Source: Acidiferrobacterales bacterium
GTDB taxonomy: Bacteria > Pseudomonadota > Gammaproteobacteria > Acidiferrobacterales > SPGG2
Assembly (NCBI GenBank): GCA_046760105.1
Contig: JBHIDJ010000006.1
Coordinates: 3,197 to 67,196, forward strand
Length of the DNA: 64,000 nt
Reading direction: 5' to 3'
Numbering within the stretch: the stretch's first letter is position 1; every line of letters starts with the position of its first letter. The position numbers and the translations under genes were made by a program. Positions 1 through 64,000 of this stretch are shown here, piece by piece. The notes under the pieces were generated by a model. The model had not been told where the DNA came from. It saw nothing but the letters and a program-made list of their open reading frames with translations, and ran no database searches.

Positions 1-1
1 C

Positions 2-676
2 AAACATCTCGGCATCGAGCGCTGGCTGTTGTTTGGTGGATCCTGGGGCTCAACCCTGAGCCTGGTTTACGCCGAAACCCATCCCGAGCGGGTATTGGGC
101 CTGATCTTGCGCGGCATATTTCTGTGTCGCCCGCAGGAAATCCACTGGTTTTACCAGGACGGTGCCAGCCGGATCTTTCCTGACCACTGGCAGGAGTTCA
201 TCGCGCCCATCCCCAAAGACGAGCGAAACGATCTCTTGCGCGCGCATTACCGCCGGCTAACTGGGGATGACGAGATCGCACGTATGGCCTCTGCTAAAGC
301 CTGGTCTTTGTGGGAGGGACATACCGTCACCCTGCGGCAAAATCCGGCGGTATTGGAGTTCTTCGGATCACCGCACACGGCGCTTGCACTGGCGCGAATC
401 GAGGCGCATTACTTCATTAACAACGTCTTTCTGGGGGCTGATCAAATCCTAGGTGACGCTGACCGACTAAGAGGCATCCCCGGCATCATCGTTCACGGGC
501 GCTACGACATGGTATGCCCCTTGGAGAATGCCTGGGATCTTCATCATGCGTGGCCGGCTGCGCGCCTGGACATCATCTCCGATGCCGGGCACGCGGCCTC
601 CGAACCCGGGATTGTTAACGCCCTCGTGCTCGCCGGTATCGAAATGGCGCGGCTGTTGACTCGCGGCAGGCGTTGA
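2..676 (+). CDS. pip: proline iminopeptidase (alpha/beta hydrolase), 5'-truncated by window edge
   Basis: Frame is open from nt 2 (KHLGIERWLLFGGSWGSTLSLVYAETHPERV). GGSWG nucleophile elbow and C-terminal DAGHAASEPGI are typical of prolyl aminopeptidases. Stop TGA at 674-676. Confidence 0.8.
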   Translation, partial: KHLGIERWLLFGGSWGSTLSLVYAETHPERVLGLILRGIFLCRPQEIHWFYQDGASRIFPDHWQEFIAPIPKDERNDLLRAHYRRLTGDDEIARMASAKAWSLWEGHTVTLRQNPAVLEFFGSPHTALALARIEAHYFINNVFLGADQILGDADRLRGIPGIIVHGRYDMVCPLENAWDLHHAWPAARLDIISDAGHAASEPGIVNALVLAGIEMARLLTRGRR

Positions 677-1506
677 TGTCGGTCTTCGCCATTGGCGATG
701 TGCAAGGCTGTTTCGATGCGCTGCAGGCGCTGCTGGCAAGAATTCGCTTCGATCCGTCAGGCGACAGGCTTTGGTTCACCGGCGATCTCGTCAATCGCGG
801 CCCACAATCGGCGGACGTCGTGCGTTTAGTCATGGGGCTCGGCAAACGCGCGATTAGCGTGCTTGGCAACCACGATCTGCATCTACTGGCGGTAGCGGCC
901 GGCAACACGCGCCTCGGGCGACACGACACGTTGCGCGACGTCCTCGAAGCCGACGACCGTCAACAACTGCTTGGTTGGCTGCGGCGCCGACCGTTGCTGC
1001 ATCACGATGCGGCCCTCGGCCTTACGCTGGTACACGCCGGATTGCTCCCAGAATGGGATCTTGCCAAGGCCCAGACCCTCGCGCGCGAGGTCGAGACCGT
1101 ACTGCGTGGCCCTGACTACTGCCAGTTCCTCAACCGCATGTACGGCAACCGACCGGACCGCTGGGAAGAAAGCCTCACCGGCTGGGATCGATGGCGGCTC
1201 ATCGTCAATGCCTTCACTCGCCTGCGCTATTGTGATCCCAACGGGCGTATGAACCTCGCACCGGTGGGGGCACCGGGCTCGCAGCCCGATCATTTGGTGC
1301 CCTGGTTCCAGGTGCCGACGCGCCGCAGTCGCGAGTCAACGATTATCTTTGGTCATTGGTCAACCTTGGGCGTTTGGCGGGAAGACGGGGTGATCGCACT
1401 CGATACAGGGTGCCTGTGGGGCGGTTCGCTAACAGCAGTCAAACTGAATAGTGGCGAGCTGGAGTTCTTTAGTGTGCCGTGCGCGCAAGCGCAAACGCCG
1501 GAATGA
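676..1506 (+). CDS. apaH: bis(5'-nucleosyl)-tetraphosphatase, symmetrical (ApaH)
   Basis: MSVFAIGDVQGCFDALQALL, GDLVNRGPQS and GNHDLHLL metallophosphatase motifs. ATG 676 overlaps the pip stop (TGATG); a TTG at 673 is an alternative start. Confidence 0.9.
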   Translation: MSVFAIGDVQGCFDALQALLARIRFDPSGDRLWFTGDLVNRGPQSADVVRLVMGLGKRAISVLGNHDLHLLAVAAGNTRLGRHDTLRDVLEADDRQQLLGWLRRRPLLHHDAALGLTLVHAGLLPEWDLAKAQTLAREVETVLRGPDYCQFLNRMYGNRPDRWEESLTGWDRWRLIVNAFTRLRYCDPNGRMNLAPVGAPGSQPDHLVPWFQVPTRRSRESTIIFGHWSTLGVWREDGVIALDTGCLWGGSLTAVKLNSGELEFFSVPCAQAQTPE

Positions 1507-1577
1507 TCAATGGTTGGTAAGAACGCGTCTCGTCCACCGATGCAACGCAGCCTCCCCCGCTGCCCGGTTCATCACCA

Positions 1578-1961
1578 ATGATAGATCGCGGAAAATATAG
1601 CATGGATGTTTCCGTGCAAATTGCCTATCTGCCGGAGCACTCGGCGCCCGAGCAAAACCGCTACGTGTTTCGCTATACCATAACCATCGCCAACACTGGC
1701 ACGGTGCCTGCGCGGCTGCTAACACGCCACTGGATCATTACAGACGCCAACGAGAAGGTTCAGGAAGTGCGCGGAGAAGGCGTCGTGGGCCATCAGCCCT
1801 ATCTCGCGACAGGCATGACCTTCGAGTACAGGAGCGGCACCGTGATCGAGACCCCGGTGGGGACCATGCGCGGCAGCTACCAGATGGTCGCGGCTGATGG
1901 AGCGACCTTTGACGCGGAGATACCCGAGTTCGTGTTAAGCATGCCGCGCACATTGCATTAA
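1578..1961 (+). CDS. apaG: ApaG (DUF525) protein
   Basis: VSVQIAYLPEHSAPEQNRYVFRYTITIANTG...LLTRHWIITDANEKVQEVRGEGVVGHQP is the typical ApaG core. The start may be the internal ATG at 1602. Confidence 0.88.
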   Translation: MIDRGKYSMDVSVQIAYLPEHSAPEQNRYVFRYTITIANTGTVPARLLTRHWIITDANEKVQEVRGEGVVGHQPYLATGMTFEYRSGTVIETPVGTMRGSYQMVAADGATFDAEIPEFVLSMPRTLH

Positions 1962-1970
1962 TCTCGAGAG

Positions 1971-2063
1971 TCGTGAACCGTTAACCGTGAGTCGGAAAGC
2001 GTAAAGCGTGTAGATTGCGCGTCGTCGACTTGCCCCTCACGACTAACGATTAACGACTAACGA
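1971..2063. repeat. heptamer-array inverted-repeat element, TCGTGAA/..TAACGA family, copy 1
   Basis: 93 nt stay in one 7-nt register: tcgtgaa ccgttaa ccgtgag tcggaaa gcgtaaa gcgtgta gattgcg cgtcgtc gacttgc ccctcac gactaac gattaac gactaac ga. The first six units are xCGTxAx and the last four are their reverse-complement type. The element starts 10 nt after the apaG stop and ends flush with the gyrB stop (2064). Confidence 0.85.
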
Positions 2064-4502
<2,439 letters not shown>

Positions 4503-4605
4503 TTACGGGGAAAACGTCCTATTTTACCATCACTCGTGTCTTTAGACGCTAAAACACTTATATATATAGGTGCTCGCCGGCAAAAAACAACGGTAGCGCT
4601 TGCTG

Positions 4606-5694
4606 CTAGACATTGTGACCGGGATCCAGGCGCCCATGTTCCACGTGAAACACCGTGTGTGCCCGCCAGCCGGTGGTGTCGATGGCTTGCGGCTCCATTG
4701 CGGTTGCGAAGGTTTGCACACCCAGCCGTGCCATCACTGACAGCAAACGTGCACACCGTTGCGCATCGAGCTCGCCGGGAAGATCATCTAACAACAACAA
4801 ACAGCGGCGGCCGCTCTCGCGCATAAAGAGCTCGACATGGGCCAACAACAAGCTAATCACCACTAGCTTCTGCTGCCCGTGTGAAGCCGTCTCCCGCAAT
4901 GGTAGCTGATCAACGTAGACCTCCAAATCGGCCCGTTGGATGCCCGCGTGGGTAAACCCGGCGGCATAGTCGCGGGAGCGGTCATCCGCGAGCGCCGCAG
5001 CCAGGCACTTCTCTGATGGCCAGCCAGGCCGCAATTGCACGTGTACGTGCGCCTCATCAAGCAGCAGTCCCACATAGTAGGCAATACGCTCGTTCCAGGG
5101 CATTTGGTGCCGCTGCCGTAAGGCGTGTAGCTGTTCGCCTACTGTCGCGAGCGCTTGATCCCAACTGGCGAGCGCCCCCGTCGCCACGCCTTCGCGCAGC
5201 GCCGCGTTGCGCTGCCGTAGTATCCGTTGGTAGCGCGACCACAGCGGGTAGAAGTGGGGTTCCACGTGGAACAGCCCCCAGTCGAGCACACCGCGTCGGT
5301 GCTTAGCATTGTGGGTGAACAGGTGGCGCGTATCGGGCATCACCAGCTGCAAAGGCAGTGCCTGCGCAAGCGTACTCGCACTCTCGCTAGCCTCGCCGTT
5401 GACTTTGATGCGGCGCGCTCCCTGCGTACGCTCAACCCCTAGCAGGATCTCGTCGCCGCCTTCTGTCGACCCACGCCCATGCACTGTGAGGGGTCCGGCG
5501 GCACCGCGCCGGAGCAACTGACTCACGCTGCTGCTGCGGAACGAGCGGCCCCGACCGAGAATATGGATTGCCTCAAGCAGGCTCGTCTTGCCGCTGCCGT
5601 TGGGACCACAGATGACATTGAGGCCAATACTGGGCGCAAGGGTTACCTGCTCTAGGATGCGGAGGTTGTGAACCTCTAGCAAGGTGAGCGCCAT
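4606..5694 (-). CDS. recF: DNA replication and repair protein RecF
   Basis: 362 aa. N-terminal LEVHNLRIL...GPNGSGKTSLLEAI Walker A and C-terminal LLLDDLPGELD. Canonical dnaA-dnaN-recF-gyrB order. Confidence 0.95.
   Translation of the reverse strand: MALTLLEVHNLRILEQVTLAPSIGLNVICGPNGSGKTSLLEAIHILGRGRSFRSSSVSQLLRRGAAGPLTVHGRGSTEGGDEILLGVERTQGARRIKVNGEASESASTLAQALPLQLVMPDTRHLFTHNAKHRRGVLDWGLFHVEPHFYPLWSRYQRILRQRNAALREGVATGALASWDQALATVGEQLHALRQRHQMPWNERIAYYVGLLLDEAHVHVQLRPGWPSEKCLAAALADDRSRDYAAGFTHAGIQRADLEVYVDQLPLRETASHGQQKLVVISLLLAHVELFMRESGRRCLLLLDDLPGELDAQRCARLLSVMARLGVQTFATAMEPQAIDTTGWRAHTVFHVEHGRLDPGHNV
4637..4652. other. parS centromere-like site (ParB binding)
   Basis: TGTTCCACGTGAAACA fits the 16-bp parS consensus TGTTNCACGTGAAACA at all specified positions. 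Lies inside the recF 3' end, origin-proximal, with parAB in the same window. Confidence 0.6.
5258..5273. other. second parS-like palindrome
   Basis: GGTTCCACGTGGAACA matches the fully palindromic variant TGTTCCACGTGGAACA at 15 of 16 positions. Lies inside recF. Confidence 0.4.
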
Positions 5695-5725
5695 GGGTAC
5701 AGCGGTGTTGCCCTGCCATGCGCCT

Positions 5726-6826
5726 TCACAAGCGCATGGGCATGACGACGTAGCGCGTATCTTGCTTGCCCGGTGCCTGTAACGTGCAGCTGCTATTGGC
5801 GTCGTTCATAGCGAGCTGTACTTCTTCCCCTTCAAGGCCATTGATGGCATCAATAACATAGTTCACATTGAAACCGATCTCGACGTCCTCCCCTTCATAG
5901 CCGATCGGCACGGCCTCCTCGGCCTCTTCCTGCTCTGGGTTGTGTGCAGTGATCGTGAGATTCCCCGACTGTATAGTGAAGCGTACACCACGATACTTTT
6001 CATTCGCCAAGATGGAGGCGCGTGTTAGTGCCTCACGTAGTACGCCGCGGTCCACGCGGATGATTTTTTGATAGGCGGCCGGTATCACTTGGTTATAGTC
6101 TGGGAAACGTCCGTCGATTAACTTCGCTGTCAGCGTAATGTCCTTGGCGCGCACCTGTGCGTGATTATTGCTCAGCCGTGCCTCCACTTCTTCCGGGGCA
6201 TTGCTAAGAAAACGCACCATCTCTAATACACCTTTGCGCGGCACAATAGCCTGTCGATCACCATCCTGCCCTGTCCCTAAACTAAACTCACTAATACCCA
6301 TGCGGTGCCCGTCGGTTGCGACCGCCCGCACCCGTGCCCCACTCAGTTCCAGTAATACGCCATTTAAGTAGTACCGGACATCTTGGTGTGCCATACAAAA
6401 CTGGGTGCGTTCTAGCAGCCGCTTCAGCGCTTCCTCTGGCAGCTTAAACGTGACATCCCACCCTCCGACCTCCACGTTGGGAAAATCTGCCACAGGCAAC
6501 GTCAGCAGGGTGAATCGGCTCCTGCCTGAGCGAATCACGACTCGCTCACCTTCTTGTTTGATCTCTAACTCAGCGCCACCCGGCAGCGCTCGGCATATAT
6601 CAAAGAGCTTGCGCGCAGGAATGGTTACCGCGCCCCCCTCGGCTGCGCCGGCGTTCGTTGTCGCCACCACCTCAATCTCCAGGTCGGTGCCTGTGAGCTG
6701 CAGTCCCGTCCCGTTTGACTGCACCAATATATTCGAGAGGATCGGCAACGTTTGCCGCCGCTCGACGACACCAGCAACGTGGCTTAGCGGTTTGAATAAA
6801 TCATCGCGATTGATGCGAATCTCCAT
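5726..6826 (-). CDS. dnaN: DNA polymerase III beta sliding clamp
   Basis: MEIRINRDDLFKPLSHVAGVVERRQTLPILSNILV...VMPMRL. Start moved to ATG 6826; the track ORF is extended 9 codons upstream. Confidence 0.96.
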   Translation of the reverse strand: MEIRINRDDLFKPLSHVAGVVERRQTLPILSNILVQSNGTGLQLTGTDLEIEVVATTNAGAAEGGAVTIPARKLFDICRALPGGAELEIKQEGERVVIRSGRSRFTLLTLPVADFPNVEVGGWDVTFKLPEEALKRLLERTQFCMAHQDVRYYLNGVLLELSGARVRAVATDGHRMGISEFSLGTGQDGDRQAIVPRKGVLEMVRFLSNAPEEVEARLSNNHAQVRAKDITLTAKLIDGRFPDYNQVIPAAYQKIIRVDRGVLREALTRASILANEKYRGVRFTIQSGNLTITAHNPEQEEAEEAVPIGYEGEDVEIGFNVNYVIDAINGLEGEEVQLAMNDANSSCTLQAPGKQDTRYVVMPMRL

Positions 6827-6853
6827 CAGCACATGTACCTCGGTTAAACACAA

Positions 6854-7087
6854 TCATATTACAAAAGGTTTTTATATATTTTATAGTAACTACAATTAGT
6901 GCTGTTGATATGTCTATAAAGCTAGCTATGCATTATCAGGCAAGGCGACCCGGCATTGAAAGCCTGTGAACAAGCTTGTGTTTACACAGTGTGTTTCCTG
7001 TGACAGAGGCCGGGTGGGGTTTGTATGACTATGGGACAATTGTCATTATGCACAGGGAATCTACAGGGCTGTGTTCTGATCTAGTTG
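6854..7087. promoter_or_regulatory. dnaA-dnaN spacer: AT-rich tract plus DnaA-box-like 9-mers (dnaN promoter and/or oriC candidate)
   Basis: AT-rich stretch at about 6850-6935 (ttacaaaaggtttttatatattttatagtaactacaattag). TTATGCACA (7046-7054) fits the relaxed box TTWTNCACA. TGTGAACAA (6965-6973) has 2 mismatches to TGTGGATAA. Confidence 0.3.
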
Positions 7088-8425
7088 TTACGTAGTCAAT
7101 ATCTTTATGAGGTTCTCATAGTCCTCTTTAGCACGGACATCGCTGGTAACCAGTGTGTTGATCTTACGGCATGCGTGCAGCACCGTTGTGTGGTCACGCC
7201 CACCGAACGCATCACCAATCTCTGGGAGGCTGTGATTCGTAAGCTCCTTGGCGAGCGCCATTGCCATTTGCCGTGGTCGTGCTACCTGTCGGGAGCGGCG
7301 CTTTGAGTGTAAGTCTGACACCCGTATCTTGTAGTATTCGGCGGCCGTCTTCTGAATGTTGTTGATCGTGACTAGCCGCTCCTGAAACGCGAGCAAGTCC
7401 TTCAGGCTTTCGCTGGCGAGCTCTACGTTAATCATGCGGCCAGTGAAATCTGCATTAGCCATAACACGACGGAGCGCGCCTTCAAGCTCACGTACATTTG
7501 AACGCACACGCTTGGCAATGAAGAAGGCAACCTCGCCTGGTAGCGTCGCACCGTCACTTGCCGCCTTCTTTATGAGGATAGCAACCCGCGTTTCCAGCTC
7601 CGGTGGCTCGATCGCAACCGTCAGCCCTGACCCGAAGCGCGATATTAATCGTTCGGCGACCCCGATGAGGTCTTTCGGGAAGCGGTCTGCGGTAATGATA
7701 ACCTGACGTTGACCTTCCAGTAAGGCATTGAAAGTATGGAAGAATTCCTCCTGAGAGCGCTCCTTGCGCACGAAGAATTGGATGTCGTCGATGAGCAGTG
7801 CATCGAGTGAGCGGTAGAATCTCTTGAACTCATTGATGGCATTGTGTTGTAACGCTCGGACCATGTCCGCCACGAAACGCTCCGCGTGCACGTAGGCAAC
7901 ATCCGCCCTAGGCTTACAGTGCAGCATCAGGTTTCCCGCTGCTTGCATAAGGTGGGTTTTACCCAACCCGACACCCCCGTAGATGAACAGCGGGTTGTAC
8001 GCTCCACCCGGGTTTTCGCCAACCTGGTTTGCAGCGGCGCGCGCAAGCTGATTGGACTTACCCTCGACGTGGCTCTGGAACGTGAACTCTGGGTTTAGCC
8101 GGCCGACTACAGGCACGGCCTTATTGCCCACGCTCGCCGTGCGTGTTGCAATCGGTGTTGCATTCGCCAGTGCCCGCTCTTGACCACCGACCTCCACATA
8201 CACGCTCACGCTGCCAGCGGCGTCGTACTGTGTCGCGAGCTCGGCGATACGTTCCATGAACCGCTCCCTTACCCAATCCATCACAAAGCGGTTGGGTGCT
8301 AGCAACCGCAACACACGCTCTTCTTTTATTGCTTGCAGTGGACGGATCCATGTGTTGAATTGTTGGGTAGGTAGCTCCTCCTCTAACCGCGCTAGGCAGT
8401 TTGTCCACAAGGCTGGATGTGTCAT
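7088..8425 (-). CDS. dnaA: chromosomal replication initiator DnaA
   Basis: [19 protein letters not shown] Walker A, LLIDDIQF, and C-terminal [27 protein letters not shown]. Start set to ATG 8425 ([19 protein letters not shown]); the track ORF extends 19 codons further. Confidence 0.96.
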
Positions 8426-8607
8426 GGGCGTTGTTCTGTTAGTTGTGGGGGGGCGAGAGTCTATCGCCAAACTCGTGTGCAATCTACATGTCGAAAGCTA
8501 CTCTAATGGATACAAGCATTTGCGTTTGTCAGTAGTTGACAAACCTGCGTTCAAGGCATTAACGTTGCGCCCCGCTTGCAGTAAGGAAGCGTTTAAGACC
8601 GGCACCG

Positions 8608-8742
8608 ATGAAAAGAACGTATCAACCAAGCGTTTTAAAACGCAAACGCAACCACGGGTTTCGGGCGCGCATGCGCACAGCGGGCGGTCGTGCAGTGCTT
8701 AATGCGCGTCGCGCGAAGCGCCGCTCACGCCTGAGCGCCTAA
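8608..8742 (+). CDS. rpmH: 50S ribosomal protein L34
   Basis: Absent from the ORF track because it is 44 aa. ATG 8608 gives [44 protein letters not shown], with stop TAA at 8740-8742. Canonical position upstream of rnpA. Confidence 0.95.
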
Positions 8743-8754
8743 CCTTTTTGGCAC

Positions 8755-9123
8755 GTGCCGGCGCGCGCCCGCGAAGGGCTACCCAAATCATATCGTCTGC
8801 TGCAGCCGTCGGCGTTCACATCCGTGCTGCGTCGTGGCTGTAAAAAGCGCGATGGTTATTTTACTGTGCTTGTGGTGCGGAACACGCTGGCACATCTACG
8901 CGTAGGCTTAGTGGTATCGCGTAAGGTGTCGTCGAGGGCGGTCGTGCGTAACAGGATCAAACGTCAAATACGCGAATCGGTTCGTCACCATCAGCCAGAG
9001 CTGAAAGGCCTTGATCTCGTCGTTATCGCCCAGCCGCAAGCGGCACGTGCGGAAGCTTCTGCGCTGCGGGCATCGCTTCGGCAGCACTGGATCAGTATCA
9101 TAGAAAAATGCGGCAAGCCCTAA
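8755..9123 (+). CDS. rnpA: ribonuclease P protein component
   Basis: [17 protein letters not shown]...[28 protein letters not shown] (RNase P protein RNR motif). GTG start, exact start uncertain. Confidence 0.9.
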
Positions 9124-9356
9124 TACGCATCGTGCGCGGCTATCGCTATTTTATCAGCCCACTACTGGGGCCACGCTGCCGCTTCTATCCGACATGTTCC
9201 GAGTATGCGCTGACCGCCATCGAGGCGCACGGGGTGTGCAAAGGTGTGCGGCTTGCGTGCTGGCGCCTGCTGCGTTGCCACCCCTGGCACTCGGGGGGCT
9301 ACGATCCTGTGCCTGCAGGCACGTCGTGCAACGAACACAAGGCAGGCCATGGATAA
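9108..9356 (+). CDS. yidD: membrane protein insertion efficiency factor YidD
   Basis: [58 protein letters not shown] is the full YidD signature. Overlaps the rnpA end and the yidC start. Confidence 0.92.
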
Positions 9357-11019
9357 CACGCGTTTCTTGCTGATTATCGCGCTCGCGATCATCATATTCT
9401 TGATTTTCCAGGCGTGGCAAGAGGAACAACGTCGGGCGGCTGAGCCGCCCGAGATCGCGACAGCGCCCGCCACCCCGGATGCGCCGGATGCGCCCAAGCC
9501 CCCGGCGGCTGAGACACCGGTACCAGCCCCACCTGCGGTGGAGGAGCGACCCACGAAGGCACCCGAGGCACCGCCCACCCGCATCGAGACGGGCGCGCAA
9601 ATTACGGTGGTGACGGATGTGGTCGAGGCGGTCATCGATACCGCCGGCGGCGATCTGCGCGAGCTCAAGTTGCGCAAGTACCCGGTGTCGGTCGATAAGC
9701 CGGATGAGCCCTTTGTGCTGTTGGAGAGTGCCGGCAAACATATCTATGTCGCGCAGTCGGGGCTCATCGGCCTCGATCGGGAGTATCCCACTCACAATAC
9801 GCGTTACCAGGCAGAAGCAAGCCGTTATGTACTGGCTAAGGATGCGGATCGGGTGCAAGTGCCGCTGCGCTGGCAGGCACCCGATGGCGTGCGCTACACG
9901 AAGCTCTATACCTTTCACCGCGACAGCTACGTCGTCGATGTGGAGTTCCTTGTCGAGAACACCGACGCCGGGCCCTGGGAGGGGCATCTCTACCGTCAGT
10001 TCCGCCGGCGATATATCGATCCCAAGCGCGGCTGGTTGGCACTGCCCACATACACCGGTGCCGCCATCTACACGCCCGAGGATAAGTACGACAAGATCTC
10101 TTTCGGCGACATTCGCGACGAGCCGCTGGAACGCGACGTGACCGGTGGTTGGGTCGCGATGTTACAGCACTATTTTGTGGGTTCGTGGATGCCGGCAGCC
10201 GACGAGCGCAACCGCTTTTACACGCTGGCGCTCGCGGACGACAACTACACCGTGGGCCTGAAGCAATTAACGCCAACCACCGTGGCGCCGGGCGCGAGCG
10301 GCCGGTTAAAGACAACGATCTACGCTGGCCCCAAAGAAACCCGTCGTCTGACGCGGCTGGTGGAAGGCATGGAGCTTACCGTCGACTACGGCTGGCTTAC
10401 CGTCATATCGGCGCCGCTGTTCTGGTTGCTCCAGTACATTCACGGCTGGGTTGGGAACTGGGGCTGGGCGATCGTCGTGCTCACTTTTATCATCAAGCTC
10501 GTGTTCTATCCCTTGTCAGCCGCGAGCTACAAGTCGATGGCGCACATGAAACGGGTGCAGCCAAAGCTGCAGAGCCTGCGGGAACGCTTCGGTCATGACA
10601 AGCAGCGCATGAACCAGGCGATGATGGAGCTTTACAAGAAAGAGAAGATCAACCCGCTAGGCGGCTGTCTGCCGATCGCGATCCAGATCCCGGTGTTTAT
10701 CGCGCTTTACTGGGTGTTGCTCGAGAGCGTCGAGCTGCGCCAGGCGCCCTTCATTCTCTGGATCACGGATCTAAGTGTTCGGGATCCCTTATTCGCCTTG
10801 CCCCTGATGATGGGCGCGACCATGTTTATTCAGCAGAAGCTGAATCCTCCTCCCCCGGATCCGATGCAGGCAAAGGTCATGATGGCCTTGCCGTTCGTGT
10901 TCACGGTGTTCTTCCTGTTCTTTCCCGCGGGACTGGTGCTTTACTGGCTGGTTAACAACATCCTCTCAGTCGCCCAACAGTGGCAGATCACACACATGAT
11001 CGCGGCCAAGGCAAAATAG
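9349..11019 (+). CDS. yidC: membrane protein insertase YidC
   Basis: [25 protein letters not shown]-terminal TM, a long periplasmic domain, and the C-terminal core [19 protein letters not shown]...[20 protein letters not shown]. Start set to ATG 9349; the track ORF carries 35 extra codons. Confidence 0.95.
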
Positions 11020-12383
11020 AATCCGCTTTGCCGATTCCCGCACGCGACACCATTGCTGCCGTCGCCACGCCGCCGGGGCGTGGCGGCATCGCGATCGTGC
11101 GCGTGTCCGGGCCCGCAGTGCGTGCCGTCGCCGAGGGGCTCGTCGGCCAGCTGCCGCGCCCGCGCTACGCGGTTTATGGTGCATTCGAGGATGCCTGCAA
11201 GCGCCCGATCGACAAGGGCATTGCATTGTTCTTTCCGGCGCCCGGTTCCTTCACCGGCGAGGACGTGCTGGAGCTCCACGGCCATGGTGGTCCGGTGGTC
11301 ATGGACATGCTGCTCAAACGCGTGCTGCAGCTCGGGGCCCGCATGGCACGTGCAGGCGAGTTTTCCGAACGCGCGTTTTTAAACGGCAAGCTCGACCTGA
11401 CGCAGGCTGAAGCCGTCGCCGATCTTATCGAAAGCAGCTCCGAAAGCGCGGCACGTTCCGCGTTGCGTTCGCTCGAAGGGCAATTCTCCAGGCGCGTGCA
11501 TGCGATCGTCGAGCAGCTTATCGAACTGCGCACCTATGTCGAGGCATCGATCGATTTTCCTGAAGAGGAGATCGACTTTTTGTCCGATCACAAGCTGTCG
11601 CGCGATCTCGTGGCAATACTGCAGGGGCTCGATGATCTACTTGAGTCGGCGCGCCAGGGCTGCTTGCTGCATGACGGTATGACGATCGTGTTGGCGGGCC
11701 CACCTAATGCCGGCAAGTCCAGCCTGCTGAATCGGCTCGCACAACACGATGCAGCGATTGTCAGCCGCACACCGGGCACGACCCGGGATGTCCTGCGCGA
11801 ACGCATCCAAATAGACGGCATGCCGGTACATGTATTGGACACCGCGGGTCTGCGCGATTCCACCGGTGAAATCGAAACCGAGGGCGTACGCCGCGCACGC
11901 GCCGCGATGGAACACGCCGACCGGGTGTTGCTCGTGATCGATGACGACATCGCGGATGAAAGCTCGGTGCAAACGCTCATACAGCAGCTTCCGCAGCCGG
12001 TGACCTATACATTGATCCGCAACAAGATCGACCTCAGTGGCCGCCCGCCGGGCGAGTGTGACAACACCGCTCAGACAGAGCTCGCACTGTCAGCCAAGAC
12101 CGGGGTTGGCCTCGACGACTTGCGCCAACATATGAAAAAGACGATGGGATTTCAGGACGCCGGCGAAGGGACGTTTATCGCCCGGCGCCGGCACCTGGAC
12201 GCACTTGCGCGTGCGCGCCGGCATGTACGGGCGGGGCAGGAGCAGCTAGAGCACGCACGCGCCGGCGAGTTGGCGGCCGAGGAGTTGCGCCTCGCCCAGC
12301 AAGCGCTTAACGAGATCACTGGTGAGTTCACCACCGAGGATCTGCTCGGCCGCATCTTCGCGAGTTTTTGTGTTGGCAAGTGA
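10980..12383 (+). CDS. mnmE: tRNA modification GTPase MnmE
   Basis: DTIAAVATPPGRGGIAIVRVSG, GPPNAGKSSLLN (G1), DTAGLR (G3), C-terminal FCVGK. GTG 10980 overlaps yidC by 40 nt; TTG 11028, just after the yidC stop, is an alternative start. Confidence 0.93.
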   Translation: MADHTHDRGQGKIESALPIPARDTIAAVATPPGRGGIAIVRVSGPAVRAVAEGLVGQLPRPRYAVYGAFEDACKRPIDKGIALFFPAPGSFTGEDVLELHGHGGPVVMDMLLKRVLQLGARMARAGEFSERAFLNGKLDLTQAEAVADLIESSSESAARSALRSLEGQFSRRVHAIVEQLIELRTYVEASIDFPEEEIDFLSDHKLSRDLVAILQGLDDLLESARQGCLLHDGMTIVLAGPPNAGKSSLLNRLAQHDAAIVSRTPGTTRDVLRERIQIDGMPVHVLDTAGLRDSTGEIETEGVRRARAAMEHADRVLLVIDDDIADESSVQTLIQQLPQPVTYTLIRNKIDLSGRPPGECDNTAQTELALSAKTGVGLDDLRQHMKKTMGFQDAGEGTFIARRRHLDALARARRHVRAGQEQLEHARAGELAAEELRLAQQALNEITGEFTTEDLLGRIFASFCVGK

Positions 12384-12399
12384 GAAAGCTCGCCGCGTG

Positions 12400-14391
12400 C
12401 TAACGCGTCGCGGCGTGGAACCCCATCACCAGCCGTTTTAAGCTCTTGGTGTGCGCCGTCCCGCTTAGGCCTCCGTAGCGCAGACGCAAGTAAAGATCAG
12501 TGATGGCATCCACCGCGCCTTGGAGGTCAGGGCGCTCGGCCGTCACCCGTTGCGCAAACGCCAGTGCCCCTTCGGCTGGCCGACGTTCAAGCCCGACATG
12601 CGCGAGCTCACGACAAAAGCTCCGGTAAAGCCGCTGCACGCGATCGGTTTGCGGCCGTTGCCGCATCGGCCTGGCGAGCAGCAACAGGCTGCAAAGCACT
12701 ACAATGGCCAGTGTGGTGAGCAGACCGCGCCACGAAAGGGCCGGCATATGTAGTTGGCTTAGCAAGTGTTGTTGCTGCGCGTGGTCATAGCCCAGCACCG
12801 AACGGTGCCAAGCGACATTTGTGGCGTCCCAGTAAAGGCGCACCGTATGCCAGGACCGCGCGACCCATCCCAGTTCGATCAACCTGCGCACCGCCTCGGT
12901 GGGGAAACGGCCGAGCAGCACCCCGCGAAGTTCCAATTCGCGGACGGCATCGATACCGAGTTCGACCCGCTCGGGCGCTACCGCCGCGGTCGGATCCACC
13001 CGCAGCCAGCCCCGCTGCGGTACCCAAATCTCGGCCCAGGCATGGGCATCCGCCTGGCGGACGATCCAGTAGTTTCCGGCGGCATTGAACTCTCCGCCGA
13101 GGTACCCGGTGACGATGCGACTGGGTACACCCGCCGCGCGCATCAGCGTCACGAAGGCGGAGGCAAAATGGCCACAGAACCCCCTGCGCGTGTCGAACAA
13201 GAACTCGTCGATCGGGTCAATACCGAGCGGTGGCGGATTCAAGGTGTAGAAGAATGGCTGCTCGCGAAAATAGGCGAGCGCCATCTGCGCGATCGCGAGA
13301 TCGTCCGCCGATCGGGCGTGCCAGGTCCTTGCCAGCGCACGTACCCGTGGACTGATATGCTCCGGCAGCTGCAAGGCGAAGCCCCGTTCCGCGGAGTCGA
13401 GCGATCCGGTGTGATAGTGGGGATAAGAAATAACGCTGTACTGCATTCGATCGCGAATGGGGCGGCGGTGCTCGAGCAGATAACCAGGGCGCACTCGGGC
13501 GTGGCTAGGTACGACAATCGGCAGATCGAGCGCCAACATCCAGGGTTTGTTGCTGGGCTCCAGACTCACGGTGTATTTCACCGGCGCCCCCAGGCGCTGG
13601 AAGCGCCTCTTGGGGATCAACGTCTTTGCCGCCTCGCCACGCACCCAGCGTTGACCATCTGTTTGCCACAGCACGAGCGCACGCCAGTAAAGCTGCGAAG
13701 GTTTGGGTGGCTTACCTTCGAACTCCACGCGAAAGGCAGGCGTATAGGATGCGCTCAGGCGGTGAATGCTGCCGGGCTGCATGACCTCAGATAGACCCGT
13801 GAGACCGCTATAGGCGTCGCTCGGCAGCGACCACAAGCCGCCTTGTATTCGTGGAAACAGGATGAACATGGCAAGCATTAACGGCAGGCCCTTGAGCATC
13901 AGCATGCCTGCCAGCTGCAGGTCGTAGCGCCAGTCGGCGCTGGCAGGTTGGTTGAGCCGCACGAGGGTGGCAATGCTCGTCAGTACCACGAGTCCCCCGT
14001 AAAGCACCATCATCGGTGTCTGCGAGTGAAGAAAGGCGGCTAACACCAGCAGGTAGCATAGGCACACGGCCACTACACAATCGCGAAGCTGGCGGAGCTC
14101 CAGGAGCTTCAACGCCAGTAAACCCGCGAGCAACCCGGCACCGGCGTCACGGCCAAGCAGGGTGCCATAATGCCGATAGATGGCGGCGACGAGCAGAAGC
14201 GTTAGGCTGAGACGCAGCAAACGGCCGGGCGTCGACCAGCCGCGATTGTCGATCGCGAAGCGCCAGATCATCCCGCCGGCGCACGCCAACAGGACCCAGA
14301 CGGGCAGCGTGCGCATATGCGGGGCCAAGGCGAGCACCCCGGTTACCAGGAGGCTATTCAGTCCCCAACGCTCCGGCCTAGGCTGCGTCAC
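12400..14391 (-). CDS. tgpA: transglutaminase TgpA-like membrane protein (DUF3488 + transglutaminase core)
   Basis: 663 aa. Multi-TM N-terminus. Cys-His-Asp core context is RRGFCGHFASAFVTLMRAAGVPSRIV, DAHAWAEIW, GWLRVDPT. Last gene of the MoxR-DUF58 operon. Confidence 0.8.
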   Translation of the reverse strand: MTQPRPERWGLNSLLVTGVLALAPHMRTLPVWVLLACAGGMIWRFAIDNRGWSTPGRLLRLSLTLLLVAAIYRHYGTLLGRDAGAGLLAGLLALKLLELRQLRDCVVAVCLCYLLVLAAFLHSQTPMMVLYGGLVVLTSIATLVRLNQPASADWRYDLQLAGMLMLKGLPLMLAMFILFPRIQGGLWSLPSDAYSGLTGLSEVMQPGSIHRLSASYTPAFRVEFEGKPPKPSQLYWRALVLWQTDGQRWVRGEAAKTLIPKRRFQRLGAPVKYTVSLEPSNKPWMLALDLPIVVPSHARVRPGYLLEHRRPIRDRMQYSVISYPHYHTGSLDSAERGFALQLPEHISPRVRALARTWHARSADDLAIAQMALAYFREQPFFYTLNPPPLGIDPIDEFLFDTRRGFCGHFASAFVTLMRAAGVPSRIVTGYLGGEFNAAGNYWIVRQADAHAWAEIWVPQRGWLRVDPTAAVAPERVELGIDAVRELELRGVLLGRFPTEAVRRLIELGWVARSWHTVRLYWDATNVAWHRSVLGYDHAQQQHLLSQLHMPALSWRGLLTTLAIVVLCSLLLLARPMRQRPQTDRVQRLYRSFCRELAHVGLERRPAEGALAFAQRVTAERPDLQGAVDAITDLYLRLRYGGLSGTAHTKSLKRLVMGFHAATR

Positions 14392-15310
14392 TACTTGTGT
14401 ACCCCGGAAACAGCGCCAACGCCGTCAAACATTGGTGCCGGTGGTGCTCGCCGCTCGCGGGCCCCAACGTCGTGCCGGGTAGGCGCAGGCCGTACTGGAG
14501 GCCCGCCTGCTCGCAGTCCAATACCCAGCGGCAAAGCTGGCTAAGCCGTTGCTCGTGGTCGAGCCCGGCCAGCGTAGCCCAATCGAGCCAGACGCTGGCG
14601 CGATAGCTTCCCCCGAATTGCTTCGTCAGCATACCGCGGCCGCGTGCTACGGCCTTCCAACTGACGTGGCGGGGCGAATCGCCGGGTCGGAACTCTCGCA
14701 GGCCACGGAAGTCCTCACCGTCCGGTTGCAAGCCAGGGTCCTGGCGCGCGTGTATAGCGACGCCGATCGGAGTGGACATGAAACGCACCGGTCGTGGATA
14801 GACGAGGCAGCGGTTATCGAGGTTGATGCGCCGGGACCAGGCATAGAGAAAGCCGAGCGGAAATCGGGTGGACACGACGACCGGTGGCGCCGCGAGATAA
14901 CCACGCCGCCGCGCTGGCACCGCCAGGCACACGCAGGCTTGCCCACACTCTACCACGTCGACGCGACCAACCTGGGTTTTGTCGCTTTCCACGCACACCC
15001 CGACGCGCGCTGCGGTCCTGTCGTTGCTGAGGCACACGGGGAAGTCCGCACGCTCGCCGACGAATACCGGAGCGCACGCTCCTGGCGAGACACGCAGACC
15101 AAGCAGGTTGCGATGAGTGTAGAGCATGGACACCACCGCCACCGCGGCGAGCCAAAAGGTCAGGCCGAAGGCGAGCGCATTGCTGTAGTTAATGGCGGCC
15201 ACCAGCAACACCAGCAGCACCAGGCTGAATAGCCACCCGAACCGCGTAGGCAGGATATACAGCTGACGTCGCTGCAGGACCACCTCATCGGGAGGTCGCG
15301 GTGTGGACAT
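14378..15310 (-). CDS. DUF58 domain protein
   Basis: 310 aa. N-terminal double TM and FRGLREFRPGDSPRHVSWKAVARG, the typical DUF58 motif. The start shares one base with the MoxR stop codon (5'-TGATG-3' on the minus strand). Confidence 0.8.
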   Translation of the reverse strand: MSTPRPPDEVVLQRRQLYILPTRFGWLFSLVLLVLLVAAINYSNALAFGLTFWLAAVAVVSMLYTHRNLLGLRVSPGACAPVFVGERADFPVCLSNDRTAARVGVCVESDKTQVGRVDVVECGQACVCLAVPARRRGYLAAPPVVVSTRFPLGFLYAWSRRINLDNRCLVYPRPVRFMSTPIGVAIHARQDPGLQPDGEDFRGLREFRPGDSPRHVSWKAVARGRGMLTKQFGGSYRASVWLDWATLAGLDHEQRLSQLCRWVLDCEQAGLQYGLRLPGTTLGPASGEHHRHQCLTALALFPGYTSSDAA

Positions 15311-16266
15311 CAGGGTATTGGAACCGACTCCAACAGGCGCTCTATCCTAGCATCCGCCGGCTCGTCCGCCGCACCTTCGCTGGGCCGCAGTCGGTGCGTC
15401 ATTACGCTAGGTGCCACCGTTTGCACATCCTCAGGCAGGACCATGTCGCGCCCTTCGAGCAACGCCCACGCCTGTGCGCTATGCAATAGCGCGAGCCCCG
15501 CACGCGGCGACAGGCCATTGGCAAAACGCCCCGAGCGCCGCGTGGTGACAATCAGATCCTGTACATAGTCCAGCAATGCATCGCTGCCGTGAATTCCACC
15601 GACATGCTGTTGTAGTGTCAGCAGTTGCTTACCATCGATGATCGGGATCAGGTTGGCCAGCATGTCGCGTCGGTCGCGGCCCTTTAATAGCGCGCGCTCG
15701 GCTTGCCTGTCTGGATAGCCCATCTCGATGCGCATTAGGAAGCGGTCGAGCTGTGACTCGGGCAACGGAAAGGTGCCGACCAGATGCCGGGGATTCTGTG
15801 TGGCGATGACAAAAAAGGGTTCCGGCAACTTCTGCGTCTCGCCGTCGCTGGTTACTTGGCGTTCTTCCATCGCCTCGAGCAGCGCGCTCTGGGTTTTCGG
15901 TGTGGTGCGGTTGATCTCGTCGGCGAGCACCAGCTGGGCGAATATCGGTCCGGGATGAAAACGGAACTCCTGGCTTTCGAGCTGATAAACCGACACCCCA
16001 AGAATATCCGCCGGTAACAGGTCACTGGTGAATTGAATGCGATTGAACTTGAGCCCAAGCGCGTGTGCCAACACATGCGCGAGCGTGGTTTTGCCTACAC
16101 CGGGCAAGTCCTCGATCAGCAGATGGCCACGGGCAAGCAAACACGCCAGCGCCAGGCGCACCTGTTTCTCCTTGCCCAACACCACCTGCCCTACTTGGTT
16201 GATAATGGCTGTCAGTATCGAGCGGACATTCTCCGTCTGTCTTTCGGGCAGGTGGGTCATCGGCAT
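15310..16266 (-). CDS. MoxR-family AAA+ ATPase
   Basis: GHLLIEDLPGVGKTTLAHVLAHAL (Walker A), LADEINRTTPKTQSALLEAMEERQVT (Walker B/AAA_3), FFVIATQNP. Start ATG 16266 or 16260. Confidence 0.9.
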   Translation of the reverse strand: MPMTHLPERQTENVRSILTAIINQVGQVVLGKEKQVRLALACLLARGHLLIEDLPGVGKTTLAHVLAHALGLKFNRIQFTSDLLPADILGVSVYQLESQEFRFHPGPIFAQLVLADEINRTTPKTQSALLEAMEERQVTSDGETQKLPEPFFVIATQNPRHLVGTFPLPESQLDRFLMRIEMGYPDRQAERALLKGRDRRDMLANLIPIIDGKQLLTLQQHVGGIHGSDALLDYVQDLIVTTRRSGRFANGLSPRAGLALLHSAQAWALLEGRDMVLPEDVQTVAPSVMTHRLRPSEGAADEPADARIERLLESVPIP

Positions 16267-16444
16267 GTGCGTGAGGCTGCAGTGTGGGTTCGGCCGCAAG
16301 GCCTAAATATCTACCTACTTTATAGTCAATGACAACCTGGGTGTCACAGAGATCCACCCCTCGTTCGGTGGCGCATACATACCTAGCCGCTTGGCGATGG
16401 TGCTATGATGCGCGCCGGCAACCCGTTTGCGCTATGCATTAACC

Positions 16445-18319
16445 ATGTTTTATCCAGAACCCTATGACATCATCATCATCGGCGGCGGTCACGCCGGTAC
16501 CGAAGCGGCCGCCGCCGCGGCTCGCATGGGCTGTAAAACCTTGCTGCTTACGCACAACATCGAAACCATTGGGCAGATGTCTTGCAACCCGGCGATTGGC
16601 GGGATCGGCAAGGGACATCTGGTGAAGGAAATCGATGCCATGGGTGGGATTATGGCACGTGCGACCGATCGCGCCGGCATCCATTTTCGGGTGTTGAACG
16701 CGCGTAAGGGAGCGGCGGTCCGCGCCACGCGTGCGCAGGCGGATCGCGTATTGTACAAGGTCGCGGCGCGCAGCCTGCTGGAAGACCAGCCCAACCTGAC
16801 TCTGTTTCAGCAAGCAGCTGATGATCTCGTGGTCGAAGGCGATGAGGTCCGTGGTGTGCTAACGCAGATGGGCTTGGCCTTTCGCGCCCGCGCCGTCGTG
16901 TTGACCACCGGTACCTTCCTCGGCGGACGCATCCATATTGGTCTGTCCAACTATCAGGGCGGGCGCGCCGGTGATCCGCCGGCAAACGCATTGGCGGCGC
17001 GGTTGCGCGAGCTGCCGTTACACGTGGGTCGCCTTAAGACCGGTACACCGCCTCGCATTGACGGCAAAACGATTAACTACGCGCTCATGGAAGAACAACC
17101 AGGCGACACGCCAACGCCTGTATTCTCGTATCTGGGCTCCGCCGCTGAACACCCGCCGCAGGTGCTGTGCCACATCACCCACACGAACGCGCACACGCAT
17201 GAAATTATTCGTGCAGGTCTTGATCGCTCCCCGATGTACACCGGCGTCATCGACGGTGTCGGCCCGCGCTATTGCCCGTCGATCGAAGACAAGGTTGTGC
17301 GCTTTGCCGACAAGCACTCGCATCAGATCTTCGTCGAGCCGGAAGGCCTGAACACGAGCGAGATCTATCCAAACGGCATCTCCACCAGTTTGCCGTTCGA
17401 CGTACAGTGGCAGCTGGTGCGTTCGATCAAGGGGTTCGAGCACGCCACCACCACGCGCCCAGGTTACGCCATCGAGTACGACTATTTCGACCCGCGCGGC
17501 CTGAAACCCACGCTGGAGACTAAAGTAATCACGGGCCTTTTCTTCGCCGGTCAGATCAACGGGACCACGGGTTACGAAGAAGCGGCAGCGCAGGGGCTTG
17601 TCGCCGGCATCAACGCCGCGCGGCACGTGCAGGGACGCGAGCCGTGGTGGCCGCGGCGTGACCAGGCCTACATGGGGGTGCTCATCGACGACCTTATTAC
17701 CCGCGGTACGGATGAGCCCTATCGCATGTTCACCTCGCGCGCCGAGTACCGCCTGCTACTTCGTGAAGACAATGCCGATCTGCGCTTGACCGAAATCGCA
17801 CACCGCCTGGGATTGCTGGATGATCTCCGCTGGGCACGGTTTTGCGCCAAGCGTGATACGATCGAGGCAGAACGCGAGCGCCTCGCTAGCAGCTGGGTGC
17901 GTCCGGAAGAGATCTCGCGCGAGCAAGCCATCAAGGCCCTCGGGCAGCCACTAACCCGGGCGTGCACCGCGTTCGACCTGCTGCGCCGCCCGGAGCTGAG
18001 CTATGAGGCAATTGCTGGCCTGCTGGATGAAGGCGCGGTCGTTAGCGATCGCGCCGTCACCCAGCAGCTGGAGATTATGGCCAAGTACTCCGGGTACATC
18101 GAGCGGCAGGCGCGAGAGATCGAGAGCCATAGCAAGCACGAGAACACCGCATTGCCAACACAGTTGGATTACGGAGCGGTGCGCGGGCTTTCGGTCGAGG
18201 TCCAGCAGAAACTCAACGCGCACAGGCCGGCGACCCTGGGTCAGGCATCGCGGATCTCTGGCGTGACCCCGGCGGCGATCTCATTGTTGCTCGTGCATCT
18301 CAAGCGCAAACGCGCCTAA
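16445..18319 (+). CDS. mnmG: tRNA uridine 5-carboxymethylaminomethyl modification enzyme MnmG (GidA)
   Basis: [22 protein letters not shown]..., [33 protein letters not shown]. Start set to ATG 16445. Confidence 0.97.
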
Positions 18320-18320
18320 A

Positions 18321-18416
18321 CTCGTTAACTGTAAATCGTTAGTCGTGAAGCGAGACTACGGCGCTGGCGTAACGCCGCACAATTTACACCTCACGGATCA
18401 CGACTAACGGTTTTAA
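18321..18416. repeat. heptamer-array inverted-repeat element, TCGTGAA/..TAACGA family, copy 2
   Basis: Left units are ctcgtta actgtaa atcgtta gtcgtga agcgaga. Right units are cctcacg gatcacg actaacg. A perfect 12-bp inverted repeat pairs cgttagtcgtga (18337-18348) with tcacgactaacg (18398-18409). Shares the 11-mer cacgactaacg with copy 1. Begins 2 nt after the mnmG stop. Confidence 0.8.
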
Positions 18417-18591
18417 CCCACGGCGGGGTCAAGGTGTTGAACAGGCCGCACTACGGCGTTGACGGTTTCGTAGGCGATCGAGCCCGACTGACCGTCGGGC
18501 GCCGCCATCAAGTCGCGACTAGTTACACCCTGGTGGTCAGGGTGTGGTTATGACGTGCCTTGTAGCAATCGCTTGTCGGCAGCGGTACGCA

Positions 18592-18630
18592 CAAAAAAAG
18601 AACCAGCGCGGATGGTGCCCGCGCTGGTTC
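18592..18630 (-). terminator. rho-independent terminator of the DUF2914 gene
   Basis: Perfect 11-bp stem GAACCAGCGCG (18600-18610) with CGCGCTGGTTC (18620-18630) and a 9-nt loop. Followed on the minus strand by a U-run (A-run 18592-18599 on plus). Confidence 0.8.
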
Positions 18631-18656
18631 TGATTCTCAGAAACAAAATCAAGCTA

Positions 18657-19160
18657 CTATTGGCTGCCGCTCTCGCCTGTTGACATGCCCTGTTCAACCG
18701 AGCCGGTGACCGCGCCCGTGTAGAGGAACGTGGTTACGCTCAGCGGGCTGCCAGATGAATCGACCACCGAGACTTTCCAGTCACCCAACCACATCGGTTC
18801 CAGATTCTTGCTCGAGTAGACCCGCCAACGTGCCCCGCCTATATGAAACGGGATCTCGGCCATGACTTGGCCGTTGTATTCCCAACGGTGCATGATCGTC
18901 TCGCCCGCCATATCGCGAATTTCGGTAAAATAGTAGATCTTGGAGTTGTCATTGCTCAGGGTCGTAATCGAGTCGATCGGCTCGCGGTCCTGGACGCCGC
19001 TCGTAACGGTCGCGCGGGCAACCCATCCAGCGCTCGGGGCAGTCGTAGTCGCTACCTCGGTCGCGGCAGCGCTCGGGTCCGAGTCCGCAGTGGTAGCCAG
19101 GGCGCTCTGCAGCGGAGCTGCGGTCAGTGTGGCGATTATCGCAATGCTTGCAAACCTCAT
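18657..19160 (-). CDS. secreted DUF2914 domain protein
   Basis: Start ATG 19160 preceded by GGAGGAAACC. Signal peptide MRFASIAIIATLTAAPLQSALA. Core is IYYFTEIRDMAGETIMHRWEYNGQVMAEIPFHIGGARWRVYSSKNL...GDWKVSVVD. Confidence 0.75.
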   Translation of the reverse strand: MRFASIAIIATLTAAPLQSALATTADSDPSAAATEVATTTAPSAGWVARATVTSGVQDREPIDSITTLSNDNSKIYYFTEIRDMAGETIMHRWEYNGQVMAEIPFHIGGARWRVYSSKNLEPMWLGDWKVSVVDSSGSPLSVTTFLYTGAVTGSVEQGMSTGESGSQ

Positions 19161-19384
19161 GGTTTCCTCCTTACGAAAAACATCAATTGCAGTATGCCAG
19201 GCACCCCCGGCCGATGCGCCGGGATGGCACGATACGTTATTCACTGTAGACTCGCGGTCGAGGCCACGACACCATAACCGGACGAAGGGACGAAAACCCT
19301 GGACCAACCGCAAACTAGCAGCGACGGCCATTCATCCAGGACCCAACAGCGCTTACACTTCTGTGCCCCGAAAGGAGACCCTAC

Positions 19385-19840
19385 ATGCGCAACGCGACGA
19401 TGCTTATTTTGATGGCGACACTGCTTTTCTCCGTTTTTGCCGCCAGGGCGGGCGGCTTGATGCTCACACGGAGCCACCACAGCGTCTCACAGACGCTGGA
19501 TCGTCTGGAGGCGGCGCTGCGGGTCAAGGGGCTAAAGATCTTCGCTCGCATTGATCATGGTGCTGGTGCCGGCGCGGCAGGGGTGTCATTGCGCCCGACG
19601 CAGCTGCTGATCTTCGGCAACCCGAAATTGGGCAGTCAGCTGTTTACCAGCAACCAAACAGCCGGCATCGATTTGCCCATGAAGGCGCTTGCGTGGGAGG
19701 ATGCCGAGGGCCAAGTATGGGTCGCTTATAACGATCCGCAGTACATCGCCGATCGCCACAGGATCCACGATCGCGCCGCAGTAATCGAGAAAATGAGCGG
19801 TGCGTTGAAGAAATTAGTGGGTCAGGCCACCCAGCGTTAA
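19385..19840 (+). CDS. DUF302 domain protein (signal peptide)
   Basis: KIFARIDHGAGAGAAGVSLRPTQLLIFGNPKLGSQLFTSNQTAGIDLPMKALAWEDAEGQVWVAYNDP is the typical DUF302 core. SD AAAGGAG lies upstream. The stop is 5 nt before the rsmG start. Confidence 0.8.
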   Translation: MRNATMLILMATLLFSVFAARAGGLMLTRSHHSVSQTLDRLEAALRVKGLKIFARIDHGAGAGAAGVSLRPTQLLIFGNPKLGSQLFTSNQTAGIDLPMKALAWEDAEGQVWVAYNDPQYIADRHRIHDRAAVIEKMSGALKKLVGQATQR

Positions 19841-19845
19841 GGACC

Positions 19846-20469
19846 TTGGAGCTTGCCGAGTGCCTCGCCACCGGGCTTGATGAGCTCGGTCTTTGTTCCA
19901 CCCCGGCGGCGCACGGGAAGTTGTTGCAGTATGTTCGGCTGCTGGAAAAGTGGAATCGGGTTTATAATCTGACCGCTGTGCGCGACGCGCGAGCCATGGT
20001 TACGCGCCACATTCTGGACAGCGCTGCCATAGTGCCTTGGGTTATGGGGCCGCGGGTGCTCGATGTCGGCACAGGCGCGGGTTTGCCCGGGATACCACTG
20101 GCGTTGTTGCTACCGGCAACACGGTTCGTGTTGCTCGATAGCAGGGCCAAGAAATCACGTTTTGTTCGGCAGGTCGTAGCGGAATTGGAACTCGCCAACG
20201 TTGAAGTGGTTTGCGAGCGCGCCGAGAAGTTCCAGCCGGCGCACAAATTCGATACCCTGGCTACACGTGCACTCGCACCTATTACAGATATTCTTGCAAC
20301 AAGTGGCCATTTGTGTGCCGCGGCTGGCCATATCCTGATTATGAAAGGCACCTATCCGCGGGAGGAACTCACTGACATTCCGGATGATTACGCGCTCGCC
20401 GATATCAAGCGGCTGCACGTCCCCGGCCTGGCTGCGGAACGCCACCTCGTGATCATCGAAAGGCGGTAA
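19846..20469 (+). CDS. rsmG: 16S rRNA (guanine527-N7)-methyltransferase RsmG (GidB)
   Basis: LLEKWNRVYNLTAVRDARAMVTRHILDS, VLDVGTGAGLPGIPLAL SAM motif. TTG start. Confidence 0.9.
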   Translation: MELAECLATGLDELGLCSTPAAHGKLLQYVRLLEKWNRVYNLTAVRDARAMVTRHILDSAAIVPWVMGPRVLDVGTGAGLPGIPLALLLPATRFVLLDSRAKKSRFVRQVVAELELANVEVVCERAEKFQPAHKFDTLATRALAPITDILATSGHLCAAAGHILIMKGTYPREELTDIPDDYALADIKRLHVPGLAAERHLVIIERR

Positions 20470-20482
20470 AGAGCCGGCCACT

Positions 20483-21250
20483 ATGGGCAAGATAATCGCT
20501 ATCGCTAATCAAAAGGGGGGCGTCGGAAAGACCACCACTGGCATTAATCTCGCCGCCTCACTGGTGAAGACGCGCCGCCGGGTCATGCTGATCGACTTGG
20601 ATCCGCAGGGTAACGCCACCATGGGGAGCGGAGTGAACAAGCAAGAACTGGCGACCAGCACTTATGAGGCCCTCATTGGTCATGCATCGATCGCTGCGGC
20701 TCGCATCTGCGTGGATGCCGGTTATGATCTGGTGCCAGCTAATGACGATTTGTCGGGCACGCAGGTCGAGTTGATCAACCTCGAGCGTCGTGAATGTCGA
20801 TTGCGCGACGCATTGGCGAACGTCCGCGATCAATACGACTATGTACTCGTCGACTGTCCGCCGGCGTTGAATTTGCTAACGGTTAACGCATTGGTGGCGG
20901 CGCACACGGTCATGATTCCCATGCAATGCGAGTACTACGCACTCGAAGGTTTGACCGCGCTCTTGAATATCATTAGCAAGATTCGTGAGTCCTTAAACCC
21001 GCAGCTCAAGATTGAGGGCCTGCTACGCACGATGTTCGATCCACGCAATAACCTGGACAACGAAGTCTCCGCGCAGCTCAGGCAACATTTCGGCGACAAA
21101 CTTTATCGTACGATCATCCCACGCAATGTGCGGCTTGCGGAAGCGCCCAGCTACGGCAAGCCGGTGATCAATTACGATATGCAGTCCAAAGGTGCGCAGG
21201 CATACCTGGCGCTAGCGGGCGAGATCTTGCGACGCAATGAGGCGGCATAA
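20483..21250 (+). CDS. parA: chromosome partitioning ATPase ParA/Soj
   Basis: MGKIIAIANQKGGVGKTTTGINLAA deviant Walker A, LIDLDPQGNAT, YVLVDCPPAL. Confidence 0.94.
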   Translation: MGKIIAIANQKGGVGKTTTGINLAASLVKTRRRVMLIDLDPQGNATMGSGVNKQELATSTYEALIGHASIAAARICVDAGYDLVPANDDLSGTQVELINLERRECRLRDALANVRDQYDYVLVDCPPALNLLTVNALVAAHTVMIPMQCEYYALEGLTALLNIISKIRESLNPQLKIEGLLRTMFDPRNNLDNEVSAQLRQHFGDKLYRTIIPRNVRLAEAPSYGKPVINYDMQSKGAQAYLALAGEILRRNEAA

Positions 21251-21263
21251 TGAGGCCACGACA

Positions 21264-22121
21264 ATGAGCGACAAGAAACCACGACTGGGTCGCGGGCTCG
21301 ACGCGCTGCTGGACGCAACCGTCAAGCCTTTGCCCGGCAGGGAGGCGCTGCGTAACATTCCGATCGATCTGCTTCAACGCGGCAAGTATCAACCGCGTAC
21401 GCATATCGATAAGCGTGCGCTCAACGAACTCGCCGATTCAATTCGTACCGAGGGGTTGGTACAACCCATTGTGGTACGTGAACTGAAGAACGGGAATTAT
21501 GAGATCATCGCCGGCGAAAGACGGTGGCGCGCCGCGCAGATAGTCGGTCTCGATACGATACCCGCGATGGTGCGCAGAGTCCCGGATGAAGCTGTAATTG
21601 CGATCGCCCTCATTGAGAACATTCAACGCGAAGACCTGAACCCATTGGAAGAAGCATCGGCGTTACAGCGCTTGCTGAATGAATTCGGCATGACTCATCA
21701 ACAGGTGGCGACGCGAGTGGGACGCTCACGTGCCGCCGTCACCAATATACTGCGGCTGCTCACACTCAATAGCGATGTGCGTACCTTGCTGGAACAAGGT
21801 AAGCTCGATATGGGCCACGCGCGCGCGCTGTTGGCGTTGACCGGGAAAGCACAGAGCCAGGTGGCTCGCCAGGTGGCAAGACAAGGCCTGTCTGTGCGTG
21901 CGACCGAAGCCCTTGTGCGTCGTCGCCTGAAGCAAACGACGACTCGCAAGACACCACACCGGGGATCGGTTGACCCAGATACCCGCGCTTTGCAAGACCG
22001 GCTATCGGAGCGATTGGGCGCCAAGGTGCGCATCGTGCACAAGCGCAGTGGTAGAGGAACATTGATCATCCACTATAACAGCACGGAGGAGCTGGAGGGC
22101 ATATTGAGTCACATTCGGTAA
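21264..22121 (+). CDS. parB: chromosome partitioning protein ParB/Spo0J
   Basis: MSDKKPRLGRGLDALL, IIAGERRWRAAQ, HTH THQQVATRVGRSRAAVTNILRLL. Start set to ATG 21264. Confidence 0.94.
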   Translation: MSDKKPRLGRGLDALLDATVKPLPGREALRNIPIDLLQRGKYQPRTHIDKRALNELADSIRTEGLVQPIVVRELKNGNYEIIAGERRWRAAQIVGLDTIPAMVRRVPDEAVIAIALIENIQREDLNPLEEASALQRLLNEFGMTHQQVATRVGRSRAAVTNILRLLTLNSDVRTLLEQGKLDMGHARALLALTGKAQSQVARQVARQGLSVRATEALVRRRLKQTTTRKTPHRGSVDPDTRALQDRLSERLGAKVRIVHKRSGRGTLIIHYNSTEELEGILSHIR

Positions 22122-22220
22122 TTGGCGGTGCTGAAGGACGAGCGCTGGCGGTTACCTTGTTTGGCGCCTATAAGTTAAGTTAAGGAGTGGCGAAGGTTGC
22201 CCCGAAAGGAGGCGTCTGTG

Positions 22221-22547
22221 ATGAGAAAAACGCTGTTGAGTCTTGTTGTCAGCCTCGTATTAGCCAGCGCTGTTTGGGGGCAGGAGCGACCCGAGGATGT
22301 GCTACGGGCGGCGCAAGCGGGAGACCCGGAAGCCCAGTTGGAGATGGGGATCCTGTATGAGTTCGGCTTCTTTATGGAGGGCAACGACATCCCCGCACTG
22401 GCCTGGTATATGCTCGCCGCCAAGCAGGGCAACCAGAGGGCCGTAAAGCGGCGGGATCTACTGATGACCCGGATGAGCCAACCGGACATCGACCAGGCCC
22501 GCTCACAGAGCGGGCAACTGCTGCATAGCCAGCCTGACATGCAATAA
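22221..22547 (+). CDS. small secreted Sel1-repeat protein
   Basis: SD AAGGAGG sits 8 nt upstream of ATG 22221. Signal peptide MRKTLLSLVVSLVLASA. Sel1-like AQAGDPEAQLEMGILYEFG...AWYMLAAKQGNQRA. Confidence 0.7.
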   Translation: MRKTLLSLVVSLVLASAVWGQERPEDVLRAAQAGDPEAQLEMGILYEFGFFMEGNDIPALAWYMLAAKQGNQRAVKRRDLLMTRMSQPDIDQARSQSGQLLHSQPDMQ

Positions 22548-22730
22548 GGCCCGGATACACCCGCCATAAGCCCCATCGTGGCTAGGCCATCATCGGGCTG
22601 TACAAGCATACCCAACTGTTAACCGCCACCGGTTCGCGCATGCAACCGGCGTTTGGCGTGCAACGGCTGCCCCAGTTCTGGGCAGGTTAGAACTGCAATG
22701 CGATGATAGGAGCTGCTCGCCGGCCTCGTG

Positions 22731-22760
22731 TTGACCCCTTAATACCGTGACATTTATACT
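22731..22760 (+). promoter_or_regulatory. candidate sigma-70 promoter of the atp operon
   Basis: TTGACC (22731-22736), 18-nt spacer, TATACT (22755-22760), about 50 nt upstream of atpI. Found by motif inspection only. Confidence 0.35.
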
Positions 22761-22810
22761 GGCCGCGAATAGGCCACCGCGGGTCCATGGAATAACGATA
22801 CTCAAGGCGA

Positions 22811-23200
22811 ATGGGCTACGCAGCCGCTTTGTTATCAAAAACCGTCCGCCGCGTTGCATTCGTCCAGTCCCTGTTAGTTCTGCTTGTCGCTACGGCGTCG
22901 CTGTCGGTCCAGGGATGGGATAGCGCGGTGTCGGCTTGCTACGGTGGCGTAATCAGTATTCTGTGCGCATTTTTGCTGGGATGGCGTGTTCGTCGCGCAG
23001 GCGACCTCGTCTGGCAAGGGTCGAAACTGGGCACCTTATCGCTGTGTCTGGGGATGGCGGAGCGTTTTGGCATCGCGCTTGTCGGTTTTGCTTTTGGCAT
23101 CGGGGTGTTGCACTTGCCGGCGGTGCCACAGGTCGCCGCCTTTGCCTTGAGCCAGTTTGCGTACTTTGCCGCGGTAAAACCTCCTTCACCGGGGTATTAG
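22811..23200 (+). CDS. atpI: ATP synthase protein I
   Basis: 129-aa hydrophobic protein directly upstream of atpB, the size and position typical of AtpI. Confidence 0.75.
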   Translation: MGYAAALLSKTVRRVAFVQSLLVLLVATASLSVQGWDSAVSACYGGVISILCAFLLGWRVRRAGDLVWQGSKLGTLSLCLGMAERFGIALVGFAFGIGVLHLPAVPQVAAFALSQFAYFAAVKPPSPGY

Positions 23201-23228
23201 TCGAGCTGGGAGTGACCTTCAGGGTTGA

Positions 23229-24053
<825 letters not shown>

Positions 24054-24097
24054 CCAGTTTTTCAAACTTCGTTCGAAATATAAAAAGGAGACCGCCA

Positions 24098-24382
24098 ATG
24101 AGTCCTGAATCGATCGCCTTGATCTACGCTTACACCGCCATGGGCGTGGGAGCCCTGCTGGGCCTCGCAGGGATCGGCGGTGCTATCGGCTGGAGCGTGA
24201 TTGCCTCCAAGTACGTCGAGGGAATCGCCCGTCAACCCGAGATGCGCCCGATACTCATGCTGCAAACGTTTATCTTCGGCGGTCTCGCGGAGGCGATCCC
24301 GATCATCGGGGTGGGTATCGCTATGTGGTTCGTGTTCGCCAACCCGTTTCTCGCGGGGGCACAGGCGACCGTTGGCGGCTAA
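24098..24382 (+). CDS. atpE: F0F1 ATP synthase subunit c
   Basis: ATG 24098 preceded by AAAAGGAG. GIARQPE loop and FGGLAEAIPIIG carboxylate helix. Lies inside a longer track ORF (23921..24382). Confidence 0.93.
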   Translation: MSPESIALIYAYTAMGVGALLGLAGIGGAIGWSVIASKYVEGIARQPEMRPILMLQTFIFGGLAEAIPIIGVGIAMWFVFANPFLAGAQATVGG

Positions 24383-24416
24383 TAAATCTCGATAAAATAA
24401 CGACCGGAGACCTTCG

Positions 24417-24887
24417 GTGAACGTCACAGTCACACTCATCGTCCAGATCATCACTTTCGGCCTCCTGGTATGGTTCATCATGCATTTCCTTTGGGGGCCG
24501 CTGACCAACCTGATGGAAGAGCGGCAGCACCGTATTGCGGACGGCCTAGCGGCCGCAGAGAAGGGCAAGCACGACCTGGAGCTGGCGGAAAAGCGTGCAA
24601 TCGAAGCGTTGCGTAAAGCCAAGGCGCAGGCGTCGGACATCATCACCCATGCCGAGCGGCGTGCCGCCGAGATCATCGATGATGCCAGGGGTGAGGCGAA
24701 GACCGAAACGGAACGCATCCTTACTGCGGCTAAGCAAGACATTGAGCAGCAGAGCAACCGCGCGCGTGAAGAGTTGCGGGGATCGTTAGCCGAACTGGTG
24801 GTTACGGCCGCATCCAAAGTGCTCGAAAAGGAAGTCGATCCCAAGGCCCATAGCCGACTGCTGGACGACACGGTCAAACAGCTCTAG
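24417..24887 (+). CDS. atpF: F0F1 ATP synthase subunit b
   Basis: MNVTVTLIVQIITFGLLVWFIMHFLWGPL TM followed by a long charged helix. GTG start. Confidence 0.93.
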   Translation: MNVTVTLIVQIITFGLLVWFIMHFLWGPLTNLMEERQHRIADGLAAAEKGKHDLELAEKRAIEALRKAKAQASDIITHAERRAAEIIDDARGEAKTETERILTAAKQDIEQQSNRAREELRGSLAELVVTAASKVLEKEVDPKAHSRLLDDTVKQL

Positions 24888-24901
24888 ACGACAAGAAACC
24901 T

Positions 24902-25438
24902 ATGGCTGAGACGAAGACGCTTGCACGCCCTTATGCCGAAGCGGTATTCAGTTTGGCCAAAGAGCGCGACGAGTTAGACAAGTGGTCCGACATGTTAGGC
25001 CTGATGGGCAGTGTTGTGACTGACGAGCGGGTAGCGCGATTGACAGACGACCCGCAGGTGACCAGGGACTACTTCACCGGTTTGCTGCTCGACATCGGCG
25101 GTGATCGTTTGACTGCAGACGGAAAAAATTTTGTGCGCCTGCTGGTGGACAATGATCGCATTGGTCTGCTGCCGGATATCGTCATGCAGTTTGAGCAATT
25201 CAAGGCAGAGGCCGAGGGTATTGTTGAGGTCGAGGCGGTTGCCGCGTTCAAGCTCGATAAGGGGCAGATGGCGAATATTGAGCACGCCATGAAAAAGAAG
25301 CTCGGGCGTGAGGTAAGGTTAACCGCTACCGTAGACAAGTCGTTAATTGGTGGCGTCATCATACGTGCCGGTGATTTGGTGATCGACGGTTCGGTCACCG
25401 CTCGGCTACGTGAACTAGCGTCACAGTTGAATCAGTAA
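24902..25438 (+). CDS. atpH: F0F1 ATP synthase subunit delta
   Basis: [13 protein letters not shown]...[21 protein letters not shown], typical OSCP/delta ends. Confidence 0.93.
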
Positions 25439-25448
25439 GGGAATAGCC

Positions 25449-26993
25449 ATGCAACAACTACGTTCAACCGAGATCAGCGATCTCATCAAGCAAAAGATCG
25501 AACGCTTTGAGGCTAAGGCCGAAGCCCGCAATGAGGGTGTCATCGTCGGGCTGACGGACGGCATCGTCCGTATTCACGGCCTGTCCGACGTGATGCAGGG
25601 CGAGATGATTGAATTCCCGGGAAACACTTTTGGTTTGGCGCTGAACCTGGAGCGTGATTCGGTGGGCGCCGTGATCATTGGTGATTACCAACATATCTCC
25701 GAGGGCGACCGCGTGAGTTGTACCGGACGCATTATGGAGGTGCCCGTCGGTGAGGCACTCATCGGGCGTGTGGTGGATCCATTGGGGCGGCCGATCGATG
25801 GGCGTGGGGCACTCGAGACGGCGGAGACGTCGCCGCTGGAGAAGATCGCGCCGGGGGTTATCTCGCGCCAATCCGTATCGCAGCCGGTGCAGACGGGACT
25901 GAAGTCTATTGACTCCATGGTGCCCATCGGTCGGGGACAGCGTGAGCTCATCATTGGCGATCGCCAGACCGGCAAGACGGCATTGGCCGTTGACACCATC
26001 ATCAATCAGAAGGGACAGGATCTCGTTTGCATTTATGTCGCTATCGGGCAGAAGGCCTCGTCGGTGGCCAACGTGGTAAGAAAGCTCGAAGAGCACGATG
26101 CAATGAAGCATACGATCATTGTCGCTGCCACGGCGGCGGAGTCGGCCGCGCTGCAATATGTGGCGCCCTACAGCGGTTGCACCATGGGCGAGTACTTCCG
26201 CGACCGCGGCGAGGACGCGCTTATTATCTACGACGACCTGACCAAACAGGCGTGGGCGTACCGCCAAATGTCGCTACTGCTGCGCCGCCCGCCAGGGCGT
26301 GAGGCCTACCCGGGCGATATCTTTTATTTACATTCGCGTCTGTTGGAACGGGCCGCTCGCATTAATGCCGAGCACGTTGAGAGGATCACCAATGGCAAGG
26401 TGAAAGGCAAAACAGGCTCGTTGACGGCCCTGCCGATTATCGAAACCCAAGCGGGTGACGTATCGGCCTTTGTACCGACGAACGTGATCTCTATCACGGA
26501 CGGGCAGATTTACCTCGACACCGACCTGTTCAACGCCGGTAGCCGGCCTGCCATTAACGCCGGTTTGTCGGTGTCACGCGTCGGCGGTGCGGCGCAGACG
26601 AAGATCATCAAGAAACTGGGCGGTGGCGTGCGCTTAGCGTTGGCACAGTTTCGCGAGTTGGCTGCATTCGCGCAGTTCGCGTCCGAGCTCGACCCTGCTA
26701 CCCGCAAGCAAATTGAGCGCGGGCAGCGCATCACCGAGGTCATGAAGCAGCCGCAATACTCGCCGATGACAGTGGCCGAAATGGCGGTGTCTCTCTATGT
26801 TGCCAACGAAGGATATCTTGACGATATAGAAGTTCTCAAGGTGTGTGCGTTCGAGGATGCATTGCAGCCATACATGAGATCCAAGCGGGCCGATCTCATG
26901 GACAAGATCAACCGCGAAGCCGACTACACAGATGAGATTGCCGCTGAGCTGAAGGTGGCTGTGGAAGACTTCAAGGCCAATCATACTTGGTAA
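25449..26993 (+). CDS. atpA: F0F1 ATP synthase subunit alpha
   Basis: 514 aa. [16 protein letters not shown]-loop, [11 protein letters not shown]. Confidence 0.98.
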
Positions 26994-27008
26994 CATTGGA
27001 TTGTTGTA

Positions 27009-27869
27009 ATGGCGGTCGGTAGAGAGATACGAAAAAAGATCAAGAGCATCCAGAACACGCAAAAGATTACGCGTGCGATGGAGATGGTAGCGGCAAGCAA
27101 AATGCGCCGGGCGCAAGAGCGTATGAGTGCCGCCCGACCGTATGCCGACAAGATGCGCAATGTCATCGGCCATCTGCACCATGCGCATCCTGAATACCGA
27201 CACCCATTTTTCACGGAGCGCGAGGCCAAGAACGCAGGTCTCATCGTTGTGACCACGGATCGTGGTTTGTGCGGTGGACTCAATACTAATGCGTTGCGTA
27301 CGGCGCTCGAAACGATGAGAGAGTGGGACAAAAGGAACGTCAGCACTCAGCTGTGCTGCATCGGCACCAAGGGTTTAACGTTTTTCCGGCGCATCGGCGC
27401 AAACATCCGTTCGGAAGTTACCCACCTCGGCGATACGCCGCGGGTGGAAGACCTTATCGGTACCGTCAAGGTGATGTTGGATGCGTACGTCGACTCAGCC
27501 ATTGATCGCCTACACATCGTTTACAGTCATTTCATAAATACTATGAGCCAGCGGCCAGTGATCGAACAGCTATTGCCGCTTCCAGGAACGGAGGAAGAAG
27601 AGCTGACACATTACTGGGATTATATCTATGAGCCGGACGCGCAAGAGGTTGTCGATGATCTGTTGCGGCGTTACATTGAAGCGCTGATCTATCATGCTGT
27701 AGTCGAGAATCTGGGGTGCGAGCAGTCGGCGCGCATGGTCGCGATGAAGTCGGCCTCGGACAATGCGGGCAAACTTATCGACGAGTTTACGTTGAAATAT
27801 AACAAGGCGAGGCAGGCGGCGATTACACAAGAGATTTCCGAGATCGTCGCTGGCGCAGCAGCCGTCTAA
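27009..27869 (+). CDS. atpG: F0F1 ATP synthase subunit gamma
   Basis: [32 protein letters not shown] and C-terminal [20 protein letters not shown]. Confidence 0.97.
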
Positions 27870-27870
27870 A

Positions 27871-27967
27871 AGTCTAGTTGCAAGTAGCAAGTGGCAAGCG
27901 ACAAGGAGCAGGCCAGGAACAGGGACCATGTCCGGTTTTTCTTGCTACTTGAAACTTGCTACTCGCT
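27871..27967. repeat. heptamer-array inverted-repeat element, GCAAGTA/CTTGCTA family, copy 1 (atpG-atpD spacer)
   Basis: Left units are ttgcaag tagcaag tggcaag cgacaag gagcagg. Right units are tcttgct acttgaa acttgct actcgct. A perfect 11-bp inverted repeat pairs caagtagcaag (27881-27891) with cttgctacttg (27941-27951). Starts 2 nt after the atpG stop and ends 3 nt before the atpD SD AAGGAGG. Confidence 0.85.
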
Positions 27968-27971
27968 GTAA

Positions 27972-29356
<1,385 letters not shown>

Positions 29357-29357
<1 letters not shown>

Positions 29358-29449
29358 AAAGCAGTAGCAAGCGCCAAGTAGCAAGTGACAAGTGAAACAC
29401 CCAAATTTGGTTTTCTTGCTACTTCACAGTTGAAACTTGAGACTTAGTT
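29357..29449. repeat. heptamer-array inverted-repeat element, GCAAGTA/CTTGCTA family, copy 2 (atpD-atpC spacer)
   Basis: Left units are gtagcaa gcgccaa gtagcaa gtgacaa gtgaaac. The centre holds the 10-bp palindrome ccaaatttgg. Right units are ttcttgc tacttca cagttga aacttga gacttag. Inverted repeat aagtagcaag (29376-29385) with cttgctactt (29415-29424). Fills the spacer from the atpD stop to the atpC ATG. Confidence 0.85.
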
Positions 29450-29872
29450 ATGGCGATGACCATGCATGTGGATATCGTGAGCGCCGAAGAGGAAATCTAC
29501 TCGGGCACGGCAGAAATGGTGTTCGCGCCTTTGGCGACAGGCGAGGTGGGGATACTGCCGCGCCACGCGCCGCTGATCGCGCGTATGAGGCCGGGCGAAG
29601 TGCGCGTGCGCAAGGGTGGTGAGGACCAGTTTTTCTATGTCTCGGGTGGGCTGCTAGAGGTACAGCCGCATGTTGTGACGGTGCTTTCGGATACGGCGGT
29701 ACGCGCCAAAGATCTCGATGAGGCGGCTGCGGTAGAAGCCCAGCGCCGAGCGGAGGAGGCGCTCAAAGACAGAAAAGCGGACATCGATTATGCCAGGGCG
29801 CAGGCAGAGTTAATCGAGGCCACCGCCCAACTACGCATGATTCGTCGCCTGCGCGAGAAGCTCAAGAAATAG
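29450..29872 (+). CDS. atpC: F0F1 ATP synthase subunit epsilon
   Basis: [43 protein letters not shown], the typical epsilon N-terminus. Confidence 0.95.
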
Positions 29873-30199
29873 CCCTGGCCATCTTCTCCCCGATCATCGC
29901 GGCCCGAATGCGTGGCAGCCTGCGTCTAGCCGCCAAGCGCTTGTAGTACGCAACAATTGAAATGATTGCTCACCAGCAGTCACATAACCAATTGAAAAAT
30001 ATAGGATTATCTGAGTGGGGGAGGTCTGCCAGGGCAAGCGCTGCGAGGTGTCACGGTGCCCTACAGTGCAATCGTCTTGCCCCCACACGGCAATGCGCGA
30101 GAAACTATTCAAGCATACCGTACGGCTGCTATTTTTTGATTAAGGGCTTAGCTTGAACGCGCTGTAATAGACAGTACACCACGTCACCCCGACAACGTC

Positions 30200-31570
30200 A
30201 TGACGCTAGAGGCTATTATTCTCGCCGCGGGCCAGGGCACACGCATGTATTCGGATACCCCCAAGGTATTGCATGATCTGGGCGGCAAACCGTTGCTTGT
30301 TCACGTGCTCAATACCGCCGCGAGCCTCGAAGCGCAAACCATTCATGTCGTGTATGGTCATGGGGGCGAACGTGTACGCGACTGTGTAGAGGGCAACGAC
30401 TTAAACTGGGTATTGCAGGCCGAACAGAAGGGCACAGGCCATGCGCTGATACAGGCATTACGTGACGTCGCAGACGACGCCTTGGTGCTAGTGTTATACG
30501 GCGATGTGCCATTGATACAGCGCGAGACGTTGACGGCTCTCGTGAAGGCAGCCAGTGACGACAGGTTGGCACTTGTTACTGTCGAACTCGACGATCCTAC
30601 CAGTTACGGGCGAATCATCCGTGACGCTGAAGGCAGGGTAGTGAAAATCGTGGAGGAAAAGGATGCAAGCACCGATGAGCGCGCGGTACAAGAAGTCAAT
30701 GCGGGGTTCCTCGCGGCGCCGGCGGGCAGGCTCAAGTCTTGGTTAGCAAACGTGGATAACCAAAACGCGAAGGGCGAGTATTATCTAACAGACGTTATCG
30801 CAATAGCTGCCGCCAGTGGCTTCAGCATTGCTACCTGCAAACCGCGCTCGACTTGGGAAATAAGGGGTGTAAATAATAAATTGGAACTGGCACAGCTTGA
30901 GCGCGTATACCAGCAGCAACAGGCACAGGTACTGATGAAGCAAGGTGTTACACTGCGAGACCCGACGCGATTCGATCTACGTGGTCAGCTTAAAGCAGGT
31001 CGTGACGTCGTGATTGATGTCAATGTAGTGCTGGAGGGAGAAGTCGTTTTAGGCGATAGTGTGCAAATCGGACCCAATAATTTTCTACGGAGCTCATCCA
31101 TCGGCGCCGCCACCGTAATTCTCGCCAATTGCGTCATTGAGGAATCAGTTGTGGGACGCAACTGTCAGATTGGGCCGTTTGCGCGGTTACGTCCCGGACC
31201 ACAGATCGCCGATCAAGCACGCATCGGGAATTTCGTCGAGATAAAGAAATCCGAGATCGGCGAAGGCAGCAAGATCAATCACCTGAGTTACGTCGGTGAT
31301 ACGGTAGTGGGCAAGAATGTCAACATTGGTGCGGGTACCATCACCTGCAACTACGACGGCGCCAACAAGAACCAGACAATCATTGGTGACAATGTTTTTA
31401 TCGGTTCCGACGTGCAGCTGGTGGCGCCGGTAACCGTCGGTGAAGGCGCCACCATCGGCGCGGGCTCGACGATAACCAAGGACGCACCAGCGGGGCAGCT
31501 GACCCTGAGTCGTGCCGAGCAACGGACGCGAAAGGGGTGGAAAAGGCCGGTTAAGAAAAGTAAATCGTGA
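30200..31570 (+). CDS. glmU: bifunctional UDP-N-acetylglucosamine pyrophosphorylase / GlcN-1-P acetyltransferase
   Basis: ILAAGQGTRMYSDTPKVLH N-terminal NTP-transferase motif and C-terminal left-handed beta-helix hexapeptide repeats (NVNIGAGTITCNYDGANK). Confidence 0.97.
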   Translation: MTLEAIILAAGQGTRMYSDTPKVLHDLGGKPLLVHVLNTAASLEAQTIHVVYGHGGERVRDCVEGNDLNWVLQAEQKGTGHALIQALRDVADDALVLVLYGDVPLIQRETLTALVKAASDDRLALVTVELDDPTSYGRIIRDAEGRVVKIVEEKDASTDERAVQEVNAGFLAAPAGRLKSWLANVDNQNAKGEYYLTDVIAIAAASGFSIATCKPRSTWEIRGVNNKLELAQLERVYQQQQAQVLMKQGVTLRDPTRFDLRGQLKAGRDVVIDVNVVLEGEVVLGDSVQIGPNNFLRSSSIGAATVILANCVIEESVVGRNCQIGPFARLRPGPQIADQARIGNFVEIKKSEIGEGSKINHLSYVGDTVVGKNVNIGAGTITCNYDGANKNQTIIGDNVFIGSDVQLVAPVTVGEGATIGAGSTITKDAPAGQLTLSRAEQRTRKGWKRPVKKSKS

Positions 31571-31759
31571 GCCGTGTATCATGACTCGTGAAACCGTGAG
31601 TTGTGAACCGTGGATTGGGTAGCAAGGGAAGGCTCACAGTTGTGCATCAAGACGCTCCTGATTAGTTGCTTACGACTAACGAATCACGAATTACGACTCA
31701 CGACTAATGACTAACAACTCGCGAATTACGACTCACAAATCACAACTAACGACTTACGA
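31564..31759. repeat. heptamer-array inverted-repeat element, TCGTGAA/..TAACGA family, copy 3 (largest; glmU-glmS spacer)
   Basis: The right arm is 13 contiguous heptamers at 31669-31759: cttacga ctaacga atcacga attacga ctcacga ctaatga ctaacaa ctcgcga attacga ctcacaa atcacaa ctaacga cttacga. The left arm at 31564-31613 carries the complementary word: atcgtga gccgtgt atcatga ctcgtga aaccgtga gttgtga accgtgg. It spans from the glmU stop to the glmS SD. Confidence 0.9.
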
Positions 31760-31767
31760 GGTGTACT

Positions 31768-33600
31768 ATGTGTGGCATTGTTGGTGCGGTTAGTCAGCGC
31801 AGCGTAGTACCGATCCTGCTTGAGGGGCTCAAGCGTCTCGAATACCGCGGCTATGACTCCGCTGGCGTGGCGGTATTGGACAGCCAGAATAGTATTGAAC
31901 GCTTGCGCACCGTAGGTAAAGTAGGAGTGCTTGAGGAGGCGATTCGAGAGAACGAGCTCAGCGGGGCCACCGGTATTGCCCATACGCGTTGGGCGACGCA
32001 CGGTGTACCTAGCAAAGATAACGCTCATCCGCACATGTGCTATGACCGCTTGGCGGTGGCACACAATGGAATCATTGAAAATCACGAAGCCTTGCGAGCG
32101 AAACTCGAAGACCTTGGCTACCAGTTTGCCTCACAAACCGACACCGAGGTTATTGCCCATCTGATCGATCACCACCGGACTGAGCATCCTGATCTACTCG
32201 CGGCGACGCAAGCGGCGATTCAGGAGCTCGAAGGCGCGTACGCCATTGCTGTGTTGAGCCACGATGAGCCTGAACGCATCGTCGGCGCGCGCAAGGGCAG
32301 CCCACTCGTCGTCGGTATCGGTGTCGAGGAGCACTTCTTGGCTTCGGACGTGTTGGCGCTTGCACCGGTGACCCGGCAGGTGATCTATCTAAACGAGGGT
32401 GACGTGGTTGATCTGCACCGGACGAGGTGCGCTGTCTACGGTGTTGATGGTAAGCAAGCGGAACGCGCGGTACGTGTGTCAAAAACGTCGGCCGACGCCG
32501 TAGATCGTGGCCAGTACCGCAACTTCACGCAAAAAGAGATCTTCGAGCAGCCGCAAGCGCTAGCGGATACGCTCGAGGGGCGCATAGGCAGCGATCGTAT
32601 CCTCGAACGGGCGTTTGGTGTCAATGCGCCGGCGGTTTTTGATGCGGTGGAGGCGGTGCAGATTATTGCCTGCGGAACCAGCTATCATGCAGGGCTGGTC
32701 GTCCGCTATTGGTTGGAAAACTTGGCAGGGTTGCCGTGTGCGGTGGAGATTGCCAGCGAGTTTCGTTATCGCAAACACGCCGTAAGGCCCAATACGCTCG
32801 TTGTGGCCATCTCCCAGTCCGGCGAGACAGCAGATACGCTTGCGGCCGTGCAGTATGCGAGGTCGCTCGGATTGGAACGTACGCTGGCGATATGCAATGT
32901 CCCGGAAAGCTCTCTCGTGCGGGATTCGGATTTGGTGTTATTCACGCGTGCTGGACCGGAGATCGGTGTGGCGTCGACCAAAGCGTTTACCACGCAGCTG
33001 GGCTCCTTATTGTTGCTCGTGGTCGCGCTGGCGCGTCGTCACGGACTTACGCCGCAGCAGGAGCAGGCAATCGTCGCGGAATTGGAGCAACTACCCGGGC
33101 ACCTGAGCGCGGTGTTGGCGCTGGACGACAAAATCAAACAGCTGGCCGAGCGTTTTGTGGACAAACATCACGCGTTGTTCTTGGGGCGCGGCGTGCAATT
33201 CCCGATTGCACTCGAAGGTGCGCTGAAGCTGAAAGAAATCTCGTACATCCACGCCGAGGCGTACGCCGCGGGCGAACTCAAGCACGGGCCGCTGGCGCTG
33301 GTAGATGCGAACATGCCGGTGGTGGCGGTGGCGCCGAACGATGACCTGCTGGAAAAACTGAAATCCAACCTCCAAGAGGTACGGGCACGCGGTGGTGAGC
33401 TGCTGGTATTCTCGGAGGCGGGGGCGGGGGTGCGCTCGGAGAACGGCACGACCATCGTGCAGATACCCGCAGCCGGTGAGTTCACGGCGCCGATTCTTTA
33501 TGTCGTGCCGTTACAACTCTTGGCCTATCATGTCGCGGTGGTCAAGGGTACCGACGTCGACCAGCCGCGCAATCTCGCCAAATCGGTGACGGTGGAGTAA
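31768..33600 (+). CDS. glmS: glutamine--fructose-6-phosphate aminotransferase
   Basis: MCGIVGAV (N-terminal catalytic Cys), two SIS domains, C-terminal [13 protein letters not shown]. Confidence 0.98.
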
Positions 33601-33618
33601 GGTTCAAGCTATCTGCAC

Positions 33619-36600
33619 TTATTGCCAGCACTCACCCGGCGCGTTCGCTTTGCCTTTGCCCGGATCAGTCTGAGCCGGTGGCTCGCGGACGAGACCCTCG
33701 TCCTGCTCGAACCGCTTGTGTGTTCTGTAAATCTGCCGGCGTTTGTCGAACCAAGGGCGTGCCTTGGAAATTCTCCATTTTTTCTTGCCATCACGCAGTT
33801 CGACAGCCACCGACAGAGCACGGAGTTTTGCGTAGAAAACCCCCGCGACCTGGCGCTGAAAAATATCGAGTTCACCGAGAATTTTGAGCCTGTCTCCTGT
33901 CATCTCGAGATCCTCGACCTCGACCGCCTTGCCATCCATCTTGAAGTCAGCACGGGTTTTGATGTCTGTAACGGTGAGCAGATTCTTGAACCACCGGACA
34001 ATCCCCTTTTTTTCTGAAAGAAGCACGACAACGGGGCGCGAGTCACGCATTTCCATCTCAATGCGCGCCTCGAGCTGCGCCGGGGTCGTTACTTGCATTT
34101 TGGCTTGCGGCAAACTAAGACGCGCCCACCAGGTAGTATCGGTGCCGATCTTGGCAGTCCCGACGTACATGTTATTGAGTTCAAGCTTTGTGTCACCTAT
34201 GTCAAATGTGCGTGCCTTCAGGTCACCGTTCTTGAGGTGGGCATGTAGCGTCATGTCGCCCGCCATTGTCACGTTCCTGAATTGAGCCACGATCCGCTCG
34301 GCGCGGAACTCAACCTCACCCTTCGCTGACGCCTCCGTTTCGGATGCCTCAATGCGGGTTCGGATTCGACCACGGCCGGAATGTATAAAAAAGCAGGAGT
34401 CGGGCGGGACATAAGCGTTGTAGAAACCGAAGTTCGGAACGTCGGATTCTGGTAGATCCAGGACCACTTTAAGATCAGTAAACGGATCGGTGAGATCCAA
34501 TTCAGAGCTCGTACCGGTGATTTCGAAGCCGATGCCGAAAATGTGGGGTTCTACGTATTCTGACCTTCCGAGTTCGAAGTCATCCAGCGTTACCGTCACT
34601 TCCGCAAAGGCCCGATCCTTCTCGCGAGCGACGCGGCCACGTACCTTGCCCGAACCGCGCGCCTTAAAGTCGAGATAGGTGGCTCGAATCTCATCGGAGT
34701 CAACGGCCAAGCGACTACCGGCAACGAGCCTCCCTTTGCGCACGCGCAAGAAAGCATTGAGCGTTCCGGACCCATTAATATCGAGCCATGGCGCCTTACG
34801 GAAATAGGCGTTCAGGAATTGCAAGCCAGGGACACGGCCAGCCACGCGCACAGTCCCGGATATTGAACGCAATGCATCTTGGCTTTTTTGCTCAGCGAGT
34901 ACGAGGTGGTCAAATATGGAGTCAACGTTTATCGTCAGATCCTTAACGGCCTTTCCATCCCTGAGCCGTACCTCTCCCGAGGCCAACTGTAGCGAAGCTT
35001 TGCGTATAGCCAGTGGCCCTTCGGTAAGAACGATTAGACCGTCGGCGCGCTCGCCCTTATCACTCGGCCCATACTGAACATCGGTCACGACCTTCAGATT
35101 TCCCGACAGGGCGACGTCTTGGAATGCGGCGGCGACACCGGTGCCGGTTATTGCGAGGTTAGCGGTTGTGGTGGGGTGCCCTTGGGCAGTCTCAAACAGG
35201 CCGTCAAAGCGACCAGCGCCGGACCGGATGCGCAGCCCCGTCCGTGACGGAATGTAGTTATTAAGATAGCTCAGATCTGGTATGGTGCCGTCGACGCGCG
35301 CGGATGCGGACATGAAACGCGTCAAGTCGAACACCTTTTTTAGATCTAGAGTGTACTGGGCAAACTCGGACTGCAACTCTAGCGTAAAGTCTTTGGCAAT
35401 GGTTTGCTGCCGATCGCGTATCTTTCCCGAGGTGAGCGTCACCGATGCTTTCAACACTTCTAACCACCCTAGCTCGCTGAAGGCGACCAAGCCCTTATCG
35501 TCCCGCTCCTGCAACCCATATTGAAGGTCGGCACTCAACTCTAGCTCGCCGGCGACAACGAGATCTTTGAGCTCGGCCGTGACATCTTCGCCAATGAGTA
35601 CTAAGTGGCCCGTAGCATCGGGTTGCCCCGACGCCGTCTCGAAGCGGGTCTGAATTTGACCGGTACCCGAACGGATGCGTAGACCCGTCTGTGATGGGAG
35701 GTAGTCATTGAAATATGGCAGATTCGGAATCCTACCAGCGACACGCAGCGATCCAGAGGTGTAATCGAATACACTGAGCGCTTTGTGTGGATCCAGCGTG
35801 TATTGGTCAAAGGCGGATTCGAGCTCTAGCGTGAAATCCTGAGCGATGACTTGCTGTCGATCGCGTATCTTTCCGGAGGTGAGCGCGACTGAAAGCTTCG
35901 ACACTTCGAACGGCGCGTCGGAGAATACGATCAATCCGTCTTCGTCCTCTTCCAACCCGTACTCGAGGTCCGCCTTAACACTCAAATCACCGCCAATGGT
36001 GAAATGCCTGTATTGCATTACCGTACCTTGGCCTACGACCTCGATTTTACCCTCGGCCGTTCGTTCTTGCGGGGAGCTCGTAAAGCGGCTGCGCATGCGG
36101 CCGCTACCTGCACGAATGGTGATGTCCATCTCTTGCGGGATCAATGTGTTGAAAAAGCTGAGCTCCGGCACCTCGGCGTCCGGCAGGTCGACGATCAACG
36201 TTAGGTCAGTGAAAGGGTCACGTAGGTCGAGGTCGCTGCTGGTACCACTGACCTGTAATTCACGGCCAAGAGCAAAAGGTCTTTGTGCTTGCGCTTGTGC
36301 CAGCTCAAAAGTCTCTAGCGCCACGGACACTTTTGCTACGGGCTTCCCGTTCTCGAGTTCGACGCGACCCTGCACCTTACCTGGGCCCTTGGTGGTGATG
36401 GTGTAATTGGCTGCGTTAATCACGATTTCTGCCGTTTCGACGGTGACACGGGTTTCCTGCGACAGCACCCCTTTCTCCAGGTGCAGTTCAGCATCCAGCA
36501 CGCCGCTGCCATCGATATTGAGCCACGGCATTTTGCGGAAGTAGGCTTTCAAGAAGTTCAAACCTTTTACAGCTGCCGTATGGCGCACAGTTCCCGAGAC

Positions 36601-37338
36601 GAATCCCAAGGCTTTGATGCCTTTCTCTTCGCTGGGGACGAACTCATCGATCGTAATATCGGCATGCAGTTCACTGTCTTCCTCAACGACCGTGTCTCCT
36701 ATCCACCAGTTCCCTGAGGTGAGCACTACAGTTGCGCGCGGCACTTCAAGCGGTCCTCTGATGGTGTGTATCATGCTACCGCTCACGCGCCCGTCGCCAG
36801 CGAAGCGGAATTGCTCGATCCACAATGTGCGGACATCACTGATTGCGATGTTGTTCATCTCCAACGTCCACGGGGACTTACGGGTTGTCCGCGGGTACAG
36901 GTTTTCCGGGGGTGGCTGCGGTGGGTTCGAGAGCCCGGGAATAGATGGAGTTAAATCAACATATTGAGGTTTGGGCTCGTCTGGACGTAATCGCTGGCGC
37001 ATCCGGAACTCGAGCCCACGGCCGTTCATCGAATTGGCCTGGAACCGTTTCAGCAAAAGCGGGATTAAATCGATCGATGCACGAATCTCGTCGAGTTCCG
37101 CATACCACTGAAACCTTCTATCTTGTCCGCGAATCTGGAGACCTTGAACGTGAACAATGCCGGGGAACAGCGTCCAACCCTTTTCCCATCGAATCCACAA
37201 TTTCTCCGGCTTTCGGTTGATTAGTTGTGATGCTATCTCGGTATTGAGAAAAAGGTTTGCCAGCACGAGGTAAAGCCCTGTGACCACGACCACCGCGATC
37301 ACGACATGCGTTAGCCACTTTCGCAGAGATGACTTCAT
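33619..37338 (-). CDS. 1239-aa N-terminally membrane-anchored repeat protein; AsmA/TamB/YhdP-like architecture (function unassigned)
   Basis: One N-terminal TM (WLTHVVIAVVVVTGLYLVLANLF), then beta-rich sequence with internal modules. An outer pair is GTSSDLDLRDPFTDLTLIVDLPDAEVP versus GTSSELDLTDPFTDLKVVLDLPESDVP. Tandem inner modules are SGKIRDRQQVIAQDFTLELESAFDQYTLD versus SGKIRDRQQTIAKDFTLELQSEFAQYTLD. The family assignment is inferred from architecture only. Confidence 0.85.
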   Translation of the reverse strand: MKSSLRKWLTHVVIAVVVVTGLYLVLANLFLNTEIASQLINRKPEKLWIRWEKGWTLFPGIVHVQGLQIRGQDRRFQWYAELDEIRASIDLIPLLLKRFQANSMNGRGLEFRMRQRLRPDEPKPQYVDLTPSIPGLSNPPQPPPENLYPRTTRKSPWTLEMNNIAISDVRTLWIEQFRFAGDGRVSGSMIHTIRGPLEVPRATVVLTSGNWWIGDTVVEEDSELHADITIDEFVPSEEKGIKALGFVSGTVRHTAAVKGLNFLKAYFRKMPWLNIDGSGVLDAELHLEKGVLSQETRVTVETAEIVINAANYTITTKGPGKVQGRVELENGKPVAKVSVALETFELAQAQAQRPFALGRELQVSGTSSDLDLRDPFTDLTLIVDLPDAEVPELSFFNTLIPQEMDITIRAGSGRMRSRFTSSPQERTAEGKIEVVGQGTVMQYRHFTIGGDLSVKADLEYGLEEDEDGLIVFSDAPFEVSKLSVALTSGKIRDRQQVIAQDFTLELESAFDQYTLDPHKALSVFDYTSGSLRVAGRIPNLPYFNDYLPSQTGLRIRSGTGQIQTRFETASGQPDATGHLVLIGEDVTAELKDLVVAGELELSADLQYGLQERDDKGLVAFSELGWLEVLKASVTLTSGKIRDRQQTIAKDFTLELQSEFAQYTLDLKKVFDLTRFMSASARVDGTIPDLSYLNNYIPSRTGLRIRSGAGRFDGLFETAQGHPTTTANLAITGTGVAAAFQDVALSGNLKVVTDVQYGPSDKGERADGLIVLTEGPLAIRKASLQLASGEVRLRDGKAVKDLTINVDSIFDHLVLAEQKSQDALRSISGTVRVAGRVPGLQFLNAYFRKAPWLDINGSGTLNAFLRVRKGRLVAGSRLAVDSDEIRATYLDFKARGSGKVRGRVAREKDRAFAEVTVTLDDFELGRSEYVEPHIFGIGFEITGTSSELDLTDPFTDLKVVLDLPESDVPNFGFYNAYVPPDSCFFIHSGRGRIRTRIEASETEASAKGEVEFRAERIVAQFRNVTMAGDMTLHAHLKNGDLKARTFDIGDTKLELNNMYVGTAKIGTDTTWWARLSLPQAKMQVTTPAQLEARIEMEMRDSRPVVVLLSEKKGIVRWFKNLLTVTDIKTRADFKMDGKAVEVEDLEMTGDRLKILGELDIFQRQVAGVFYAKLRALSVAVELRDGKKKWRISKARPWFDKRRQIYRTHKRFEQDEGLVREPPAQTDPGKGKANAPGECWQ

Positions 37339-37636
37339 GGATTGTGCTGGAGCACGCAGGGTTTCTGAGTCCGTAGTGACGCAATATTCCTACCAGCTAC
37401 AACTTAACGGATCCCCGCTTAGCTATCAATGGACGAGATTACTATCTATAGAGGGAAGCCAAAGCCTTTTCAGCAATCCGCCCTTTGCGCAAATTTGAAG
37501 TAAATGCTTGTGCTCGTCAAACGGGATTGCGGGGAACCTAGATTCTACCGTGTGCATGTCGAACGGGGTGTCTTGTTCTGCTAACCAGCTGTTCACTTGA
37601 AGATATTGGCGAGGCATCTCGGGATGCTCGTTAACG

Positions 37637-38242
37637 CTATGTGCCTGTCATGGTAATGTGATTGCGTTGCGACTTCACGCGCTCGAGCCATGCGCGAATC
37701 CCCCGATATTTTGATAGATCAAAGTCGCCCTCGTTGGCTACATGCGTATAGGCATATAGGCCAATGTCGGCGATAGTGTAACGCTCGCCGACAAGATAGT
37801 GGTGATTCGTTAGATGTTTTTCCATCACATCGAGGGCGGCATAACCCGGTAGGCGCTTTTCTTCCAGGGTCTTCTTGTGCTCTGGCGGCGCGCCAAGGTA
37901 ACGGATTATGTAACGCGAAGTGGCAATATAAGGCTCGTGGCTATACTGCTCGAAGAATAGCCATTGTAGCACCTCGGCATGTTCAAACTTACCGGTCGGG
38001 AGAAAATCAGTGCCCTCGCTTAAGTAATGTAGGATGGCGTTAGATTCGGCTAGGAAAACATCGGGTTCGATTTCGAGGAGGGGTATCTTCCCGTTTGGAT
38101 TCTTCGCCAAGAACTCTGGAGCACGGGTTTCTTTCTTAAGAATATCGACATGTATCCACTCGAACGGTTGTCTCAATTGAGTGAGAAGCAGCATTACCTT
38201 GTAGCAATTACCCGAATAGTAATCACCGTATACCTTAAACAT
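37637..38242 (-). CDS. glutathione S-transferase family protein
   Basis: MFKVYGDYYSGNCYKVMLLL...FLAKNPNGKIPLLE...ESNAILHYL thioredoxin-like N-domain plus a helical C-domain. Start ATG 38242 preceded by GGAG. Confidence 0.85.
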   Translation of the reverse strand: MFKVYGDYYSGNCYKVMLLLTQLRQPFEWIHVDILKKETRAPEFLAKNPNGKIPLLEIEPDVFLAESNAILHYLSEGTDFLPTGKFEHAEVLQWLFFEQYSHEPYIATSRYIIRYLGAPPEHKKTLEEKRLPGYAALDVMEKHLTNHHYLVGERYTIADIGLYAYTHVANEGDFDLSKYRGIRAWLERVKSQRNHITMTGT

Positions 38243-38315
38243 AAGAACTCCTTGACGTCGTGTGAGGAAGCACCCGCAGTCACGGGTCACGAAGCGACAG
38301 CCGTTGACTTCTTGA

Positions 38316-38762
38316 CTATTTGACGAGTTGCGGTGAGCTGTTTTTGATTTTTGTTTCGAGTTCCTCGACGTAAGGATCTACATAACCCTCTTTCCAGGTC
38401 GGCTCGAGTTCCCCCACTTTTCTAAATGTTCGCATTGCGTCATGCCACAATCCTTTGTGATAGTAGGCAAGCGCCAGATACCAGTGTGCGTATGTGTGCT
38501 TTGGGTGTGTGGCTATTCTTTCTCTGGTGAACGCTATGAGTTCGTCAAGTTTGTCCTGCTCGAGTAATTCATCAGCTTCATGCCAGAATATGTGCTTTTC
38601 TTCTCCTTCGGCGATTCGGTCGGCGACTTTTGCCAATGCATGCAACGCCCAGAGGATCGCCACACCAAGCAGTGCTAATACTACCAGGGTGACGATCATC
38701 ATCCATTTGATAAACGTTACCTCGCCGAGAAGTCCGTTTAATACGTCAAGTGTGCTTTCCAC
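38316..38762 (-). CDS. hypothetical single-TM protein with TPR-like C-terminal region
   Basis: TM WMMIVTLVVLALLGVAILWALHAL followed by HWYLALAYYHKGLWHDAMRTFRKVGELEP (TPR-like). No closer assignment. Confidence 0.55.
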   Translation of the reverse strand: MESTLDVLNGLLGEVTFIKWMMIVTLVVLALLGVAILWALHALAKVADRIAEGEEKHIFWHEADELLEQDKLDELIAFTRERIATHPKHTYAHWYLALAYYHKGLWHDAMRTFRKVGELEPTWKEGYVDPYVEELETKIKNSSPQLVK

Positions 38763-38950
38763 GATTCTCAGCGCCGACTATGCGATAGAAGTCCTGAATT
38801 GGCCGGTATCCGCAGCCCTCAGCGTCTTAGGCCTGCGACAATACGATAAGCCATTGTTTGCCAAAATGACACCACCATGCCAATCTCATTGGCATATAGG
38901 GGATTTTAAGCGCCGCCCTACGGCGACTTATGCCCAAAGTAGGATCTTGC

Positions 38951-39358
38951 TTAAGATCGCAATTGCTCTAACAGCCCATAGATATCGCCAAGCACCCACA
39001 CATCGGCGATCTTTCCGTCGTAAATCTTAAAGACCGCAGCGCCGGCATATTCGATTTTCTTGCCTGTCGCAGGAATGCCAAACAGCTCGCCCTGGTGGGT
39101 ACCAGTATAAGACAACCTAACGAAGGTCCTGTTCTCCTCCGAGAGGGTCTCAATGATTCGATTGTGGAAGTCTGGAAACGCCAGCTGCACGAAGTCGACG
39201 TATTCGCCAAACTCATCAAGCCCTCGCTTAATCTGACCTAGCGATCCGCGGAACGTCAAATCTTCATGGAGTATCTCGGGAAGCACGCTCTTATCGAACT
39301 TGTTCCACATCTCGTTATAGAAACGGTCGATCAATTGCAGATTCAACAATTTTGGCAT
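38951..39358 (-). CDS. SnoaL-like ester cyclase family protein
   Basis: LIDRFYNEMWNKFD...FRGSLG...GTHQGELFGIPATGKKIEYAGAAVFKIYDGKIADVWVLGD is the typical ester-cyclase/SnoaL pattern. Start set to ATG 39358. Confidence 0.75.
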   Translation of the reverse strand: MPKLLNLQLIDRFYNEMWNKFDKSVLPEILHEDLTFRGSLGQIKRGLDEFGEYVDFVQLAFPDFHNRIIETLSEENRTFVRLSYTGTHQGELFGIPATGKKIEYAGAAVFKIYDGKIADVWVLGDIYGLLEQLRS

Positions 39359-39403
39359 CTTGCTTTCTTTAGTAAACTTCCTCACCGGAAGGGCTCCGCT
39401 CAC

Positions 39404-39864
39404 TTACTCCCAATGCTGGACCTCGATAGTGTTGCCTTCTGGATCGGCAACATATTGAAATGTCAGCAAACCGACGCCTGGCACTTGATGTACCGTGAGG
39501 TCACCACCGGGGAGCCCCCGTTGTCGAACACGGCTTGCGCGGTTGCGGCCACGTCGTCGACAGCAAACGCGATGTGCGAGAATCCAGGCGTGGTCGGGGT
39601 TATCTGTCGTCGCTCGGGCATCGACCGATACTGAAAAATCTCCAAGGTCGGGCTCGCGTCTTTGTAGCCGGGAAGCCGAAGATGAACACCCGAGATGCGC
39701 GACCCCGAGACCGCAGTTGCCTTATCGAGCCACTCGCCGGACAAATGACGTTCAGGCGGAATAAGCACGCCGTCAAACACCTTCTCATAAAACGAAGCAA
39801 GCCGTTTCCAATCTTCTGCTATCAGATTCGTGTGTGCATACCGCATGCCCCCAACAGTTACCAT
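39404..39864 (-). pseudogene. VOC/glyoxalase-family gene interrupted by a 1-nt frameshift at a homopolymer
   Basis: The N-terminal frame reads ...PGFSHIAFAVDDVAATAQAVFDNGGSP, then runs into VVTSRYIKCQASVC* (stop 39463). The adjacent frame continues GGDLTVHQVPGVGLLTFQYVADPEGNTIEVQHWE* (stop 39404), the expected VOC C-terminus. The switch point is at the G4/C5 runs at 39509-39519. Confidence 0.7.
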
Positions 39865-40295
39865 CGTCGTAGGAACTCGGGAATTATCCGCGTTCGATAT
39901 TCTTCCAAATACCGCTCCAAGAAGTCCTCTGGATCCCATAAACCTTCAAGATAATTAGCAGCTTCTGGCCCGGCTACGTAGGCGACGGCAGTGCGCTCGC
40001 GGCCTTGCGCGTCCACGACCGACACAACCTCTTTGACATATAGACCGAGGTCGACGTCCTCGAAATCGTCCAGGATGAGGAAACTGGCATCATCTACCTC
40101 GTGAATCAGCATGCCGGAAACCGATGTTCCTGGTTCCCAGACAGCCGCCGGAATGGGCGTGTATCTTTCTTGTTTGAGTGCATATCGTTGGTAGTCCGGC
40201 AATGTTGCGGCGGTCGTCGTAAAGCTTATACCCGTCAACTGCCGTAGTAGCTCGGGATGCATCAAGACACCATAAGTGAACAAGTTGAGCGCCAT
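39858..40295 (-). CDS. gamma-glutamylcyclotransferase (AIG2/GGCT-like) family protein
   Basis: MALNLFTYGVLMHPELL N-terminal GGCT signature (FxYGxLM), 145 aa. Confidence 0.75.
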   Translation of the reverse strand: MALNLFTYGVLMHPELLRQLTGISFTTTAATLPDYQRYALKQERYTPIPAAVWEPGTSVSGMLIHEVDDASFLILDDFEDVDLGLYVKEVVSVVDAQGRERTAVAYVAGPEAANYLEGLWDPEDFLERYLEEYRTRIIPEFLRRW

Positions 40296-40337
40296 GTCGG
40301 TCAGGGGTGATCTCTGCTACTAGCGGCGTCGGTGCTT

Positions 40338-40955
40338 TCACCTTTTGAAGTTCCAAGCGGGAAGCTGCTCTGGGGAACTAAGACTATCGATAAATGACTG
40401 TGAAAGGGCCTCTTCGCCGATCCGTGCGGACCAATAATCCACACTCTGCGTCAATTCATAGATCAGTGTTTTCAGCGTGCAGGGAACGGCGCCCGCTCGA
40501 TACATGCGCTCCAGCGCCGGTCTCGGGTGTGGCTCAGATGTGAAAATACAGTCTTCCAGCAAGAAGACCTCGTGGCCCATGCGTAACAACCCCAACACCG
40601 ACTGCAGTACGCACACATCCGTCTCCGCCCCAGCTACTACAAACTGTTGGACTGACAGTTGTTCTATGGCCTTACGGATGCCCTCGTCGCTACAGCAGTC
40701 GTACGTTTGTTTGACAAACCGTTGGCCGTAGGTCGGGAAAACGCGCTCGAGTTGCTCCGGGAGCAGTCCTTTCTCGTCCACAGGATGCTCAAATGTAGCG
40801 ATCATCGGCAATTGTAGCGAAACGGCCAGCATCAACAGCCGCTCAATGCGCACAAAAACCGGCTCCTGGGGGCCATCCATGGTCTCCCAAAAGGCGGGCT
40901 GGGCATCAATCAACAGGATTCCAACCTGTGAGCGTTCGATGGATCGAGTCGGCAT
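40338..40955 (-). CDS. isochorismatase-family (cysteine) hydrolase
   Basis: VGILLIDAQPAFWE ... FVKQTYDCC ... FVVAGAETDVCVLQS (catalytic Asp/Lys/Cys context). Start set to ATG 40955. Confidence 0.8.
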   Translation of the reverse strand: MPTRSIERSQVGILLIDAQPAFWETMDGPQEPVFVRIERLLMLAVSLQLPMIATFEHPVDEKGLLPEQLERVFPTYGQRFVKQTYDCCSDEGIRKAIEQLSVQQFVVAGAETDVCVLQSVLGLLRMGHEVFLLEDCIFTSEPHPRPALERMYRAGAVPCTLKTLIYELTQSVDYWSARIGEEALSQSFIDSLSSPEQLPAWNFKR

Positions 40956-41249
40956 CACTAAGGCCTCACGGTTAACGGCAGAGACTACCTGACGAACGGC
41001 GAGCGGCGACAGCTTGGCCGATGCTGCTGCCACCGCAGTCCACCAACGTCTCTACTCGTAATATACCAGCGGCGGATGTCATGTTCCCGCGCAGCGGGAC
41101 TGCCGATTACCGGTGGGCACAATATAACACGGCGTGCGCCAAGGGTTGGGGCCCTTGTTAAACCCGTGAACCTCAAAGCACTTGAACATCAGTTTCATGC
41201 AGATTTTGTGGCGTTCACGCATGTGGTTGGTAATTGTTATTATCACGGC

Positions 41250-43406
41250 ATGGACGTGACCGACATTATCGGCGCACTCAATGCAGAGCAGCGGGACGCT
41301 GTCGCTGCGCCGCCGGGCCCGTTGCTGGTGCTCGCCGGTGCCGGCAGCGGTAAGACACGCGTGCTCACGCACCGCGTGGCGTGGCTGGTAGGCGTCGAGA
41401 ATGTTTCTCCCCATTCGATCATGGCCGTGACCTTCACCAACAAGGCCGCACAAGAAATGCGTGGGCGTATCGAGCGGCTACTGCACTACCCGGTTAACGG
41501 CCTGTGGATCGGTACATTCCACGGCCTGTCGCATCGGCTCTTGCGGGCGCACTGGCGTGACGCGGGTCTGCCAGAGGGTTTCCAGATCCTCGACGCCGAA
41601 GATCAGTACCGGCTTATTCGCCGCGTGCTGAAAAACCTCGGTCTCGACGAGGCTTATTGGCTGCCACGCCAGCTCCAGTGGTTTATCAACACACAAAAAG
41701 AAGAAGGACGACGCCCGCAACACTTCGGTGACATCAACGATTCACAGCTGCGACAACAGGTACGTATCTATCGCGCTTATGAAGAAACCTGTCAACGAGC
41801 CGGGCTCGTGGACTTTGCGGAGTTGCTGTTGCGTGTGCTCGAATTGATGCGCGAGAACGAGACCATGCGCAGCCACTATCAGGGACGTTTCCGCCACGTT
41901 ATGGTGGACGAGCTGCAGGATACCAACGCCATGCAGTATGCCTGGCTCAAGCTTTTTGCTGGCGGTCACAGTAACCTTTTTGTAGTGGGTGATGATGATC
42001 AATCCATTTACGGATGGCGCGGTGCGCGCGTGGAGAACATGCTCACGTTCGAACGGGACTTCCCCGGTACCCGGGTCATCCGCTTGGAGCAAAACTACCG
42101 ATCTACCGCTACCATTTTGCAGGCGGCGAATGCGGTGATCAGCAATAATGACGGGCGCCTCGGTAAGAACCTGTGGACCCATGGCGAGAAAGGCGATGCC
42201 ATACGTTTATATACCGCCTTTAACGAAATTGATGAGGCACGCTTCGTGATCGATCGTATCCAAGACTGGATCAACGCTGGCCGTCTCAGGCAGGAGATCG
42301 CGATTCTCTACCGAGCGAACGCACAGTCGCGGGTTTTCGAAGAGGCGCTAATCGACGCAAACATCCCTTATCGCGTGTACGGCGGCCTGCGGTTTTTTGA
42401 GCGCGCCGAGATCAAGGATGCGCTCGCCTACCTGCGCCTTGTGGCCAGTCGCCACGATGACCCCTCGTTCGAACGGGTGGCCAACGTGCCGACGCGCGGC
42501 ATCGGAGCGAAGTCATTGGAAGCGGTGCGCGAGCATGCGAAAGCCGCAAACACGTCGCTGTGGGAGGCGGCGCGGCAATTGATCGATGCGCGCGAACTTC
42601 CGGCCCGCAATACGAACGCGCTTTCGAATTTCCTCACATTGATTGACAGACTCGCCGAAGAGACCGTGGGATTTGAGCTCGGTGATTTGATTGAACATGT
42701 ACTGCAGCACAGCGGGTTACTGGATCATTACAAAAAGGAGAAAGGCGAACTGGCGGAGGCTCGGGTGGAGAACCTAGAGGAACTCGTGTCCGCGGCGCGT
42801 AACTTCCGGTGGGGAGAAGACGATGATTCGGATCCGTTGTCCACGTTTTTAGCGCATGCGGCGTTAGAGGCGGGTGAGGCGCAGGCACGCGAGTGGGAAG
42901 ATTGCGTTCAACTGATGAGTTTGCATTCCGCCAAAGGCTTGGAGTTTCCGCTGGTCTTTCTCACCGGTATGGAAGAAGGCCTGTTTCCCCACCAGCGTTC
43001 CCTGCAGGAACCGGGGCGACTGGAGGAGGAGCGCCGTCTTTGTTACGTGGGCATGACCCGCGCGATGCGCCAGCTTTACGTGACCTATGCGGAAATGCGC
43101 CGGCTCCATGGCGCCGAGCACTATACGAGCCCCTCGCGGTTTCTCGGCGAGGTCCCGCCCGAACTCGTTGACGAGCTGCGCGCCCAGGCGCACTTGGCGC
43201 GCCCTTGGCGGGCGGCGGCACCAGCGCACGCGGCCGCCCCGCCTGCAGGTATGCGGCTCGGCCAGCGCGTCTGGCACGAGAAGTTCGGTGAAGGGGTAGT
43301 GACGAGCTATGAGGGCCGCGGCGAGCACGCCCGTGTACAAGTTAATTTCCAGGGAGCCGGAAGCAAGTGGCTAGTGCTGGCCTATGCCAAGCTCCAGCAA
43401 CTCTAA
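41250..43406 (+). CDS. uvrD: DNA helicase II (UvrD)
   Basis: LNAEQRDAVAAPPGPLLVLAGAGSGKTRVLTHR, MAVTFTNKAAQEMRGR, VMVDELQDTN, LEQNYRST, VGMTRAMRQLYVTY. Start set to ATG 41250; the track ORF has 58 extra codons. Confidence 0.95.
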   Translation: MDVTDIIGALNAEQRDAVAAPPGPLLVLAGAGSGKTRVLTHRVAWLVGVENVSPHSIMAVTFTNKAAQEMRGRIERLLHYPVNGLWIGTFHGLSHRLLRAHWRDAGLPEGFQILDAEDQYRLIRRVLKNLGLDEAYWLPRQLQWFINTQKEEGRRPQHFGDINDSQLRQQVRIYRAYEETCQRAGLVDFAELLLRVLELMRENETMRSHYQGRFRHVMVDELQDTNAMQYAWLKLFAGGHSNLFVVGDDDQSIYGWRGARVENMLTFERDFPGTRVIRLEQNYRSTATILQAANAVISNNDGRLGKNLWTHGEKGDAIRLYTAFNEIDEARFVIDRIQDWINAGRLRQEIAILYRANAQSRVFEEALIDANIPYRVYGGLRFFERAEIKDALAYLRLVASRHDDPSFERVANVPTRGIGAKSLEAVREHAKAANTSLWEAARQLIDARELPARNTNALSNFLTLIDRLAEETVGFELGDLIEHVLQHSGLLDHYKKEKGELAEARVENLEELVSAARNFRWGEDDDSDPLSTFLAHAALEAGEAQAREWEDCVQLMSLHSAKGLEFPLVFLTGMEEGLFPHQRSLQEPGRLEEERRLCYVGMTRAMRQLYVTYAEMRRLHGAEHYTSPSRFLGEVPPELVDELRAQAHLARPWRAAAPAHAAAPPAGMRLGQRVWHEKFGEGVVTSYEGRGEHARVQVNFQGAGSKWLVLAYAKLQQL

Positions 43407-43649
43407 GAAGGACTGCCTTCTCGGCCGCACACGCTAGCGCCCGGACTCCCCGAGCCGCTGCCAGCACTGCCTCCCCTGAATCGTAGGAAAACCGCGAGTC
43501 ATGACCGCAGCCATTCGCCGGGCAGGCTCGCAAATCCCACGCCTAGCGGATATATTTGAGATAAGGTATATATGTCAGATAGTTATGAGAGCACTCGGTT
43601 TCGGAACCGCCCGTAAGGGCCGATCGCTGGGCGCTAGGAAACTGGCAGC

Positions 43650-44408
43650 ATGAAGTCGAACACTGGGGTCATGTCCGCCGCACGGGCGATGCTGGCTATC
43701 GTGGGGATTACGTTTTTCGCGGAGCTTGTGATCATGCTGCTGCTGGTCGACTTTGGCTATGCGACGCATCCTTTCTCGGTCATGCTGTTGGATGCCGGAA
43801 TACTTTCGTTTTTGATTGCTCCACCCATCTATTGGCTTGTGGCCACCCCCATCAAACGCGAGTACGCAAAACGCCAGGACGCCGAGGGCCGCGCCGCTGA
43901 GCTTGGCAAACAGGCCATCACAGACCCCCTCACGCGAACGAGAAACCGGCGTGGCATCACCATCGCCGTACTTGAAGCCATGGCCCACGCAGAGCGCTAT
44001 GAGCATCCGCTATCGGTCGCCATGGTGGACATCGATCACTTTAAAGAGGTGAACGACACTTACGGCCACAAGGCGGGCGATCGCGTGTTAGAGGGTGTCA
44101 CCGCTATTCTTGTGGAAACACTACGTATGCCGGATAAGGTGGGTCGCTATGGCGGCGAGGAGTTTCTGCTCGTGCTGCCGGAAACGGGGCTGGAACAAAC
44201 CACCAATATTGCCGACCGTATCCGCGCCACCGTTGCCGAAACCGAGTTCGATATTGGCGAAAAGAAGATAAGGCTGACGATCAGTATTGGCGCAACATTG
44301 TTCGTCAAGGGCGAGGACCTTGAAGAATTATTGTCGCGCGCTGACCGTGCGCTGTACGAAGCCAAGGAGTCGGGGCGCAACCTGGTGGTGAGCGCCAAGG
44401 GCTACTGA
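43650..44408 (+). CDS. membrane-anchored diguanylate cyclase (GGDEF)
   Basis: Two N-terminal TM helices, DPLTRTRNRRG, active-site RYGGEEF, and an RxxD I-site (RMPD) five residues upstream. Confidence 0.9.
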   Translation: MKSNTGVMSAARAMLAIVGITFFAELVIMLLLVDFGYATHPFSVMLLDAGILSFLIAPPIYWLVATPIKREYAKRQDAEGRAAELGKQAITDPLTRTRNRRGITIAVLEAMAHAERYEHPLSVAMVDIDHFKEVNDTYGHKAGDRVLEGVTAILVETLRMPDKVGRYGGEEFLLVLPETGLEQTTNIADRIRATVAETEFDIGEKKIRLTISIGATLFVKGEDLEELLSRADRALYEAKESGRNLVVSAKGY

Positions 44409-44446
44409 GAGTTCTTGCGTTCGTGGTGCGCGCGCCTGCCGTTGCA

Positions 44447-45385
44447 TTATTTCAGCATCTCCTCTACAACCGCACTCCATCCCAAGCCTAAGTTAGTCCG
44501 GTTGTATCCCCCGCCGCCCATGGCAATGATGCGCCCTTGGCAGAATTCATCAGCGACGGCGCACAAACGTTTGGCGGCGTGACCGTGCGCCTTGGGTGTG
44601 AACTGCATGTGTGTGATTGGATCACCCTTGATGCTATCGGCGCCGGCCTGCAACAAGATAATCTCCGGTTTACCCGCACGCACAAAATCCTCGAGCTGCG
44701 GCCATACCTGGTGAAACATCTCGTCATTCGCACCGGGCAACATGGGGATGTTTAACTTCGTGCCCTTCGCCGCCCCTTTTCCGGTTTCGTGTGCGAAACC
44801 GGTTCCGGGATAGAGGAAACGCCCGTCTTCGTGAATATCGGCGAAGATGAGATCAGGATCCTCCTCGAAGGCATAGAACACACCGTCGCCATGGTGCGCA
44901 TCGATGTCTACGTAGGCGATCCGTTTGACGCCGTATTCTTGGCGCAGGGTTTCGATTAACACGGCGGGGTCATTGAAAACGCAAAATCCCGCTGCCGAAT
45001 TCTTACGCGCGTGATGCAGCCCTGCGATCGGCACGAAGATTCGCGGGGAATTACCCGACATGCTATGGATTAGGCTGTTTAACCCTGAACCTACTACAAA
45101 CGATCCGGCTTCAAACACCCCTTTGAAGGCAGGCGTATCCCCATAATCCAAGTAGCCCATGCCGGTTTTCGACTGCTGCTTGACACGTTCGACGTAATCG
45201 CGGGTGTGAAACCGTAGGATTGCGTCCTCGGAGCAGCTGGCGGGGATCGCGATGTGGACGCGTTTATCAAGCCCCCGTTTTACCGCCTCACGCCAGAAGG
45301 CATCCATGCGATCCGGCCCGAAGGGATGTCCCTCGCCGAACCCGTAACGGGCGAGGTCCTCGCCAAGGTATACCTGCATAACCAT
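44447..45385 (-). CDS. histone deacetylase-family / AcuC-like deacetylase
   Basis: GLHHARKNSAAGFCVFND, YVDIDAHHGDGV, GGGGYN. Confidence 0.88.
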   Translation of the reverse strand: MVMQVYLGEDLARYGFGEGHPFGPDRMDAFWREAVKRGLDKRVHIAIPASCSEDAILRFHTRDYVERVKQQSKTGMGYLDYGDTPAFKGVFEAGSFVVGSGLNSLIHSMSGNSPRIFVPIAGLHHARKNSAAGFCVFNDPAVLIETLRQEYGVKRIAYVDIDAHHGDGVFYAFEEDPDLIFADIHEDGRFLYPGTGFAHETGKGAAKGTKLNIPMLPGANDEMFHQVWPQLEDFVRAGKPEIILLQAGADSIKGDPITHMQFTPKAHGHAAKRLCAVADEFCQGRIIAMGGGGYNRTNLGLGWSAVVEEMLK

Positions 45386-45642
45386 GCGGTGATTATACGG
45401 TATTCCGCGACGCCGTACGTCCCCGCACTTTCAGCCAACCTCGAAAACGCGGGAGTCCTTACATCATTTCGCTATCGCGTGGAACGCGGAGATCCTAAAG
45501 TCGTAATCAACGGGTGTGTCAGTGCAGTGTTTAATTGCAATCGTCGTGGACAGTCACGTAGCTCAGGGCATGAACGATGTCGTGCGGCCGCACGCGTACG
45601 TCACCAATGCAACGCCGGTGTTAACGGTGCGCCTTGTCTCAC

Positions 45643-46311
45643 TTACAGATTGAGTTTGATTTCTTGTTCTTCCTCGGACGGTTCGAAGCCGCTGCGCTCG
45701 TAGTAGCTGAAGATCGCGTCAACCACTTCCTGCGGTTTATCGACCAGCGTGAAAAGCTCGAGATCCTCCGGGCTGATCATACCCTCGCTCACGAGCGTCT
45801 GTTTAAACCAGTCCACCAGTCCCTCCCAGAACGGTCGGTGTACCAGGATGATGGGCATACGCACGCTCTTACCGGTCTGAATCAGTGTCAACGATTCGAC
45901 CAATTCATCGAGCGTGCCAAAGCCGCCAGGCATGACTACATAGGCCTTGGCATATTTCACGAACATGACTTTGCGTGCAAAAAAGTGTTGAAAACTCAAG
46001 CTTATGTCCTGGAAGTCATTGGCGATTTGTTCGTGCGGCAGGTGAATATTCAAGCCAACACTGGGCGATTTGGCGACGAATGCCCCCTTGTTGGCGGCCT
46101 CCATGAGCCCAGGCCCGCCCCCGCTGATTACGCTAAAGCCGGCATCCGAGAGCATACGGGCAATCTCTTCGGTCAAGGCATAATAGGGGTGTCCGGGTTT
46201 GCTGCGCGAGGAGCCGAAGATGCTGACCGACGGTTGAATCTGCGATAAATGCTCGAAACCGGCAACAAATTCGGCCATGATCTGGAAGATTTTCCACGAC
46301 TCCCGCGACAT
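45643..46311 (-). CDS. LOG-family (TIGR00730) nucleotide phosphoribohydrolase
   Basis: SIFGSSRSK, ISGGGPGLMEAANKGA, VVMPGGFGTLDELVE (PGGxGTxxE). Confidence 0.88.
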   Translation of the reverse strand: MSRESWKIFQIMAEFVAGFEHLSQIQPSVSIFGSSRSKPGHPYYALTEEIARMLSDAGFSVISGGGPGLMEAANKGAFVAKSPSVGLNIHLPHEQIANDFQDISLSFQHFFARKVMFVKYAKAYVVMPGGFGTLDELVESLTLIQTGKSVRMPIILVHRPFWEGLVDWFKQTLVSEGMISPEDLELFTLVDKPQEVVDAIFSYYERSGFEPSEEEQEIKLNL

Positions 46312-46411
46312 GATGCGCGAGGGCGTGACGGAATGCGAGACTCTCGGGGTTAAGTTGTTTTCCGTTTTCGTAGGTATTCGTAGTGATCAAGGTTGAGGGT
46401 TCTTTGCTTTG

Positions 46412-49123
46412 ATGAATAAGACCGGCAATACCAGAACTAAGCCATTCATTTTGGTCGATGGCTCATCGTATCTCTACCGCGCATTCCATGCCATGCCACA
46501 ACTGACGAATTCCCGTGGTGAACCGACGGGTGCGGTATACGGTATCACCAATATGTTGCGCAAGCTGCTCGCGGATTACGACCCGACGCATATCGCCGTA
46601 GTATTCGACGCTAAAGGCAAGACCTTCCGCGACGAGATCTACGCGGATTATAAGGCTAACCGACCACCTATGCCTGAGGAGCTTGCTGCCCAGATCGAAC
46701 CAATCCACGCCATCGTCCGCGCCATGGGGCTGCCGTTGCTCATCGTCGAAGGGGTCGAAGCGGATGATGTCATCGGCACCTTGGCGGCTGGGGCGGCCGA
46801 GCACGGCCTCGATACGCTAATCTCAACCGGTGACAAGGATATGGCGCAGCTGGTCAGCGACCACGTCGTTCTGATCAATACGATGACCGATACTCTATAC
46901 GATAAACAAGGTGTGCACGAAAAATTCGGCGTGCCACCAGAACATATGGTTGATTATCTCGCACTGATCGGCGACAGCGTGGACAACATACCTGGCGTGC
47001 CCAAGGTAGGGTCCAAGACCGCCGCCAAGTGGTTGCAAGAGTACGGTTCGCTGGACGAAATCGTCACCCACGCCGATGAGATCGGCGGAAAAGTGGGTGA
47101 TAATCTCCGCGCTTGTCTAGGGCAGCTGCCACTGTCGCGGCAACTCGTGACTGTTAAGTACGATGTACCGCTGGATCAGGGACCTGAGGCACTAACGCGC
47201 CAGCTACCGGATGAGGCGAAACTACGAGAGCTTTACACACGCCTGGAGTTCAAAACCTTGCTCGCCGAGCTCGTTGGCAGCGAACGGTCAGTGCAAGAGA
47301 ACGCACAGAGCATGGCGGCGCGCTATGAAACGATCTTCGATGACGAGCACCTCGATGACTGGATCGAACGTCTAAGGGTAGCCGGTCTGTTTGCGTTTGA
47401 TACGGAGACCACTGCTCTCGATGCGATGCGTGCTGAGCTTGTCGGCGTTTCATTCACGTACAAAGCGGGTGCCGGTGCATATGTTCCGGTTGGTCATGCG
47501 TATCCTGGTGTGGCCAAACAGCTCGACCGTGATCGTGTACTAAGCAAACTCAAGCCAATTCTGGAAGATCCGGCTAGCACCAAAGTTGGCCAAAACCTTA
47601 AGTATGACCTGATCGTCATGCACCGCTATGGCATCGAAGTTGCCGGCTTAGGATTCGACACTATGCTCGAGTCTTATGTGCTTAACAGTACGGCGTCGCG
47701 CCATGATATGGACAGTCTCGCATTGCGATATCTTGGCTATAAGACATTGAAATATGAGGAAGTGGCTGGCAAGGGCAAGGGCCAGATCAACTTTAGTGAG
47801 GTACCGGTGGAGCAAGCGGCTCCTTACGCTGCCGAGGATGCCGACGTGACGCTGCGACTGCACAAGGCTTTGTGGCCAAGACTGCAGGAGATAGCAAAGC
47901 TGAAGATGCTGTTCGAAGAGCTCGAAATGCCGCTAATACCCGTGCTCTCGCAGATGCAATGCACAGGCGTAAGGATAGATGCCGATATGTTAGCGTATCA
48001 GAGCAACGAGCTTGCACGGCGCATGTTGGAGCTCGAACGGGAGGCACACGAAACCGCTGGCCAGCCGTTCAATCTCGAGTCGCCGAAGCAAATCCAGGAG
48101 GTGTTATACGACAAACTTGGGCTGCCGGTGTTGAAGAAAACCCCAAAGGGGCAGCCGTCAACCGCTGAAGATGTCTTGCAGGAACTGGCGTTGGACTATC
48201 CGTTGCCAAGAATCATCCTCGAGTATCGCGGACTGAGCAAGCTCAAGTCCACCTATACCGATAAGCTGCCTGAGATGATCAACCCAGAGACCGGGCGCGT
48301 GCACACCTCTTACCACCAAGCCGTCGCGGCCACCGGCAGGTTGTCGTCGAGCGATCCCAATTTGCAAAACATCCCGGTGCGTACGGCCGAAGGGCGACGA
48401 ATCCGACGGGCGTTTATCGCTGATCAGGGTTGCAAGATATTATCCGCCGACTATTCGCAGATCGAATTACGCATTATGGCGCATCTGTCAGGCGATAACG
48501 GCCTGCAGCAAGCATTCGCCGAAGGCATGGACGTGCACCGCGCAACGGCGGCAGACGTGTTTGGGGTCGCGCCCGAGCTCGTCACGGATGAAATGCGCCG
48601 AAACGCCAAGGCCATCAACTTCGGTTTGATTTACGGCATGTCGGCATTTGGGCTGGCACGGCAATTGAAGGTTGATCGTAGCACCGCCCAACAATACGTC
48701 GATCTGTACTTCACCCGCTATCCCGGCGTGAAGGACTTCATGGACCACACACGCCAGCAGGCGCGTGAACAAGGATTTGTCGAGACCGTATTCGGGCGGC
48801 GCCTCTATGCACAGGACATCAACGCGAGCAACCAGGCGCGGCGCCAATATGCCGAGCGTGCCGCCATCAACGCCCCCATGCAAGGAACGGCCGCAGACCT
48901 CATCAAGCTCGCAATGCTGGCGGTAGATGTGTGGATTCGGGACGCCGGTGTAAGGGTGAAGATGATTATGCAGGTGCACGACGAGCTGGTGTTCGAGGTC
49001 GCCGAGCAGGAGGTGGAGAAGGCGTGTGAGAACATTCGGCGCTGTATGAGCGATGTCGCTACCCTCTCGGTCCCGTTAGTGGTCGATATCGGGGTCGGCG
49101 ATAATTGGGACGAGGCGCACTAG
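46412..49123 (+). CDS. polA: DNA polymerase I
   Basis: 5'-nuclease N-terminus (ILVDGSSYLYRAFHA), 3'-5' exo (FAFDTETT), and pol motifs DYSQIELRIMAHLS and QVHDELVFE. ATG 46412; the track uses TTG 46409. Confidence 0.98.
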   Translation: MNKTGNTRTKPFILVDGSSYLYRAFHAMPQLTNSRGEPTGAVYGITNMLRKLLADYDPTHIAVVFDAKGKTFRDEIYADYKANRPPMPEELAAQIEPIHAIVRAMGLPLLIVEGVEADDVIGTLAAGAAEHGLDTLISTGDKDMAQLVSDHVVLINTMTDTLYDKQGVHEKFGVPPEHMVDYLALIGDSVDNIPGVPKVGSKTAAKWLQEYGSLDEIVTHADEIGGKVGDNLRACLGQLPLSRQLVTVKYDVPLDQGPEALTRQLPDEAKLRELYTRLEFKTLLAELVGSERSVQENAQSMAARYETIFDDEHLDDWIERLRVAGLFAFDTETTALDAMRAELVGVSFTYKAGAGAYVPVGHAYPGVAKQLDRDRVLSKLKPILEDPASTKVGQNLKYDLIVMHRYGIEVAGLGFDTMLESYVLNSTASRHDMDSLALRYLGYKTLKYEEVAGKGKGQINFSEVPVEQAAPYAAEDADVTLRLHKALWPRLQEIAKLKMLFEELEMPLIPVLSQMQCTGVRIDADMLAYQSNELARRMLELEREAHETAGQPFNLESPKQIQEVLYDKLGLPVLKKTPKGQPSTAEDVLQELALDYPLPRIILEYRGLSKLKSTYTDKLPEMINPETGRVHTSYHQAVAATGRLSSSDPNLQNIPVRTAEGRRIRRAFIADQGCKILSADYSQIELRIMAHLSGDNGLQQAFAEGMDVHRATAADVFGVAPELVTDEMRRNAKAINFGLIYGMSAFGLARQLKVDRSTAQQYVDLYFTRYPGVKDFMDHTRQQAREQGFVETVFGRRLYAQDINASNQARRQYAERAAINAPMQGTAADLIKLAMLAVDVWIRDAGVRVKMIMQVHDELVFEVAEQEVEKACENIRRCMSDVATLSVPLVVDIGVGDNWDEAH

Positions 49124-49204
49124 CAAACTGGTTTCGCCTGGTAAGCGGGGAATGGCGTTATCCCATACGCTTGGTAGGGGATTCACTGATCATAAGCAGG
49201 GACC

Positions 49205-49231
49205 GAACTTCTGGCCACGACTCGGGTCTAT
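49205..49231 (+). promoter_or_regulatory. candidate ECF sigmaE/AlgU-type promoter
   Basis: GAACTT (49205-49210), 16-nt spacer, TCTAT (49227-49231). The known consensus is GAACTT-N16/17-TCtgA. It is the only GAACTT in the window followed by a TC-type -10 at this spacing. Confidence 0.45.
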
Positions 49232-49237
49232 ACACTC

Positions 49238-49360
49238 GGACGATCCTGGTGGATCGTCTTGCCCGCTCCTCCTCCCTGAGCGGGTAGTTCCTGGGCTTTT
49301 TCTTATGCAGGAACGGTTAGGCCCCGGGCTCTCTCCCCTTGTTTTCCGGGGCTTTTTTTT
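49238..49360 (+). ncRNA. candidate small RNA in the polA-engB spacer (Spot42/ErsA-position)
   Basis: Four consecutive hairpins. (1) gacgatcc/ggatcgtc, 49239-49258, 8 bp perfect. (2) cccgctc/gagcggg, 49262-49284, with loop CTCCTCCCT. (3) gttcctg/caggaac, 49287-49314. (4) gccccgg/ccggggc, 49321-49352, followed by T8 (49353-49360). No ORF. Confidence 0.45.
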
Positions 49361-49967
49361 AATCGCAGTCAGCCAGTTCCAGCCAACACCCCAGCACCTG
49401 CCGAGCGGTGTCGACACCTTGGCGCTTGAGCGAGGAGAAGCTCTGCACCGAAACGCCTACACCGAATACCTCCAGCGCGTGCTCCACCTCACGTAAGGCC
49501 GCGGCACGCCGCGCGCGCCTGAATTTGTCACTTTTGCAAAGCAGCACGTGCACTGGCATCGTGTTTGCCGTACACCACTGCAGCAGCGTCAGATCGTAGT
49601 CGGTAAGTGGGTGACGGATATCCATGACCAGCATAAGTCCGCGAAGCGAAGCGCGAGTCTGTAAGTACCGCGGAAGCGCGTGGTCCCAGCGACGCCTCAC
49701 GGTCGCCGGAGCACGTGCATAGCCAAAGCCAGGCAGATCCACCAGGCGGTGTGCGGCGTCCAGCGAGAACACATTGATCTCTCGCGTCCGACCAGGCGTT
49801 TTGCTCGTACGTGCGAGCGCTTTCTGCGCCGTGATCGTGTTAATGGCGCTCGATTTGCCGGCGTTGGAGCGGCCCGCGAAGGCTACCTCGGCACCGCAGT
49901 CAGGTGGCAACTGGGCGAGCGAGGCCACACCCAGGGTAAAGCGTGCGCGCGCAAAAGGATTCTTCAT
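49359..49967 (-). CDS. engB: ribosome biogenesis GTP-binding protein EngB/YihA
   Basis: EVAFAGRSNAGKSSAINTI (G1), DLPGFGYA (G3), LLCKSDK (G4). Start set to ATG 49967. Confidence 0.92.
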   Translation of the reverse strand: MKNPFARARFTLGVASLAQLPPDCGAEVAFAGRSNAGKSSAINTITAQKALARTSKTPGRTREINVFSLDAAHRLVDLPGFGYARAPATVRRRWDHALPRYLQTRASLRGLMLVMDIRHPLTDYDLTLLQWCTANTMPVHVLLCKSDKFRRARRAAALREVEHALEVFGVGVSVQSFSSLKRQGVDTARQVLGCWLELADCD

Positions 49968-50135
49968 GGACTCGCAAACCAAATTGACCACTAACCAAGC
50001 TGTTGGTATATAGGGCATCCATCCAACGCGGACATTGCTAACAGATTATACGGGTTACGTCGCTCGCCGCGTTTAGCGAACGCCATGTCGACGCAGGGGG
50101 TCTGGCTGGTTCACGTAACCTCGGGAGGAGCAAAG

Positions 50136-50741
50136 ATGAAAAACTGTGTCACCTTGGCGCTGGTATTTTGGCTGTCTGTCTCGCTCGGCATCGCCCAGGC
50201 GGCCGGAGATGCGGCCGCTGGCAAGGCCAAAGCTGCCCTGTGTGTGGCTTGCCACGGTCCCGACGGCAACAGCACGAATCCGGAGTGGCCCAACCTGGCG
50301 GGACAACATCCCGAATATACCGTTAAGCAACTGAAGGACTTCAAAGACGGCAGACGTGAGAACGAACTCATGTCGGGCATAGCGAAGGGACTGTCGGAAC
50401 AAGACATGGAAAATCTCGCCGCCTATTTCAGCGCACAACAACCAAAGGTTCTGGCTGTCGCGGACCTAGAGCGAACGAAGCGTGGCGAGCGGCTTTATCG
50501 CGGGGGCAACTCCGAGAGGGAGGTGTCGGCCTGCATGAGCTGCCATGGTCCGTCAGGACGAGGCATCCCACCACGGTTTCCACAGATCTCTGGCCAACAT
50601 GCGGCTTACACGGAGAAACAGCTACTCGCGTTTAAAGGCGGCAAGCGCACCAACGACTTCGAGATCATGAGACGGATTGCCTTTCGCATGTCCGAAGACG
50701 AAATCAAGGCAGTCGCGCAATACATGGCCGCTTTGTACTGA
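50136..50741 (+). CDS. dihaem cytochrome c4
   Basis: Signal peptide MKNCVTLALVFWLSVSLGIAQA. Two haem sites, CVACHGPDG and CMSCHGPSG. SD GGAGG upstream of ATG 50136. Confidence 0.9.
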   Translation: MKNCVTLALVFWLSVSLGIAQAAGDAAAGKAKAALCVACHGPDGNSTNPEWPNLAGQHPEYTVKQLKDFKDGRRENELMSGIAKGLSEQDMENLAAYFSAQQPKVLAVADLERTKRGERLYRGGNSEREVSACMSCHGPSGRGIPPRFPQISGQHAAYTEKQLLAFKGGKRTNDFEIMRRIAFRMSEDEIKAVAQYMAALY

Positions 50742-50875
50742 CAAACGCCGCTCGTCCGTCACCTGCCCCTTCTCGTCGCTTGCTACCGTCGACGGCCACC
50801 TATTGACCGGTGGCATCTCCCGGGGCGTCCATTTTTTCCTATTTAGACCAATAGCTTATAGCCAGGTTAAAGGGT

Positions 50876-50891
50876 TGGCACGAGAATTGCC
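50876..50891 (+). promoter_or_regulatory. sigma-54 (-24/-12) promoter
   Basis: tTGGCACGagaaTTGCc matches the consensus YTGGCACG-N4-TTGCW at every fixed position except the final W. Located about 100 nt upstream of the 78-aa ORF. Confidence 0.6.
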
Positions 50892-50991
50892 TGTCCTCAG
50901 ATAAGCAATACGGGATGGGCTGCCCCGCGATGTGTCGGCGGCTCCATCCACCAGCAAGCGATGTTTCAGTCGCGTTGGGGAGAGGCAAAAG

Positions 50992-51228
50992 ATGCTGAGT
51001 CACATTGTCAATTTGGTGAGCGATTACGAACAGGACTACGGTTCGCGACCGAACCTGGTCTATATGAACGAGACCCACTACACCTACCTGCGCCAAGAGA
51101 TGCCGGGGGTAAGAGATCATAACGACGTAGTGGCGATCCTAGGTATTGATATTGCATTAAGCGATATCGCTGTTCGCCCGCACGTTGCGACGGTGCGGTA
51201 TACGGACGAGAACATTCTTGTGAGCTGA
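50992..51228 (+). CDS. hypothetical 78-aa protein (no family recognised)
   Basis: SD GGGGAGAGG at 50977-50985, then ATG 50992. Sequence MLSHIVNLVSDYEQDYGSRPNLVYMNETHYTYLRQEMPGVRDHNDVVAILGIDIALSDIAVRPHVATVRYTDENILVS. Flanked by a sigma-54 promoter and a rho-independent terminator. Confidence 0.6.
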   Translation: MLSHIVNLVSDYEQDYGSRPNLVYMNETHYTYLRQEMPGVRDHNDVVAILGIDIALSDIAVRPHVATVRYTDENILVS

Positions 51229-51267
51229 CAGGTTTTTTGGTTGAACAGCGTGTGGGGCGCACGCACG

Positions 51268-51298
51268 GGCCGGGTATCAGTCCCGGCCTGTTTTTTTT
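51268..51298 (+). terminator. rho-independent terminator
   Basis: Stem ggccggg (51268-51274) with cccggcc (51282-51288), 7-nt loop, then tgTTTTTTTT. The hairpin contains the stop codon of convergent hemL (51277-51279). Confidence 0.8.
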
Positions 51299-52590
51299 GT
51301 GAGCTCGGTAAGTACTTCTGCCGCCGCCGCGACCGTTTTGGCAATGTCATCAACGCTATGAGCGGCGGACACAAAACCAGCCTCGAACGCCGAGGGAGCG
51401 AGATAAACACCCGCCGCCAACATTCCGTGAAAGAATTGCTTGAAGTGCTCGAGGTCGCAAGCCATGACCTGGGCAAACCGCGTCACCGCGAGCTCTGCGG
51501 TGAAGAACATACCGAACATACCGCCGACTGATTGGACCATGAGCGGCACCCTTGCCTCGTGCGCGGCCGCGCGCAACCCATCAGCCAGTGCCTCGGTCTT
51601 GGCGGTGAGTTCTTGGTGGAAGCCATCGCGCGTGATTTCCTTTAACGTCGCCAGGCCAGCCGCCATCGCGACGGGGTTGCCCGACAATGTGCCGGCCTGA
51701 TAGACAGGCCCATCCGGGGCGATGTAATCCATGATGTCGGCGCGTCCGCCGAATGCGCCGACCGGCAACCCGCCCCCAATGATCTTACCGAGCGTGGTGA
51801 GGTCAGGATTAACCCCGTACAGACCCTGGGCGCCGTTCAGGGCCACGCGAAAGCCGGTCATGACCTCGTCGAAGATAAGCAGCGCCCGGTGGTTGCTACA
51901 CAACTCGCGCAACGTCGACAGAAAGCCGTCGACCGGTGGTATGCAGTTCATATTCCCGACCACCGGTTCAACGATGATACAGGCGATTCGCTCCCCGATT
52001 TCCGCAAAAACTTGCCGTACCTGACCGACATTGTTGTATTCGAGTGTGACGGTGTGCGCCGCCAGGTCCGCCGGCACGCCTGCTGACGTCGGCACCCCCA
52101 GTGTTAATGCCCCGGAGCCCGCTTTGACCAGGAGCGCATCCGAATGGCCGTGGTAACAACCCTCGAATTTGATGATGGTGTCGCGTCCGGTAAAACCGCG
52201 CGCCAGCCGAATCGCGCTCATGGTGGCTTCGGTGCCGGAATTCACCATGCGCACCTTTTCGATCGACGGCATCAGGGAGCAGATCATATCCGCCATTTCC
52301 ACTTCGATGCGGGTCGGTGCGCCAAATCCGAGCCCGTGTTCCGCGTACTGTCTTACCGCCGCGATCACGGCCGGGTGTGCGTGGCCAAGGATCAAGGGGC
52401 CCCAGGAGCCAACATAGTCGATATATTGTTTGCCGTCTTCATCCCACACGTGCGCCCCGCGTCCGCGCGCGAAGAACACGGGCTCACCGCCGACGCCTTT
52501 GAAAGCGCGCACTGGCGAGTTCACGCCTCCCGGGATGTGTCTGCACGCCTGCTTGAATAATGAGCTCGAGCTACGGGTCATCACTTTCAC
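51277..52590 (-). CDS. hemL: glutamate-1-semialdehyde 2,1-aminomutase
   Basis: [27 protein letters not shown], class-III aminotransferase body. The start may be the internal ATG 9 nt downstream. Confidence 0.96.
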
Positions 52591-52608
52591 ATCGTATGGG
52601 CACTGGCT

Positions 52609-53262
52609 TTATGGTGTCAGCCGTTTCGGTGCAGGGCTAAACAGGGCGGCATAACGACTGGCCGCCTGGCGAATGTCCGCTTGCTGGAATACGCCATGTA
52701 TGACCGCCACTGCGTCAGCGCCAGCGACAATCAACTCGCCCGCATTTTCCGGGGTGATGCCGCCAATAGCAACTATTGGAATGCGAAGTCGTTGCTTTGC
52801 CGCTCGCAACAATTCGGGTCCCGCGCGCACCGCAGACGGCTTCGTCGGCGAGCGGTAGAAGCTGCCAAAGGCGACATAGTCAGCCCCCCCGGCTTCAGCC
52901 GCGAGCGCTAAATCCAACTGGTTATAGCAAGACACGCCTATAAGTCGCCGCGCGCCAAGCATCCCTCGCGCTTCCGCCAAGCCTGGGTCCTCGTGTCCGA
53001 CATGAACGCCATCGGCATTGACATGGGTGGCCAGCTCGATATCGTCGTTGACAATGAATGGGGTCCGGTGGCGTTGACATACTTGCGCGAGTGCGGCTGC
53101 CTGGTGCTTGCGCGACGCACGGTCGTCGGATTTGTCCCGGTATTGAATTAGACGGGCACCCCCGGCGATGGCAAGCTTCACCGCGTCGACCAGCTGCACG
53201 GGTTCGATGCAGCCGGTGTCGGTAATGGCATAAAGTCCCGCGACTAACGGCTCACTCGACAT
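52609..53262 (-). CDS. thiE: thiamine-phosphate synthase
   Basis: GLYAITD, LIQYRDK, DGVHVGHEDP, IGVSCYN, DYVAFGSFY, VAIGGI. Start set to ATG 53262 (MSSEPLV), overlapping the thiD stop by 11 nt. Confidence 0.92.
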   Translation of the reverse strand: MSSEPLVAGLYAITDTGCIEPVQLVDAVKLAIAGGARLIQYRDKSDDRASRKHQAAALAQVCQRHRTPFIVNDDIELATHVNADGVHVGHEDPGLAEARGMLGARRLIGVSCYNQLDLALAAEAGGADYVAFGSFYRSPTKPSAVRAGPELLRAAKQRLRIPIVAIGGITPENAGELIVAGADAVAVIHGVFQQADIRQAASRYAALFSPAPKRLTP

Positions 53263-54064
53263 CAGGATCGGTGCGCGCACGTGCCCAGTAGAGACGATCG
53301 GGGAGATATTGTCCCATTCCCAAACGATAACCGTGTTTGAGGCTTCGCCAGGTGTACTCCAATGCCTTGGCAACCGCGGGCACTGGGTCCAGGCCGTGGG
53401 CCAAGGCCGCGCTACAGGCCGACGCCACCGTACAACCGGAGCCGTGGTAGTTGTTGGTCAACCTTTCACACGTGAACGTCTCTAGAAGCCGCATGTTTCC
53501 GTACAAGCGGTTGATGACCCGAGGTGTATTGTCATGTGTACCGGTGATCAGCACATATTGGCAGCCAAGCGACATCAACTCCTGCGCGCAGGCATCGCGT
53601 GTGTCCGCATCCGGTGCCAGCCTGCCCACCTCTAGACTGTTTGGGGTTATCAATGTCGCTCGAGGTACCAGCAGTGAGCGCATAGCATCGTCCAGAAGCT
53701 CGTCGGCCAACACATCACCGCGCGCCGACGTCTGGACCGGATCCACGATCAGCGGAAGATCGCGGTAGTCATCGAGAATGCTCGCTACCGCCATCAGGTT
53801 TTGTCTGTCACCCAGCATGCCGGTCTTAGCCGCTGCGACCGGCATGTCCTCCAGTATCGCGCGTGCTTGCGCGATGACGAGCTCCGTTTCCACTGGCGTA
53901 TATTGCTTGATGCCAATGGTGTCCTGCGCCGTGACAGCCGTGAGCACAGGTGCCGGGTGACAACCCATGCTTACGATCGCCTCGATGTCAGCTGATATGC
54001 CAGCGCCGCCGGTAGGGTCACTACCGGCGAATACAAGCACAACAGGCAACGGATCGGGTTTCAT
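53252..54064 (-). CDS. thiD: hydroxymethylpyrimidine/phosphomethylpyrimidine kinase
   Basis: VLVFAGSDPTGGAGISADI, KTGMLG, LIVDPV, HGSGCTVASA. Confidence 0.94.
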   Translation of the reverse strand: MKPDPLPVVLVFAGSDPTGGAGISADIEAIVSMGCHPAPVLTAVTAQDTIGIKQYTPVETELVIAQARAILEDMPVAAAKTGMLGDRQNLMAVASILDDYRDLPLIVDPVQTSARGDVLADELLDDAMRSLLVPRATLITPNSLEVGRLAPDADTRDACAQELMSLGCQYVLITGTHDNTPRVINRLYGNMRLLETFTCERLTNNYHGSGCTVASACSAALAHGLDPVPAVAKALEYTWRSLKHGYRLGMGQYLPDRLYWARARTDPDVE

Positions 54065-54300
54065 CTTCCGTCAAGCGCGGCTAACGTGATTTCTGGATGC
54101 AGATCAGGCCTAAGCGTTGCGTTGAATGCGGCTGACCCGGCTAGTCTATGCTGAAAGTGCCGTCCTGTTAGCGTGTATATCTGGAGTGGTGGTTAAAGAG
54201 CTTGTTATTCTACCTTTTGGGGCACCTTATTTCACTGACGTCGGGAAAAATGCGAAAATCTTACGTTTACGGTAAACACCCGAGCTGAGTACTGAGAATC

Positions 54301-54498
54301 GTGGACGGCAAGCAAGCGGCATCGAAAACAGAATTCAAGACCTACATGTGCGTCGTCTGTGGTTTTGTCTACGACGAAGAGCAGGGTTTACCGGACGAAG
54401 GCATTGCTCCCGGGACCCCTTGGGAGGACATCCCCGACACTTGGACCTGCCCGGACTGCGGTGCCAGCAAGGACGAGTTTGAGCTGATTGAGATCTAA
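54301..54498 (+). CDS. rubredoxin
   Basis: [50 protein letters not shown] with two CxxCG knuckles. GTG 54301 start is uncertain. Confidence 0.9.
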
Positions 54499-54698
54499 GA
54501 CAATAGCGCCGTCGTGGTCCCTTAGAAGTTGCCCATCAGCGCAATACCCACGATGTGGGTCCGGTAGTGCGATTTCTTGCAATGGGTCGCAACGGGTGTC
54601 AGCTACAAGAAGTACACGCTCGGCGTATCGCAAAGCCGCAAACGAATATCGGTAAACCGTCGGGCTAACCCCACGATCCGTACACGCGGGAACTCTTG

Positions 54699-54725
54699 GC
54701 TGACGCGACGAGTCAGCGTCTTTTT
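54699..54725 (+). terminator. rho-independent terminator
   Basis: Stem GCTGAC (54699-54704) with GTCAGC (54712-54717), loop gcgacga, then gtcTTTTT. It lies 200 nt after the rubredoxin stop, and the stem contains the stop codon of the convergent regulator gene (54713-54715). Confidence 0.6.
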
Positions 54726-57289
54726 GCGCGCCGAGAGCCCAAGCGCTCGATCTTGTAATGCAGCGTATTGGGACGTAGACCTAGCAAGCGCGCCGCCTTC
54801 GATTTATTGCCGTCACAGCGCTCAAGCGTCTGCGCGATGAGGCGTGCCTCGAACTCAGATACGTGCTGACCGAGGGACTTCTCCGTCACGGCGTAGTCGA
54901 GCTCTGGGAGCTTTTGTGGTTGCGGCTGTTTGGATTGCAGCCTGGAGAACACAGACGACTTTAGCACGGCCATATCGGCAGGGAAGTCCTCCGCCAGCAA
55001 ATCGTCGGCCTCGCTTTGACTGAGGTAGTGATAGGTACCGGCCTGCAGGTTGAACTGCAGCGTGTAATAGTGCACGAGAAGCGGGATATCGAGTTTTCTT
55101 TCGCGCATAGTTGGTATAACCAGTACAAAGGGCTTAGAGGACGCAGCCAGTTGCTGCAGTCTGACTGAAACCTCGTCCGCGTTGTTGTCGCACCCGGCGA
55201 TCACGCGTACACGGCCAGCGTGTGGAATCGCGATGCGGAGCTCGTCTTGCTGCAGTGCAGGTAAGCGACGGAGATTATCGATCATCAACGTCCCGTCACG
55301 CGCATCAGCGAGCAACTCAGTGAAACCAACCTGCCTTGCGAGCACCGTTTTGTTCTCAAGCTCCGCGGTCGTAAGTACACTGAACTTTCCGTCGTTACCG
55401 CTGCAACCATACATATAGCGCGCCAGCTCGATGGCCTCATGGACATCTTTCGATTCGATCAGCACAGGCTCCTTGAATCCCGCGATCCGTTCTGCGCAGT
55501 CAAGCAGTTCAGTAAAGACTTGACTGTGAGCGATGAGAGGATAATCCGGGTTATGAATAGCGCGTACCGACTTTTGCAGCTCTACCATTGCGCGGATTTT
55601 GCGTGTGAGCACCGCTTCCGTGAGTTCACCCGGTAGCACCTCGATCAGTGATCCCAGCAAGTTTCGTTTATGCTTTGAAACAAACTCGCTTGCGCCTGGC
55701 CCGTAAACCAGAACCGCTATCGCCACATGATTTTCGTGGATCATCTTTAAGAGCTTACTGCGATGTACCGCAGGGGTGCCGGCCTCGATGAGGCATACCA
55801 GCACGTCAGGCGCGCTGTGGCGCTTAAAACCGGCGGAACCTGGCCCGACAAAGTGAGCCACCTGTGGGAAATGTTTGCGAAGGTGTTTGAGCATTGTTTT
55901 GTCACGGCCCAACAGCGTAACCGTCGGGCCGAACGTTTCCCCCGCAATCGCGCTCGCACCGGTCGTTAGGCCATCTGTCGGCTGTTCGCTGGCTAGGCGC
56001 ATATTTTCATTGCGGAGCACATCGACTTCGCGCCACAAGCATGTCAATGCATGCTCTGTTTTTTGCAATTGCCGTTCGAGGGCATGTATTTGGTCATGAG
56101 CATGCGCACGCATTGTCAGGAGCTTGTCGAGGAACAGGTCCGCCATTTTGTCGAACAGCTGTTCGACCACTCGAAAATCAAATGGCGTGTAGACCTGCTC
56201 ACTGAAAGAGTCGCCCAGTAACAGCCAACCCGATGCATTGCGACTGTGTGGATAGAAGGGGACTATCGCCGCGACACCATGGTGGTTCATCAGAGCGTGA
56301 GTCTTTGGACTGGTATCCACGATTTCGTTGGCCACGATGATATGCGCAAAACTTTGCAGCGCCTCGTCAGGAATTTGTACCATACGCTTTGATGCCCCGG
56401 CTGTAGCCAACACCGCTCCTTGGTTACCCAACAGGGCCACCGGACATCTCAGGGTTTCCGCCAGGCGAGTAACAGCTTCATTGACGGAATCGAGGTCAGC
56501 GATCTCGGTGATCATAGCGCGGATCCTGTGATAAAACGCCGTCTTGCGCTTTCTGACCTTCGACCACGGTATATAAAACTGGATATCGAATAACCTATGT
56601 TGATGAATGGCATAGGCGGTAACCACAAGAAAGTAAGTGATGGCAATCGGGAATGTTACGGCAGCGTTGAACCAACCAATACCAAGGCGTAACAAGATAA
56701 GTACGGTTAGCATCACAAGCGCCATCGGGATGATGGCGACCAGCAGGACCGAGTTCTTCGCCCTTTTTTGCGAAGTATACTGGTAGATTGATCCGTAGAC
56801 TAAAATTCCGATGACGCTCAAGAAAATACCGATCGCGTAGAACTCAAACACAAAGTATAAGGGACCAGATGCACGTGTTACGCTGTATTCAAAACGTACG
56901 AAGTCATTGACTAACCATGGTGTAAAAAGTAGCAAAATTTCGAGGACGATAGCGTATGAGTAAACAGCTGTTAGCGTGAGCCTCATTCTCCACATGTTGT
57001 GTTGGTCGAATGCTAAGGAAACCACCAGGTGAAACAAAAGCGCGAAGCCAACAATCCCAGCAGCGTAGTAGATGGTGGCTTCGATGTATGGAAGCGTGTT
57101 GTTGTCAATGAGATTGTGGACGTGCCAAATCTCGGCAACGTTTTGAATCGAAAGCGCGAATAGAAAATAGAGGTAAATGCGGGTCTGCGCATTATGCGTT
57201 CTAGAGAAATGGGCGTAGGCAAAAATGCCACCTTTGAATGCCAACGCGATGATGGCGGGGAGGCTAATTAAGAACGCGTTTAAACCCAT
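54713..57289 (-). CDS. membrane-tethered NtrC-like regulator: 7TM + GAF-like + degenerate receiver-like + degenerate sigma-54 AAA+ + Fis-type HTH
   Basis: 858 aa. About 7 TM helices in the first 250 aa. A GAF-like segment (ITEIADLDSVNEAV...WLLLGDSF), then a coiled coil. An AAA+-like region has the Walker A position reading VLIESKDVHEAIELAR (no GxxGxGK), Walker B reading GTLMIDNL (DN, not DE), and no GAFTGA. C-terminal HTH_8 is LERCDGNKSKAARLLGLRPNTLHYKIERLG. Confidence 0.8.
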   Translation of the reverse strand: MGLNAFLISLPAIIALAFKGGIFAYAHFSRTHNAQTRIYLYFLFALSIQNVAEIWHVHNLIDNNTLPYIEATIYYAAGIVGFALLFHLVVSLAFDQHNMWRMRLTLTAVYSYAIVLEILLLFTPWLVNDFVRFEYSVTRASGPLYFVFEFYAIGIFLSVIGILVYGSIYQYTSQKRAKNSVLLVAIIPMALVMLTVLILLRLGIGWFNAAVTFPIAITYFLVVTAYAIHQHRLFDIQFYIPWSKVRKRKTAFYHRIRAMITEIADLDSVNEAVTRLAETLRCPVALLGNQGAVLATAGASKRMVQIPDEALQSFAHIIVANEIVDTSPKTHALMNHHGVAAIVPFYPHSRNASGWLLLGDSFSEQVYTPFDFRVVEQLFDKMADLFLDKLLTMRAHAHDQIHALERQLQKTEHALTCLWREVDVLRNENMRLASEQPTDGLTTGASAIAGETFGPTVTLLGRDKTMLKHLRKHFPQVAHFVGPGSAGFKRHSAPDVLVCLIEAGTPAVHRSKLLKMIHENHVAIAVLVYGPGASEFVSKHKRNLLGSLIEVLPGELTEAVLTRKIRAMVELQKSVRAIHNPDYPLIAHSQVFTELLDCAERIAGFKEPVLIESKDVHEAIELARYMYGCSGNDGKFSVLTTAELENKTVLARQVGFTELLADARDGTLMIDNLRRLPALQQDELRIAIPHAGRVRVIAGCDNNADEVSVRLQQLAASSKPFVLVIPTMRERKLDIPLLVHYYTLQFNLQAGTYHYLSQSEADDLLAEDFPADMAVLKSSVFSRLQSKQPQPQKLPELDYAVTEKSLGQHVSEFEARLIAQTLERCDGNKSKAARLLGLRPNTLHYKIERLGSRRAKRR

Positions 57290-58019
57290 TGTTCAAGTTT
57301 TCAATCCCCGGAGGGAGAACACCGTCCGCAACCGATGAGCAAAAACGAGAATCAAGCACCAAAGACTATCGTTTTTGGGGTGGGTCGGCAAAAGATCAGG
57401 CTGCAGCCACACCAAACCTGCTTGACTAATTGCTAGCGCGCCTCCTCATGTCAATAGAAAAAACTTGATCGCCATTTTTAACTTCTTGATTCTTAACACA
57501 ATTATAAAGATTTAGGAGTATATTGCAGTGATAAGGTTACCGAAAGTACTGACAGTCTTCGGAATAATATCAATAGAAATTTTGCGTACTCGGCATGTTG
57601 CCGCAGGACGTTCTTACCGACTTGGTGGTGAACAAATCGGCAATGTCTCCAGGTTGCTAGCCCGATTTGGCCATAGACTGCGTATACATGGGGCTACGTA
57701 ACCTATTGTTTTGTTTAACTATTGTTGGCATATCGGTTACCAAATATCAGCATCTGGTGGGACGATGATTTGGCGTGCTGAATTTGACGCTGCATCGGCC
57801 GCTCGACGCTTCACAGGCCGCCGCCCTCGCTGCCTTTGGCCCCCACCACCGGCGCGTAGCTGGCCGGATGGGATGAAGCGGTGGATTAACGCTTGTGCCG
57901 GGAAACCGGTAACATTGCGCCTCGCTCAACTAGGGTCACCGCCGCCAATGCGAACCGCGGGCTGGCGTAGCCGATAATAGTTCGTATGTTTAAAGGAGCT
58001 TACGTATAAGGAGTGTTCT

Positions 58020-59318
58020 GTGGCGGCTAGAAAGGTTTATGTCATCGATGGTGCGCGCACACCGTTTTTGAAAGCGCAGACCGCTCCGGGTGCGTTTAGT
58101 GCCGCCGACCTGGCAGTGGCGGCCGGTCGCCCGGTGTTGGCGCGTTTGCCATTCTCTCCCTCGGACATTGACGAAGTCATCGTCGGCTGTGTCGTCGCTG
58201 CGCCCGATGAGGCCAATATCGCCCGAATTATTGCGCTCCGGCTAGGTTGCAGTGAACGCGTCCCCGCCTTCACGGTACAGCGCAACTGCGCCTCCGGTTT
58301 GCAGGCAGTCGCATCTGCGCGCGAGCGCATCGCGCTCGGTATGTCAGAGATCGTGCTCGCCGGTGGGACCGAGGCCATGAGTCGTGCCCCCGTACAATGG
58401 AATGCCGCTATGGTCGGCTGGTTGGCGAACGTCATGCGCGCCCGCGGTAGATTCGCGCGTCTTAAAGCGATCGCCGGCATTCGTCGAGCCTACTTGAAGC
58501 CTGTGTTCACCCTGCTACTGGGTCTGAGCGACCCGTTGGTAAAGCTCTCGATGGGGCAAACTGCCGAGGTGTTGGCACATCGCTTCGGTATCGTGCGCGA
58601 ACACCAGGATGCCTACGCGCTGCAAAGTCACGGACGCCTGGCGCTCACGTTTGATCGTGGCGAAATGGGTGATGAGGTGGTAACGCTGTATGACACCCGC
58701 GGACATCACTATTTCGAGGATACTGGCTTACGGCGTGATACCACGGTGGAACGACTTGCCAAGCTCAAACCCGTGTTTGATCGAAAGTACGGTTCGGTCA
58801 CCGCCGGTAACAGCTCGCAAGTTACGGATGGCGCTGCCATGCTCGTGCTGGCAAGCGAAGATGCCGTAAAGGCACACAGCCTACCTGTGATGGGTGAGGT
58901 GCTCGATCATGCCTGGGCCGGCGTGGATCCACGACAAATGGGTCTAGGGCCGGTCCACGCCGTCACTAAGTTGTTGCAAGCAAATGATGTACGCATGCGT
59001 GACCTTGCCCAGCTTGAGCTCAATGAGGCGTTCGCTGCCCAAGTGCTCGCCTGTCAAGCCGCATGGGACAGCGCTGACTACGCACGCGATGAACTAGGAC
59101 TGAAAAGACCGCTAGGCAGCATGGATCCTGACCGGCTAAATCCCAACGGTGGGGCCATCGCCTGCGGCCACCCTGTCGGCGCGAGCGGCGCGCGTCTCGT
59201 GTTACACCTATTGCGAGCGCTGCAACGCAAGGACGGCGGGCTGGGTGTTGCCACTCTGTGCATTGGCGGTGGCCAGGGCGGTGCGATGCTTTTTCGCGTT
59301 GACGGAGACGCAGCGTGA
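58020..59318 (+). CDS. acetyl-CoA C-acyltransferase (thiolase, FadA/FadI-like)
   Basis: VYVIDGARTPF, QRNCASGLQAV (active-site Cys), NPNGGAIACGHPVGASG, LCIGGGQGGAM. GTG start. Confidence 0.92.
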   Translation: MAARKVYVIDGARTPFLKAQTAPGAFSAADLAVAAGRPVLARLPFSPSDIDEVIVGCVVAAPDEANIARIIALRLGCSERVPAFTVQRNCASGLQAVASARERIALGMSEIVLAGGTEAMSRAPVQWNAAMVGWLANVMRARGRFARLKAIAGIRRAYLKPVFTLLLGLSDPLVKLSMGQTAEVLAHRFGIVREHQDAYALQSHGRLALTFDRGEMGDEVVTLYDTRGHHYFEDTGLRRDTTVERLAKLKPVFDRKYGSVTAGNSSQVTDGAAMLVLASEDAVKAHSLPVMGEVLDHAWAGVDPRQMGLGPVHAVTKLLQANDVRMRDLAQLELNEAFAAQVLACQAAWDSADYARDELGLKRPLGSMDPDRLNPNGGAIACGHPVGASGARLVLHLLRALQRKDGGLGVATLCIGGGQGGAMLFRVDGDAA

Positions 59319-61336
59319 AGCACTGGCGGGTACAACAACCTGGCGAGCATGCCGTGGCAACCCTGGATGTCGCCGGCGCATCGGCCAACATCCTCACCCA
59401 TGAAGTGCTGCATGAGTTCGATGAAGTCATCACCGAGCTCGAAAAACAACCGCCGACGGGGCTCATCATCTGCTCGGGGAAAACCACGGGCTTTATCGTC
59501 GGCGCCGACGTGCGCGAGTTCGAAAACATCAATGACTCGGCACGTGCCGCCGAGCTCGCGCGTGCTGGGCAACACGTGCTCAATCGGTTGGCGCAGCTTC
59601 CATTTCCCACGACCGTGGTCATTAGCGGAAACTGCCTGGGCGGTGGACTGGAGCTGGCGCTCGCGTGCACCTACCGTGTGGCGTGCGATGACGCAGGCAC
59701 GCGCTTGGGGCTACCGGAGGTGCGACTAGGCATCCACCCGGGGTTTGCCGGCACCGTACGGCTACCGGCGTTGATCGGCCCATTGCCTGCTTTGGACCTG
59801 ATGTTGACCGGGCGCAGTGTGAGTGCCAGGCAGGCACACAAACTGGGGTTGGTGGATGACGTGGTGCCCGAGCGGCATTTGTTGGATGCAGCGGTCGCGT
59901 GTTTGGCAAAACGGCGGCCAACGCGAAAGTCGCGTTGGTCCAAGCGTCTACCGGGATGGTGGCCGATACGATCGGTGGTCTACCGCCGGGTGCTGCGACA
60001 GCTGCAAAAGAAAGTGAATCCCGACCACTACCCCGCCCCCTACCGCATCGTAGAATTGCGCAAGAGCCGCGGCACACAGGAGCAAGAAGCGATTTCCCTT
60101 GGCGAGTTGTTAGTCGGCCGTACCAGCCGCAACTTAGTGCACGTTTTTCTGCTGGGAGAAGAGCTCAAGCGCCAAGGGCGCGCACATCGACATGACGTCA
60201 AACATGTGCACGTGATCGGGGCGGGGGTAATGGGGGGCGATATCGCGGCCTGGTCTGCATATAAGGGTTTTAGCGTCAGCCTCCAGGACCAGAACGCGGA
60301 AATCGTTGCCCGCGCCATAGAGCGTGCTGCCGAATTCTTTCAGAAGCGGCTCCGGGAGCCGCGTGCTGTCCAGCAGGCGTTGGACCGGCTGATGCCGGAT
60401 ATCGCGGGCGATGGCCTGCGACACGCTGATCTCGTGATCGAAGCGATCATCGAGGACGCCAGCGCTAAGCAGCAGCTATTTCGGCGGGTAGAGCAAATCG
60501 CCCCCAGGGAGGCTGTGCTTACGTCCAACACCTCTAGTATTCCCTTGGAGGCACTGTCATCGGCGCTGCATGACCCCATGCGTTTCGTGGGGCTGCACTA
60601 CTTCAACCCCGTCGCGAAGATGCAGCTGGTCGAGGTGGTGCGCGGGGGGAAGACATCGGAGCTGGCGTTAAACCGTGCGCGCGCCTTTACCGTTGCGATC
60701 GACAAGCTGCCGCTCGTCGTCAGCAGCAGTCCCGGGTTTTTGGTGAATCGCATCTTGACACCGTATCTGATGGAGGCCATGAAGATGGTGGAAGAGGAGG
60801 TTCCGATAGCGGCGATCGATCGCGCGGCGACGGAATTCGGAATGCCGGTGGGTCCTATTGAACTTGCAGATACAGTGGGGTTGGACATCTGCCTGTCGGT
60901 GGCGGAAGAACTGGCAGAACCCTTGGGGGTGACGGTGCCCGACAAGCTGCGCACCATGGTTGAACGGGGGCTTCTCGGCAAGAAGAGCGGGCGTGGTTTC
61001 TACAAGTACGACGCGAAGGGGAGACCGAAGGCGCGCACTAGCGGCAAACCCAGCGATGTGCCCGTCACTGAGCGACTGGTGCTGCGTATATTAAACGAGG
61101 CAATGGCCTGTCTGCGGCAGGGGGTCGTGGAGAACGCCGATGCGATCGATGCGGGGATGGTCTATGGCACAGGCTTCGCGCCCTATCTCGGCGGGCCCTT
61201 GCGGTACGTGGAGAGCTTGGGGGAGAACGGCATCAGCCATAGTCTGTACCGGCTGTCTGAAGAGTACGGTGAGCGATTCATTCCCGATCCCGGTTGGTCG
61301 CAACCCAGCCTGTTAGCGCGGTCAGTGGGCGACTAA
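59315..61336 (+). CDS. fatty-acid oxidation complex alpha subunit (enoyl-CoA hydratase / 3-hydroxyacyl-CoA dehydrogenase, FadB/FadJ-like)
   Basis: Crotonase part GFIVGADVREF and GNCLGGGLELALAC. NAD-binding HVHVIGAGVMGGDIA. The thiolase-first order resembles fadIJ. The start overlaps the thiolase stop. Confidence 0.92.
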   Translation: MKHWRVQQPGEHAVATLDVAGASANILTHEVLHEFDEVITELEKQPPTGLIICSGKTTGFIVGADVREFENINDSARAAELARAGQHVLNRLAQLPFPTTVVISGNCLGGGLELALACTYRVACDDAGTRLGLPEVRLGIHPGFAGTVRLPALIGPLPALDLMLTGRSVSARQAHKLGLVDDVVPERHLLDAAVACLAKRRPTRKSRWSKRLPGWWPIRSVVYRRVLRQLQKKVNPDHYPAPYRIVELRKSRGTQEQEAISLGELLVGRTSRNLVHVFLLGEELKRQGRAHRHDVKHVHVIGAGVMGGDIAAWSAYKGFSVSLQDQNAEIVARAIERAAEFFQKRLREPRAVQQALDRLMPDIAGDGLRHADLVIEAIIEDASAKQQLFRRVEQIAPREAVLTSNTSSIPLEALSSALHDPMRFVGLHYFNPVAKMQLVEVVRGGKTSELALNRARAFTVAIDKLPLVVSSSPGFLVNRILTPYLMEAMKMVEEEVPIAAIDRAATEFGMPVGPIELADTVGLDICLSVAEELAEPLGVTVPDKLRTMVERGLLGKKSGRGFYKYDAKGRPKARTSGKPSDVPVTERLVLRILNEAMACLRQGVVENADAIDAGMVYGTGFAPYLGGPLRYVESLGENGISHSLYRLSEEYGERFIPDPGWSQPSLLARSVGD

Positions 61337-61347
61337 CGGCGGTGTAA

Positions 61348-61725
61348 TCACAGGTATTTGATCGCAAAGTAATTTATGACCAGGTGCATGGTGTTGTCGG
61401 TAATAATAACAAGCCATACTGCCAACCATGGCGGTGTGGTCTCGGCATAGCCGGTATAGGTGACATAGTCTCGCCAGCGTTTTGGATCGCCCGCCATGTT
61501 CTTGACCATCGCCATATAATGCGCGAGACGATAGCGGTCGATTACGGCATGCGTGCCGCAGATTACCGCAAGCGCCCACGGCGACAGCGTAATGAACATA
61601 AACGGCAGCGTATAGGTGACGGCATGCAACAGCGCGATTGGCCAGGACCGGATCTTATGTTCGGCCATGTGGCTCGTCTGCAGGATGTAATCCCCAACGA
61701 GGTGTGCCAGCAACTGCTCCATCAT
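61348..61725 (-). CDS. DUF3307 family membrane protein
   Basis: MMEQLLAHLVGDYILQTSHMAEHK N-terminus and multi-TM body, consistent with DUF3307. Confidence 0.65.
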   Translation of the reverse strand: MMEQLLAHLVGDYILQTSHMAEHKIRSWPIALLHAVTYTLPFMFITLSPWALAVICGTHAVIDRYRLAHYMAMVKNMAGDPKRWRDYVTYTGYAETTPPWLAVWLVIITDNTMHLVINYFAIKYL

Positions 61726-61957
61726 TTTTAGTTATCGAAGGTGACGCGCGGCTTCCGAGCTGGCGCGCGCTGCGATCAAGCTTTAAGTATGGCCTAGAAT
61801 GCGCGTATGCGGTAGTTATCGCGGCGCTGCGGTGAGCACCGTTAGCGTGGCGACAGCGTCCATCGACCGCTTGGCGCATCGACCCGAGGAGACTGATCGT
61901 TTACGGCACCCGCCGAGCCCATGCCACAAACGCGGCTAGAGTCAGGCAAACAGGCCG

Positions 61958-63424
61958 CTAGCGAACGATCTTAAGTTTCTGGCCGGGAGCAAGCTCGCCG
62001 CTGGGATATCGGTCATTAATGAGACGCAAGACCCTCGCTGGATAGTTGGGAATAGGTGAGTCCGTCGCGAGCTGGGCAAACGAGTTACCGGGCTTGGCCT
62101 GCACGATTTGGATTCGCAGCCCCTCGGCGAGCTTGTGTTCGGTGGCGGTTAGCGCATGCAAGCTCCGGGCGGTGTTCAGGAATAGCGGATCGGCTGACGC
62201 AAACGCCCTGTCTGTTTTCCCGGCGCCCAGGAATATATAGGCCTTGTCTCGGAAGTAAATCACACTTACTCGGGTATCGTGGCGACCGAAAGGCCATAAC
62301 AATCGACTCACCGCAGTGTAGGCCTCCAACGCCGTGCCGCTAAGCTCCTGCCCGCGCGCAAGCTTCTTGAGCTTCAGACGTTGGACCATAAATTCGCGCG
62401 GGGAAATGCGCCGGTTAAGATCTTCGGCCATTATCTTCAGGACTGCATTGTTGTCGCGACTGCTAGCCTCAATCTCCTGCGGCCGGTTTTCTATGCGCCA
62501 ATTCTCCGGGAACTCCAGTGCGAAGCCGAGATCCTTGTGATAGAAATTGCGCCCGTAGCGCACCCCTTGTTTCACGCTGTCGCCGAACACCATACCGTCA
62601 AGCAGTGTTAAGAATTCATCGCGTCCCGTGTGGGGGTTGGCCACTTTATGCTTATCCGCTTCCGCTACTACCTCTTGCAGACGTTGGTCCGCACTTGGAT
62701 GAGAGGCGAATACGCCATGATAGACACGTGCCTCGCGTCCCTCGGCCTTGGCGCGCTCTTTCTCGAACTCCTCCTGGTTTTTTAGGATCTCGAGCACATC
62801 GAGCACGGCCCGCGGCTCGTAGCCCGAGAGCGCCAGATATTGCGCGCCTAGTCGATCGGCCTCAAGCTCATGTTTGCGGCCGTAACCGCGGATTATCGCA
62901 GTCCCGAAAAGGTTAAACAGGTTTGCCGCCCCCTGAGTCGCGAGTTCGGGAATGAAGATGGCACCGATGGTGTAGCCGATACGCGCCGCCGTGCTGGCTG
63001 TGTATTGCCGTACGGCATGGCGTGCCGTGACATGACCGATCTCATGACCAAGCACCGCCGCCAGCTCGGCCTCCGAGTTTAAATAGCTCAGCAGCCCACG
63101 GGTGATATAGATATAGCCGCCCGGCAGCGCAAAGGCGTTCACCTCCGGGCTGTCGAGCACGGTAAAACGGTAGAACAATGCTGGTCGGTGGCTCAGGCCC
63201 GCGAGCTTCTCGCCGACGCGTCGGACATAATCCTGTAACTCGGAATCGTCGTAGACACCGTATTGCTTCCGGATCTTGGGGTCATACTGGCGACCGATCT
63301 CTATTTCTCGGTCTTCGGACATAAGCGCAGGTTGCTTCTTTCCCGTGACTGGGTTCTTCGCGCAAGCGTAGAACCACAAGGGCGTTGTCAACACCACCAA
63401 GATCAATACAGCGCGTCGGACCAT
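61958..63424 (-). CDS. M48-family metalloprotease lipoprotein with C-terminal LysM-like domain
   Basis: Lipobox LWFYAC, HEIGHVTARH (HExxH), and C-terminal IQIVQAKPGNSFAQLA...LAPGQKLKIV (LysM-like). Start set to ATG 63424. Confidence 0.85.
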   Translation of the reverse strand: MVRRAVLILVVLTTPLWFYACAKNPVTGKKQPALMSEDREIEIGRQYDPKIRKQYGVYDDSELQDYVRRVGEKLAGLSHRPALFYRFTVLDSPEVNAFALPGGYIYITRGLLSYLNSEAELAAVLGHEIGHVTARHAVRQYTASTAARIGYTIGAIFIPELATQGAANLFNLFGTAIIRGYGRKHELEADRLGAQYLALSGYEPRAVLDVLEILKNQEEFEKERAKAEGREARVYHGVFASHPSADQRLQEVVAEADKHKVANPHTGRDEFLTLLDGMVFGDSVKQGVRYGRNFYHKDLGFALEFPENWRIENRPQEIEASSRDNNAVLKIMAEDLNRRISPREFMVQRLKLKKLARGQELSGTALEAYTAVSRLLWPFGRHDTRVSVIYFRDKAYIFLGAGKTDRAFASADPLFLNTARSLHALTATEHKLAEGLRIQIVQAKPGNSFAQLATDSPIPNYPARVLRLINDRYPSGELAPGQKLKIVR

Positions 63425-63458
63425 GACAACTTGCCTTTTTACAAAGCTTTTGGACGCT

Positions 63459-64000
63459 TCAGTTAAGTAATTTGAGCATAGCAGGATGGCGCACCCGAAT
63501 CTGTAAGCCATCGTCGTGCCGTCTTACCCAGCCGCGCACGCTAACCTGTTTTCCTACGAAGTCCTCGGGCCGGCCTTTGAAATAGCTCCAGTCTTTGCGT
63601 GGCACCATCAGCGTTAACGCACCCGATAGCCGGAGATAGATGTAGTTCCGACTACGTGAAATATTTCTAACTTGGGCGACCACCAGGCGAAAGCCGGTGT
63701 GCTTGGACTGCACGTGTTTGGCATCTATGGGCTCATAGTAGGGATGTGCCCACACCCCGATCCTATGGGCGCGCGCCACCCGCTCCGCCTTCTGGTAAGC
63801 GTCTAACCGGCTTAGATTCGGCGGAATTGCAATTACCACCGCCAGACCACGCGCCAGCAGCTCTTGCTGCGCGCTGCGGCCGTCGGCGAGCCACACGTGC
63901 GCGAGCAGCCGGCCATAGCGATCTTGCGGGGCACGCCCGATGACAAGCCTTACGGTTTGACCGCCGACCAGTTGCTCGAGCCCGCGGCGAGCCGCCTGCG
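63459..64000 (-). CDS. thermonuclease (SNase-like) family protein, 5'-truncated by window edge
   Basis: The frame stays open past the track start: ...VRLVIGRAPQDRYGRLLAHVWLADGRSAQQELLARGLA, typical of the staphylococcal-nuclease fold. It runs off the window end. Confidence 0.8.
   Translation of the reverse strand, partial: QAARRGLEQLVGGQTVRLVIGRAPQDRYGRLLAHVWLADGRSAQQELLARGLAVVIAIPPNLSRLDAYQKAERVARAHRIGVWAHPYYEPIDAKHVQSKHTGFRLVVAQVRNISRSRNYIYLRLSGALTLMVPRKDWSYFKGRPEDFVGKQVSVRGWVRRHDDGLQIRVRHPAMLKLLN

Follow-up and report, generated by a model that had tools for sequence, protein, structure and literature searches.

A 1239-residue repeat protein encoded opposite glmS in an Acidiferrobacterales bacterium: a probable divergent AsmA-like protein with internal repeats that appear old

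The window, a 64,000-nucleotide stretch of an Acidiferrobacterales contig, carries a long gene convergent with glmS whose product contains nested repeats, and it raises the questions of what this protein is and when its repeats arose. The complete CDS, which runs at 33619..37338 on the minus strand with an ATG start and encodes 1239 aa plus a stop codon, was confirmed as first described, and so was its convergence with glmS (31768..33600, plus strand, SIS and GATase domains), the two stop codons lying 18 nt apart (33601-33618). The protein is identical to the NCBI MAG protein ACE5NW_02635 (Acidiferrobacterales bacterium), which is labelled hypothetical, and the identical sequence was found on 4 contigs. 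Conserved around the gene are glmS/glmU and the atp operon to one side, with JmjC/cupin, GST and DsrC genes to the other.

At the N-terminus, a signal-anchor helix was predicted at residues 8-32 (37243..37317, minus strand) from sequence, conservation and an AF2 helix at residues 2-40. It starts with basic K2, R6 and K7, followed by a 21-residue hydrophobic stretch at 11-31 (HVVIAVVVVTGLYLVLANLFL), and residues Y23, N28, F30, L31 and N32 are invariant among 16 orthologues, while a hydrophobic N-terminal stretch is kept in all relatives. The N-terminal hydrophobic helix of the initial annotation was borne out, and such a helix, predicted here from sequence and AF2, is the inner-membrane anchor expected of an AsmA-like protein. 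It is followed by a conserved membrane-proximal domain at residues 39-186 (36781..37224, minus strand), the sole part of the sequence for which profile comparison gave a direct match to a named protein. In hhalign, a profile of 61 family sequences aligned residues 39-180 onto 39-175 of E. coli K-12 AsmA in register, with a probability of only 59% and an E-value of 9.1e-5, while four control proteins gave 0.24-0.58. The region 39-175 of AsmA is the Chorein-N-like region of AsmA-like proteins, a domain of 100-150 residues defined as lying directly after the anchor (PMC10345924).

Behind this domain, an outer pair of modules of about 230 aa had been proposed to bracket three shorter tandem modules. 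The pair was recovered at residues 176-461 and 755-1038 (39-44% identity, segment E-values to 1e-36), with each unit better described as about 285 aa, in which two half-modules flank a 135-aa X element. The three tandem modules of about 147 aa were also found between them, all on the minus strand: B at residues 388-533 (35740..36177, from the repeat alignment and AF2), C at 535-682 (35293..35736) and D at 684-832 (34843..35289), the last two from the repeat alignment. By repeat comparison, the minus-strand flanks are a half-module that corresponds to the latter half of the 147-aa unit (residues 187-252, 36583..36780) and X element copy 1 (residues 253-387, FLKAYFRKMPWLNIDGSG...PFTDLTLIVDLPDAEVP, 36178..36582) before B, and X element copy 2 (residues 833-966, FLNAYFRKAPWLDINGSG...PFTDLKVVLDLPESDVP, 34441..34842) and a half-module that corresponds to the unit's first half (residues 967-1041, 34216..34440) after D. 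The last half-module contains C982, which is invariant (codon 34393-34395). The C-terminal domain at residues 1042-1200 (33739..34215, minus strand), delimited by family conservation and AF2, is the best conserved part family-wide (WWAR, MRDSRP, W1116, W1196), and in the AF2 model its strands are shorter and are accompanied by two helices (1101-1121). A tail at residues 1201-1239 (33622..33738, minus strand), defined from the AF2 model of residues 684-1239 and conservation, has two short predicted helices (about 1193-1215) and then a variable basic stretch, with pLDDT <50 from residue 1212, and ends in an invariant Cys-Trp (C1237, codon 33628-33630).

The age of these repeats was judged from the modules of the protein and its orthologues. 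The two 28-mers at 35411-35438 and 35858-35885 are indeed 27/28 identical and 447 bp apart, and a run of this length has P ~0.001 given the background identity of the modules under an independent-sites model. The initial annotation had gone further, taking the two inner modules as nearly identical in DNA and the duplication as recent. The first of these statements was too strong: modules B and C share 57.8% DNA identity over 146 aligned codons and 43% protein identity, and their best extended stretch is 136 nt long and 74% identical (35776..35911 in B, containing 28-mer 35858-35885, and 35329..35464 in C, containing 28-mer 35411-35438, both minus strand, from the B/C alignment). The second did not hold up either, as B, C and D occupy orthologous positions in every one of the 16 orthologues (45-66% identity), where the modules cluster by position and not by genome. 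The 28-mer sits in a short patch, LTSGKIRDRQQ.IA.DFTLEL, which is common to B and C only in the query lineage and not in 66%-identical relatives. Since this patch is confined to one lineage, gene conversion, and not a young duplication, fits the 28-mer. These sequence comparisons indicate that the internal repeats are old, not recent, and we propose that the 28-mer marks a short lineage-specific gene-conversion patch between B and C.

Module C itself resembles D more over roughly its first 60% and B more over its final third, so that it looks like a D-head/B-tail chimera. Comparison of module number among orthologues, which had been suggested at the outset, gave three in 16/16 and two in P0031, a 1068-aa relative found in 4 assemblies, which has a B-like and a D-like module and lacks module C. 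The Acidiferrobacterales lineage has three modules (B, C, D) where this close relative has two; module C was most likely born of unequal crossing-over between D and B, and a later short gene conversion between B and C would have produced the near-identical 28-mer.

The AF2 models gave a confident all-beta body after the helix. For residues 1-1200 the pLDDT was 83, with helix 2-40 followed by 61% strand, in agreement with the beta-rich remainder noted earlier, and for residues 684-1239 the pLDDT was 85 and the pTM 0.81. In the model, amphipathic strands follow one another in a long antiparallel meander, and 49 of them span 8 residues or more (14.2 on average). Hydrophobicity alternation along the strands was 2.37 vs 1.39 in shuffled strands; hydrophobic and charged residues account for 59% and 11% of one face, and charged residues for 39% of the other. 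Alternating amphipathic strands of this kind are compatible with barrels and sandwiches too. Each module is modelled with five long strands and a sixth element that contains a helix, and module B reads as a short helix, five strands of 15-17 residues, a helix and an 11-residue strand; five long strands with a sixth element resemble the RBG unit described in PMC12066543.

Foldseek returned as its best PDB match 9cap_A, the LPD-3/BLTP1 lipid-bridge complex (E 5.9e-6, probability 0.97), at 7% identity and a TM-score of ~0.1, a value that held throughout the matches. The runners-up were the lipid-binding beta-belt of ApoB100 and LptD. The well-predicted C-terminal half gave no match at E < 1e-3, the weak ones being closed barrels (LptD, FimD, porins), and TamB was absent among the matches listed (50 per model, both models). 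Like the RBG bridges LPD-3/BLTP1, VPS13 and ATG2, the protein would combine five long antiparallel strands and a helix-containing sixth element with conserved ends and duplicated central units. Unlike these eukaryotic bridges, it is bacterial, far smaller and without accessory domains, and its sixth element holds a real 11-residue strand.

Sequence searches pointed the same way from below threshold. No Pfam or NCBIfam model reached its curated cut-off on the query or on any relative tested, and profile searches of PDB sequences gave no match. Residues 13-113 of the query match NCBIfam TIGR03545 with an E-value of 1.3e-6, at 27 bits vs a cut-off of 173. Among 61 sampled family representatives, 13 had sub-threshold Pfam matches, namely DUF748 in 10 (best 3.1e-11, 42.5 bits, model positions 175-357 of 1037) and AsmA in 3 (best E 1.8e-8), and none matched an unrelated Pfam family. 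One of the 61 matched the NCBIfam TamB model NF047952 (E 2.8e-4) and nine matched the Leptospira-type GspN model of NCBIfam (best 3.3e-6), which the query itself does not match; outside AsmA-like families there were two isolated chaperone models (HscB, DnaJ). DUF748, DUF3971, AsmA and DUF490 were earlier linked to one another by HHpred (PMC4494059), and the AsmA-like or RBG superfamily is Pfam clan CL0401 (PMC10345924).

For none of the named families did the scores amount to membership. The query had no match to DUF748 (PF05359) at E <= 10, where the Pfam gathering threshold is 50 bits, nor to AsmA (PF05170), where it is 29.8 bits; the individually scanned relatives P0029 and P0067 reached 11.9 and 15.8 bits against AsmA, below the cut-off and at the N-terminus only. 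Pfam TamB (DUF490/PF04357) had no match in the query or the 61 relatives, and the Pfam scan gave none for YhdP (PF13116 DUF3971 and PF13502 AsmA_2) or YdbH (PF11739). UniRef names one 724-aa relative "DUF3971 domain-containing", and DUF3971 was not reproduced by the Pfam scan. In hhalign, TamB (E 0.19-0.26, noise), YhdP (0.39-0.41) and YdbH (0.10-0.12) scored no better than unrelated controls, and with no specific hhalign or Foldseek match, an orthologue of TamB, YhdP or YdbH was rejected. Nor do small lipoprotein genes of the ynbE/ydbL kind, the neighbours of ydbH, adjoin the gene. The AsmA/TamB/YhdP-like build originally suggested therefore stands at superfamily level, on weak converging lines, and not for TamB, YhdP or YdbH in particular.

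Taken at that level, the gene product is probably a divergent protein of the AsmA-like (repeating-beta-groove) superfamily, so far without annotation, that serves as a lipid bridge between membranes; membership itself is supported but not proven by the sequence links and the model. In such a bridge, the single N-terminal helix would anchor the protein in the inner membrane, and the adjacent Chorein-N-like domain would open into a single-layered amphipathic beta-sheet with some 49 long strands, presumably folded into an open groove with a hydrophobic inside. The rod may cross the periplasm, 4.8 Å per strand giving an upper bound of about 235 Å, and the conserved C-terminal domain would contact the outer membrane or a partner there. 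By analogy, the acyl chains of glycerophospholipids, the presumed substrate, would slide along the groove between the membranes. Sliding of this kind has been proposed, and partly shown, for TamB, YhdP, YdbH and PA4735/EpaF. We know of no demonstrated lipid-transport role for the other E. coli AsmA-like proteins AsmA, YicH and YhjG.

The protein shares with E. coli AsmA (PF05170) and its clan (AsmA, YicH, YhjG, YdbH, YhdP, TamB) a predicted anchor helix, a probably homologous membrane-proximal domain directly after it and, as predicted, an all-beta body in the periplasm that is long and varies in length. It differs in that similarity to AsmA is undetectable past about the first 180 residues, in that its body is made of family-specific X and M modules, and in its C-terminal domain (WWAR...MRDSRP...), which is unrelated in sequence to DUF490 or the AsmA C-terminus. 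With YhdP and TamB (about 1260 aa, periplasm-spanning phospholipid transport) it shares the size class, the anchor-plus-beta-rod build and, by analogy, the presumed function, but not specific sequence or Foldseek similarity or the C-terminal domain, and unlike tamB the gene has no adjacent tamA-like Omp85 gene. PA4735/EpaF of P. aeruginosa (DUF748, PF05359, 1088 aa) is the fourth redundantly essential AsmA-like protein (PMC10900882). It is of similar size, DUF748 is the Pfam family most often matched by the relatives, and the query family is likewise missing from E. coli and poorly annotated; unlike true DUF748 proteins, the relatives match only about 180 of 1037 model positions at <50 bits and the query not at all, the comparison being with the Pfam model.

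An AsmA-like fold that is not a bulk phospholipid bridge is rather unlikely. The protein might then act as a scaffold or tether in the envelope, help to assemble outer-membrane proteins, or serve a secretion system as a GspN-like accessory; it might also carry another hydrophobic cargo, such as hopanoids, lipid A precursors or further lipids found in sulfur-oxidising Gammaproteobacteria. A part in phospholipid transport is ascribed to only some AsmA-like paralogues (PMC10345924, PMC10900882), and the conserved neighbourhood holds no adjoining outer-membrane partner gene. The context of distant relatives suggests lipid A acylation or fatty-acid/ACP genes and not phospholipid synthesis specifically: in Billgrantia, a lipid A acyltransferase-family gene precedes the homologue by 58 bp, and a 910-aa relative adjoins a MacB/FtsX-type permease, ACP and ketoacyl synthase. 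The GspN matches to the Leptospira-type T2SS protein point in the same direction, but they are far under the scores expected of true members, and the neighbourhood contains no T2SS genes. At 1239 aa and about 49 strands, moreover, the protein falls in the size class of the proven transporters YhdP and TamB, not of the short AsmA and YicH.

A convergent resemblance, in which an amphipathic sheet unrelated to AsmA-like proteins takes on some other architecture, such as a beta-belt, a barrel that is large and open, or a sheet that binds lipid or polymer in the periplasm, is improbable. That every sequence link lies under curated thresholds, that TamB, YhdP and YdbH gave no signal, and that the Foldseek matches include ApoB100, LptD and usher and porin barrels would all suit it. 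Against it, the sub-threshold matches are almost all AsmA-like (DUF748, AsmA, TamB, TIGR03545, GspN), the in-register AsmA alignment covers the domain right after the anchor helix, and the top structural match is a true bridge of the repeating-beta-groove type. Adhesins, autotransporter passengers and assembly artefacts had been named beforehand among the outcomes that would overturn the AsmA-like assignment. An adhesin-type protein, secreted or at the surface (autotransporter passenger, beta-helix, Ig-like), or an assembly artefact is effectively refuted: the protein is long, repetitive, beta-rich and without database annotation, as an adhesin might be, but neither the query nor the 61 relatives matched adhesin, autotransporter or Ig-like domains, the strands have 14-17 residues vs 3-7 typical of beta-helices, there is no C-terminal barrel domain, the same repeat map recurs in the 16 orthologues from independent assemblies and sources, and four contigs carry the identical protein.

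The preferred reading, a divergent AsmA-like bridge, concerns a large family. Its relatives form at least 2673 clusters at 50% identity, annotated only as hypothetical, in Acidiferrobacterales, Halomonadaceae, Xanthomonadales, Acidobacteriota and Campylobacterota. They are about 575-1307 aa long and share modules in differing numbers, with conserved N and C ends and a middle that varies by module count, a size range that parallels AsmA, YdbH, PA4735 and YhdP, the E. coli and P. aeruginosa paralogues. The earlier idea of length tuning, as in a putative periplasm-spanning ruler, survives as such an evolutionary pattern, given two vs three modules in close relatives and the differing module counts across the family; rod length would change by whole modules, each 147-aa module adding six strands or about 29 Å.

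Since the repeats are old and not recent, the gene for this 1239-aa protein would be a useful, if fairly ordinary, newcomer to a known class. A more ambitious joint reading is possible but doubtful, in which the protein would be the founding example of a large AsmA-like family missed by domain databases, with a length reset repeatedly and independently by whole-module gain and with a Cys982-Cys1237 latch. The natural two- and three-module orthologues would then differ by one six-strand unit, about 29 Å, and Cys982-Cys1237, invariant in the Acidiferrobacterales clade, might tie the Cys-Trp at the tip of the flexible tail to the far end of the groove. If true, this would be a redox-sensitive latch or a built-in outer-membrane docking peptide, neither of which is known for any AsmA-like protein.

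The large gene (33619..37338, - strand) has an ATG start and encodes a protein of 1239 residues, the query, which is identical to a hypothetical protein of an Acidiferrobacterales MAG. Its N-terminus reads MKSSLRKWLT-HVVIAVVVVTGLYLVLANLFL, with basic residues followed by a hydrophobic stretch of 21 residues. The ATG at 37338 was supported by the orthologues, which align from residue 1, and no obvious Shine-Dalgarno was seen upstream of it (37339-37365, cagcacaatccATG).

The repeats described in the initial annotation were recovered by segment-wise self-BLAST; whole-protein self-BLAST gave the diagonal only. The outer pair aligned residues 176-461 with 755-1038 at 39-44% identity (segment E down to 1e-36), and a period of ~147-149 residues ran through the middle, where residues 451-600 and 598-749 were 53% identical. 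A module HMM located three full units, B (residues 388-533), C (535-682) and D (684-832), together with half-units at residues 187-252, 835-903 and 967-1041, and an element of ~135 aa, X, occupied residues 253-387 and 833-966. Together these units give the query the order N - half-M - X - B - C - D - X - half-M - C-terminal domain - tail, where M is the 147-aa unit.

The first AF2 run, performed on residues 1-1200 with a 30-sequence alignment (pLDDT 83, pTM 0.53), showed a helix at 2-40 and then a nearly unbroken antiparallel meander. Residues 684-1239 gave pLDDT 85 and pTM 0.81, with low confidence for the last 28 residues (1212-1239). In the AF2 model, 49 strands had at least 8 residues (mean 14.2), and the odd/even hydrophobic alternation in strands was 2.37 vs 1.39 when shuffled. 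[quoted passage not shown] At 4.8 A per strand, the 49 strands would form a rod of ~235 A as an upper bound, to which each module would add ~29 A. The first Foldseek match in the PDB was the LPD-3/BLTP1 lipid-bridge complex (E 5.9e-6, probability 0.97, TM ~0.1), followed by ApoB100 and LptD (TM ~0.1). With the C-terminal half (pTM 0.81) as Foldseek query, nothing was found at E < 1e-3, and TamB was absent.

In Pfam, the query gave only noise, even at E <= 10, and its sole NCBIfam match was TIGR03545 (residues 13-113, 27 bits vs a cut-off of 173). When 61 representatives were scanned, DUF748 and AsmA were the only Pfam families at E <= 0.01, DUF748 matching 10 of them (best 3.1e-11, 42.5 bits, cut-off 50 bits) and AsmA three (best 1.8e-8). 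The NCBIfam matches in this set were Leptospira-type GspN (nine), TamB (one) and two isolated chaperone models (HscB, DnaJ). DUF748, DUF3971, AsmA and DUF490 are mutually related (PMC4494059). By hhalign, residues 39-180 of the 61-sequence profile aligned in register with residues 39-175 of E. coli K-12 AsmA (probability 59%, E 9.1e-5); this region would correspond to the Chorein-N-like domain found next to the anchor of AsmA-like proteins (PMC10345924). With TamB, YhdP and YdbH of E. coli as single-sequence templates of limited sensitivity, hhalign gave E 0.1-0.6, as for the controls TamA, Wza, TynA and Wzc, and profile searches of PDB sequences with alignments A1 and A5 gave no match. An adhesin or autotransporter was rejected from the Pfam scans of the query and its relatives and from the AF2 model.

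The AsmA/TamB/YhdP-like build proposed in the initial annotation was supported at the superfamily level, where the query shows or is compatible with the features of AsmA-like proteins, but not at the level of any specific family, as it fell below the thresholds of each one tested (AsmA, DUF748, TamB, YhdP and YdbH). We consider it likely that the query is a member of the AsmA-like/RBG superfamily and represents a new, unannotated family, and put a role in phospholipid transport specifically at an even chance. The query is not categorically new; of note are how large the overlooked family is, the natural variants in module number and the invariant cysteine pair.

The inner modules had been taken to be recently duplicated and still nearly identical at the DNA level. 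The 28-mer pair behind this proposal was confirmed, with one base different at a distance of 447 bp; against the B/C background of 57.8% identity, an independent-sites model puts the chance of a single mismatch over 28 nt at P ~0.001. Near-identity is true of one patch but not of modules B and C as such. The orthologues of the query formed 15 full-length clusters (45-66% identity, 1227-1255 aa). Since B, C and D lie at the same positions in every orthologue, and each module is closest to its same-position counterparts in other genomes (module B of the query to that of its relative P0002, at 67%), the triplication predates the whole orthologue group, and a recent duplication was rejected. An assembly artefact as the source of the repeats was rejected from the same map across orthologues. 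B-C identity within a genome was 38-45% for the query and the two relatives nearest to it, against 25-30% in the others. The patch LTSGKIRDRQQ(V/T)IA(Q/K)DFTLEL was common to B and C in the query only, and not in P0002 or another relative, P0003; we read it as a brief stretch of gene conversion confined to this lineage.

A two-module relative, P0031 (1068 aa), was found in four assemblies, in one of them on a contig of 118 kb. Its ends are those of the query, but between them it has two full modules only, B-like and D-like, without module C. Across the 16 orthologues, module C was nearer D over the first ~60% of its length and nearer B over the last third, a signal marked in five genomes and weak elsewhere. 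A D-like head with a B-like tail is the pattern expected under unequal crossing-over between D and B, and we infer that module C most likely arose by such an event in a two-module ancestor, although P0031 may instead have lost it.

Exactly two cysteines per ~1240 residues were present in 16 of 16 orthologues, both invariant. C982 (window 34393-34395, in the CDS) lies in a PPDSC motif, and C1237 (window 33628-33630, in the CDS) in a terminal Cys-Trp-(Q/K/E/D) after a basic stretch that varies in sequence and is modelled with low confidence. The pair may form a periplasmic disulfide that ties the tail back to the last groove section, or may mark a docking motif. Neither the tail nor the two cysteines occur in the relatives of 1068 aa (P0031) and ~900 aa examined.

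Exhaustive HMMER with the family profile recovered 2673 clusters (50% identity) at E <= 1e-3, of which 1430 also reached E <= 1e-30. Lengths spanned ~575 to 1307 aa, although some ~600-aa entries may be fragments; word-indexed profile searches with alignments A2 and A5 returned the same ~30 proteins only. The named members, all called hypothetical, belong to Halomonadaceae, Xanthomonadales, Acidobacteriota (Thermoanaerobaculia) and Campylobacterota. The N- and C-terminal domains are conserved family-wide, and the middle differs by added modules, from a basal N-X-halfM-C (~625 aa) to longer forms with extra X-halfM, halfM-C-like or full M units. Module number, which the initial annotation proposed to compare, varies across the family but is constant (B, C, D) within the orthologues. 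Such module-wise variation matches the idea of length evolving in quantised steps.

A profile search with alignment A1 found six orthologous loci among genome contigs. Among these contig hits, orthologues at 46-51% identity lay at loci L011, L014 and L015, in bins labelled Nitrospira, Nitrospiraceae and Acidobacteriota. The remaining orthologues are all in Acidiferrobacterales or Ca. Muproteobacteria bins; the three probably reflect mis-binned contigs rather than horizontal transfer.

The large gene is convergent with glmS (31768..33600, +; two SIS domains and a class-II glutamine amidotransferase), which glmU precedes, and their stop codons are 18 nt apart, as initially noted. No terminator-like hairpin was found in this junction (33601-33618, fold z = 0.87); promoter and terminator scans, like the folding of the junction, were all at chance level. 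A functional link with glmS/glmU was rejected: the convergent order is kept in orthologues and gone in distant relatives, and was therefore treated as clade-level synteny, not an operon. Within the clade the gene is flanked by the atp operon, glmU and glmS at one end and by JmjC/cupin, GST and DsrC at the other, an arrangement not conserved beyond it. The 298-bp spacer between the large gene and the GST gene (37637-38290) holds a JmjC/Cupin_8 remnant (37450-37620, -), whose 57 codons match residues 355-411 of a 421-aa protein at 54% identity. At the orthologous loci L001-L003 this gene is complete and lies between the GST gene and the large gene, whereas the window's genome has lost its first ~354 codons. 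In Billgrantia lactosivorans (L004), 58 bp separate the end of a Lip_A_acyltrans (LpxL/LpxM-type) gene (7014-7943) from the homologue downstream (8001-11351). On a metagenomic contig (L005, 8001-14927), a 910-aa relative has a double MacB_PCD/FtsX permease, an ACP and a ketoacyl synthase directly downstream. The gene context of distant relatives offers lipid-related hints only.

AsmA-like bridges are at present the favoured explanation for phospholipid delivery to the Gram-negative outer membrane, and liposome transfer in vitro has been carried out with AsmA proteins (PMC13542527). To our knowledge, the known paralogues are few, redundant, and from E. coli and P. aeruginosa only. Our analysis points to a widespread additional AsmA-like family labelled merely hypothetical by annotation pipelines, and in the window 'AsmA-like family protein, putative intermembrane lipid transport' replaces 'hypothetical protein'. 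Natural length variants with the same ends and two or three 147-aa modules could test bridge length against periplasm width, and culturable Halomonas and Pseudoxanthomonas carry members, WP_208670719.1 in the former and WQ53_05280 of P. suwonensis in the latter, making the length idea testable in the laboratory. Bacteria that lack, or survive without, TamB/YhdP/YdbH may depend on this family.

Follow-up and report, generated by a model that had tools for sequence, protein, structure and literature searches.

An Anti-hemB/ncS04 Family Small RNA Gene between polA and engB in a Gammaproteobacterium of the Order Acidiferrobacterales

Introduction

In Pseudomonas aeruginosa, the intergenic region between polA and engB (also called yihA) holds the gene of the small RNA (sRNA) ErsA (PMC8575079), and spf, which encodes Spot 42, has the same position in E. 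coli and in Aeromonas. What, then, is encoded in the corresponding spacer of an Acidiferrobacterales bacterium? We examined this question in a stretch of 64,000 nt of contig JBHIDJ010000006.1, hereafter the window. An earlier note made from the letters of this sequence had pointed out the shared position with ErsA and Spot 42, as the known loci bear out, and had proposed an independent sRNA gene, taken for a diverged analogue of these RNAs.

Results and Discussion

The polA-engB Spacer and Its Flanking Genes

The spacer extends over 235 nt (49124-49358), from the stop codon of polA (49121-49123) to that of engB on the minus strand (49359-49361). The polA gene (46409..49123, plus strand; NCBIfam NF004397, 1238 bits) is located upstream of the sRNA on the same strand. 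The engB gene (yihA; 49359..50018, minus strand; TIGR03598 at 1e-64) is convergent with the sRNA, and its product as annotated has 202 aa with a start at 49967; the EngB protein is 100% identical to P0001, from an Acidiferrobacterales metagenome-assembled genome. Divergent from engB is a gene for a dihaem cytochrome c4-like protein (50136..50741, plus strand; NCBIfam), which belongs to a conserved sRNA-engB-cytochrome c block. The earlier note had named polA, engB, and cytochrome c4 as the flanks, and NCBIfam models confirm PolA, EngB, and a dihaem cytochrome c. The promoter-like GAACTT-N16-TCTAT (49205-49231), the four hairpins, and the run of eight T (49353-49360), which shares 2 nt with the engB stop codon, were likewise all found where it had placed them. 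Its statement that the spacer has no open reading frame (ORF) needs rewording, given that three mechanical ORFs cross it (49105-49287 and 49152-49496 on the plus strand, 49190-49417 on the minus strand); what stands is that a Pfam search of the three gave no match and that the spacer sequence they need is unconserved in relatives. A small peptide, for which SpfP of Spot 42 offers a precedent, was considered and rejected, since neither candidate start (AUG at 49305; GUG within the loop of hairpin 1) is conserved in two Acidiferrobacterales relatives (L026, L030).

A Member of the Anti-hemB/ncS04 Family

An Rfam scan of the whole window returned a sole gathering-level match in the 64 kb, to RF02837 (anti-hemB) at 49260-49360 on the plus strand (52.3 bits against a threshold of 49.5, E = 2.5e-09), spanning model positions 1-81 of 81. 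The signature of the family, CCCGCu-UCuCCUCCCUG-aGCGGG followed by a second hairpin and by a terminator hairpin with a U-tail, is present according to alignment, fold, and covariation. In supposing a diverged analogue outside any known family the earlier note was therefore mistaken: the window RNA is a real sRNA gene and a member of the already described anti-hemB/ncS04 family. Three further loci exceed the RF02837 threshold (L016, L017, L041), while L022 and L001 reach 32.7 and 27.7 bits; the latter two being below threshold, the Rfam model captures gammaproteobacterial diversity only partly. A BLASTN search of the RNA against plasmids gave no match.

Anti-hemB was described as a terminator-ended candidate noncoding RNA of Betaproteobacteria (Weinberg et al. 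2007; PMC1950547). It is the ncS04 of Burkholderia cenocepacia J2315, an RNA of 105 nt with mapped start and terminator, which lies between BCAL0264 and BCAL0265 in the arrangement '<- -> <-' (PMC4603805, PMC5688073). A Northern blot signal and co-purification with Hfq have been reported for ncS04 (PMC5688073, PMC4603805), and its level measured by qPCR showed no significant change over seven conditions, osmotic stress and low pH included (PMC5688073). As late as 2026, a preprint still reads anti-hemB as an antisense regulator of hemB.

The window RNA has the same overall layout as anti-hemB/ncS04, with a 5' hairpin, the signature in hairpin 2, a hairpin 3, and the terminator, and the two have in common the convergent engB, the cytochrome c4 gene beyond it and, as judged in beta-type loci, the same type of promoter. 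They differ in the host, which is a gammaproteobacterium and not a betaproteobacterium, and in the upstream neighbor, which is polA and not a divergent hemB. Additionally, hairpin 3 and the loops of the terminator are longer than in ncS04 (123 nt in total vs. 105 nt), and the -10 element reads TCTAT. The name-giving adjacency to hemB on the opposite strand is thus absent from the window. Nevertheless, hemB is found upstream only in beta-type loci and the convergent engB is common to both types, so adjacency to hemB marks a lineage and is not a defining feature of the family. New here is an Acidiferrobacterales member with polA, not hemB, upstream.

Four Hairpins Supported by Covariation

The predicted sRNA (49238..49360, plus strand, about 123 nt), supported by the RF02837 match, the fold, and homologues found with a covariance model, folds into four hairpins with a minimum free energy of -55.9 kcal/mol (z = -4.27), and none of 200 shuffles was as stable. 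Hairpin 1 (49238..49259) is a 5' hairpin of 9 bp with the loop UGGU, outside the Rfam model. Hairpin 2 (49260..49286) carries the family signature as CCCGCUC-CUCCUCCCU-GAGCGGG, with CUCCUCCCU as its loop (49269-49277); the loop and the two stem bases that precede it (49267-49268) provide the exact anti-Shine-Dalgarno (anti-SD) motif CCUCCUCCC at 49267-49275. Hairpin 3 (49287..49314) has 7 bp and a U-rich loop of 14 nt, and hairpin 4 with its U8 tail (49319..49360) forms a Rho-independent terminator, whose C-rich loop is CUCUCUCCCCUUGUUU. The loops of hairpin 2 and of the terminator are accordingly C-rich and of anti-SD character, as had been noticed from the sequence. The loop of hairpin 3 is C-rich in many relatives and U-rich in the window, and the stem sequence of hairpin 2 is conserved beyond what pairing needs.

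The stems have diverged too far for a plain MAFFT alignment with RNAalifold to yield a usable consensus, and its place was taken by a covariance model (R1) built from the single sRNA sequence of the window. Full-length matches to R1 were obtained at 17 loci, namely the window, 15 further genome loci, and a probable false positive in Thiorhodospira (L004, 5223-5346, 19.6 bits), which was discarded as it offers C-rich repeats only, without promoter or terminator. In the resulting alignment of genome sequences (A5), which was fitted to the model structure and is hence biased towards it, standard pairs make up 95.3% of cells, compared with 62.6% in shuffles, and none of 500 shuffles equals any of the observed measures. 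All 33 base pairs have changed on both sides, including the 9 of hairpin 1, the 7 of hairpin 3 (96.3% of cells paired), and those of hairpin 4. The covariation check that had been suggested for the spacer in relatives favors the proposed RNA. As a control, sliding the 3' partners lowered pairing to 34-49%. Independently of the A5 fit, 16 gammaproteobacterial sequences folded singly adopt an identical four-hairpin layout.

R1 also matched 94 of the first 100 listed metagenome loci at full length. In their alignment (A6, 94 sequences, with the same bias towards the model structure) 93.7% of cells are paired against 71.6% in shuffles, with strong covariation in hairpins 1, 3, and 4; hairpin 2 is invariant there because the loci had been picked by its signature. 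Hairpin 1 reaches 92.5% of cells paired in A5 and 93.2% in A6, and it clearly belongs to the RNA, though missing from the Rfam model.

A Conserved Promoter of Sigma-E/AlgU Type

Upstream of hairpin 1 we find a -35 element of sigma-E/AlgU (ECF02) type, GAACTT (49205..49210), separated by 16 nt from the -10 element TCTAT (49227..49231), both on the plus strand. The general form of RpoE/AlgU promoters is GGAACTT-16/17 nt-TCnnA, with the start about 6 nt downstream (PMC4336711), and the window motif fits this consensus. The window -10 ends in T, A being the family-typical end, and GTCTAT has been given as the -10 of a putative, motif-predicted RpoE-dependent rpoH promoter in Shewanella (PMC4336711).

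Taken alone, GAACTT-N16-TCT does not go beyond chance, with one occurrence in the 64 kb against 0.3 expected and at least one match in 25 of 100 shuffles; its significance derives from conservation in relatives and not from rarity. In an alignment of nine diverged relatives, GAACT and GTCT are the sole invariant columns upstream of the RNA, with identical spacing and no gap between them. At least 83 among the 120 metagenomic loci listed carry GAACnn-N15-17-TCnnA ending 5-9 nt before hairpin 1, and the consensus of 82 distinct members is G(84%)GAACTT-N16-TCTtA (N16 in 66 of 83), in which the leading G played no part in scoring or selection. The earlier claim of an independent sRNA gene with a sigma-E/AlgU-type promoter thus gains from a motif conserved at a fixed distance from hairpin 1.

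The start of transcription can be approached by homology. The Burkholderia-type member L123 has an aligned length of 105 nt, the published length of ncS04, and on this basis the start mapped for ncS04 falls at the foot of hairpin 1, 5-6 nt past the -10 element. By the same reckoning, transcription in the window would start at about 49237-49238. Judging from the motif, the gene would depend on a sigma-E/AlgU factor; a tblastn search of the window with E. coli RpoE as query found no rpoE orthologue in the 64 kb.

engB Is the Syntenic Anchor of the Family

The nearest species-level genomes are from Gammaproteobacteria with EngB 44-61% identical. Relatives with EngB 46-68% identical retain the four hairpins and both promoter hexamers at unchanged spacing, and the remaining spacer is unconserved. 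The Acidiferrobacterales relatives (L026-L031, EngB 58-68% identical) have the gene order hemL, a 78-aa ORF, cytochrome c4, engB, spacer, and polA. Here the 80-170 nt that separate the polA stop from the -35 element cannot be aligned. GAACTT-N16-TCTAT is retained (TCTTT in L030), followed by hairpin 1 with compensatory changes, a hairpin 2 that is identical in L026, L028, and L030, a hairpin 3 that varies, and a terminator whose loop CUCUCUCCCCUUGUUU is unchanged. A loss of promoter motif and hairpins in close relatives, which would have spoken against the gene, was looked for in L026, L028, and L030, and both are kept in each. The footprint is that of a separate gene with its own predicted promoter.

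Among 22 genome loci, chosen via EngB and so unbiased towards the RNA, 14 have an sRNA-like element convergent with engB. A larger sample of the family came from a metagenome scan for the hairpin-2 signature, which yielded at least 120 loci. As indicated by tblastn of the flanks, nearly all sigma-E-type loci listed have the convergent engB directly downstream and cytochrome c4 beyond. About 20 of the listed loci have polA upstream, on the strand of the sRNA; in the others the upstream neighbor is a divergent gene of 335 aa, whose N-terminus matches Pfam ALAD, that is, hemB. Of the listed loci with a sigma-E-like promoter and enough flank, 63 of 71 have convergent engB downstream and 8 have no engB, while the counts for another promoter are 6 and 18 among the metagenomic loci listed; the association is strong among the loci listed (Fisher's exact p = 1e-8). 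In a second subfamily, which is unlinked to engB, the promoter is sigma-70-like (TTG...N17...TAnATT) and hairpin 3 is distinctive (GCCUUGAUGUGUGACAGCAAAAAGGC), but hairpin 2 and the overall fold are retained. Since gamma-type loci have polA upstream and beta-type loci have hemB, engB, as at the ErsA/Spot 42 locus, is the true syntenic anchor of the anti-hemB family, and hemB is a lineage-specific neighbor. In the Neisseria and Acinetobacter chromosomes that occur, mislabelled, in the plasmid collection, no sRNA was found beside engB.

Relationship to ErsA, Spot 42, and Other sRNAs with C-Rich Loops

The synteny raises the question of how the window RNA relates to the sRNAs known from the same locus. 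ErsA presumably has the same orientation in the polA-engB region as the window sRNA. The two genes share this location, and the conserved motif at the window locus is of the sigma-22/AlgU type, so that the promoter class appears to be the same; like ErsA, the window RNA would be an Hfq-type sRNA. In the Rfam consensus, ErsA further resembles the window RNA in a GCUCCU anti-SD element after the 5' stem-loop and in its terminator, where a CCCCGG/CCGGGG stem carries a C-rich loop (CCCUCCCC / CUCCCC). ErsA is a sigma-22-dependent RNA of 132 nt (PMC5819304), in which a U-rich unstructured region separates SL1 from SL2 and SL3, and a CCU-containing stretch just past SL1 pairs with ribosome-binding sites (PMC13613067). 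In contrast to this U-rich single-stranded seed (nt 26-56), between SL1 and SL2, the window RNA has the stable hairpin 2 with its C-rich loop. The model of ErsA (RF01719, Pseudomon-1), which the earlier note had recommended along with that of Spot 42, reached in the window only 13.1 bits against a threshold of 50 (E = 2-4), aligning the terminator and a short UCCU only, and a Pseudomon-1 search of L001, L006, L009, L014, and L022 gave no match. When viral contigs were scanned by EngB alignment for an ersA locus, two irrelevant loci came up, and a pattern derived from the ErsA consensus had one chance match.

As to Spot 42, the window has the polA-sRNA-yihA/engB order of E. coli and Aeromonas, with the sRNA convergent with engB; the E. 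coli polA-spf-yihA locus was the one compared. Nevertheless, the Spot_42 model (RF00021) has no match in the spacer at E<=10, and the method was controlled by its recovery at 109 bits beside engB in Aeromonas. In the reverse direction, the model built from the window scores 6.5 bits on spf, with nothing in common beyond a GC-rich terminator. Spot 42 also differs in having a sigma-70/CRP-controlled promoter, U-rich single-stranded seeds, and a small ORF (spfP).

A common descent of ErsA and anti-hemB is plausible, with a likelihood that we place just under an even chance, because the locus is the same, as are probably the orientation and the promoter class, and the terminator is similar. A wider scenario, which we put forward only tentatively and which is somewhat more apt to fail than to hold, would have the engB-convergent sRNA gene as one ancient locus predating the split of Beta- and Gammaproteobacteria; anti-hemB/ncS04 and ErsA would then be diverged orthologues, and so might Spot 42, following a switch of promoter.

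Several other families left sub-threshold Rfam scores, namely Betaproteobacteria toxic sRNA (18.9 bits), ar14 (17.9 bits), sX13 (17.3 bits), and 6C (within 17-19 bits). The Cuckoo sRNAs (alpha-r14/NfeR1, CcsR/RSs0680), Betaproteobacteria toxic sRNA, and sX13 resemble the window RNA in their tandem hairpins with C-rich anti-SD loops, and the Cuckoo sRNAs also in the exact CCUCCUCCC that the window RNA has at the loop of hairpin 2; such CCUCCUCCC loops are anti-SD modules (PMC4615179). They differ in genomic context and promoter, and the 17-19 bits compare with thresholds of 50-59 (50-58.8 for the Cuckoo/alpha-r14/toxic class). Moreover, that class has CCUCCUCCC in every one of 2-4 loops, and in the window RNA the full motif occurs in hairpin 2 only. 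The weak scores reflect a common C-rich-loop design, not membership.

Proposed Function and Alternative Explanations

What does this sRNA do? We consider it probable that 49238-49360 (plus strand) is a trans-acting sRNA of the anti-hemB/ncS04 family with its own RpoE/AlgU-type promoter, whose C-rich loops pair with the ribosome-binding sites of targets. The present analysis shows the family assignment, the conserved promoter motif, the covarying structure, and the synteny, and the discrete transcript and the co-purification with Hfq are known from the homologue ncS04; for sigma-E dependence, the start at 49237-49238, and the anti-SD mechanism we extrapolate from these. An ECF sigma factor of sigma-E/AlgU type would, as the conserved motif suggests, transcribe the gene from about 49238, and envelope or extracytoplasmic stress would probably turn it on. 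The transcript would end at hairpin 4 and U8, the usual Hfq-binding module, Hfq binding being known for ncS04 only. Hairpin 2 would display CCUCCUCCC, a copy of the 16S rRNA anti-SD, and the terminator loop would display CUCCCC. These C-rich loops would most likely pair with G-rich SD regions of mRNAs and block translation, by analogy with ErsA and with Cuckoo/alpha-r14 and sX13-type RNAs (PMC4615179, PMC13613067). In a scan of the window for targets, the sole well-placed 8-nt complement of a loop was the SD of the cytochrome c4 gene (GGGAGGAG at 50123), which is not conserved in L026, L028, and L030, and the scan found no conserved target.

The tight linkage to engB invites a different explanation, in which the element acts mainly in cis and convergent transcription, or a perfectly complementary overlap of the sRNA with engB read-through transcripts, sets the 3'-end formation or stability of engB. 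This would account for the convergent engB directly downstream of 63 of the 71 sigma-E-type members listed, and the same arrangement exists at spf and at ersA (PMC8575079). In the window the U-tail and the stop codon of engB overlap; read on the minus strand, the hairpin of the terminator has no U-run behind it, and therefore engB read-through transcripts could cross the sRNA gene in antisense. However, only 2 nt of the engB coding region are overlapped, sRNA and engB lie anywhere between ~70 and 460 nt apart, and in L001 an insertion separates them. The RNA is also kept without adjoining engB in L138, L237, and L177, just as the engB-unlinked subfamily retains hairpin 2 and the fold, and the invariant anti-SD loop would be left unexplained. 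We thus regard a mainly cis-acting element as unlikely, although a contribution in cis through antisense engB read-through may exist.

In another scenario there would be no sRNA gene, and the hairpins would be the mere terminator region of polA (and engB) or a fragment processed from the polA 3'UTR without a promoter of its own. A scan from the polA stop to the sRNA element found no intrinsic terminator, and since none separates the two, hairpin 4 with U8 probably also ends polA read-through transcription. Yet termination needs neither three extra covarying hairpins nor an invariant loop, and within a 3'UTR that is otherwise unconserved the promoter motif persists at a fixed distance. Furthermore, beta-type loci have the same RNA with hemB upstream, and, hemB being divergent, read-through cannot supply it there; the start of ncS04 was mapped as its own (PMC4603805). 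Such an origin is very improbable. Quite improbable, too, but less so, is that a genuine sRNA acts through a protein or the ribosome, either titrating an RNA-binding protein that recognizes the CCGCU...CCCUGAGCGG hairpin or damping translation globally by occupying many SDs, like the 'toxic sRNAs'. The stem sequence of hairpin 2 is near-invariant over beta and gamma lineages, and this over-conservation could be the sign of a protein partner instead; there is also the sub-threshold likeness to Betaproteobacteria toxic sRNA, sX13, and 6C noted above. Nonetheless, none of those scores approaches its threshold, and the studied sRNAs with C-rich loops (ErsA, alpha-r14/NfeR1, sX13) act on defined mRNAs (PMC13613067, PMC4615179).

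Conclusion

As far as the window is concerned, the outcome is a routine annotation that adds one member to a family already described. We found no report, within the searchable open literature, of the conserved sigma-E-type promoter of anti-hemB, of its anchoring to engB at the ErsA/Spot 42 locus, or of the unmodelled 5' hairpin. Anti-hemB has been an orphan RNA since 2007, and the comparative data point away from an antisense role at hemB and towards engB. A testable hypothesis follows, namely that anti-hemB is part of the envelope-stress regulon of Burkholderia pathogens. Should the ancient-locus scenario hold true, anti-hemB would be the so far unrecognised sigma-E/envelope-stress sRNA of Burkholderiales and many non-enteric Gammaproteobacteria. 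The locus also lends itself to the study of how an sRNA gene can hold its place while sequence, seed, and promoter are remodelled.

The 5' End of the Anti-hemB Model

The curated Rfam model of the anti-hemB RNA (RF02837) begins at hairpin 2, which carries the C-rich anti-Shine-Dalgarno loop, as comparison with window positions 49238-49259 and with our covariance-model alignments of genome loci (A5) and of 94 metagenome sequences (A6) shows. Those 22 positions form hairpin 1, which sits directly at the inferred transcription start and is present and covarying in about 110 sequences of A5 and A6. Since hairpin 1 is both kept and covarying in so many sequences, the curated model is 5'-truncated.

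Genes and Elements around the sRNA

The extended Shine-Dalgarno sequence of the cytochrome c4 gene, GGGAGGAG (50123-50130, plus strand, 5 nt 5' of the ATG), is a perfect complement of the hairpin-2 loop and the sole such site within the 64-kb window. When its conservation was looked for in three Acidiferrobacterales relatives (L026, L028, and L030), it was not conserved. A 78-aa ORF (50992-51228, plus strand) with no Pfam match on record is flanked by hemL and the cytochrome c4 gene, a position it keeps in all Acidiferrobacterales relatives examined (L023 48-284, L026 1198-1434, L028 1186-1422, L030 1006-1242).

On the other side of the cytochrome c4 gene, the longest ORF of engB (49359-50018, minus strand) encodes 219 aa, versus 202 aa for the deposited protein (start 49967); as called in L028, engB has 215 aa, its 3' end overlapping the sRNA terminator. 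The sRNA promoter region also contains a minus-strand sigma-70-like site, TGGCCA-17-TATGAT (49217-49189), oriented towards polA; matches of this type are near chance in number (1 found vs 0.3 expected).

Two relatives carry additional spacer elements. In L001, a MAG, the sRNA terminator is separated from engB by some 250 nt containing an inverted repeat that is long and perfect (CCCCGAATCGTGTGGGTGAAATGGTAAATCATCCTTGACAGGCGGAATGCACGC ... with its reverse complement) and looks like a MITE-type insertion. The L030 spacer has a palindromic element of roughly 100 nt (GTAGGGTGGTGCCCTGCCCCACCGA ... TCGGTGGGGCAGGGCCCCACCCTAC; 3300-3440, minus strand) that follows the polA stop and precedes the sRNA promoter; the window lacks this element.

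Viral Contigs and Plasmid Records

The CCGCU..CCUCCCUGAGCGG signature recurs in hairpins on IMG/VR viral or proviral contigs (L058/L066, L094, and L102/L104/L112), where terminator-like hairpins come after them but the flanks are unrelated; these may be phage-borne, cuckoo-like anti-SD RNAs. Several multi-megabase "plasmid" records in PLSDB, including NZ_CP119142.1, NZ_CP077849.1, and NZ_AP026896.1, are evidently chromosomes labelled as plasmids; the organisms represented are Neisseria gonorrhoeae, Acinetobacter baumannii, Aeromonas caviae, E. coli, and Proteus.

A Second Anti-hemB Subfamily

Among the metagenome loci listed from the hairpin 2 signature scan, a second anti-hemB subfamily is marked by a sigma-70-like promoter, TTGnnn-N17-TAnATT, upstream of the hairpin 2 match (L122, L126, L131, L136, L139, L143, L148, L150, L154, L169, L195, L209, L233, and L239). 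A third hairpin, GCCUUGAUGUGUGACAGCAAAAAGGC, is distinctive of this subfamily, in which engB does not adjoin the sRNA. Given this promoter and the lack of an adjoining engB, the anti-hemB family has undergone at least one promoter switch and one relocation.

Follow-up and report, generated by a model that had tools for sequence, protein, structure and literature searches.

A small-protein gene conserved across Acidiferrobacterales with a predicted enhancer-dependent sigma-54 promoter and a sequence-conserved 3'UTR hairpin

The DNA around positions 50763–51298 of the window, by which we mean the whole stretch of 64,000 nucleotides that was analysed, very probably constitutes a monocistronic, enhancer-dependent sigma-54 transcription unit for a 78-aa protein (ORF78). 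A first-pass annotation of this DNA had proposed a self-contained sigma-54 unit, and the proposal is upheld by the relatives, in which the promoter, the ORF, the terminator and the synteny are all conserved. The unit is ordinary in mechanism and follows a textbook control logic; it is new in content, because its protein family is uncatalogued and its 3'UTR element is unexplained. The features of the unit, together with the convergent neighbouring gene, are as follows.

50763–50779, no strand assigned: candidate activator site CTGCCCCTTCTCGTCGC, a weak copy of the family dyad, with its centre 105 bp upstream of the T of TGGCAC
50846–50858, forward strand: IHF-like site gaCCAATAGCTTA, agreeing with 7 of the 9 specified positions of WATCAANNNNTTR, between the candidate enhancer and the promoter
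50876–50890, forward strand: predicted sigma-54 −24/−12 promoter TGGCACGAGAATTGC, with the core TGGCAC-N5-TTGC, found at 80 of 80 orthologous loci
50902–50991, forward strand: predicted 5' leader of about 90 nt including the Shine–Dalgarno sequence GGGGAGAGG, variable in relatives
50992–51228, forward strand: CDS of the 78-aa acidic alpha/beta protein ORF78, with 98 homologs, constant length and purifying selection
51248–51264, forward strand: 3'UTR hairpin GCGTGTG-GGG-CGCACGC, with the core GTGTGGGGCGCAC at 51250–51262, directly 5' of the terminator
51265–51298, forward strand: intrinsic terminator, a stem-loop at 51265–51291 with 10 pairs (8 G-C) and a 7-nt loop, followed by T8
51277–52590, reverse strand: convergent hemL, with its stop codon (51277–51279) in the loop of the ORF78 terminator

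The promoter core at 50876–50890, which extends to tTGGCACGagaaTTGCc at 50875–50891, is the sole exact match to TGGCAC-N5-TTGC on both strands of the 64 kb window, and it carries the GG at −24 and the GC at −12 at exact spacing. This agrees with the first-pass description of a near-perfect −24/−12 promoter that has no second match on either strand. In the species-level relatives (Acidiferrobacterales MAGs), TGGCA[CT]-N5-TTGC lies 57–117 nt 5' of the orthologous ATG in 80 of 80 loci, as searched within 260 nt upstream of the ATG, and the best match to TGGCAC-N5-TTGC per locus scores 9 or 10 of 10. By comparison, the flanks of the orthologous loci contain only 2 other matches in 890 kb, both strands included, so that recurrence of the match at the same place in every locus is far beyond chance. 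In a stack of 79 non-redundant upstream regions aligned at the −24 element, near-invariance from −60 to +40 is confined to the columns of TGGCA and TTGC. The element is likewise kept in distant paralog clades, which answers the first-pass suggestion to look for its conservation in relatives. Taken together, promoter conservation strongly supports the sigma-54 reading, in which transcription would depend on rpoN; the transcription start is predicted at about 50901–50903. No sigma-70-like promoter was found in 50000–52000.

Permitting one mismatch, the window contains 16 matches to TGGCAC-N5-TTGC as compared with 6.5 expected from shuffles, and none of 100 shuffles reached 16. Fifteen of these matches carry a mismatch, the exception being the one at 50876–50890. 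Examples of one-mismatch matches lie at 1697, 47629, 48654, 49554 and 49844, and at least four fall inside annotated genes, those at 47629 and 48654 in polA and those at 49554 and 49844 opposite engB.

Comparative data indicate that ORF78 is a real gene under strong purifying selection. The reading frame ends with TGA at 51226–51228, and in 81 of 81 loci (80 species-representative genomes among them) it has 78 codons and a conserved start. Between the window and its closest relative, L001, pN is 0.017 and pS is 0.71 by the Nei–Gojobori method, and the median dN/dS over 941 pairs with unsaturated dS is 0.145 (dN/dS 0.01–0.15). Consistent with these values, the column entropy is 0.57, 0.37 and 1.28 at codon positions 1, 2 and 3, respectively, the third position dominating the variation. 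Thus the length and start are retained and dN/dS is far below 1, as the first-pass annotation had proposed to check.

A search through 5.8 billion proteins yielded 98 homologs (64–100% identity), nearly all of 78 aa and all named 'hypothetical', from Acidiferrobacterales, Candidatus Muproteobacteria and unclassified Gammaproteobacteria MAGs. Their alignment is almost gapless, with M1 and S3 invariant, L2 and H4 nearly so, and a conserved C-terminus. The family to which ORF78 belongs has the pattern MLSxI..L...(F/Y)E..(H/Y)G.(R/K)PN..Y.N..H...L. The wider family numbers 122 proteins at E ≤ 1e-3 in a profile search of 1.8 billion cluster representatives and 354 proteins in a second profile search; its members are 76–84 aa long, share the pattern MLS(F/Y)(I/L)YRL..(F/Y)...HG..PN..Y...H...L......HP.V. 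and bear the source name 'hypothetical protein' throughout. The ORF had been called an orphan, which does not hold given 98 close and more than 350 distant homologs. The same annotation recognised no family for the protein, and in this it was right: the window protein has no match in Pfam, NCBIfam or PHROGs, 26 diverse family members have no consistent match in Pfam or NCBIfam, and the best match in a PDB sequence profile search has E = 0.12. On the basis of these searches, the family of more than 350 proteins is uncatalogued, that is, new relative to Pfam, NCBIfam and PHROGs.

The AlphaFold2 model of ORF78, built from the alignment, has a pLDDT of 85.7 and the order helix-strand-helix-helix-strand-strand, with the last six residues disordered. 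By manual count the protein contains 11 Asp/Glu, 5 Arg and no Lys, giving a net charge of about −6, and the product has no signal peptide, transmembrane segment or catalytic signature. ORF78 is predicted to be a soluble, cytoplasmic, acidic alpha/beta protein. A Foldseek search of the model against the PDB gave nothing significant (E ≥ 0.1), and the search against BFVD gave small uncharacterised phage proteins (TM 0.66–0.69, E 2e-3 to 7e-2), namely A0A2I7RNW6, A0A8S5PKI1, U5Q0F1 from Bacillus phage Slash and A0A7T3TKV9 from a Serratia phage. With 73–86 aa these proteins resemble ORF78 in size and in predicted alpha/beta topology, whereas the matches are not significant at E ≤ 0.001, the identity is 15–24% and none has a known function. 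Furthermore, unlike the phage proteins, ORF78 is encoded by a chromosomal gene that is syntenic across an order. The sequence and structure checks proposed for the 78 aa thus yield homologs and a confident fold, but no function by either homology or fold.

The Shine–Dalgarno sequence GGGGAGAGG occupies 50977–50985 and is followed by the ATG at 50992 and the 78 codons, just as the first reading had it. Among relatives the leader diverges in sequence and varies in length, and in the window its folding is unremarkable (z = −1.75). Because the leader varies in this manner and the MLSH start is kept, translation is assigned to the ATG at 50992 rather than to an upstream GTG, and a 98-aa ORF from the GTG at 50932 was rejected on the same grounds. 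An Rfam search over 50000–52000 at E ≤ 10 gave sub-threshold, terminator-like matches only (SorX, 18 bits versus a gathering score of 46.6), indicating no riboswitch or known sRNA in this interval.

Upstream of the promoter, two elements suggest an enhancer architecture. Of 115 non-redundant loci, 56 contain the IHF-like core CAA-N4-TTR, as compared with 5.1 in shuffles. Its forward-strand copies are phase-locked, with 49 sites at −25 to −28 relative to the T of TGGCA, and the full WATCAANNNNTTR is present in 14 loci versus 0.2 expected. Farther upstream, a dyad search with matrix refinement on 78 non-redundant orthologous upstream regions recovered the family dyad cTGCCG-N5-CGGCAg, whose relative entropy is 13.3 bits, as compared with 6.0 ± 0.25 when shuffled sequences are treated likewise. 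Of the 78 loci, 48 have the dyad centre between −100 and −120, about 105–120 bp upstream of the −24 element. The copies in the window are weak; that of the dyad has 9.5 bits (rank 16 among window positions) and owes its credibility solely to its position, which is shared by close as well as distant relatives, the dyad lying at −104 to −106 in L001, L006, L036 and L060.

Two dyad sites of at least 8 bits occur in 23 of the 78 loci. In the Sulfuricaulis group (L010 at about 2860–2900 and similar loci) the half-sites run both ways, CGGCA-N8-TGCCG-N5-CGGCA-N1-TGCCG, and so many half-sites in one enhancer region suggest more than one activator dimer site. The palindromes ccgtcgacgg (50786–50795) and gccacc-N8-ggtggc (50795–50814), which the first-pass annotation had put forward as activator sites, are indeed present and sit between the dyad and the IHF-like site; their role as activator sites was rejected, as L001 and L002, the closest relatives (96% protein identity), lack them. 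No other pair of promoter and dyad in the window is convincing. Known activator sites include TGCACC-N5-GGTGCA for NtrC, TGT-N10-ACA for NifA, TGTC-N10-GACA for GlrR and TGTCCC-N4-GGGACA for TspR, and to our knowledge TGCCG-N5-CGGCA matches none of these. Flagellar activators are unlikely, since Acidiferrobacterales are without flagellar genes (PMC13063649).

At the 3' end, a hairpin (dG ≤ −8) with a T-run lies within 200 nt after the ORF78 stop in 80 of 81 loci, and the outer stem pairs of the terminator show changes on both sides among relatives. The clean terminator that the first-pass annotation ascribed to the unit is thus confirmed as hairpin plus T8 in the window and as a feature kept by the relatives. 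Immediately upstream, the core of the 3'UTR motif keeps its sequence throughout the order, reading GTGTGGGGCGCAC in the window and TGTGCGGGGTGCAC, CGTGTGGGGG or GGGGTGTGGGC in others. Folding of the window copy gives a stem of 7 bp closed by a GGG loop, abutting the terminator. The strict pattern GTG[CT]GGGG[CT]GC[AG] is found 39 times in ORF78 3'UTRs and 0 times elsewhere in 970 kb, and the G-rich motif is unique in the window; a generic repeat was therefore rejected. In L009, motif, hairpin and T-run occur twice in tandem, and in L027 and L033 the motif is degenerate. In nine loci hemL is 0.5–1.5 kb off, and in 7 of these 9 the motif and terminator still directly follow ORF78, indicating that the element belongs to the ORF78 transcript and not to hemL, so that its interpretation as the 3' end of hemL was rejected as well. 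Sequence comparison thus leads to the conclusion that the 3'UTR hairpin motif is new, is specific to the ORF78 3'UTR and travels with the gene. The small hairpin shows no covariation, a test that is uninformative as the sequence is too conserved, and a flank-swap null gives nearly the same stem length. The motif folds better on the forward strand in 52 of 69 loci, as expected for any G/U-rich sequence. No site complementary to it was found within ±3 kb.

The gene order polA > (engB <) cyt c4 > ORF78 > < hemL < thiE < thiD is kept in L001–L069, and the most divergent orthologs (L070–L080) retain ORF78 > < hemL < thiE < thiD behind a different upstream gene. This conserved order is what the first-pass annotation had proposed to look for between cytochrome c4 and hemL. 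The hemL gene is convergent and at most 350 nt from ORF78 in 64 of 73 loci. In the window its last 7 codons (KKTGRD) are encoded by the 3' arm of the terminator and the T-run, and as its stop codon lies in the terminator loop, the convergent transcripts would overlap by about 22 nt. On the hemL strand, no U-run follows the hairpin. The upstream genes in L070–L080 were considered as adjoining activator genes and rejected, being apaH, apaG and a gene for a PAS-GGDEF protein.

Neither a GAFTGA-type enhancer-binding protein nor an RpoN box is encoded in the 64 kb window. The one NtrC-like gene of the window is the following.

54713–57289, reverse strand: 858-aa NtrC-like gene, with an N-terminal 7TM region, a degenerate sigma-54-interaction domain and a C-terminal Fis-type HTH_8

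Its 7TM region is a weak HisKA_7TM match, and its match to Sigma54_activ_2 (E = 9e-5) is below the family cutoff. The Walker A motif GxxGxGK is replaced by PVLIESKDVHEA and GAFTGA is missing, in accordance with the first-pass remark that the window encodes no intact enhancer-binding protein and that its one NtrC-like gene is degenerate. From these features the protein looks like a membrane-anchored relic of an enhancer-binding protein. At the corresponding position relatives (L145 and L146) have hemH-rubredoxin-fadE, so the gene is not linked to the ORF78 unit, and with its AAA+ domain degenerate and its position not syntenic it was rejected as the ORF78 activator.

A second branch of the family, at 35–50% identity to ORF78, is located between ate (bpt) and infA, beside clpA-clpS.

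L081–L144 and L157–L159: ate-infA paralogs of 76–84 aa, for example L100:3001–3252 and L083:4001–4240

In most ate-infA clades, with members at 40–50% identity among them, TGGCAC-N5-TTGC or CGGCAT-N5-TTGC precedes the ATG by 55–95 nt. The −24 element there is no more than about 50 nt away from the ate stop codon or overlaps with it. By comparison, an AT-rich Woeseiaceae-like clade has no −24/−12 motif, indicating that sigma-54 control is not universal in the family. The best dyad matches in the ate-infA clades fall inside the ate coding sequence, where they cannot be told from coding conservation and the test is uninformative; L085 and L087 are the exception, with a perfect palindrome at −82. 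The 3'UTR motif is absent from these paralogs, whose downstream DNA is the infA promoter. The 84-aa ate-infA proteins were deposited from Sulfuricaulis sp. and Candidatus Muproteobacteria, and the 78-aa hemL-linked gene comes from these very lineages and from one and the same Rifle sample series. From this overlap, the two paralogs, both with predicted sigma-54 promoters, most likely reside in the same organisms; the window itself has one copy of the family. Since the promoter is found at both paralogous loci, sigma-54 control looks like an old property of the family that was kept after duplication and relocation.

The features of the unit suggest the following mode of action, in which sigma-54 dependence, the binding of IHF and the activator, the transcription start and the action of the protein are what we infer from sequence. 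Sigma-54 RNA polymerase would rest in a closed complex on TGGCAC-N5-TTGC (50876–50890). An AAA+ enhancer-binding protein encoded elsewhere in the genome would bind the TGCCG-N5-CGGCA-type dyad, represented in the window by the copy at 50763–50779, and an IHF-induced bend at 50846–50858 would bring it to the polymerase, whereupon ATP hydrolysis would open the promoter. Transcription from about 50902 would produce an mRNA of about 400 nt with a 90-nt leader, a strong Shine–Dalgarno sequence, 78 codons and a 70-nt 3'UTR, ending at the intrinsic terminator at 51265–51298. Once the activator has sensed its signal, the ORF78 product would most likely act by binding to another macromolecule.

Two readings would remove either the sigma-54 control or the gene itself. 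The −24/−12-like sequence might be kept for another reason, for example as the operator of another DNA-binding protein, with a sigma-70-family polymerase, or else read-through from cyt c4, providing the transcript. Some read-through may occur in the window, in which no terminator was detected between cyt c4 (ending at 50741) and the promoter and ORF78, but L027, L051 and L059 have a clear terminator after the upstream gene, and the lack of a sigma-70-like promoter in 50000–52000 argues against the other polymerase. The conserved positions are precisely the GG- and GC-bearing blocks of the sigma-54 consensus at exact spacing, with the IHF-like site and the upstream dyad at canonical distances, and the motif is still with the gene at its other locus, where ate lies upstream. 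This reading is therefore very improbable. That ORF78 is a chance or degenerating frame, and the unit non-coding or a relic, could be argued from the small size of the protein, the lack of a family annotation and a fold resemblance limited to small uncharacterised phage proteins. It is, however, effectively refuted by the selection data, namely pN and pS in the closest relative and variation concentrated at third positions, and it is equally at odds with 78 codons and a conserved start in 81 of 81 loci, more than 350 homologs, synteny with housekeeping genes across an order and a confident predicted fold.

A further reading would add to the sigma-54 unit rather than replace it. Bacterial 3'UTR-derived sRNAs include GlnZ, CpxQ and SdhX. 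GlnZ is processed from the 3'UTR of the NtrC/sigma-54-dependent glnA mRNA (PMC9731577; bioRxiv 10.1101/2022.04.01.486790) and offers a precedent for a dual-function transcript, in which the 3' end of the ORF78 mRNA (51248–51298, about 50 nt), released or acting in place, would be a sigma-54-controlled regulatory RNA, or a protein-binding or stability element. The ORF78 mRNA resembles the source of GlnZ, as far as can be told from sequence alone, in its predicted sigma-54 control and in having a conserved 3'UTR block immediately upstream of the terminator, and the succession of an A/U-rich stretch after the stop, motif and terminator is the layout of processed 3'UTR sRNAs. The motif is conserved across the order where the leader and other intergenic DNA are not, it is confined to these 3'UTRs and unique in the window, it remains with the ORF where hemL is distant, and it is duplicated in tandem with hairpin and T-run in L009; the better folding of the forward strand points the same way, but is the asymmetry that any G/U-rich sequence would give. 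Against this reading, the small hairpin is without covariation support and differs little from the flank-swap null in stem length, no complementary site lies within ±3 kb, the ate-infA paralogs do not have the motif, and L027 and L033 have a degenerate form of it. Unlike GlnZ, it is G-rich and self-complementary, with no sequence similarity to GlnZ and no Rfam match. By analogy, a GlnZ-like sRNA derived from the ORF78 mRNA is an attractive reading, and yet a dual function is on balance rather unlikely. The bolder proposal, that the unit is the first representative of an ancient sigma-54 regulon output that has gone unrecognised in basal Gammaproteobacteria, with a small acidic regulator family in two paralogous loci and a hemL-linked mRNA that delivers a regulatory RNA from its G-rich 3' hairpin and terminator, we regard as speculative and unlikely.

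Comparison of the sigma-54 unit with known systems reveals both likenesses and differences. Classical enhancer-dependent sigma-54 promoters with IHF-assisted looping are exemplified by nifH and glnHp2. The ORF78 unit is like them in its GG/GC −24/−12 elements at exact spacing, in an IHF-like site between promoter and candidate enhancer and in a dyad-symmetric candidate site upstream, about 100–150 bp from the start, whereas its target is one small gene and not a metabolic operon. Small stand-alone sigma-54-dependent genes are represented in E. coli by pspG and zraP, which encode an integral membrane protein and a periplasmic protein, respectively. ORF78 is likewise short and monocistronic, has its own predicted sigma-54 promoter and terminator and presumably encodes a stress or nutrient effector; by comparison with PspG and ZraP, it has no sequence or fold relationship to either and is predicted to be soluble, acidic and cytoplasmic.

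Knowledge of sigma-54 regulons, whose definition rests on their activators, comes mostly from model bacteria. The ORF78 family keeps its predicted sigma-54 promoter across a whole order of sulfur- and iron-oxidising chemolithoautotrophs and in a paralog elsewhere, which suggests that some conserved signalling pathway in these organisms has the family among its core outputs. With promoter, dyad and IHF-like site there is a concrete handle for defining the co-regulated set and for matching activators, and the direct effector candidates are the ORF78 protein and the 3'UTR element. In addition, a small-protein family with more than 350 members and a confident fold joins catalogues in which it has been listed only as 'hypothetical'. 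Elsewhere in the window, 7088–12383 and 25449–31570 hold dnaA, yidC, mnmE, the alpha and beta subunits of ATP synthase and a GlmU-like bifunctional transferase, a gene set typical of a chromosomal origin region.

Follow-up and report, generated by a model that had tools for sequence, protein, structure and literature searches.

Atypical enhancer-binding proteins (EBPs) include NtrX, VpsR, TyrR, HupR, PhhR, HsfA, and the NtrC proteins of Caulobacter and Rhodobacter, and cases that work with σ70 are documented (PMC6158489, PMC10274813); several require ATP binding (PMC10274813). NtrX is σ54 independent and represses its own promoter, and the Walker B motif of VpsR has ND where DE is usual (PMC6158489). 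For the canonical EBP FleQ, c-di-GMP is reported to act through Walker A (Baraquet and Harwood 2013, as cited in reference 58 of PMC6158489). Transmembrane transcription regulators, defined by at least one transmembrane (TM) region plus a DNA-binding domain, are likewise a known kind; their census counts HTH_8 in 72 of 50,302 members and HisKA_7TM in 22 (PMC10269533), and we found no Sigma54_activat entry in the portion of its supplements available to us.

The window analyzed here, 64,000 nucleotides of contig JBHIDJ010000006.1 from an Acidiferrobacterales bacterium, encodes a protein that joins the two kinds: it has seven predicted TM helices and an HTH_8 domain, and its output part resembles an atypical EBP. 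While both kinds are known, their combination is new, and the family is not described in the literature that our searches covered. The original prediction had called the architecture uncommon; this applies to the particular combination, which is rare, but not to membrane-tethered regulators as a class, which are common (PMC10269533). We consider it roughly 60% probable that the protein is a one-component, membrane-integral transcription regulator with an ATP-independent, EBP-derived output cassette and a candidate operator, TTCAAAATTTTGAA. The gene and its predicted modules are as follows.

54713..57289, reverse strand: whole gene, stop codon included; predicted membrane-integral pseudo-EBP regulator of 858 aa (single ORF, ATG start)
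56585..57289, reverse strand: residues 1-235, seven predicted TM helices, HisKA_7TM-type sensor (sub-threshold Pfam match, AlphaFold2 [AF2] model, positive-inside count)
56180..56584, reverse strand: residues 236-370, highly basic juxtamembrane segment IPWSKVRKRKTAFY and small GAF-like α/β domain (AF2 model, Foldseek)
55970..56179, reverse strand: residues 371-440, long signalling helix or coiled coil joining the sensor to the output cassette (one helix, 371-435, in the AF2 model)
55565..55927, reverse strand: residues 455-575, pseudo-receiver with a (βα)5 fold (AF2 secondary structure, Foldseek)
55124..55537, reverse strand: residues 585-722, pseudo-AAA+ α/β subdomain from the σ54 EBP central domain (profile alignments, Foldseek)
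54920..55123, reverse strand: residues 723-790, AAA+ lid subdomain with conserved P-x-L-R-E-R731-x-x-D734 and LLVHYF (weak Pfam AAA_lid_14 match)
54743..54859, reverse strand: residues 811-849, Fis-type HTH_8 with the family-invariant recognition helix RPNTLHYK (Pfam HTH_8)

P0001, from an Acidiferrobacterales MAG, matches the ORF at 100% identity, and more than 115 full-length relatives (34 to 56% identity) occur in Acidiferrobacterales, Ca. Muproteobacteria, and related uncultured Gammaproteobacteria; Sulfurifustis variabilis, whose isolate genome is complete, carries an ortholog. The order of modules is 7TM sensor of the HisKA_7TM type, GAF-like domain, long signalling helix, pseudo-receiver, pseudo-AAA+, and Fis-type HTH_8. 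Column conservation is highest in HTH_8 (0.84), second in the juxtamembrane segment and GAF-like domain (0.72), and lowest in the pseudo-AAA+ domain (0.46), whose core is rich in indels across the family. Of 149 conserved columns, the window copy departs from 2; the median family member departs from 4. All peptide strings quoted in the original prediction were found in the ORF where expected; the pseudogene it had raised as an alternative is ruled out by the many full-length relatives and the low number of deviations. Because these relatives keep conserved replacement motifs of their own and the window copy breaks so few columns, the motif losses described below are a trait of the whole family, not decay of this copy.

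Pfam HisKA_7TM (PF16927) matches residues 14 to 236 of the window protein at 23 bits (cutoff, 28.6); it lies above threshold in relatives (57.9 bits in P0147) and is precomputed for many of them. The AF2 model of residues 1 to 450 (pLDDT 85.9) consists of seven long helices and a small α/β domain, with an external β-hairpin at residues 127 to 141. The predicted topology places the N terminus outside and the C terminus in the cytoplasm, with 15 K and R residues on the cytoplasmic side versus 3 outside. Conserved polar residues lie inside the sensor helices (K19, Y25, N50, E53, H87, Y110, Y145, and E149). Foldseek matches the α/β domain to the GAF domains of CodY (TM 0.60, E = 6e-3) and PtsP (TM 0.53), with marginal E-values, and a Pfam scan of the window protein detected no GAF domain. 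The model and the Pfam matches of relatives thus bear out the N-terminal 7TM and GAF-like module proposed earlier, the GAF match being marginal.

In the AF2 model, residues 457 to 574 form a (βα)5 flavodoxin-like fold ahead of the AAA+ domain, and Foldseek alignments run across full-length NtrX, NtrC1, NtrC4, and LuxO, receiver part included; Pfam Response_reg does not pick up this region in the window protein. Position equivalences, taken from HMMER alignments and the model rather than from superposition, put E502 at the phospho-acceptor site (in a 115-sequence census, 50 sequences have E here and 49 have D), G461-R462 at the acidic pair, Y/F/H529 in place of T, and L/M552 in place of K. The region has a family-conserved motif of its own, LLG-R462-D463-K464. 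We regard it as a pseudo-receiver without phosphorylation chemistry, as was foreseen from the missing Asp; the acidic pair, T/S, and K are missing as well.

Matched against PDB sequences, the family profile finds ZraR (3e-19), NtrX (2e-16), FleQ (4e-13), NifA (1e-12), PspF (7e-12), and VpsR (8e-11). The AF2 model of residues 440 to 858 (pLDDT 92.2, pTM 0.82) has full-length REC-AAA+-HTH proteins as its top Foldseek matches (NtrX, 2e-16), and its core fits that of PspF with an rmsd of ∼3.5 Å (TM 0.72); Foldseek also matches it to NtrC1 and ZraR. The modeled AAA+ fold can confidently be called EBP-like, closest to NtrX, NtrC1/4, LuxO, VpsR, and PspF, so the NtrC-family layout originally read from the sequence stands for the C-terminal ∼400 residues. 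Pfam Sigma54_activ_2 (residues 587 to 706; 23.1 bits, cutoff 25) and AAA_lid_14 (residues 729 to 770) fall under their cutoffs in the window protein, and PF14532 or PF25601 is listed for several relatives. HTH_8, predicted to be intact, is detected over its cutoff at residues 811 to 849 (E = 1.9e-15).

The catalytic motifs are degenerate, as the original prediction had said. The Walker A position reads ESKDVHEA in the window protein and [ST]-x-D-x-x-[EQ]-A in the family; GK[ST] occurs in 0 of 115 sequences, and D615, at the former P-loop, in 111. Walker B is D671-N672 (in the family D58/T23/E10, then N50/D25/G22). Profile alignments to ZraR, FleQ, NifA, and NtrC4 show deletion of a block of ∼17 residues with GAFTGA (ESELFGHEKGAFTGA), which confirms the reported absence of this loop; ∼12 residues of the pre-sensor-I insertion (L2) and 6 residues in the R-finger region are also deleted, and positions 708 to 719 are not conserved in the family. 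R695 is conserved, R731 is present in 114 of 115 sequences, and D734 is present in all 115. A search for σ54-type −24/−12 promoters (TGGCAC-N5-TTGCW, ≤2 mismatches) found none in 57290-58019; the whole window has 48 matches versus 38.6 expected. To judge from its sequence, the output cassette descends from an NtrC-type EBP and has lost the parts for ATP binding and hydrolysis and for σ54 contact.

The best structural match, NtrX of Brucella abortus (PDB 5m7n/5m7o/5m7p), shares the REC-AAA+-HTH cassette, the lack of GAFTGA, and the Fis-type HTH. NtrX, however, is soluble, has a phosphorylatable receiver and a P-loop (GPSGAGK), and has structures with ATP and ADP, whereas the family is predicted to be membrane integral, has lost both the P-loop and the pre-sensor-I insertion, and carries a pseudo-receiver. 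The family also shares an EBP-derived AAA+ domain with VpsR and the other atypical EBPs, which use theirs at σ70 promoters with GAFTGA absent or altered; unlike the family, VpsR, TyrR, HupR, PhhR, HsfA, and Caulobacter and Rhodobacter NtrC are cytoplasmic, most have Walker A, and no polytopic membrane sensor is attached to any of them (VpsR is c-di-GMP responsive). With the canonical EBPs NtrC1, NtrC4, ZraR, PspF, and FleQ, it has in common a homologous AAA+ core and lid, the sensor-II LRER..D motif, and a C-terminal HTH_8, but it has lost Walker A, the Walker B DE, the GAFTGA loop (L1), the L2/pre-sensor-I insertion, and the arginine fingers; with these lost, a family protein should be unable to remodel σ54 holoenzyme. 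Like ToxR, CadC, and TcpP, the family combines membrane-embedded input and a cytoplasmic DNA-binding domain in one polypeptide and would thus have to regulate from the membrane. ToxR and CadC, in contrast, combine a single TM helix with an N-terminal winged helix and a sensor in the periplasm, versus seven predicted TM helices, a C-terminal HTH_8, and ∼600 cytoplasmic residues here. HisKA_7TM histidine kinases (P0197 and P0235; haloarchaeal kinases, PMC5847659) have the same 7TM, GAF-like, and signalling-helix input; in the kinases this module drives HisKA/HATPase and phosphotransfer, whereas in the family it is wired straight to a DNA-binding cassette.

The modules recur in other arrangements among relatives. 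A short paralog, P0147, consists of the sensor and HTH without the cassette. In P0197 and P0235, which are hybrid histidine kinases, the signalling-helix module runs into HisKA. In P0217, P0226, and P0257, soluble response regulators encoded in FIST-kinase-regulator operons, a true receiver precedes the shared cassette; when the cassette by itself was used as the query, a protein search retrieved just one further soluble relative, and a metagenome scan with P0226 returned only generic receiver domains. A sensor-FabH fusion, P0156, occurs on one 4-kb contig, where a normal regulator start follows it; for these reasons we treat it as weak evidence and do not adopt it as a Rosetta-stone link.

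We propose that the seven-helix sensor and the juxtamembrane GAF-like domain would take up a signal at or in the membrane, which the long signalling helix would relay to the pseudo-receiver, pseudo-AAA+, and Fis-type HTH cassette. Because the ATP and σ54 parts are lost, the cassette would act solely as an ATP-independent conformational or dimerization scaffold that places two HTH domains on DNA, presumably at σ70-type promoters, as do other atypical EBPs. A ligand site of a non-canonical kind may exist in the [ST]-x-D615/R695/R731/D734 cluster.

Candidate targets come from the neighboring genes, two features of which lie in the window.

57407..57746, reverse strand: frameshifted remnant of a FabH-like KAS III gene, about aa 227-341 of 344 (tblastn/tblastx against seven FabH-like genes, each from a different locus, gives matches in three frames, interrupted by stop codons)
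58020..61336, forward strand: thiolase (58020-59318) and FadB-like enoyl-CoA hydratase/3-hydroxyacyl-CoA dehydrogenase (59315-61336) (Pfam, synteny)

In about 24 to 26 of 40 related loci, an intact FabH-like KAS III gene lies directly upstream of the regulator; it is kept in a deep clade (34 to 37% identity) where all other synteny is gone. A fadE-fadA-fadB cluster is divergent from the regulator in ∼14 related loci, and the thiolase/FadB-like pair is what remains of it in the window, which lacks fadE, fadL, a small conserved ORF, and a palindrome found in relatives. A deletion in the source genome has taken fadE and the palindrome, along with two thirds of the FabH-like gene. As the housekeeping genes hemH, thiD, thiE, and hemL are equally conserved near the regulator, part of the fad association is inherited synteny. 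Regulated proteolytic release of the cytoplasmic part via an M48 peptidase (gene at 61958-63511) was considered and set aside: the gene does not appear in the gene tables of the five relatives with called genes.

Of 23 loci searched with one mismatch allowed, about 20 have the palindrome, TTCAA-N4-TTGAA (TTCAAAATTTTGAA), ahead of the FabH-like gene (shuffled maximum, 3 to 5); an earlier six-locus search for exact 9- to 12-mers and perfect dyads gave no shared operator. Family loci (769 kb) contain 28 matches to the palindrome, nearly all of them ahead of the FabH-like gene, and control loci (557 kb) contain 3. Its core, TCAAAAATTTGA, adjoins genes for soluble relatives in two related loci, L088 and L169, where the recognition helix is shared and a FabH-like gene is lacking; it has 0 matches at ≤1 mismatch in the 557 kb of controls. 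Locus L087 adds no evidence either way, since its downstream region is different and its contig ends. Because it is also found near these soluble relatives, the palindrome is likely the operator of the family. We infer that the regulator would bind it as a dimer, independently of ATP and σ54 in vivo. In most relatives the palindrome precedes the FabH-like gene and the regulator, within the stretch that these share with the divergent fadE-fadA-fadB cluster. To judge from this placement, the regulator may control how fatty acids are recycled or degraded in answer to a hydrophobic or lipid signal; that the signal is a lipid is a guess from gene context.

The original prediction named the regulator's own promoter and the divergent fad operon as targets, with a 730-bp spacer (57290-58019) between them. 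The targets fit the family but are not demonstrable in the source genome, because the spacer is in part the FabH-like remnant and the palindrome is absent from the window (none at ≤3 mismatches; under relaxed criteria there are four matches, all located within ORFs or in gaps between convergent genes). No operator-like palindrome occurs between the regulator and the divergent thiolase/FadB-like genes, and a σ70 consensus scan of the spacer gave no match. Since the regulator is under constraint though its palindrome is lost, it would have to act on sites outside the window.

Because the palindrome goes with the promoter of the FabH-like gene, and no locus without that gene has it, the window included, it could belong to another factor controlling the FabH-like gene, the regulator itself acting on the fad (β-oxidation) operon via another site. 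The palindrome is gone even where the regulator still lies beside fadE or fadA, and L011 and L036 have a common palindrome, AATCA-n-TGATT, in the fadE-regulator gap. Nevertheless, we consider this reading unlikely, if a serious contender: TTCAAAATTTTGAA recurs by soluble relatives with the same recognition helix and no FabH-like or fad genes near, the deep clade keeps it in step with the invariant recognition helix, and searches gave no common alternative motif. Returning to the operator proposed above, a speculative and distinctly unlikely extension is a one-protein lipid-signal circuit in which the FabH-like KAS III would make or channel an acyl product, the polar pocket of the 7TM/GAF part would sense it in the bilayer, and the cassette would feed back on the FabH-like-regulator operon via TTCAAAATTTTGAA.

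VpsR and FleQ are among the structural neighbors, the VpsR Walker B is likewise non-DE (PMC6158489), and the family-specific D615, R695, R731, and D734 are conserved in the former nucleotide cleft. On such grounds the pseudo-AAA+ domain, alone or together with the pseudo-receiver, might bind c-di-GMP or another nucleotide and gate DNA binding, the membrane part being mainly an anchor. The GGDEF gene noted originally is present in the window (43650-44408), but it lies 10 kb from the regulator, is not syntenic, and is uninformative. The whole P-loop is lost, including the Walker A motif through which c-di-GMP reportedly acts on FleQ (Baraquet and Harwood 2013, via PMC6158489); because most atypical EBPs keep the P-loop and the family does not, the c-di-GMP analogy drawn earlier is unsupported. 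FleQ, moreover, was wrongly cited there as a GAFTGA-less relative, as its alignment shows GHEKGAFTGA. The pseudo-AAA+ domain is the least conserved and indel rich, whereas the 7TM and GAF-like parts, with their intramembrane polar residues, are better conserved, and P0147 does without the cassette. A second-messenger receptor is thus improbable.

Idleness or ongoing loss of the regulator, orphaned in the source genome by loss of its operon partner and operator, seems still more doubtful. What is left of the FabH-like gene is indeed a fragment with frameshifts, the window lacks the palindrome as well as fadE, fadL, and the small ORF, and a promoter-like consensus was not found upstream of the regulator. 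The ORF, however, is intact, with fewer deviations than the median relative, and several lineages (L002, L011, L013, L014, L016, and L018) keep the regulator without the FabH-like gene, so its role would be independent of that gene. Finally, despite overall homology to the EBP central domain, a canonical σ54 EBP with misread motifs has virtually no chance: it is refuted at the sequence level in all 115 members (GxxxxGK[ST] and DE absent, GAFTGA and pre-sensor-I blocks deleted), and the adjacent region has no −24/−12 promoter.

The regulator family is the most stripped-down EBP derivative in this comparison, with the P-loop, Walker B, and both σ54-contacting insertions gone; as it nevertheless conserves the fold, together with new residues in the former nucleotide cleft, it can reveal how an AAA+ domain is used past its ATPase. 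One output cassette is wired either to a phosphorylatable receiver (the FIST-kinase-regulator operon) or to a 7TM-GAF sensor, and one sensor either to kinases or directly to an HTH; such rewiring offers a ready comparison of two-component and one-component membrane signalling. The predicted operator and the Sulfurifustis variabilis ortholog make the hypothesis directly testable. The family illustrates a two-component pathway collapsed into a single membrane protein. If the lipid circuit holds true, the protein would be a sensor of membrane-lipid homeostasis, or a lipid autoinducer receptor that replaces a kinase-plus-NtrC/LuxO-type relay by direct fusion.

The regulator gene (window 54713-57289, minus strand) is a single uninterrupted ORF encoding 858 aa, and every peptide cited in the original prediction was found in its product. 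An identical protein from an Acidiferrobacterales metagenome-assembled genome (MAG), P0001, is annotated merely as 'helix-turn-helix domain-containing protein'. HTH_8 is the single confident Pfam domain (residues 811-849, E 1.9e-15); matches below cutoff cover HisKA_7TM (14-236), Sigma54_activ_2 (587-706), and AAA_lid_14 (729-770), and NCBIfam models for many sigma-54 regulators matched the C-terminal part weakly, each scoring far under its cutoff.

A word-indexed protein search identified 247 relatives; at least 120 relatives are full length (about 830-880 aa, 40-56% identity). An exhaustive search of 1.84 billion cluster representatives yielded 135 clusters under 1e-30, of which about 40 are full length, and in a scan that took one genome per species, about 40 species-level genomes had the long form. 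Its hosts are Acidiferrobacterales (among them the isolate Sulfurifustis variabilis, AP014936, with the ortholog at ~3,902,690-3,905,245), Ca. Muproteobacteria, unclassified Gammaproteobacteria, and an Arenicellales MAG; differently labelled bins also carry it (Chloroflexia, L032; Sideroxydans, L047; Burkholderiales, L042; Acidobacteria, L035). A decaying pseudogene, the alternative named in the original prediction as refuting it, is ruled out because full-length relatives are many and because, in an alignment of 115 family sequences, the window protein departs from only 2 of the 149 columns that are ≥90% conserved (family median, 4; rank, 87 of 115).

The AlphaFold2 model of residues 440-858, built from the family alignment (pLDDT 92.2, pTM 0.82), is confident and begins with a (beta-alpha)5 domain, which leads into an AAA+ alpha/beta domain, then a helical lid, and finally an HTH of three helices. 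Foldseek comparison of this model with the PDB placed full-length REC-AAA+-HTH proteins on top, led by NtrX (2e-16) and followed by NtrC4, NtrC1, LuxO, VpsR, and FleQ; the AAA+ core superimposes on that of PspF at about 3.5 Å (TM 0.72). The family profile also matched PDB sequences of ZraR (3e-19), NtrX (2e-16), FleQ (4e-13), NifA (1e-12), PspF (7e-12), and VpsR (8e-11). Together, the profile and fold matches establish homology to the central domain of sigma-54 enhancer-binding proteins (EBPs).

The catalytic and sigma-54-contacting features of that domain are gone throughout the family, in agreement with the degenerate Walker motifs and absent GAFTGA loop originally described. The ZraR P-loop, GDSGTGKE, aligns with family 'skdvaeav', and none of the 115 sequences has GK[ST] at Walker A; Walker B reads D/T/E followed by N/D/G (DN in the window protein), and the sensor-I Thr/Asn is lost. 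Relative to EBP alignments, the family has deleted the ~17-residue GAFTGA block containing ESELFGHEKGAFTGA and a pre-sensor-I insertion of ~12 residues, and its arginine-finger region is six residues shorter. The alpha/beta core has the lowest column conservation in the protein (0.46, versus 0.84 for the HTH) and many indels. Sites in the old catalytic cleft are nevertheless not drifting freely: 111 of 115 sequences keep D615, where the P-loop once was, and as many keep R695, with R731 in 114 and D734 in all 115. No −24/−12 promoter was found in the intergenic region adjoining the regulator. We infer that the pseudo-AAA+ domain would neither bind ATP canonically, hydrolyze it, nor engage sigma-54, and that it has been kept as a structural or regulatory scaffold.

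Residues ~457-574, which Pfam did not recognize, adopt a receiver fold by model and Foldseek. As originally proposed, the window protein lacks the phospho-acceptor Asp: the HMMER alignment places E502 opposite that of NtrC1. Of the 115 sequences, 50 have E here and 49 have D; the would-be acidic pair is G-R, the Thr/Ser is Y/F/H, and the Lys is L/M. Because D and E alternate and the other catalytic residues are missing, position 502 is not a conserved phosphorylation site. A near-invariant LLG-R-D-K motif after strand 1 is particular to this domain.

In the N-terminal half (residues 1-450; pLDDT 85.9), the model places seven long helices within residues 10-231, where an external hairpin spans 127-141; a strongly basic stretch next to the membrane follows, and after it come a small alpha/beta domain (~244-370) and a helix of 65 residues. 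An N-out, C-in topology is predicted since Lys and Arg number 15 on the predicted cytoplasmic loops and 3 outside. Nearly invariant polar residues lie within the helices (K19, Y25, N50, E53, H87, Y110, Y145, and E149), a pattern that fits a binding or relay site inside the membrane. Foldseek matches were marginal, some to generic seven-helix bundles and others to GAF domains (CodY GAF, TM 0.60; PtsP GAF, 0.53). The 7TM + GAF-like label first given to this half is thus reasonable, with the GAF part putative.

Both halves recur separately in other proteins. Short paralogs such as P0147 (521 aa; HisKA_7TM, 57.9 bits), 44% identical across residues 8-432, lack residues 433-803 and join the sensor directly to an HTH_8 whose recognition helix differs; they co-occur with the long form in the same genomes. 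Paralogs of ~500 aa at L030, L031, L033, and L038 (matches of ~1.5 kb) likewise have sensor and HTH_8, with no pseudo-EBP cassette. In the hybrid histidine kinases P0197 and P0235, the regulator's sensor precedes HisKA-HATPase-REC. Conversely, in the soluble proteins P0217, P0226, and P0257 a genuine receiver stands before the entire pseudo-receiver/pseudo-AAA+/HTH cassette (35% identity), also without a P-loop and with the regulator's own recognition helix (RPNTLHY[KR]L). This rare soluble family comprises three clusters, always in a FIST-sensor/histidine-kinase/regulator operon:

L087:5045-9824, soluble-relative operon
L088:328-4745, soluble-relative operon
L169:7393-11806, soluble-relative operon

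Such separate recurrence marks residues 1-440 as a true module for signal input and 455-858 as a self-contained output module, of which the window protein is a direct fusion. A lone 4-kb contig encodes a further combination, after which comes a normal regulator start:

L086:851-3292 (+), 813-aa fusion of the 7TM/GAF/coiled-coil sensor with a complete FabH-like enzyme

If real, this would be a Rosetta-stone link between sensor and enzyme; it could also be an assembly artefact.

In five relatives with called genes, a (fadD)-fadB-thiolase-fadE cluster is divergent from a FabH-like KAS III gene and then the regulator, beyond which lie a small conserved ORF, fadL, rubredoxin, and hemH-thiD-thiE-hemL. 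Much of this arrangement is inherited synteny because the housekeeping genes are equally conserved. No neighbor persists more than the FabH-like gene, which immediately precedes the regulator in the same orientation in about 24-26 of about 40 loci; the fad cluster is present at about 14 of about 40. A deep clade (L021-L027 and L040; 34-37% identity) keeps the FabH-like gene and shares nothing else. The nearest NCBIfam model for the FabH-like protein is PRK09258 (232 bits, under the 285 cutoff). PA3286/FabW-type KAS III enzymes are known to divert intermediates of beta-oxidation to the synthesis of fatty acids (PMC4549310), and by analogy such an assignment would fit the fad neighborhood. A conserved ORF of 115-127 aa, convergent with the regulator in many relatives and absent from the window and the deep clade, has no Pfam or NCBIfam match and carries the motif CPYT..V..AL.LLP.GV.F.CGRFEEG..FWCDVGF.PQVQAWG:

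L001:10553-10909 (-), conserved ORF
L003:10613-10960 (-), conserved ORF
L004:10572-10955 (-), conserved ORF
L005:10573-10920 (-), conserved ORF

About 20 of 23 loci carry a dyad ahead of the FabH-like gene, as a rule 100-160 bp before the gene starts: TTCAA-N4-TTGAA, whose full 14-bp form is TTCAAAATTTTGAA, often TCATTCAAAATTTTGAATGA. Examples are as follows:

L005:6718, L044:8673, and L046:8645, palindrome ~130 bp upstream of the FabH-like gene (range L004-L047)

Shuffled sequences gave at most 3-5, versus the 20 real loci. At ≤2 mismatches there were 28 matches in 769 kb of family loci, nearly all at the FabH-like upstream position; unrelated EBP loci gave 3 in 557 kb. The palindrome tracks the FabH-like promoter, and loci without that gene have none, except for a degenerate copy in L036. 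An independent test came from two soluble-relative loci, L088 and L169, which have the regulator's recognition helix and neither FabH-like nor fad genes nearby; L088 carries TTCAAAAATTTGAA, and L169 carries ATCAAAAATTTGAT in its homologous intergenic region:

L088:5286, related form of the palindrome between an ABM-domain gene and csrA, adjoining the regulator
L169:13485, related form in the same setting

By our own arithmetic, about 1e-3 matches at ≤1 mismatch would be expected by chance in 7 kb, and 557 kb of control loci gave none. The palindrome is probably the operator for the regulator's type of HTH, although we hold this with some reserve. A second palindrome type, AATCA-n-TGATT, lies in two fadE-regulator gaps and may be the site of another fad-gene regulator:

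L011:9836-9850, ATAATCAATGATTAT
L036:8876-8888, AAATCATTGATTT

The window itself has an altered version of this locus. The 730-bp gap between regulator and thiolase, originally called a spacer, is partly a FabH-like pseudogene, and the candidate operator palindrome is absent from the window:

Window 57407-57746 (-), FabH-like (ACP_syn_III) remnant; C-terminal third, in three frames with stop codons

The remnant stops about 110 bp ahead of the regulator start, as in relatives. The rest of the FabH-like gene is missing, as are fadE, fadL, hemH, and the small conserved ORF, all present in relatives; relaxed palindrome matches in the window all fall inside ORFs or between convergent genes, and no promoter consensus was found upstream of the regulator. 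From the remnant and the missing genes, a deletion evidently fused the 3′ end of the FabH-like gene to sequence upstream of the thiolase. Since the regulator remains fully conserved, and since it persists in several other lineages that lack a FabH-like gene, it must have targets elsewhere in this genome. Other genes nearby include the following:

Window 54334-54495 (+), 54-aa rubredoxin, 70% identical to the Sulfurifustis copy, between regulator and thiD, below the length covered by the ORF list
Window 50992-51225 (+), 78-aa ORF, 72% identical to an unannotated conserved ORF that lies between hemL and a cytochrome c gene in all relatives examined, where the locus tables assign it to no family
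Window 43650-44408 (+), small 252-aa GGDEF protein, encoded about 10 kb away from the regulator
Window 44447-45385 (-), histone-deacetylase-family gene adjoining the GGDEF gene

Relatives show no synteny between the GGDEF gene and the regulator, and we found no functional tie.

Atypical EBPs without GAFTGA that act at sigma-70 promoters include TyrR, HupR, HsfA, PhhR, NtrX, and VpsR, in the last of which ND replaces the DE of Walker B (PMC6158489); Caulobacter and Rhodobacter NtrC are likewise atypical (PMC10274813). FleQ, originally cited as such a relative, does not belong among them, as the family-profile alignment shows GAFTGA in FleQ. Those atypical EBPs are soluble and most keep the P-loop, whereas the window family is membrane-integral and lacks it. 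Transmembrane transcription regulators are common (50,302 in 9,673 genomes, of which 27% have at least three TM segments; PMC10269533); that census counts 72 members with HTH_8 and 22 with HisKA_7TM, and Sigma54_activat was not found in the portion of its supplementary text that was searched. Our literature search found no published description of the regulator family. By the defining tests the window protein is not a bacterial EBP and its receiver-like segment is not a receiver domain, and under the broad definition it is a transmembrane transcription regulator; thus, the family joins two known kinds.

Overall, the original observation is confirmed and its reading supported, with corrections for the GAFTGA of FleQ, the pseudogene in the 'spacer', and the absent operator. 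We have high confidence in the architecture as described. The regulator, probably a dimer, would act at the membrane independently of ATP and sigma-54, its 7TM/GAF sensor shifting two HTH_8 domains on the TTCAA-N4-TTGAA operator, an assignment we hold with moderate confidence. In relatives, it would thereby control a KAS III/fatty-acid locus, in response to what is probably a lipid-like signal, although our confidence in the nature of that signal is low.
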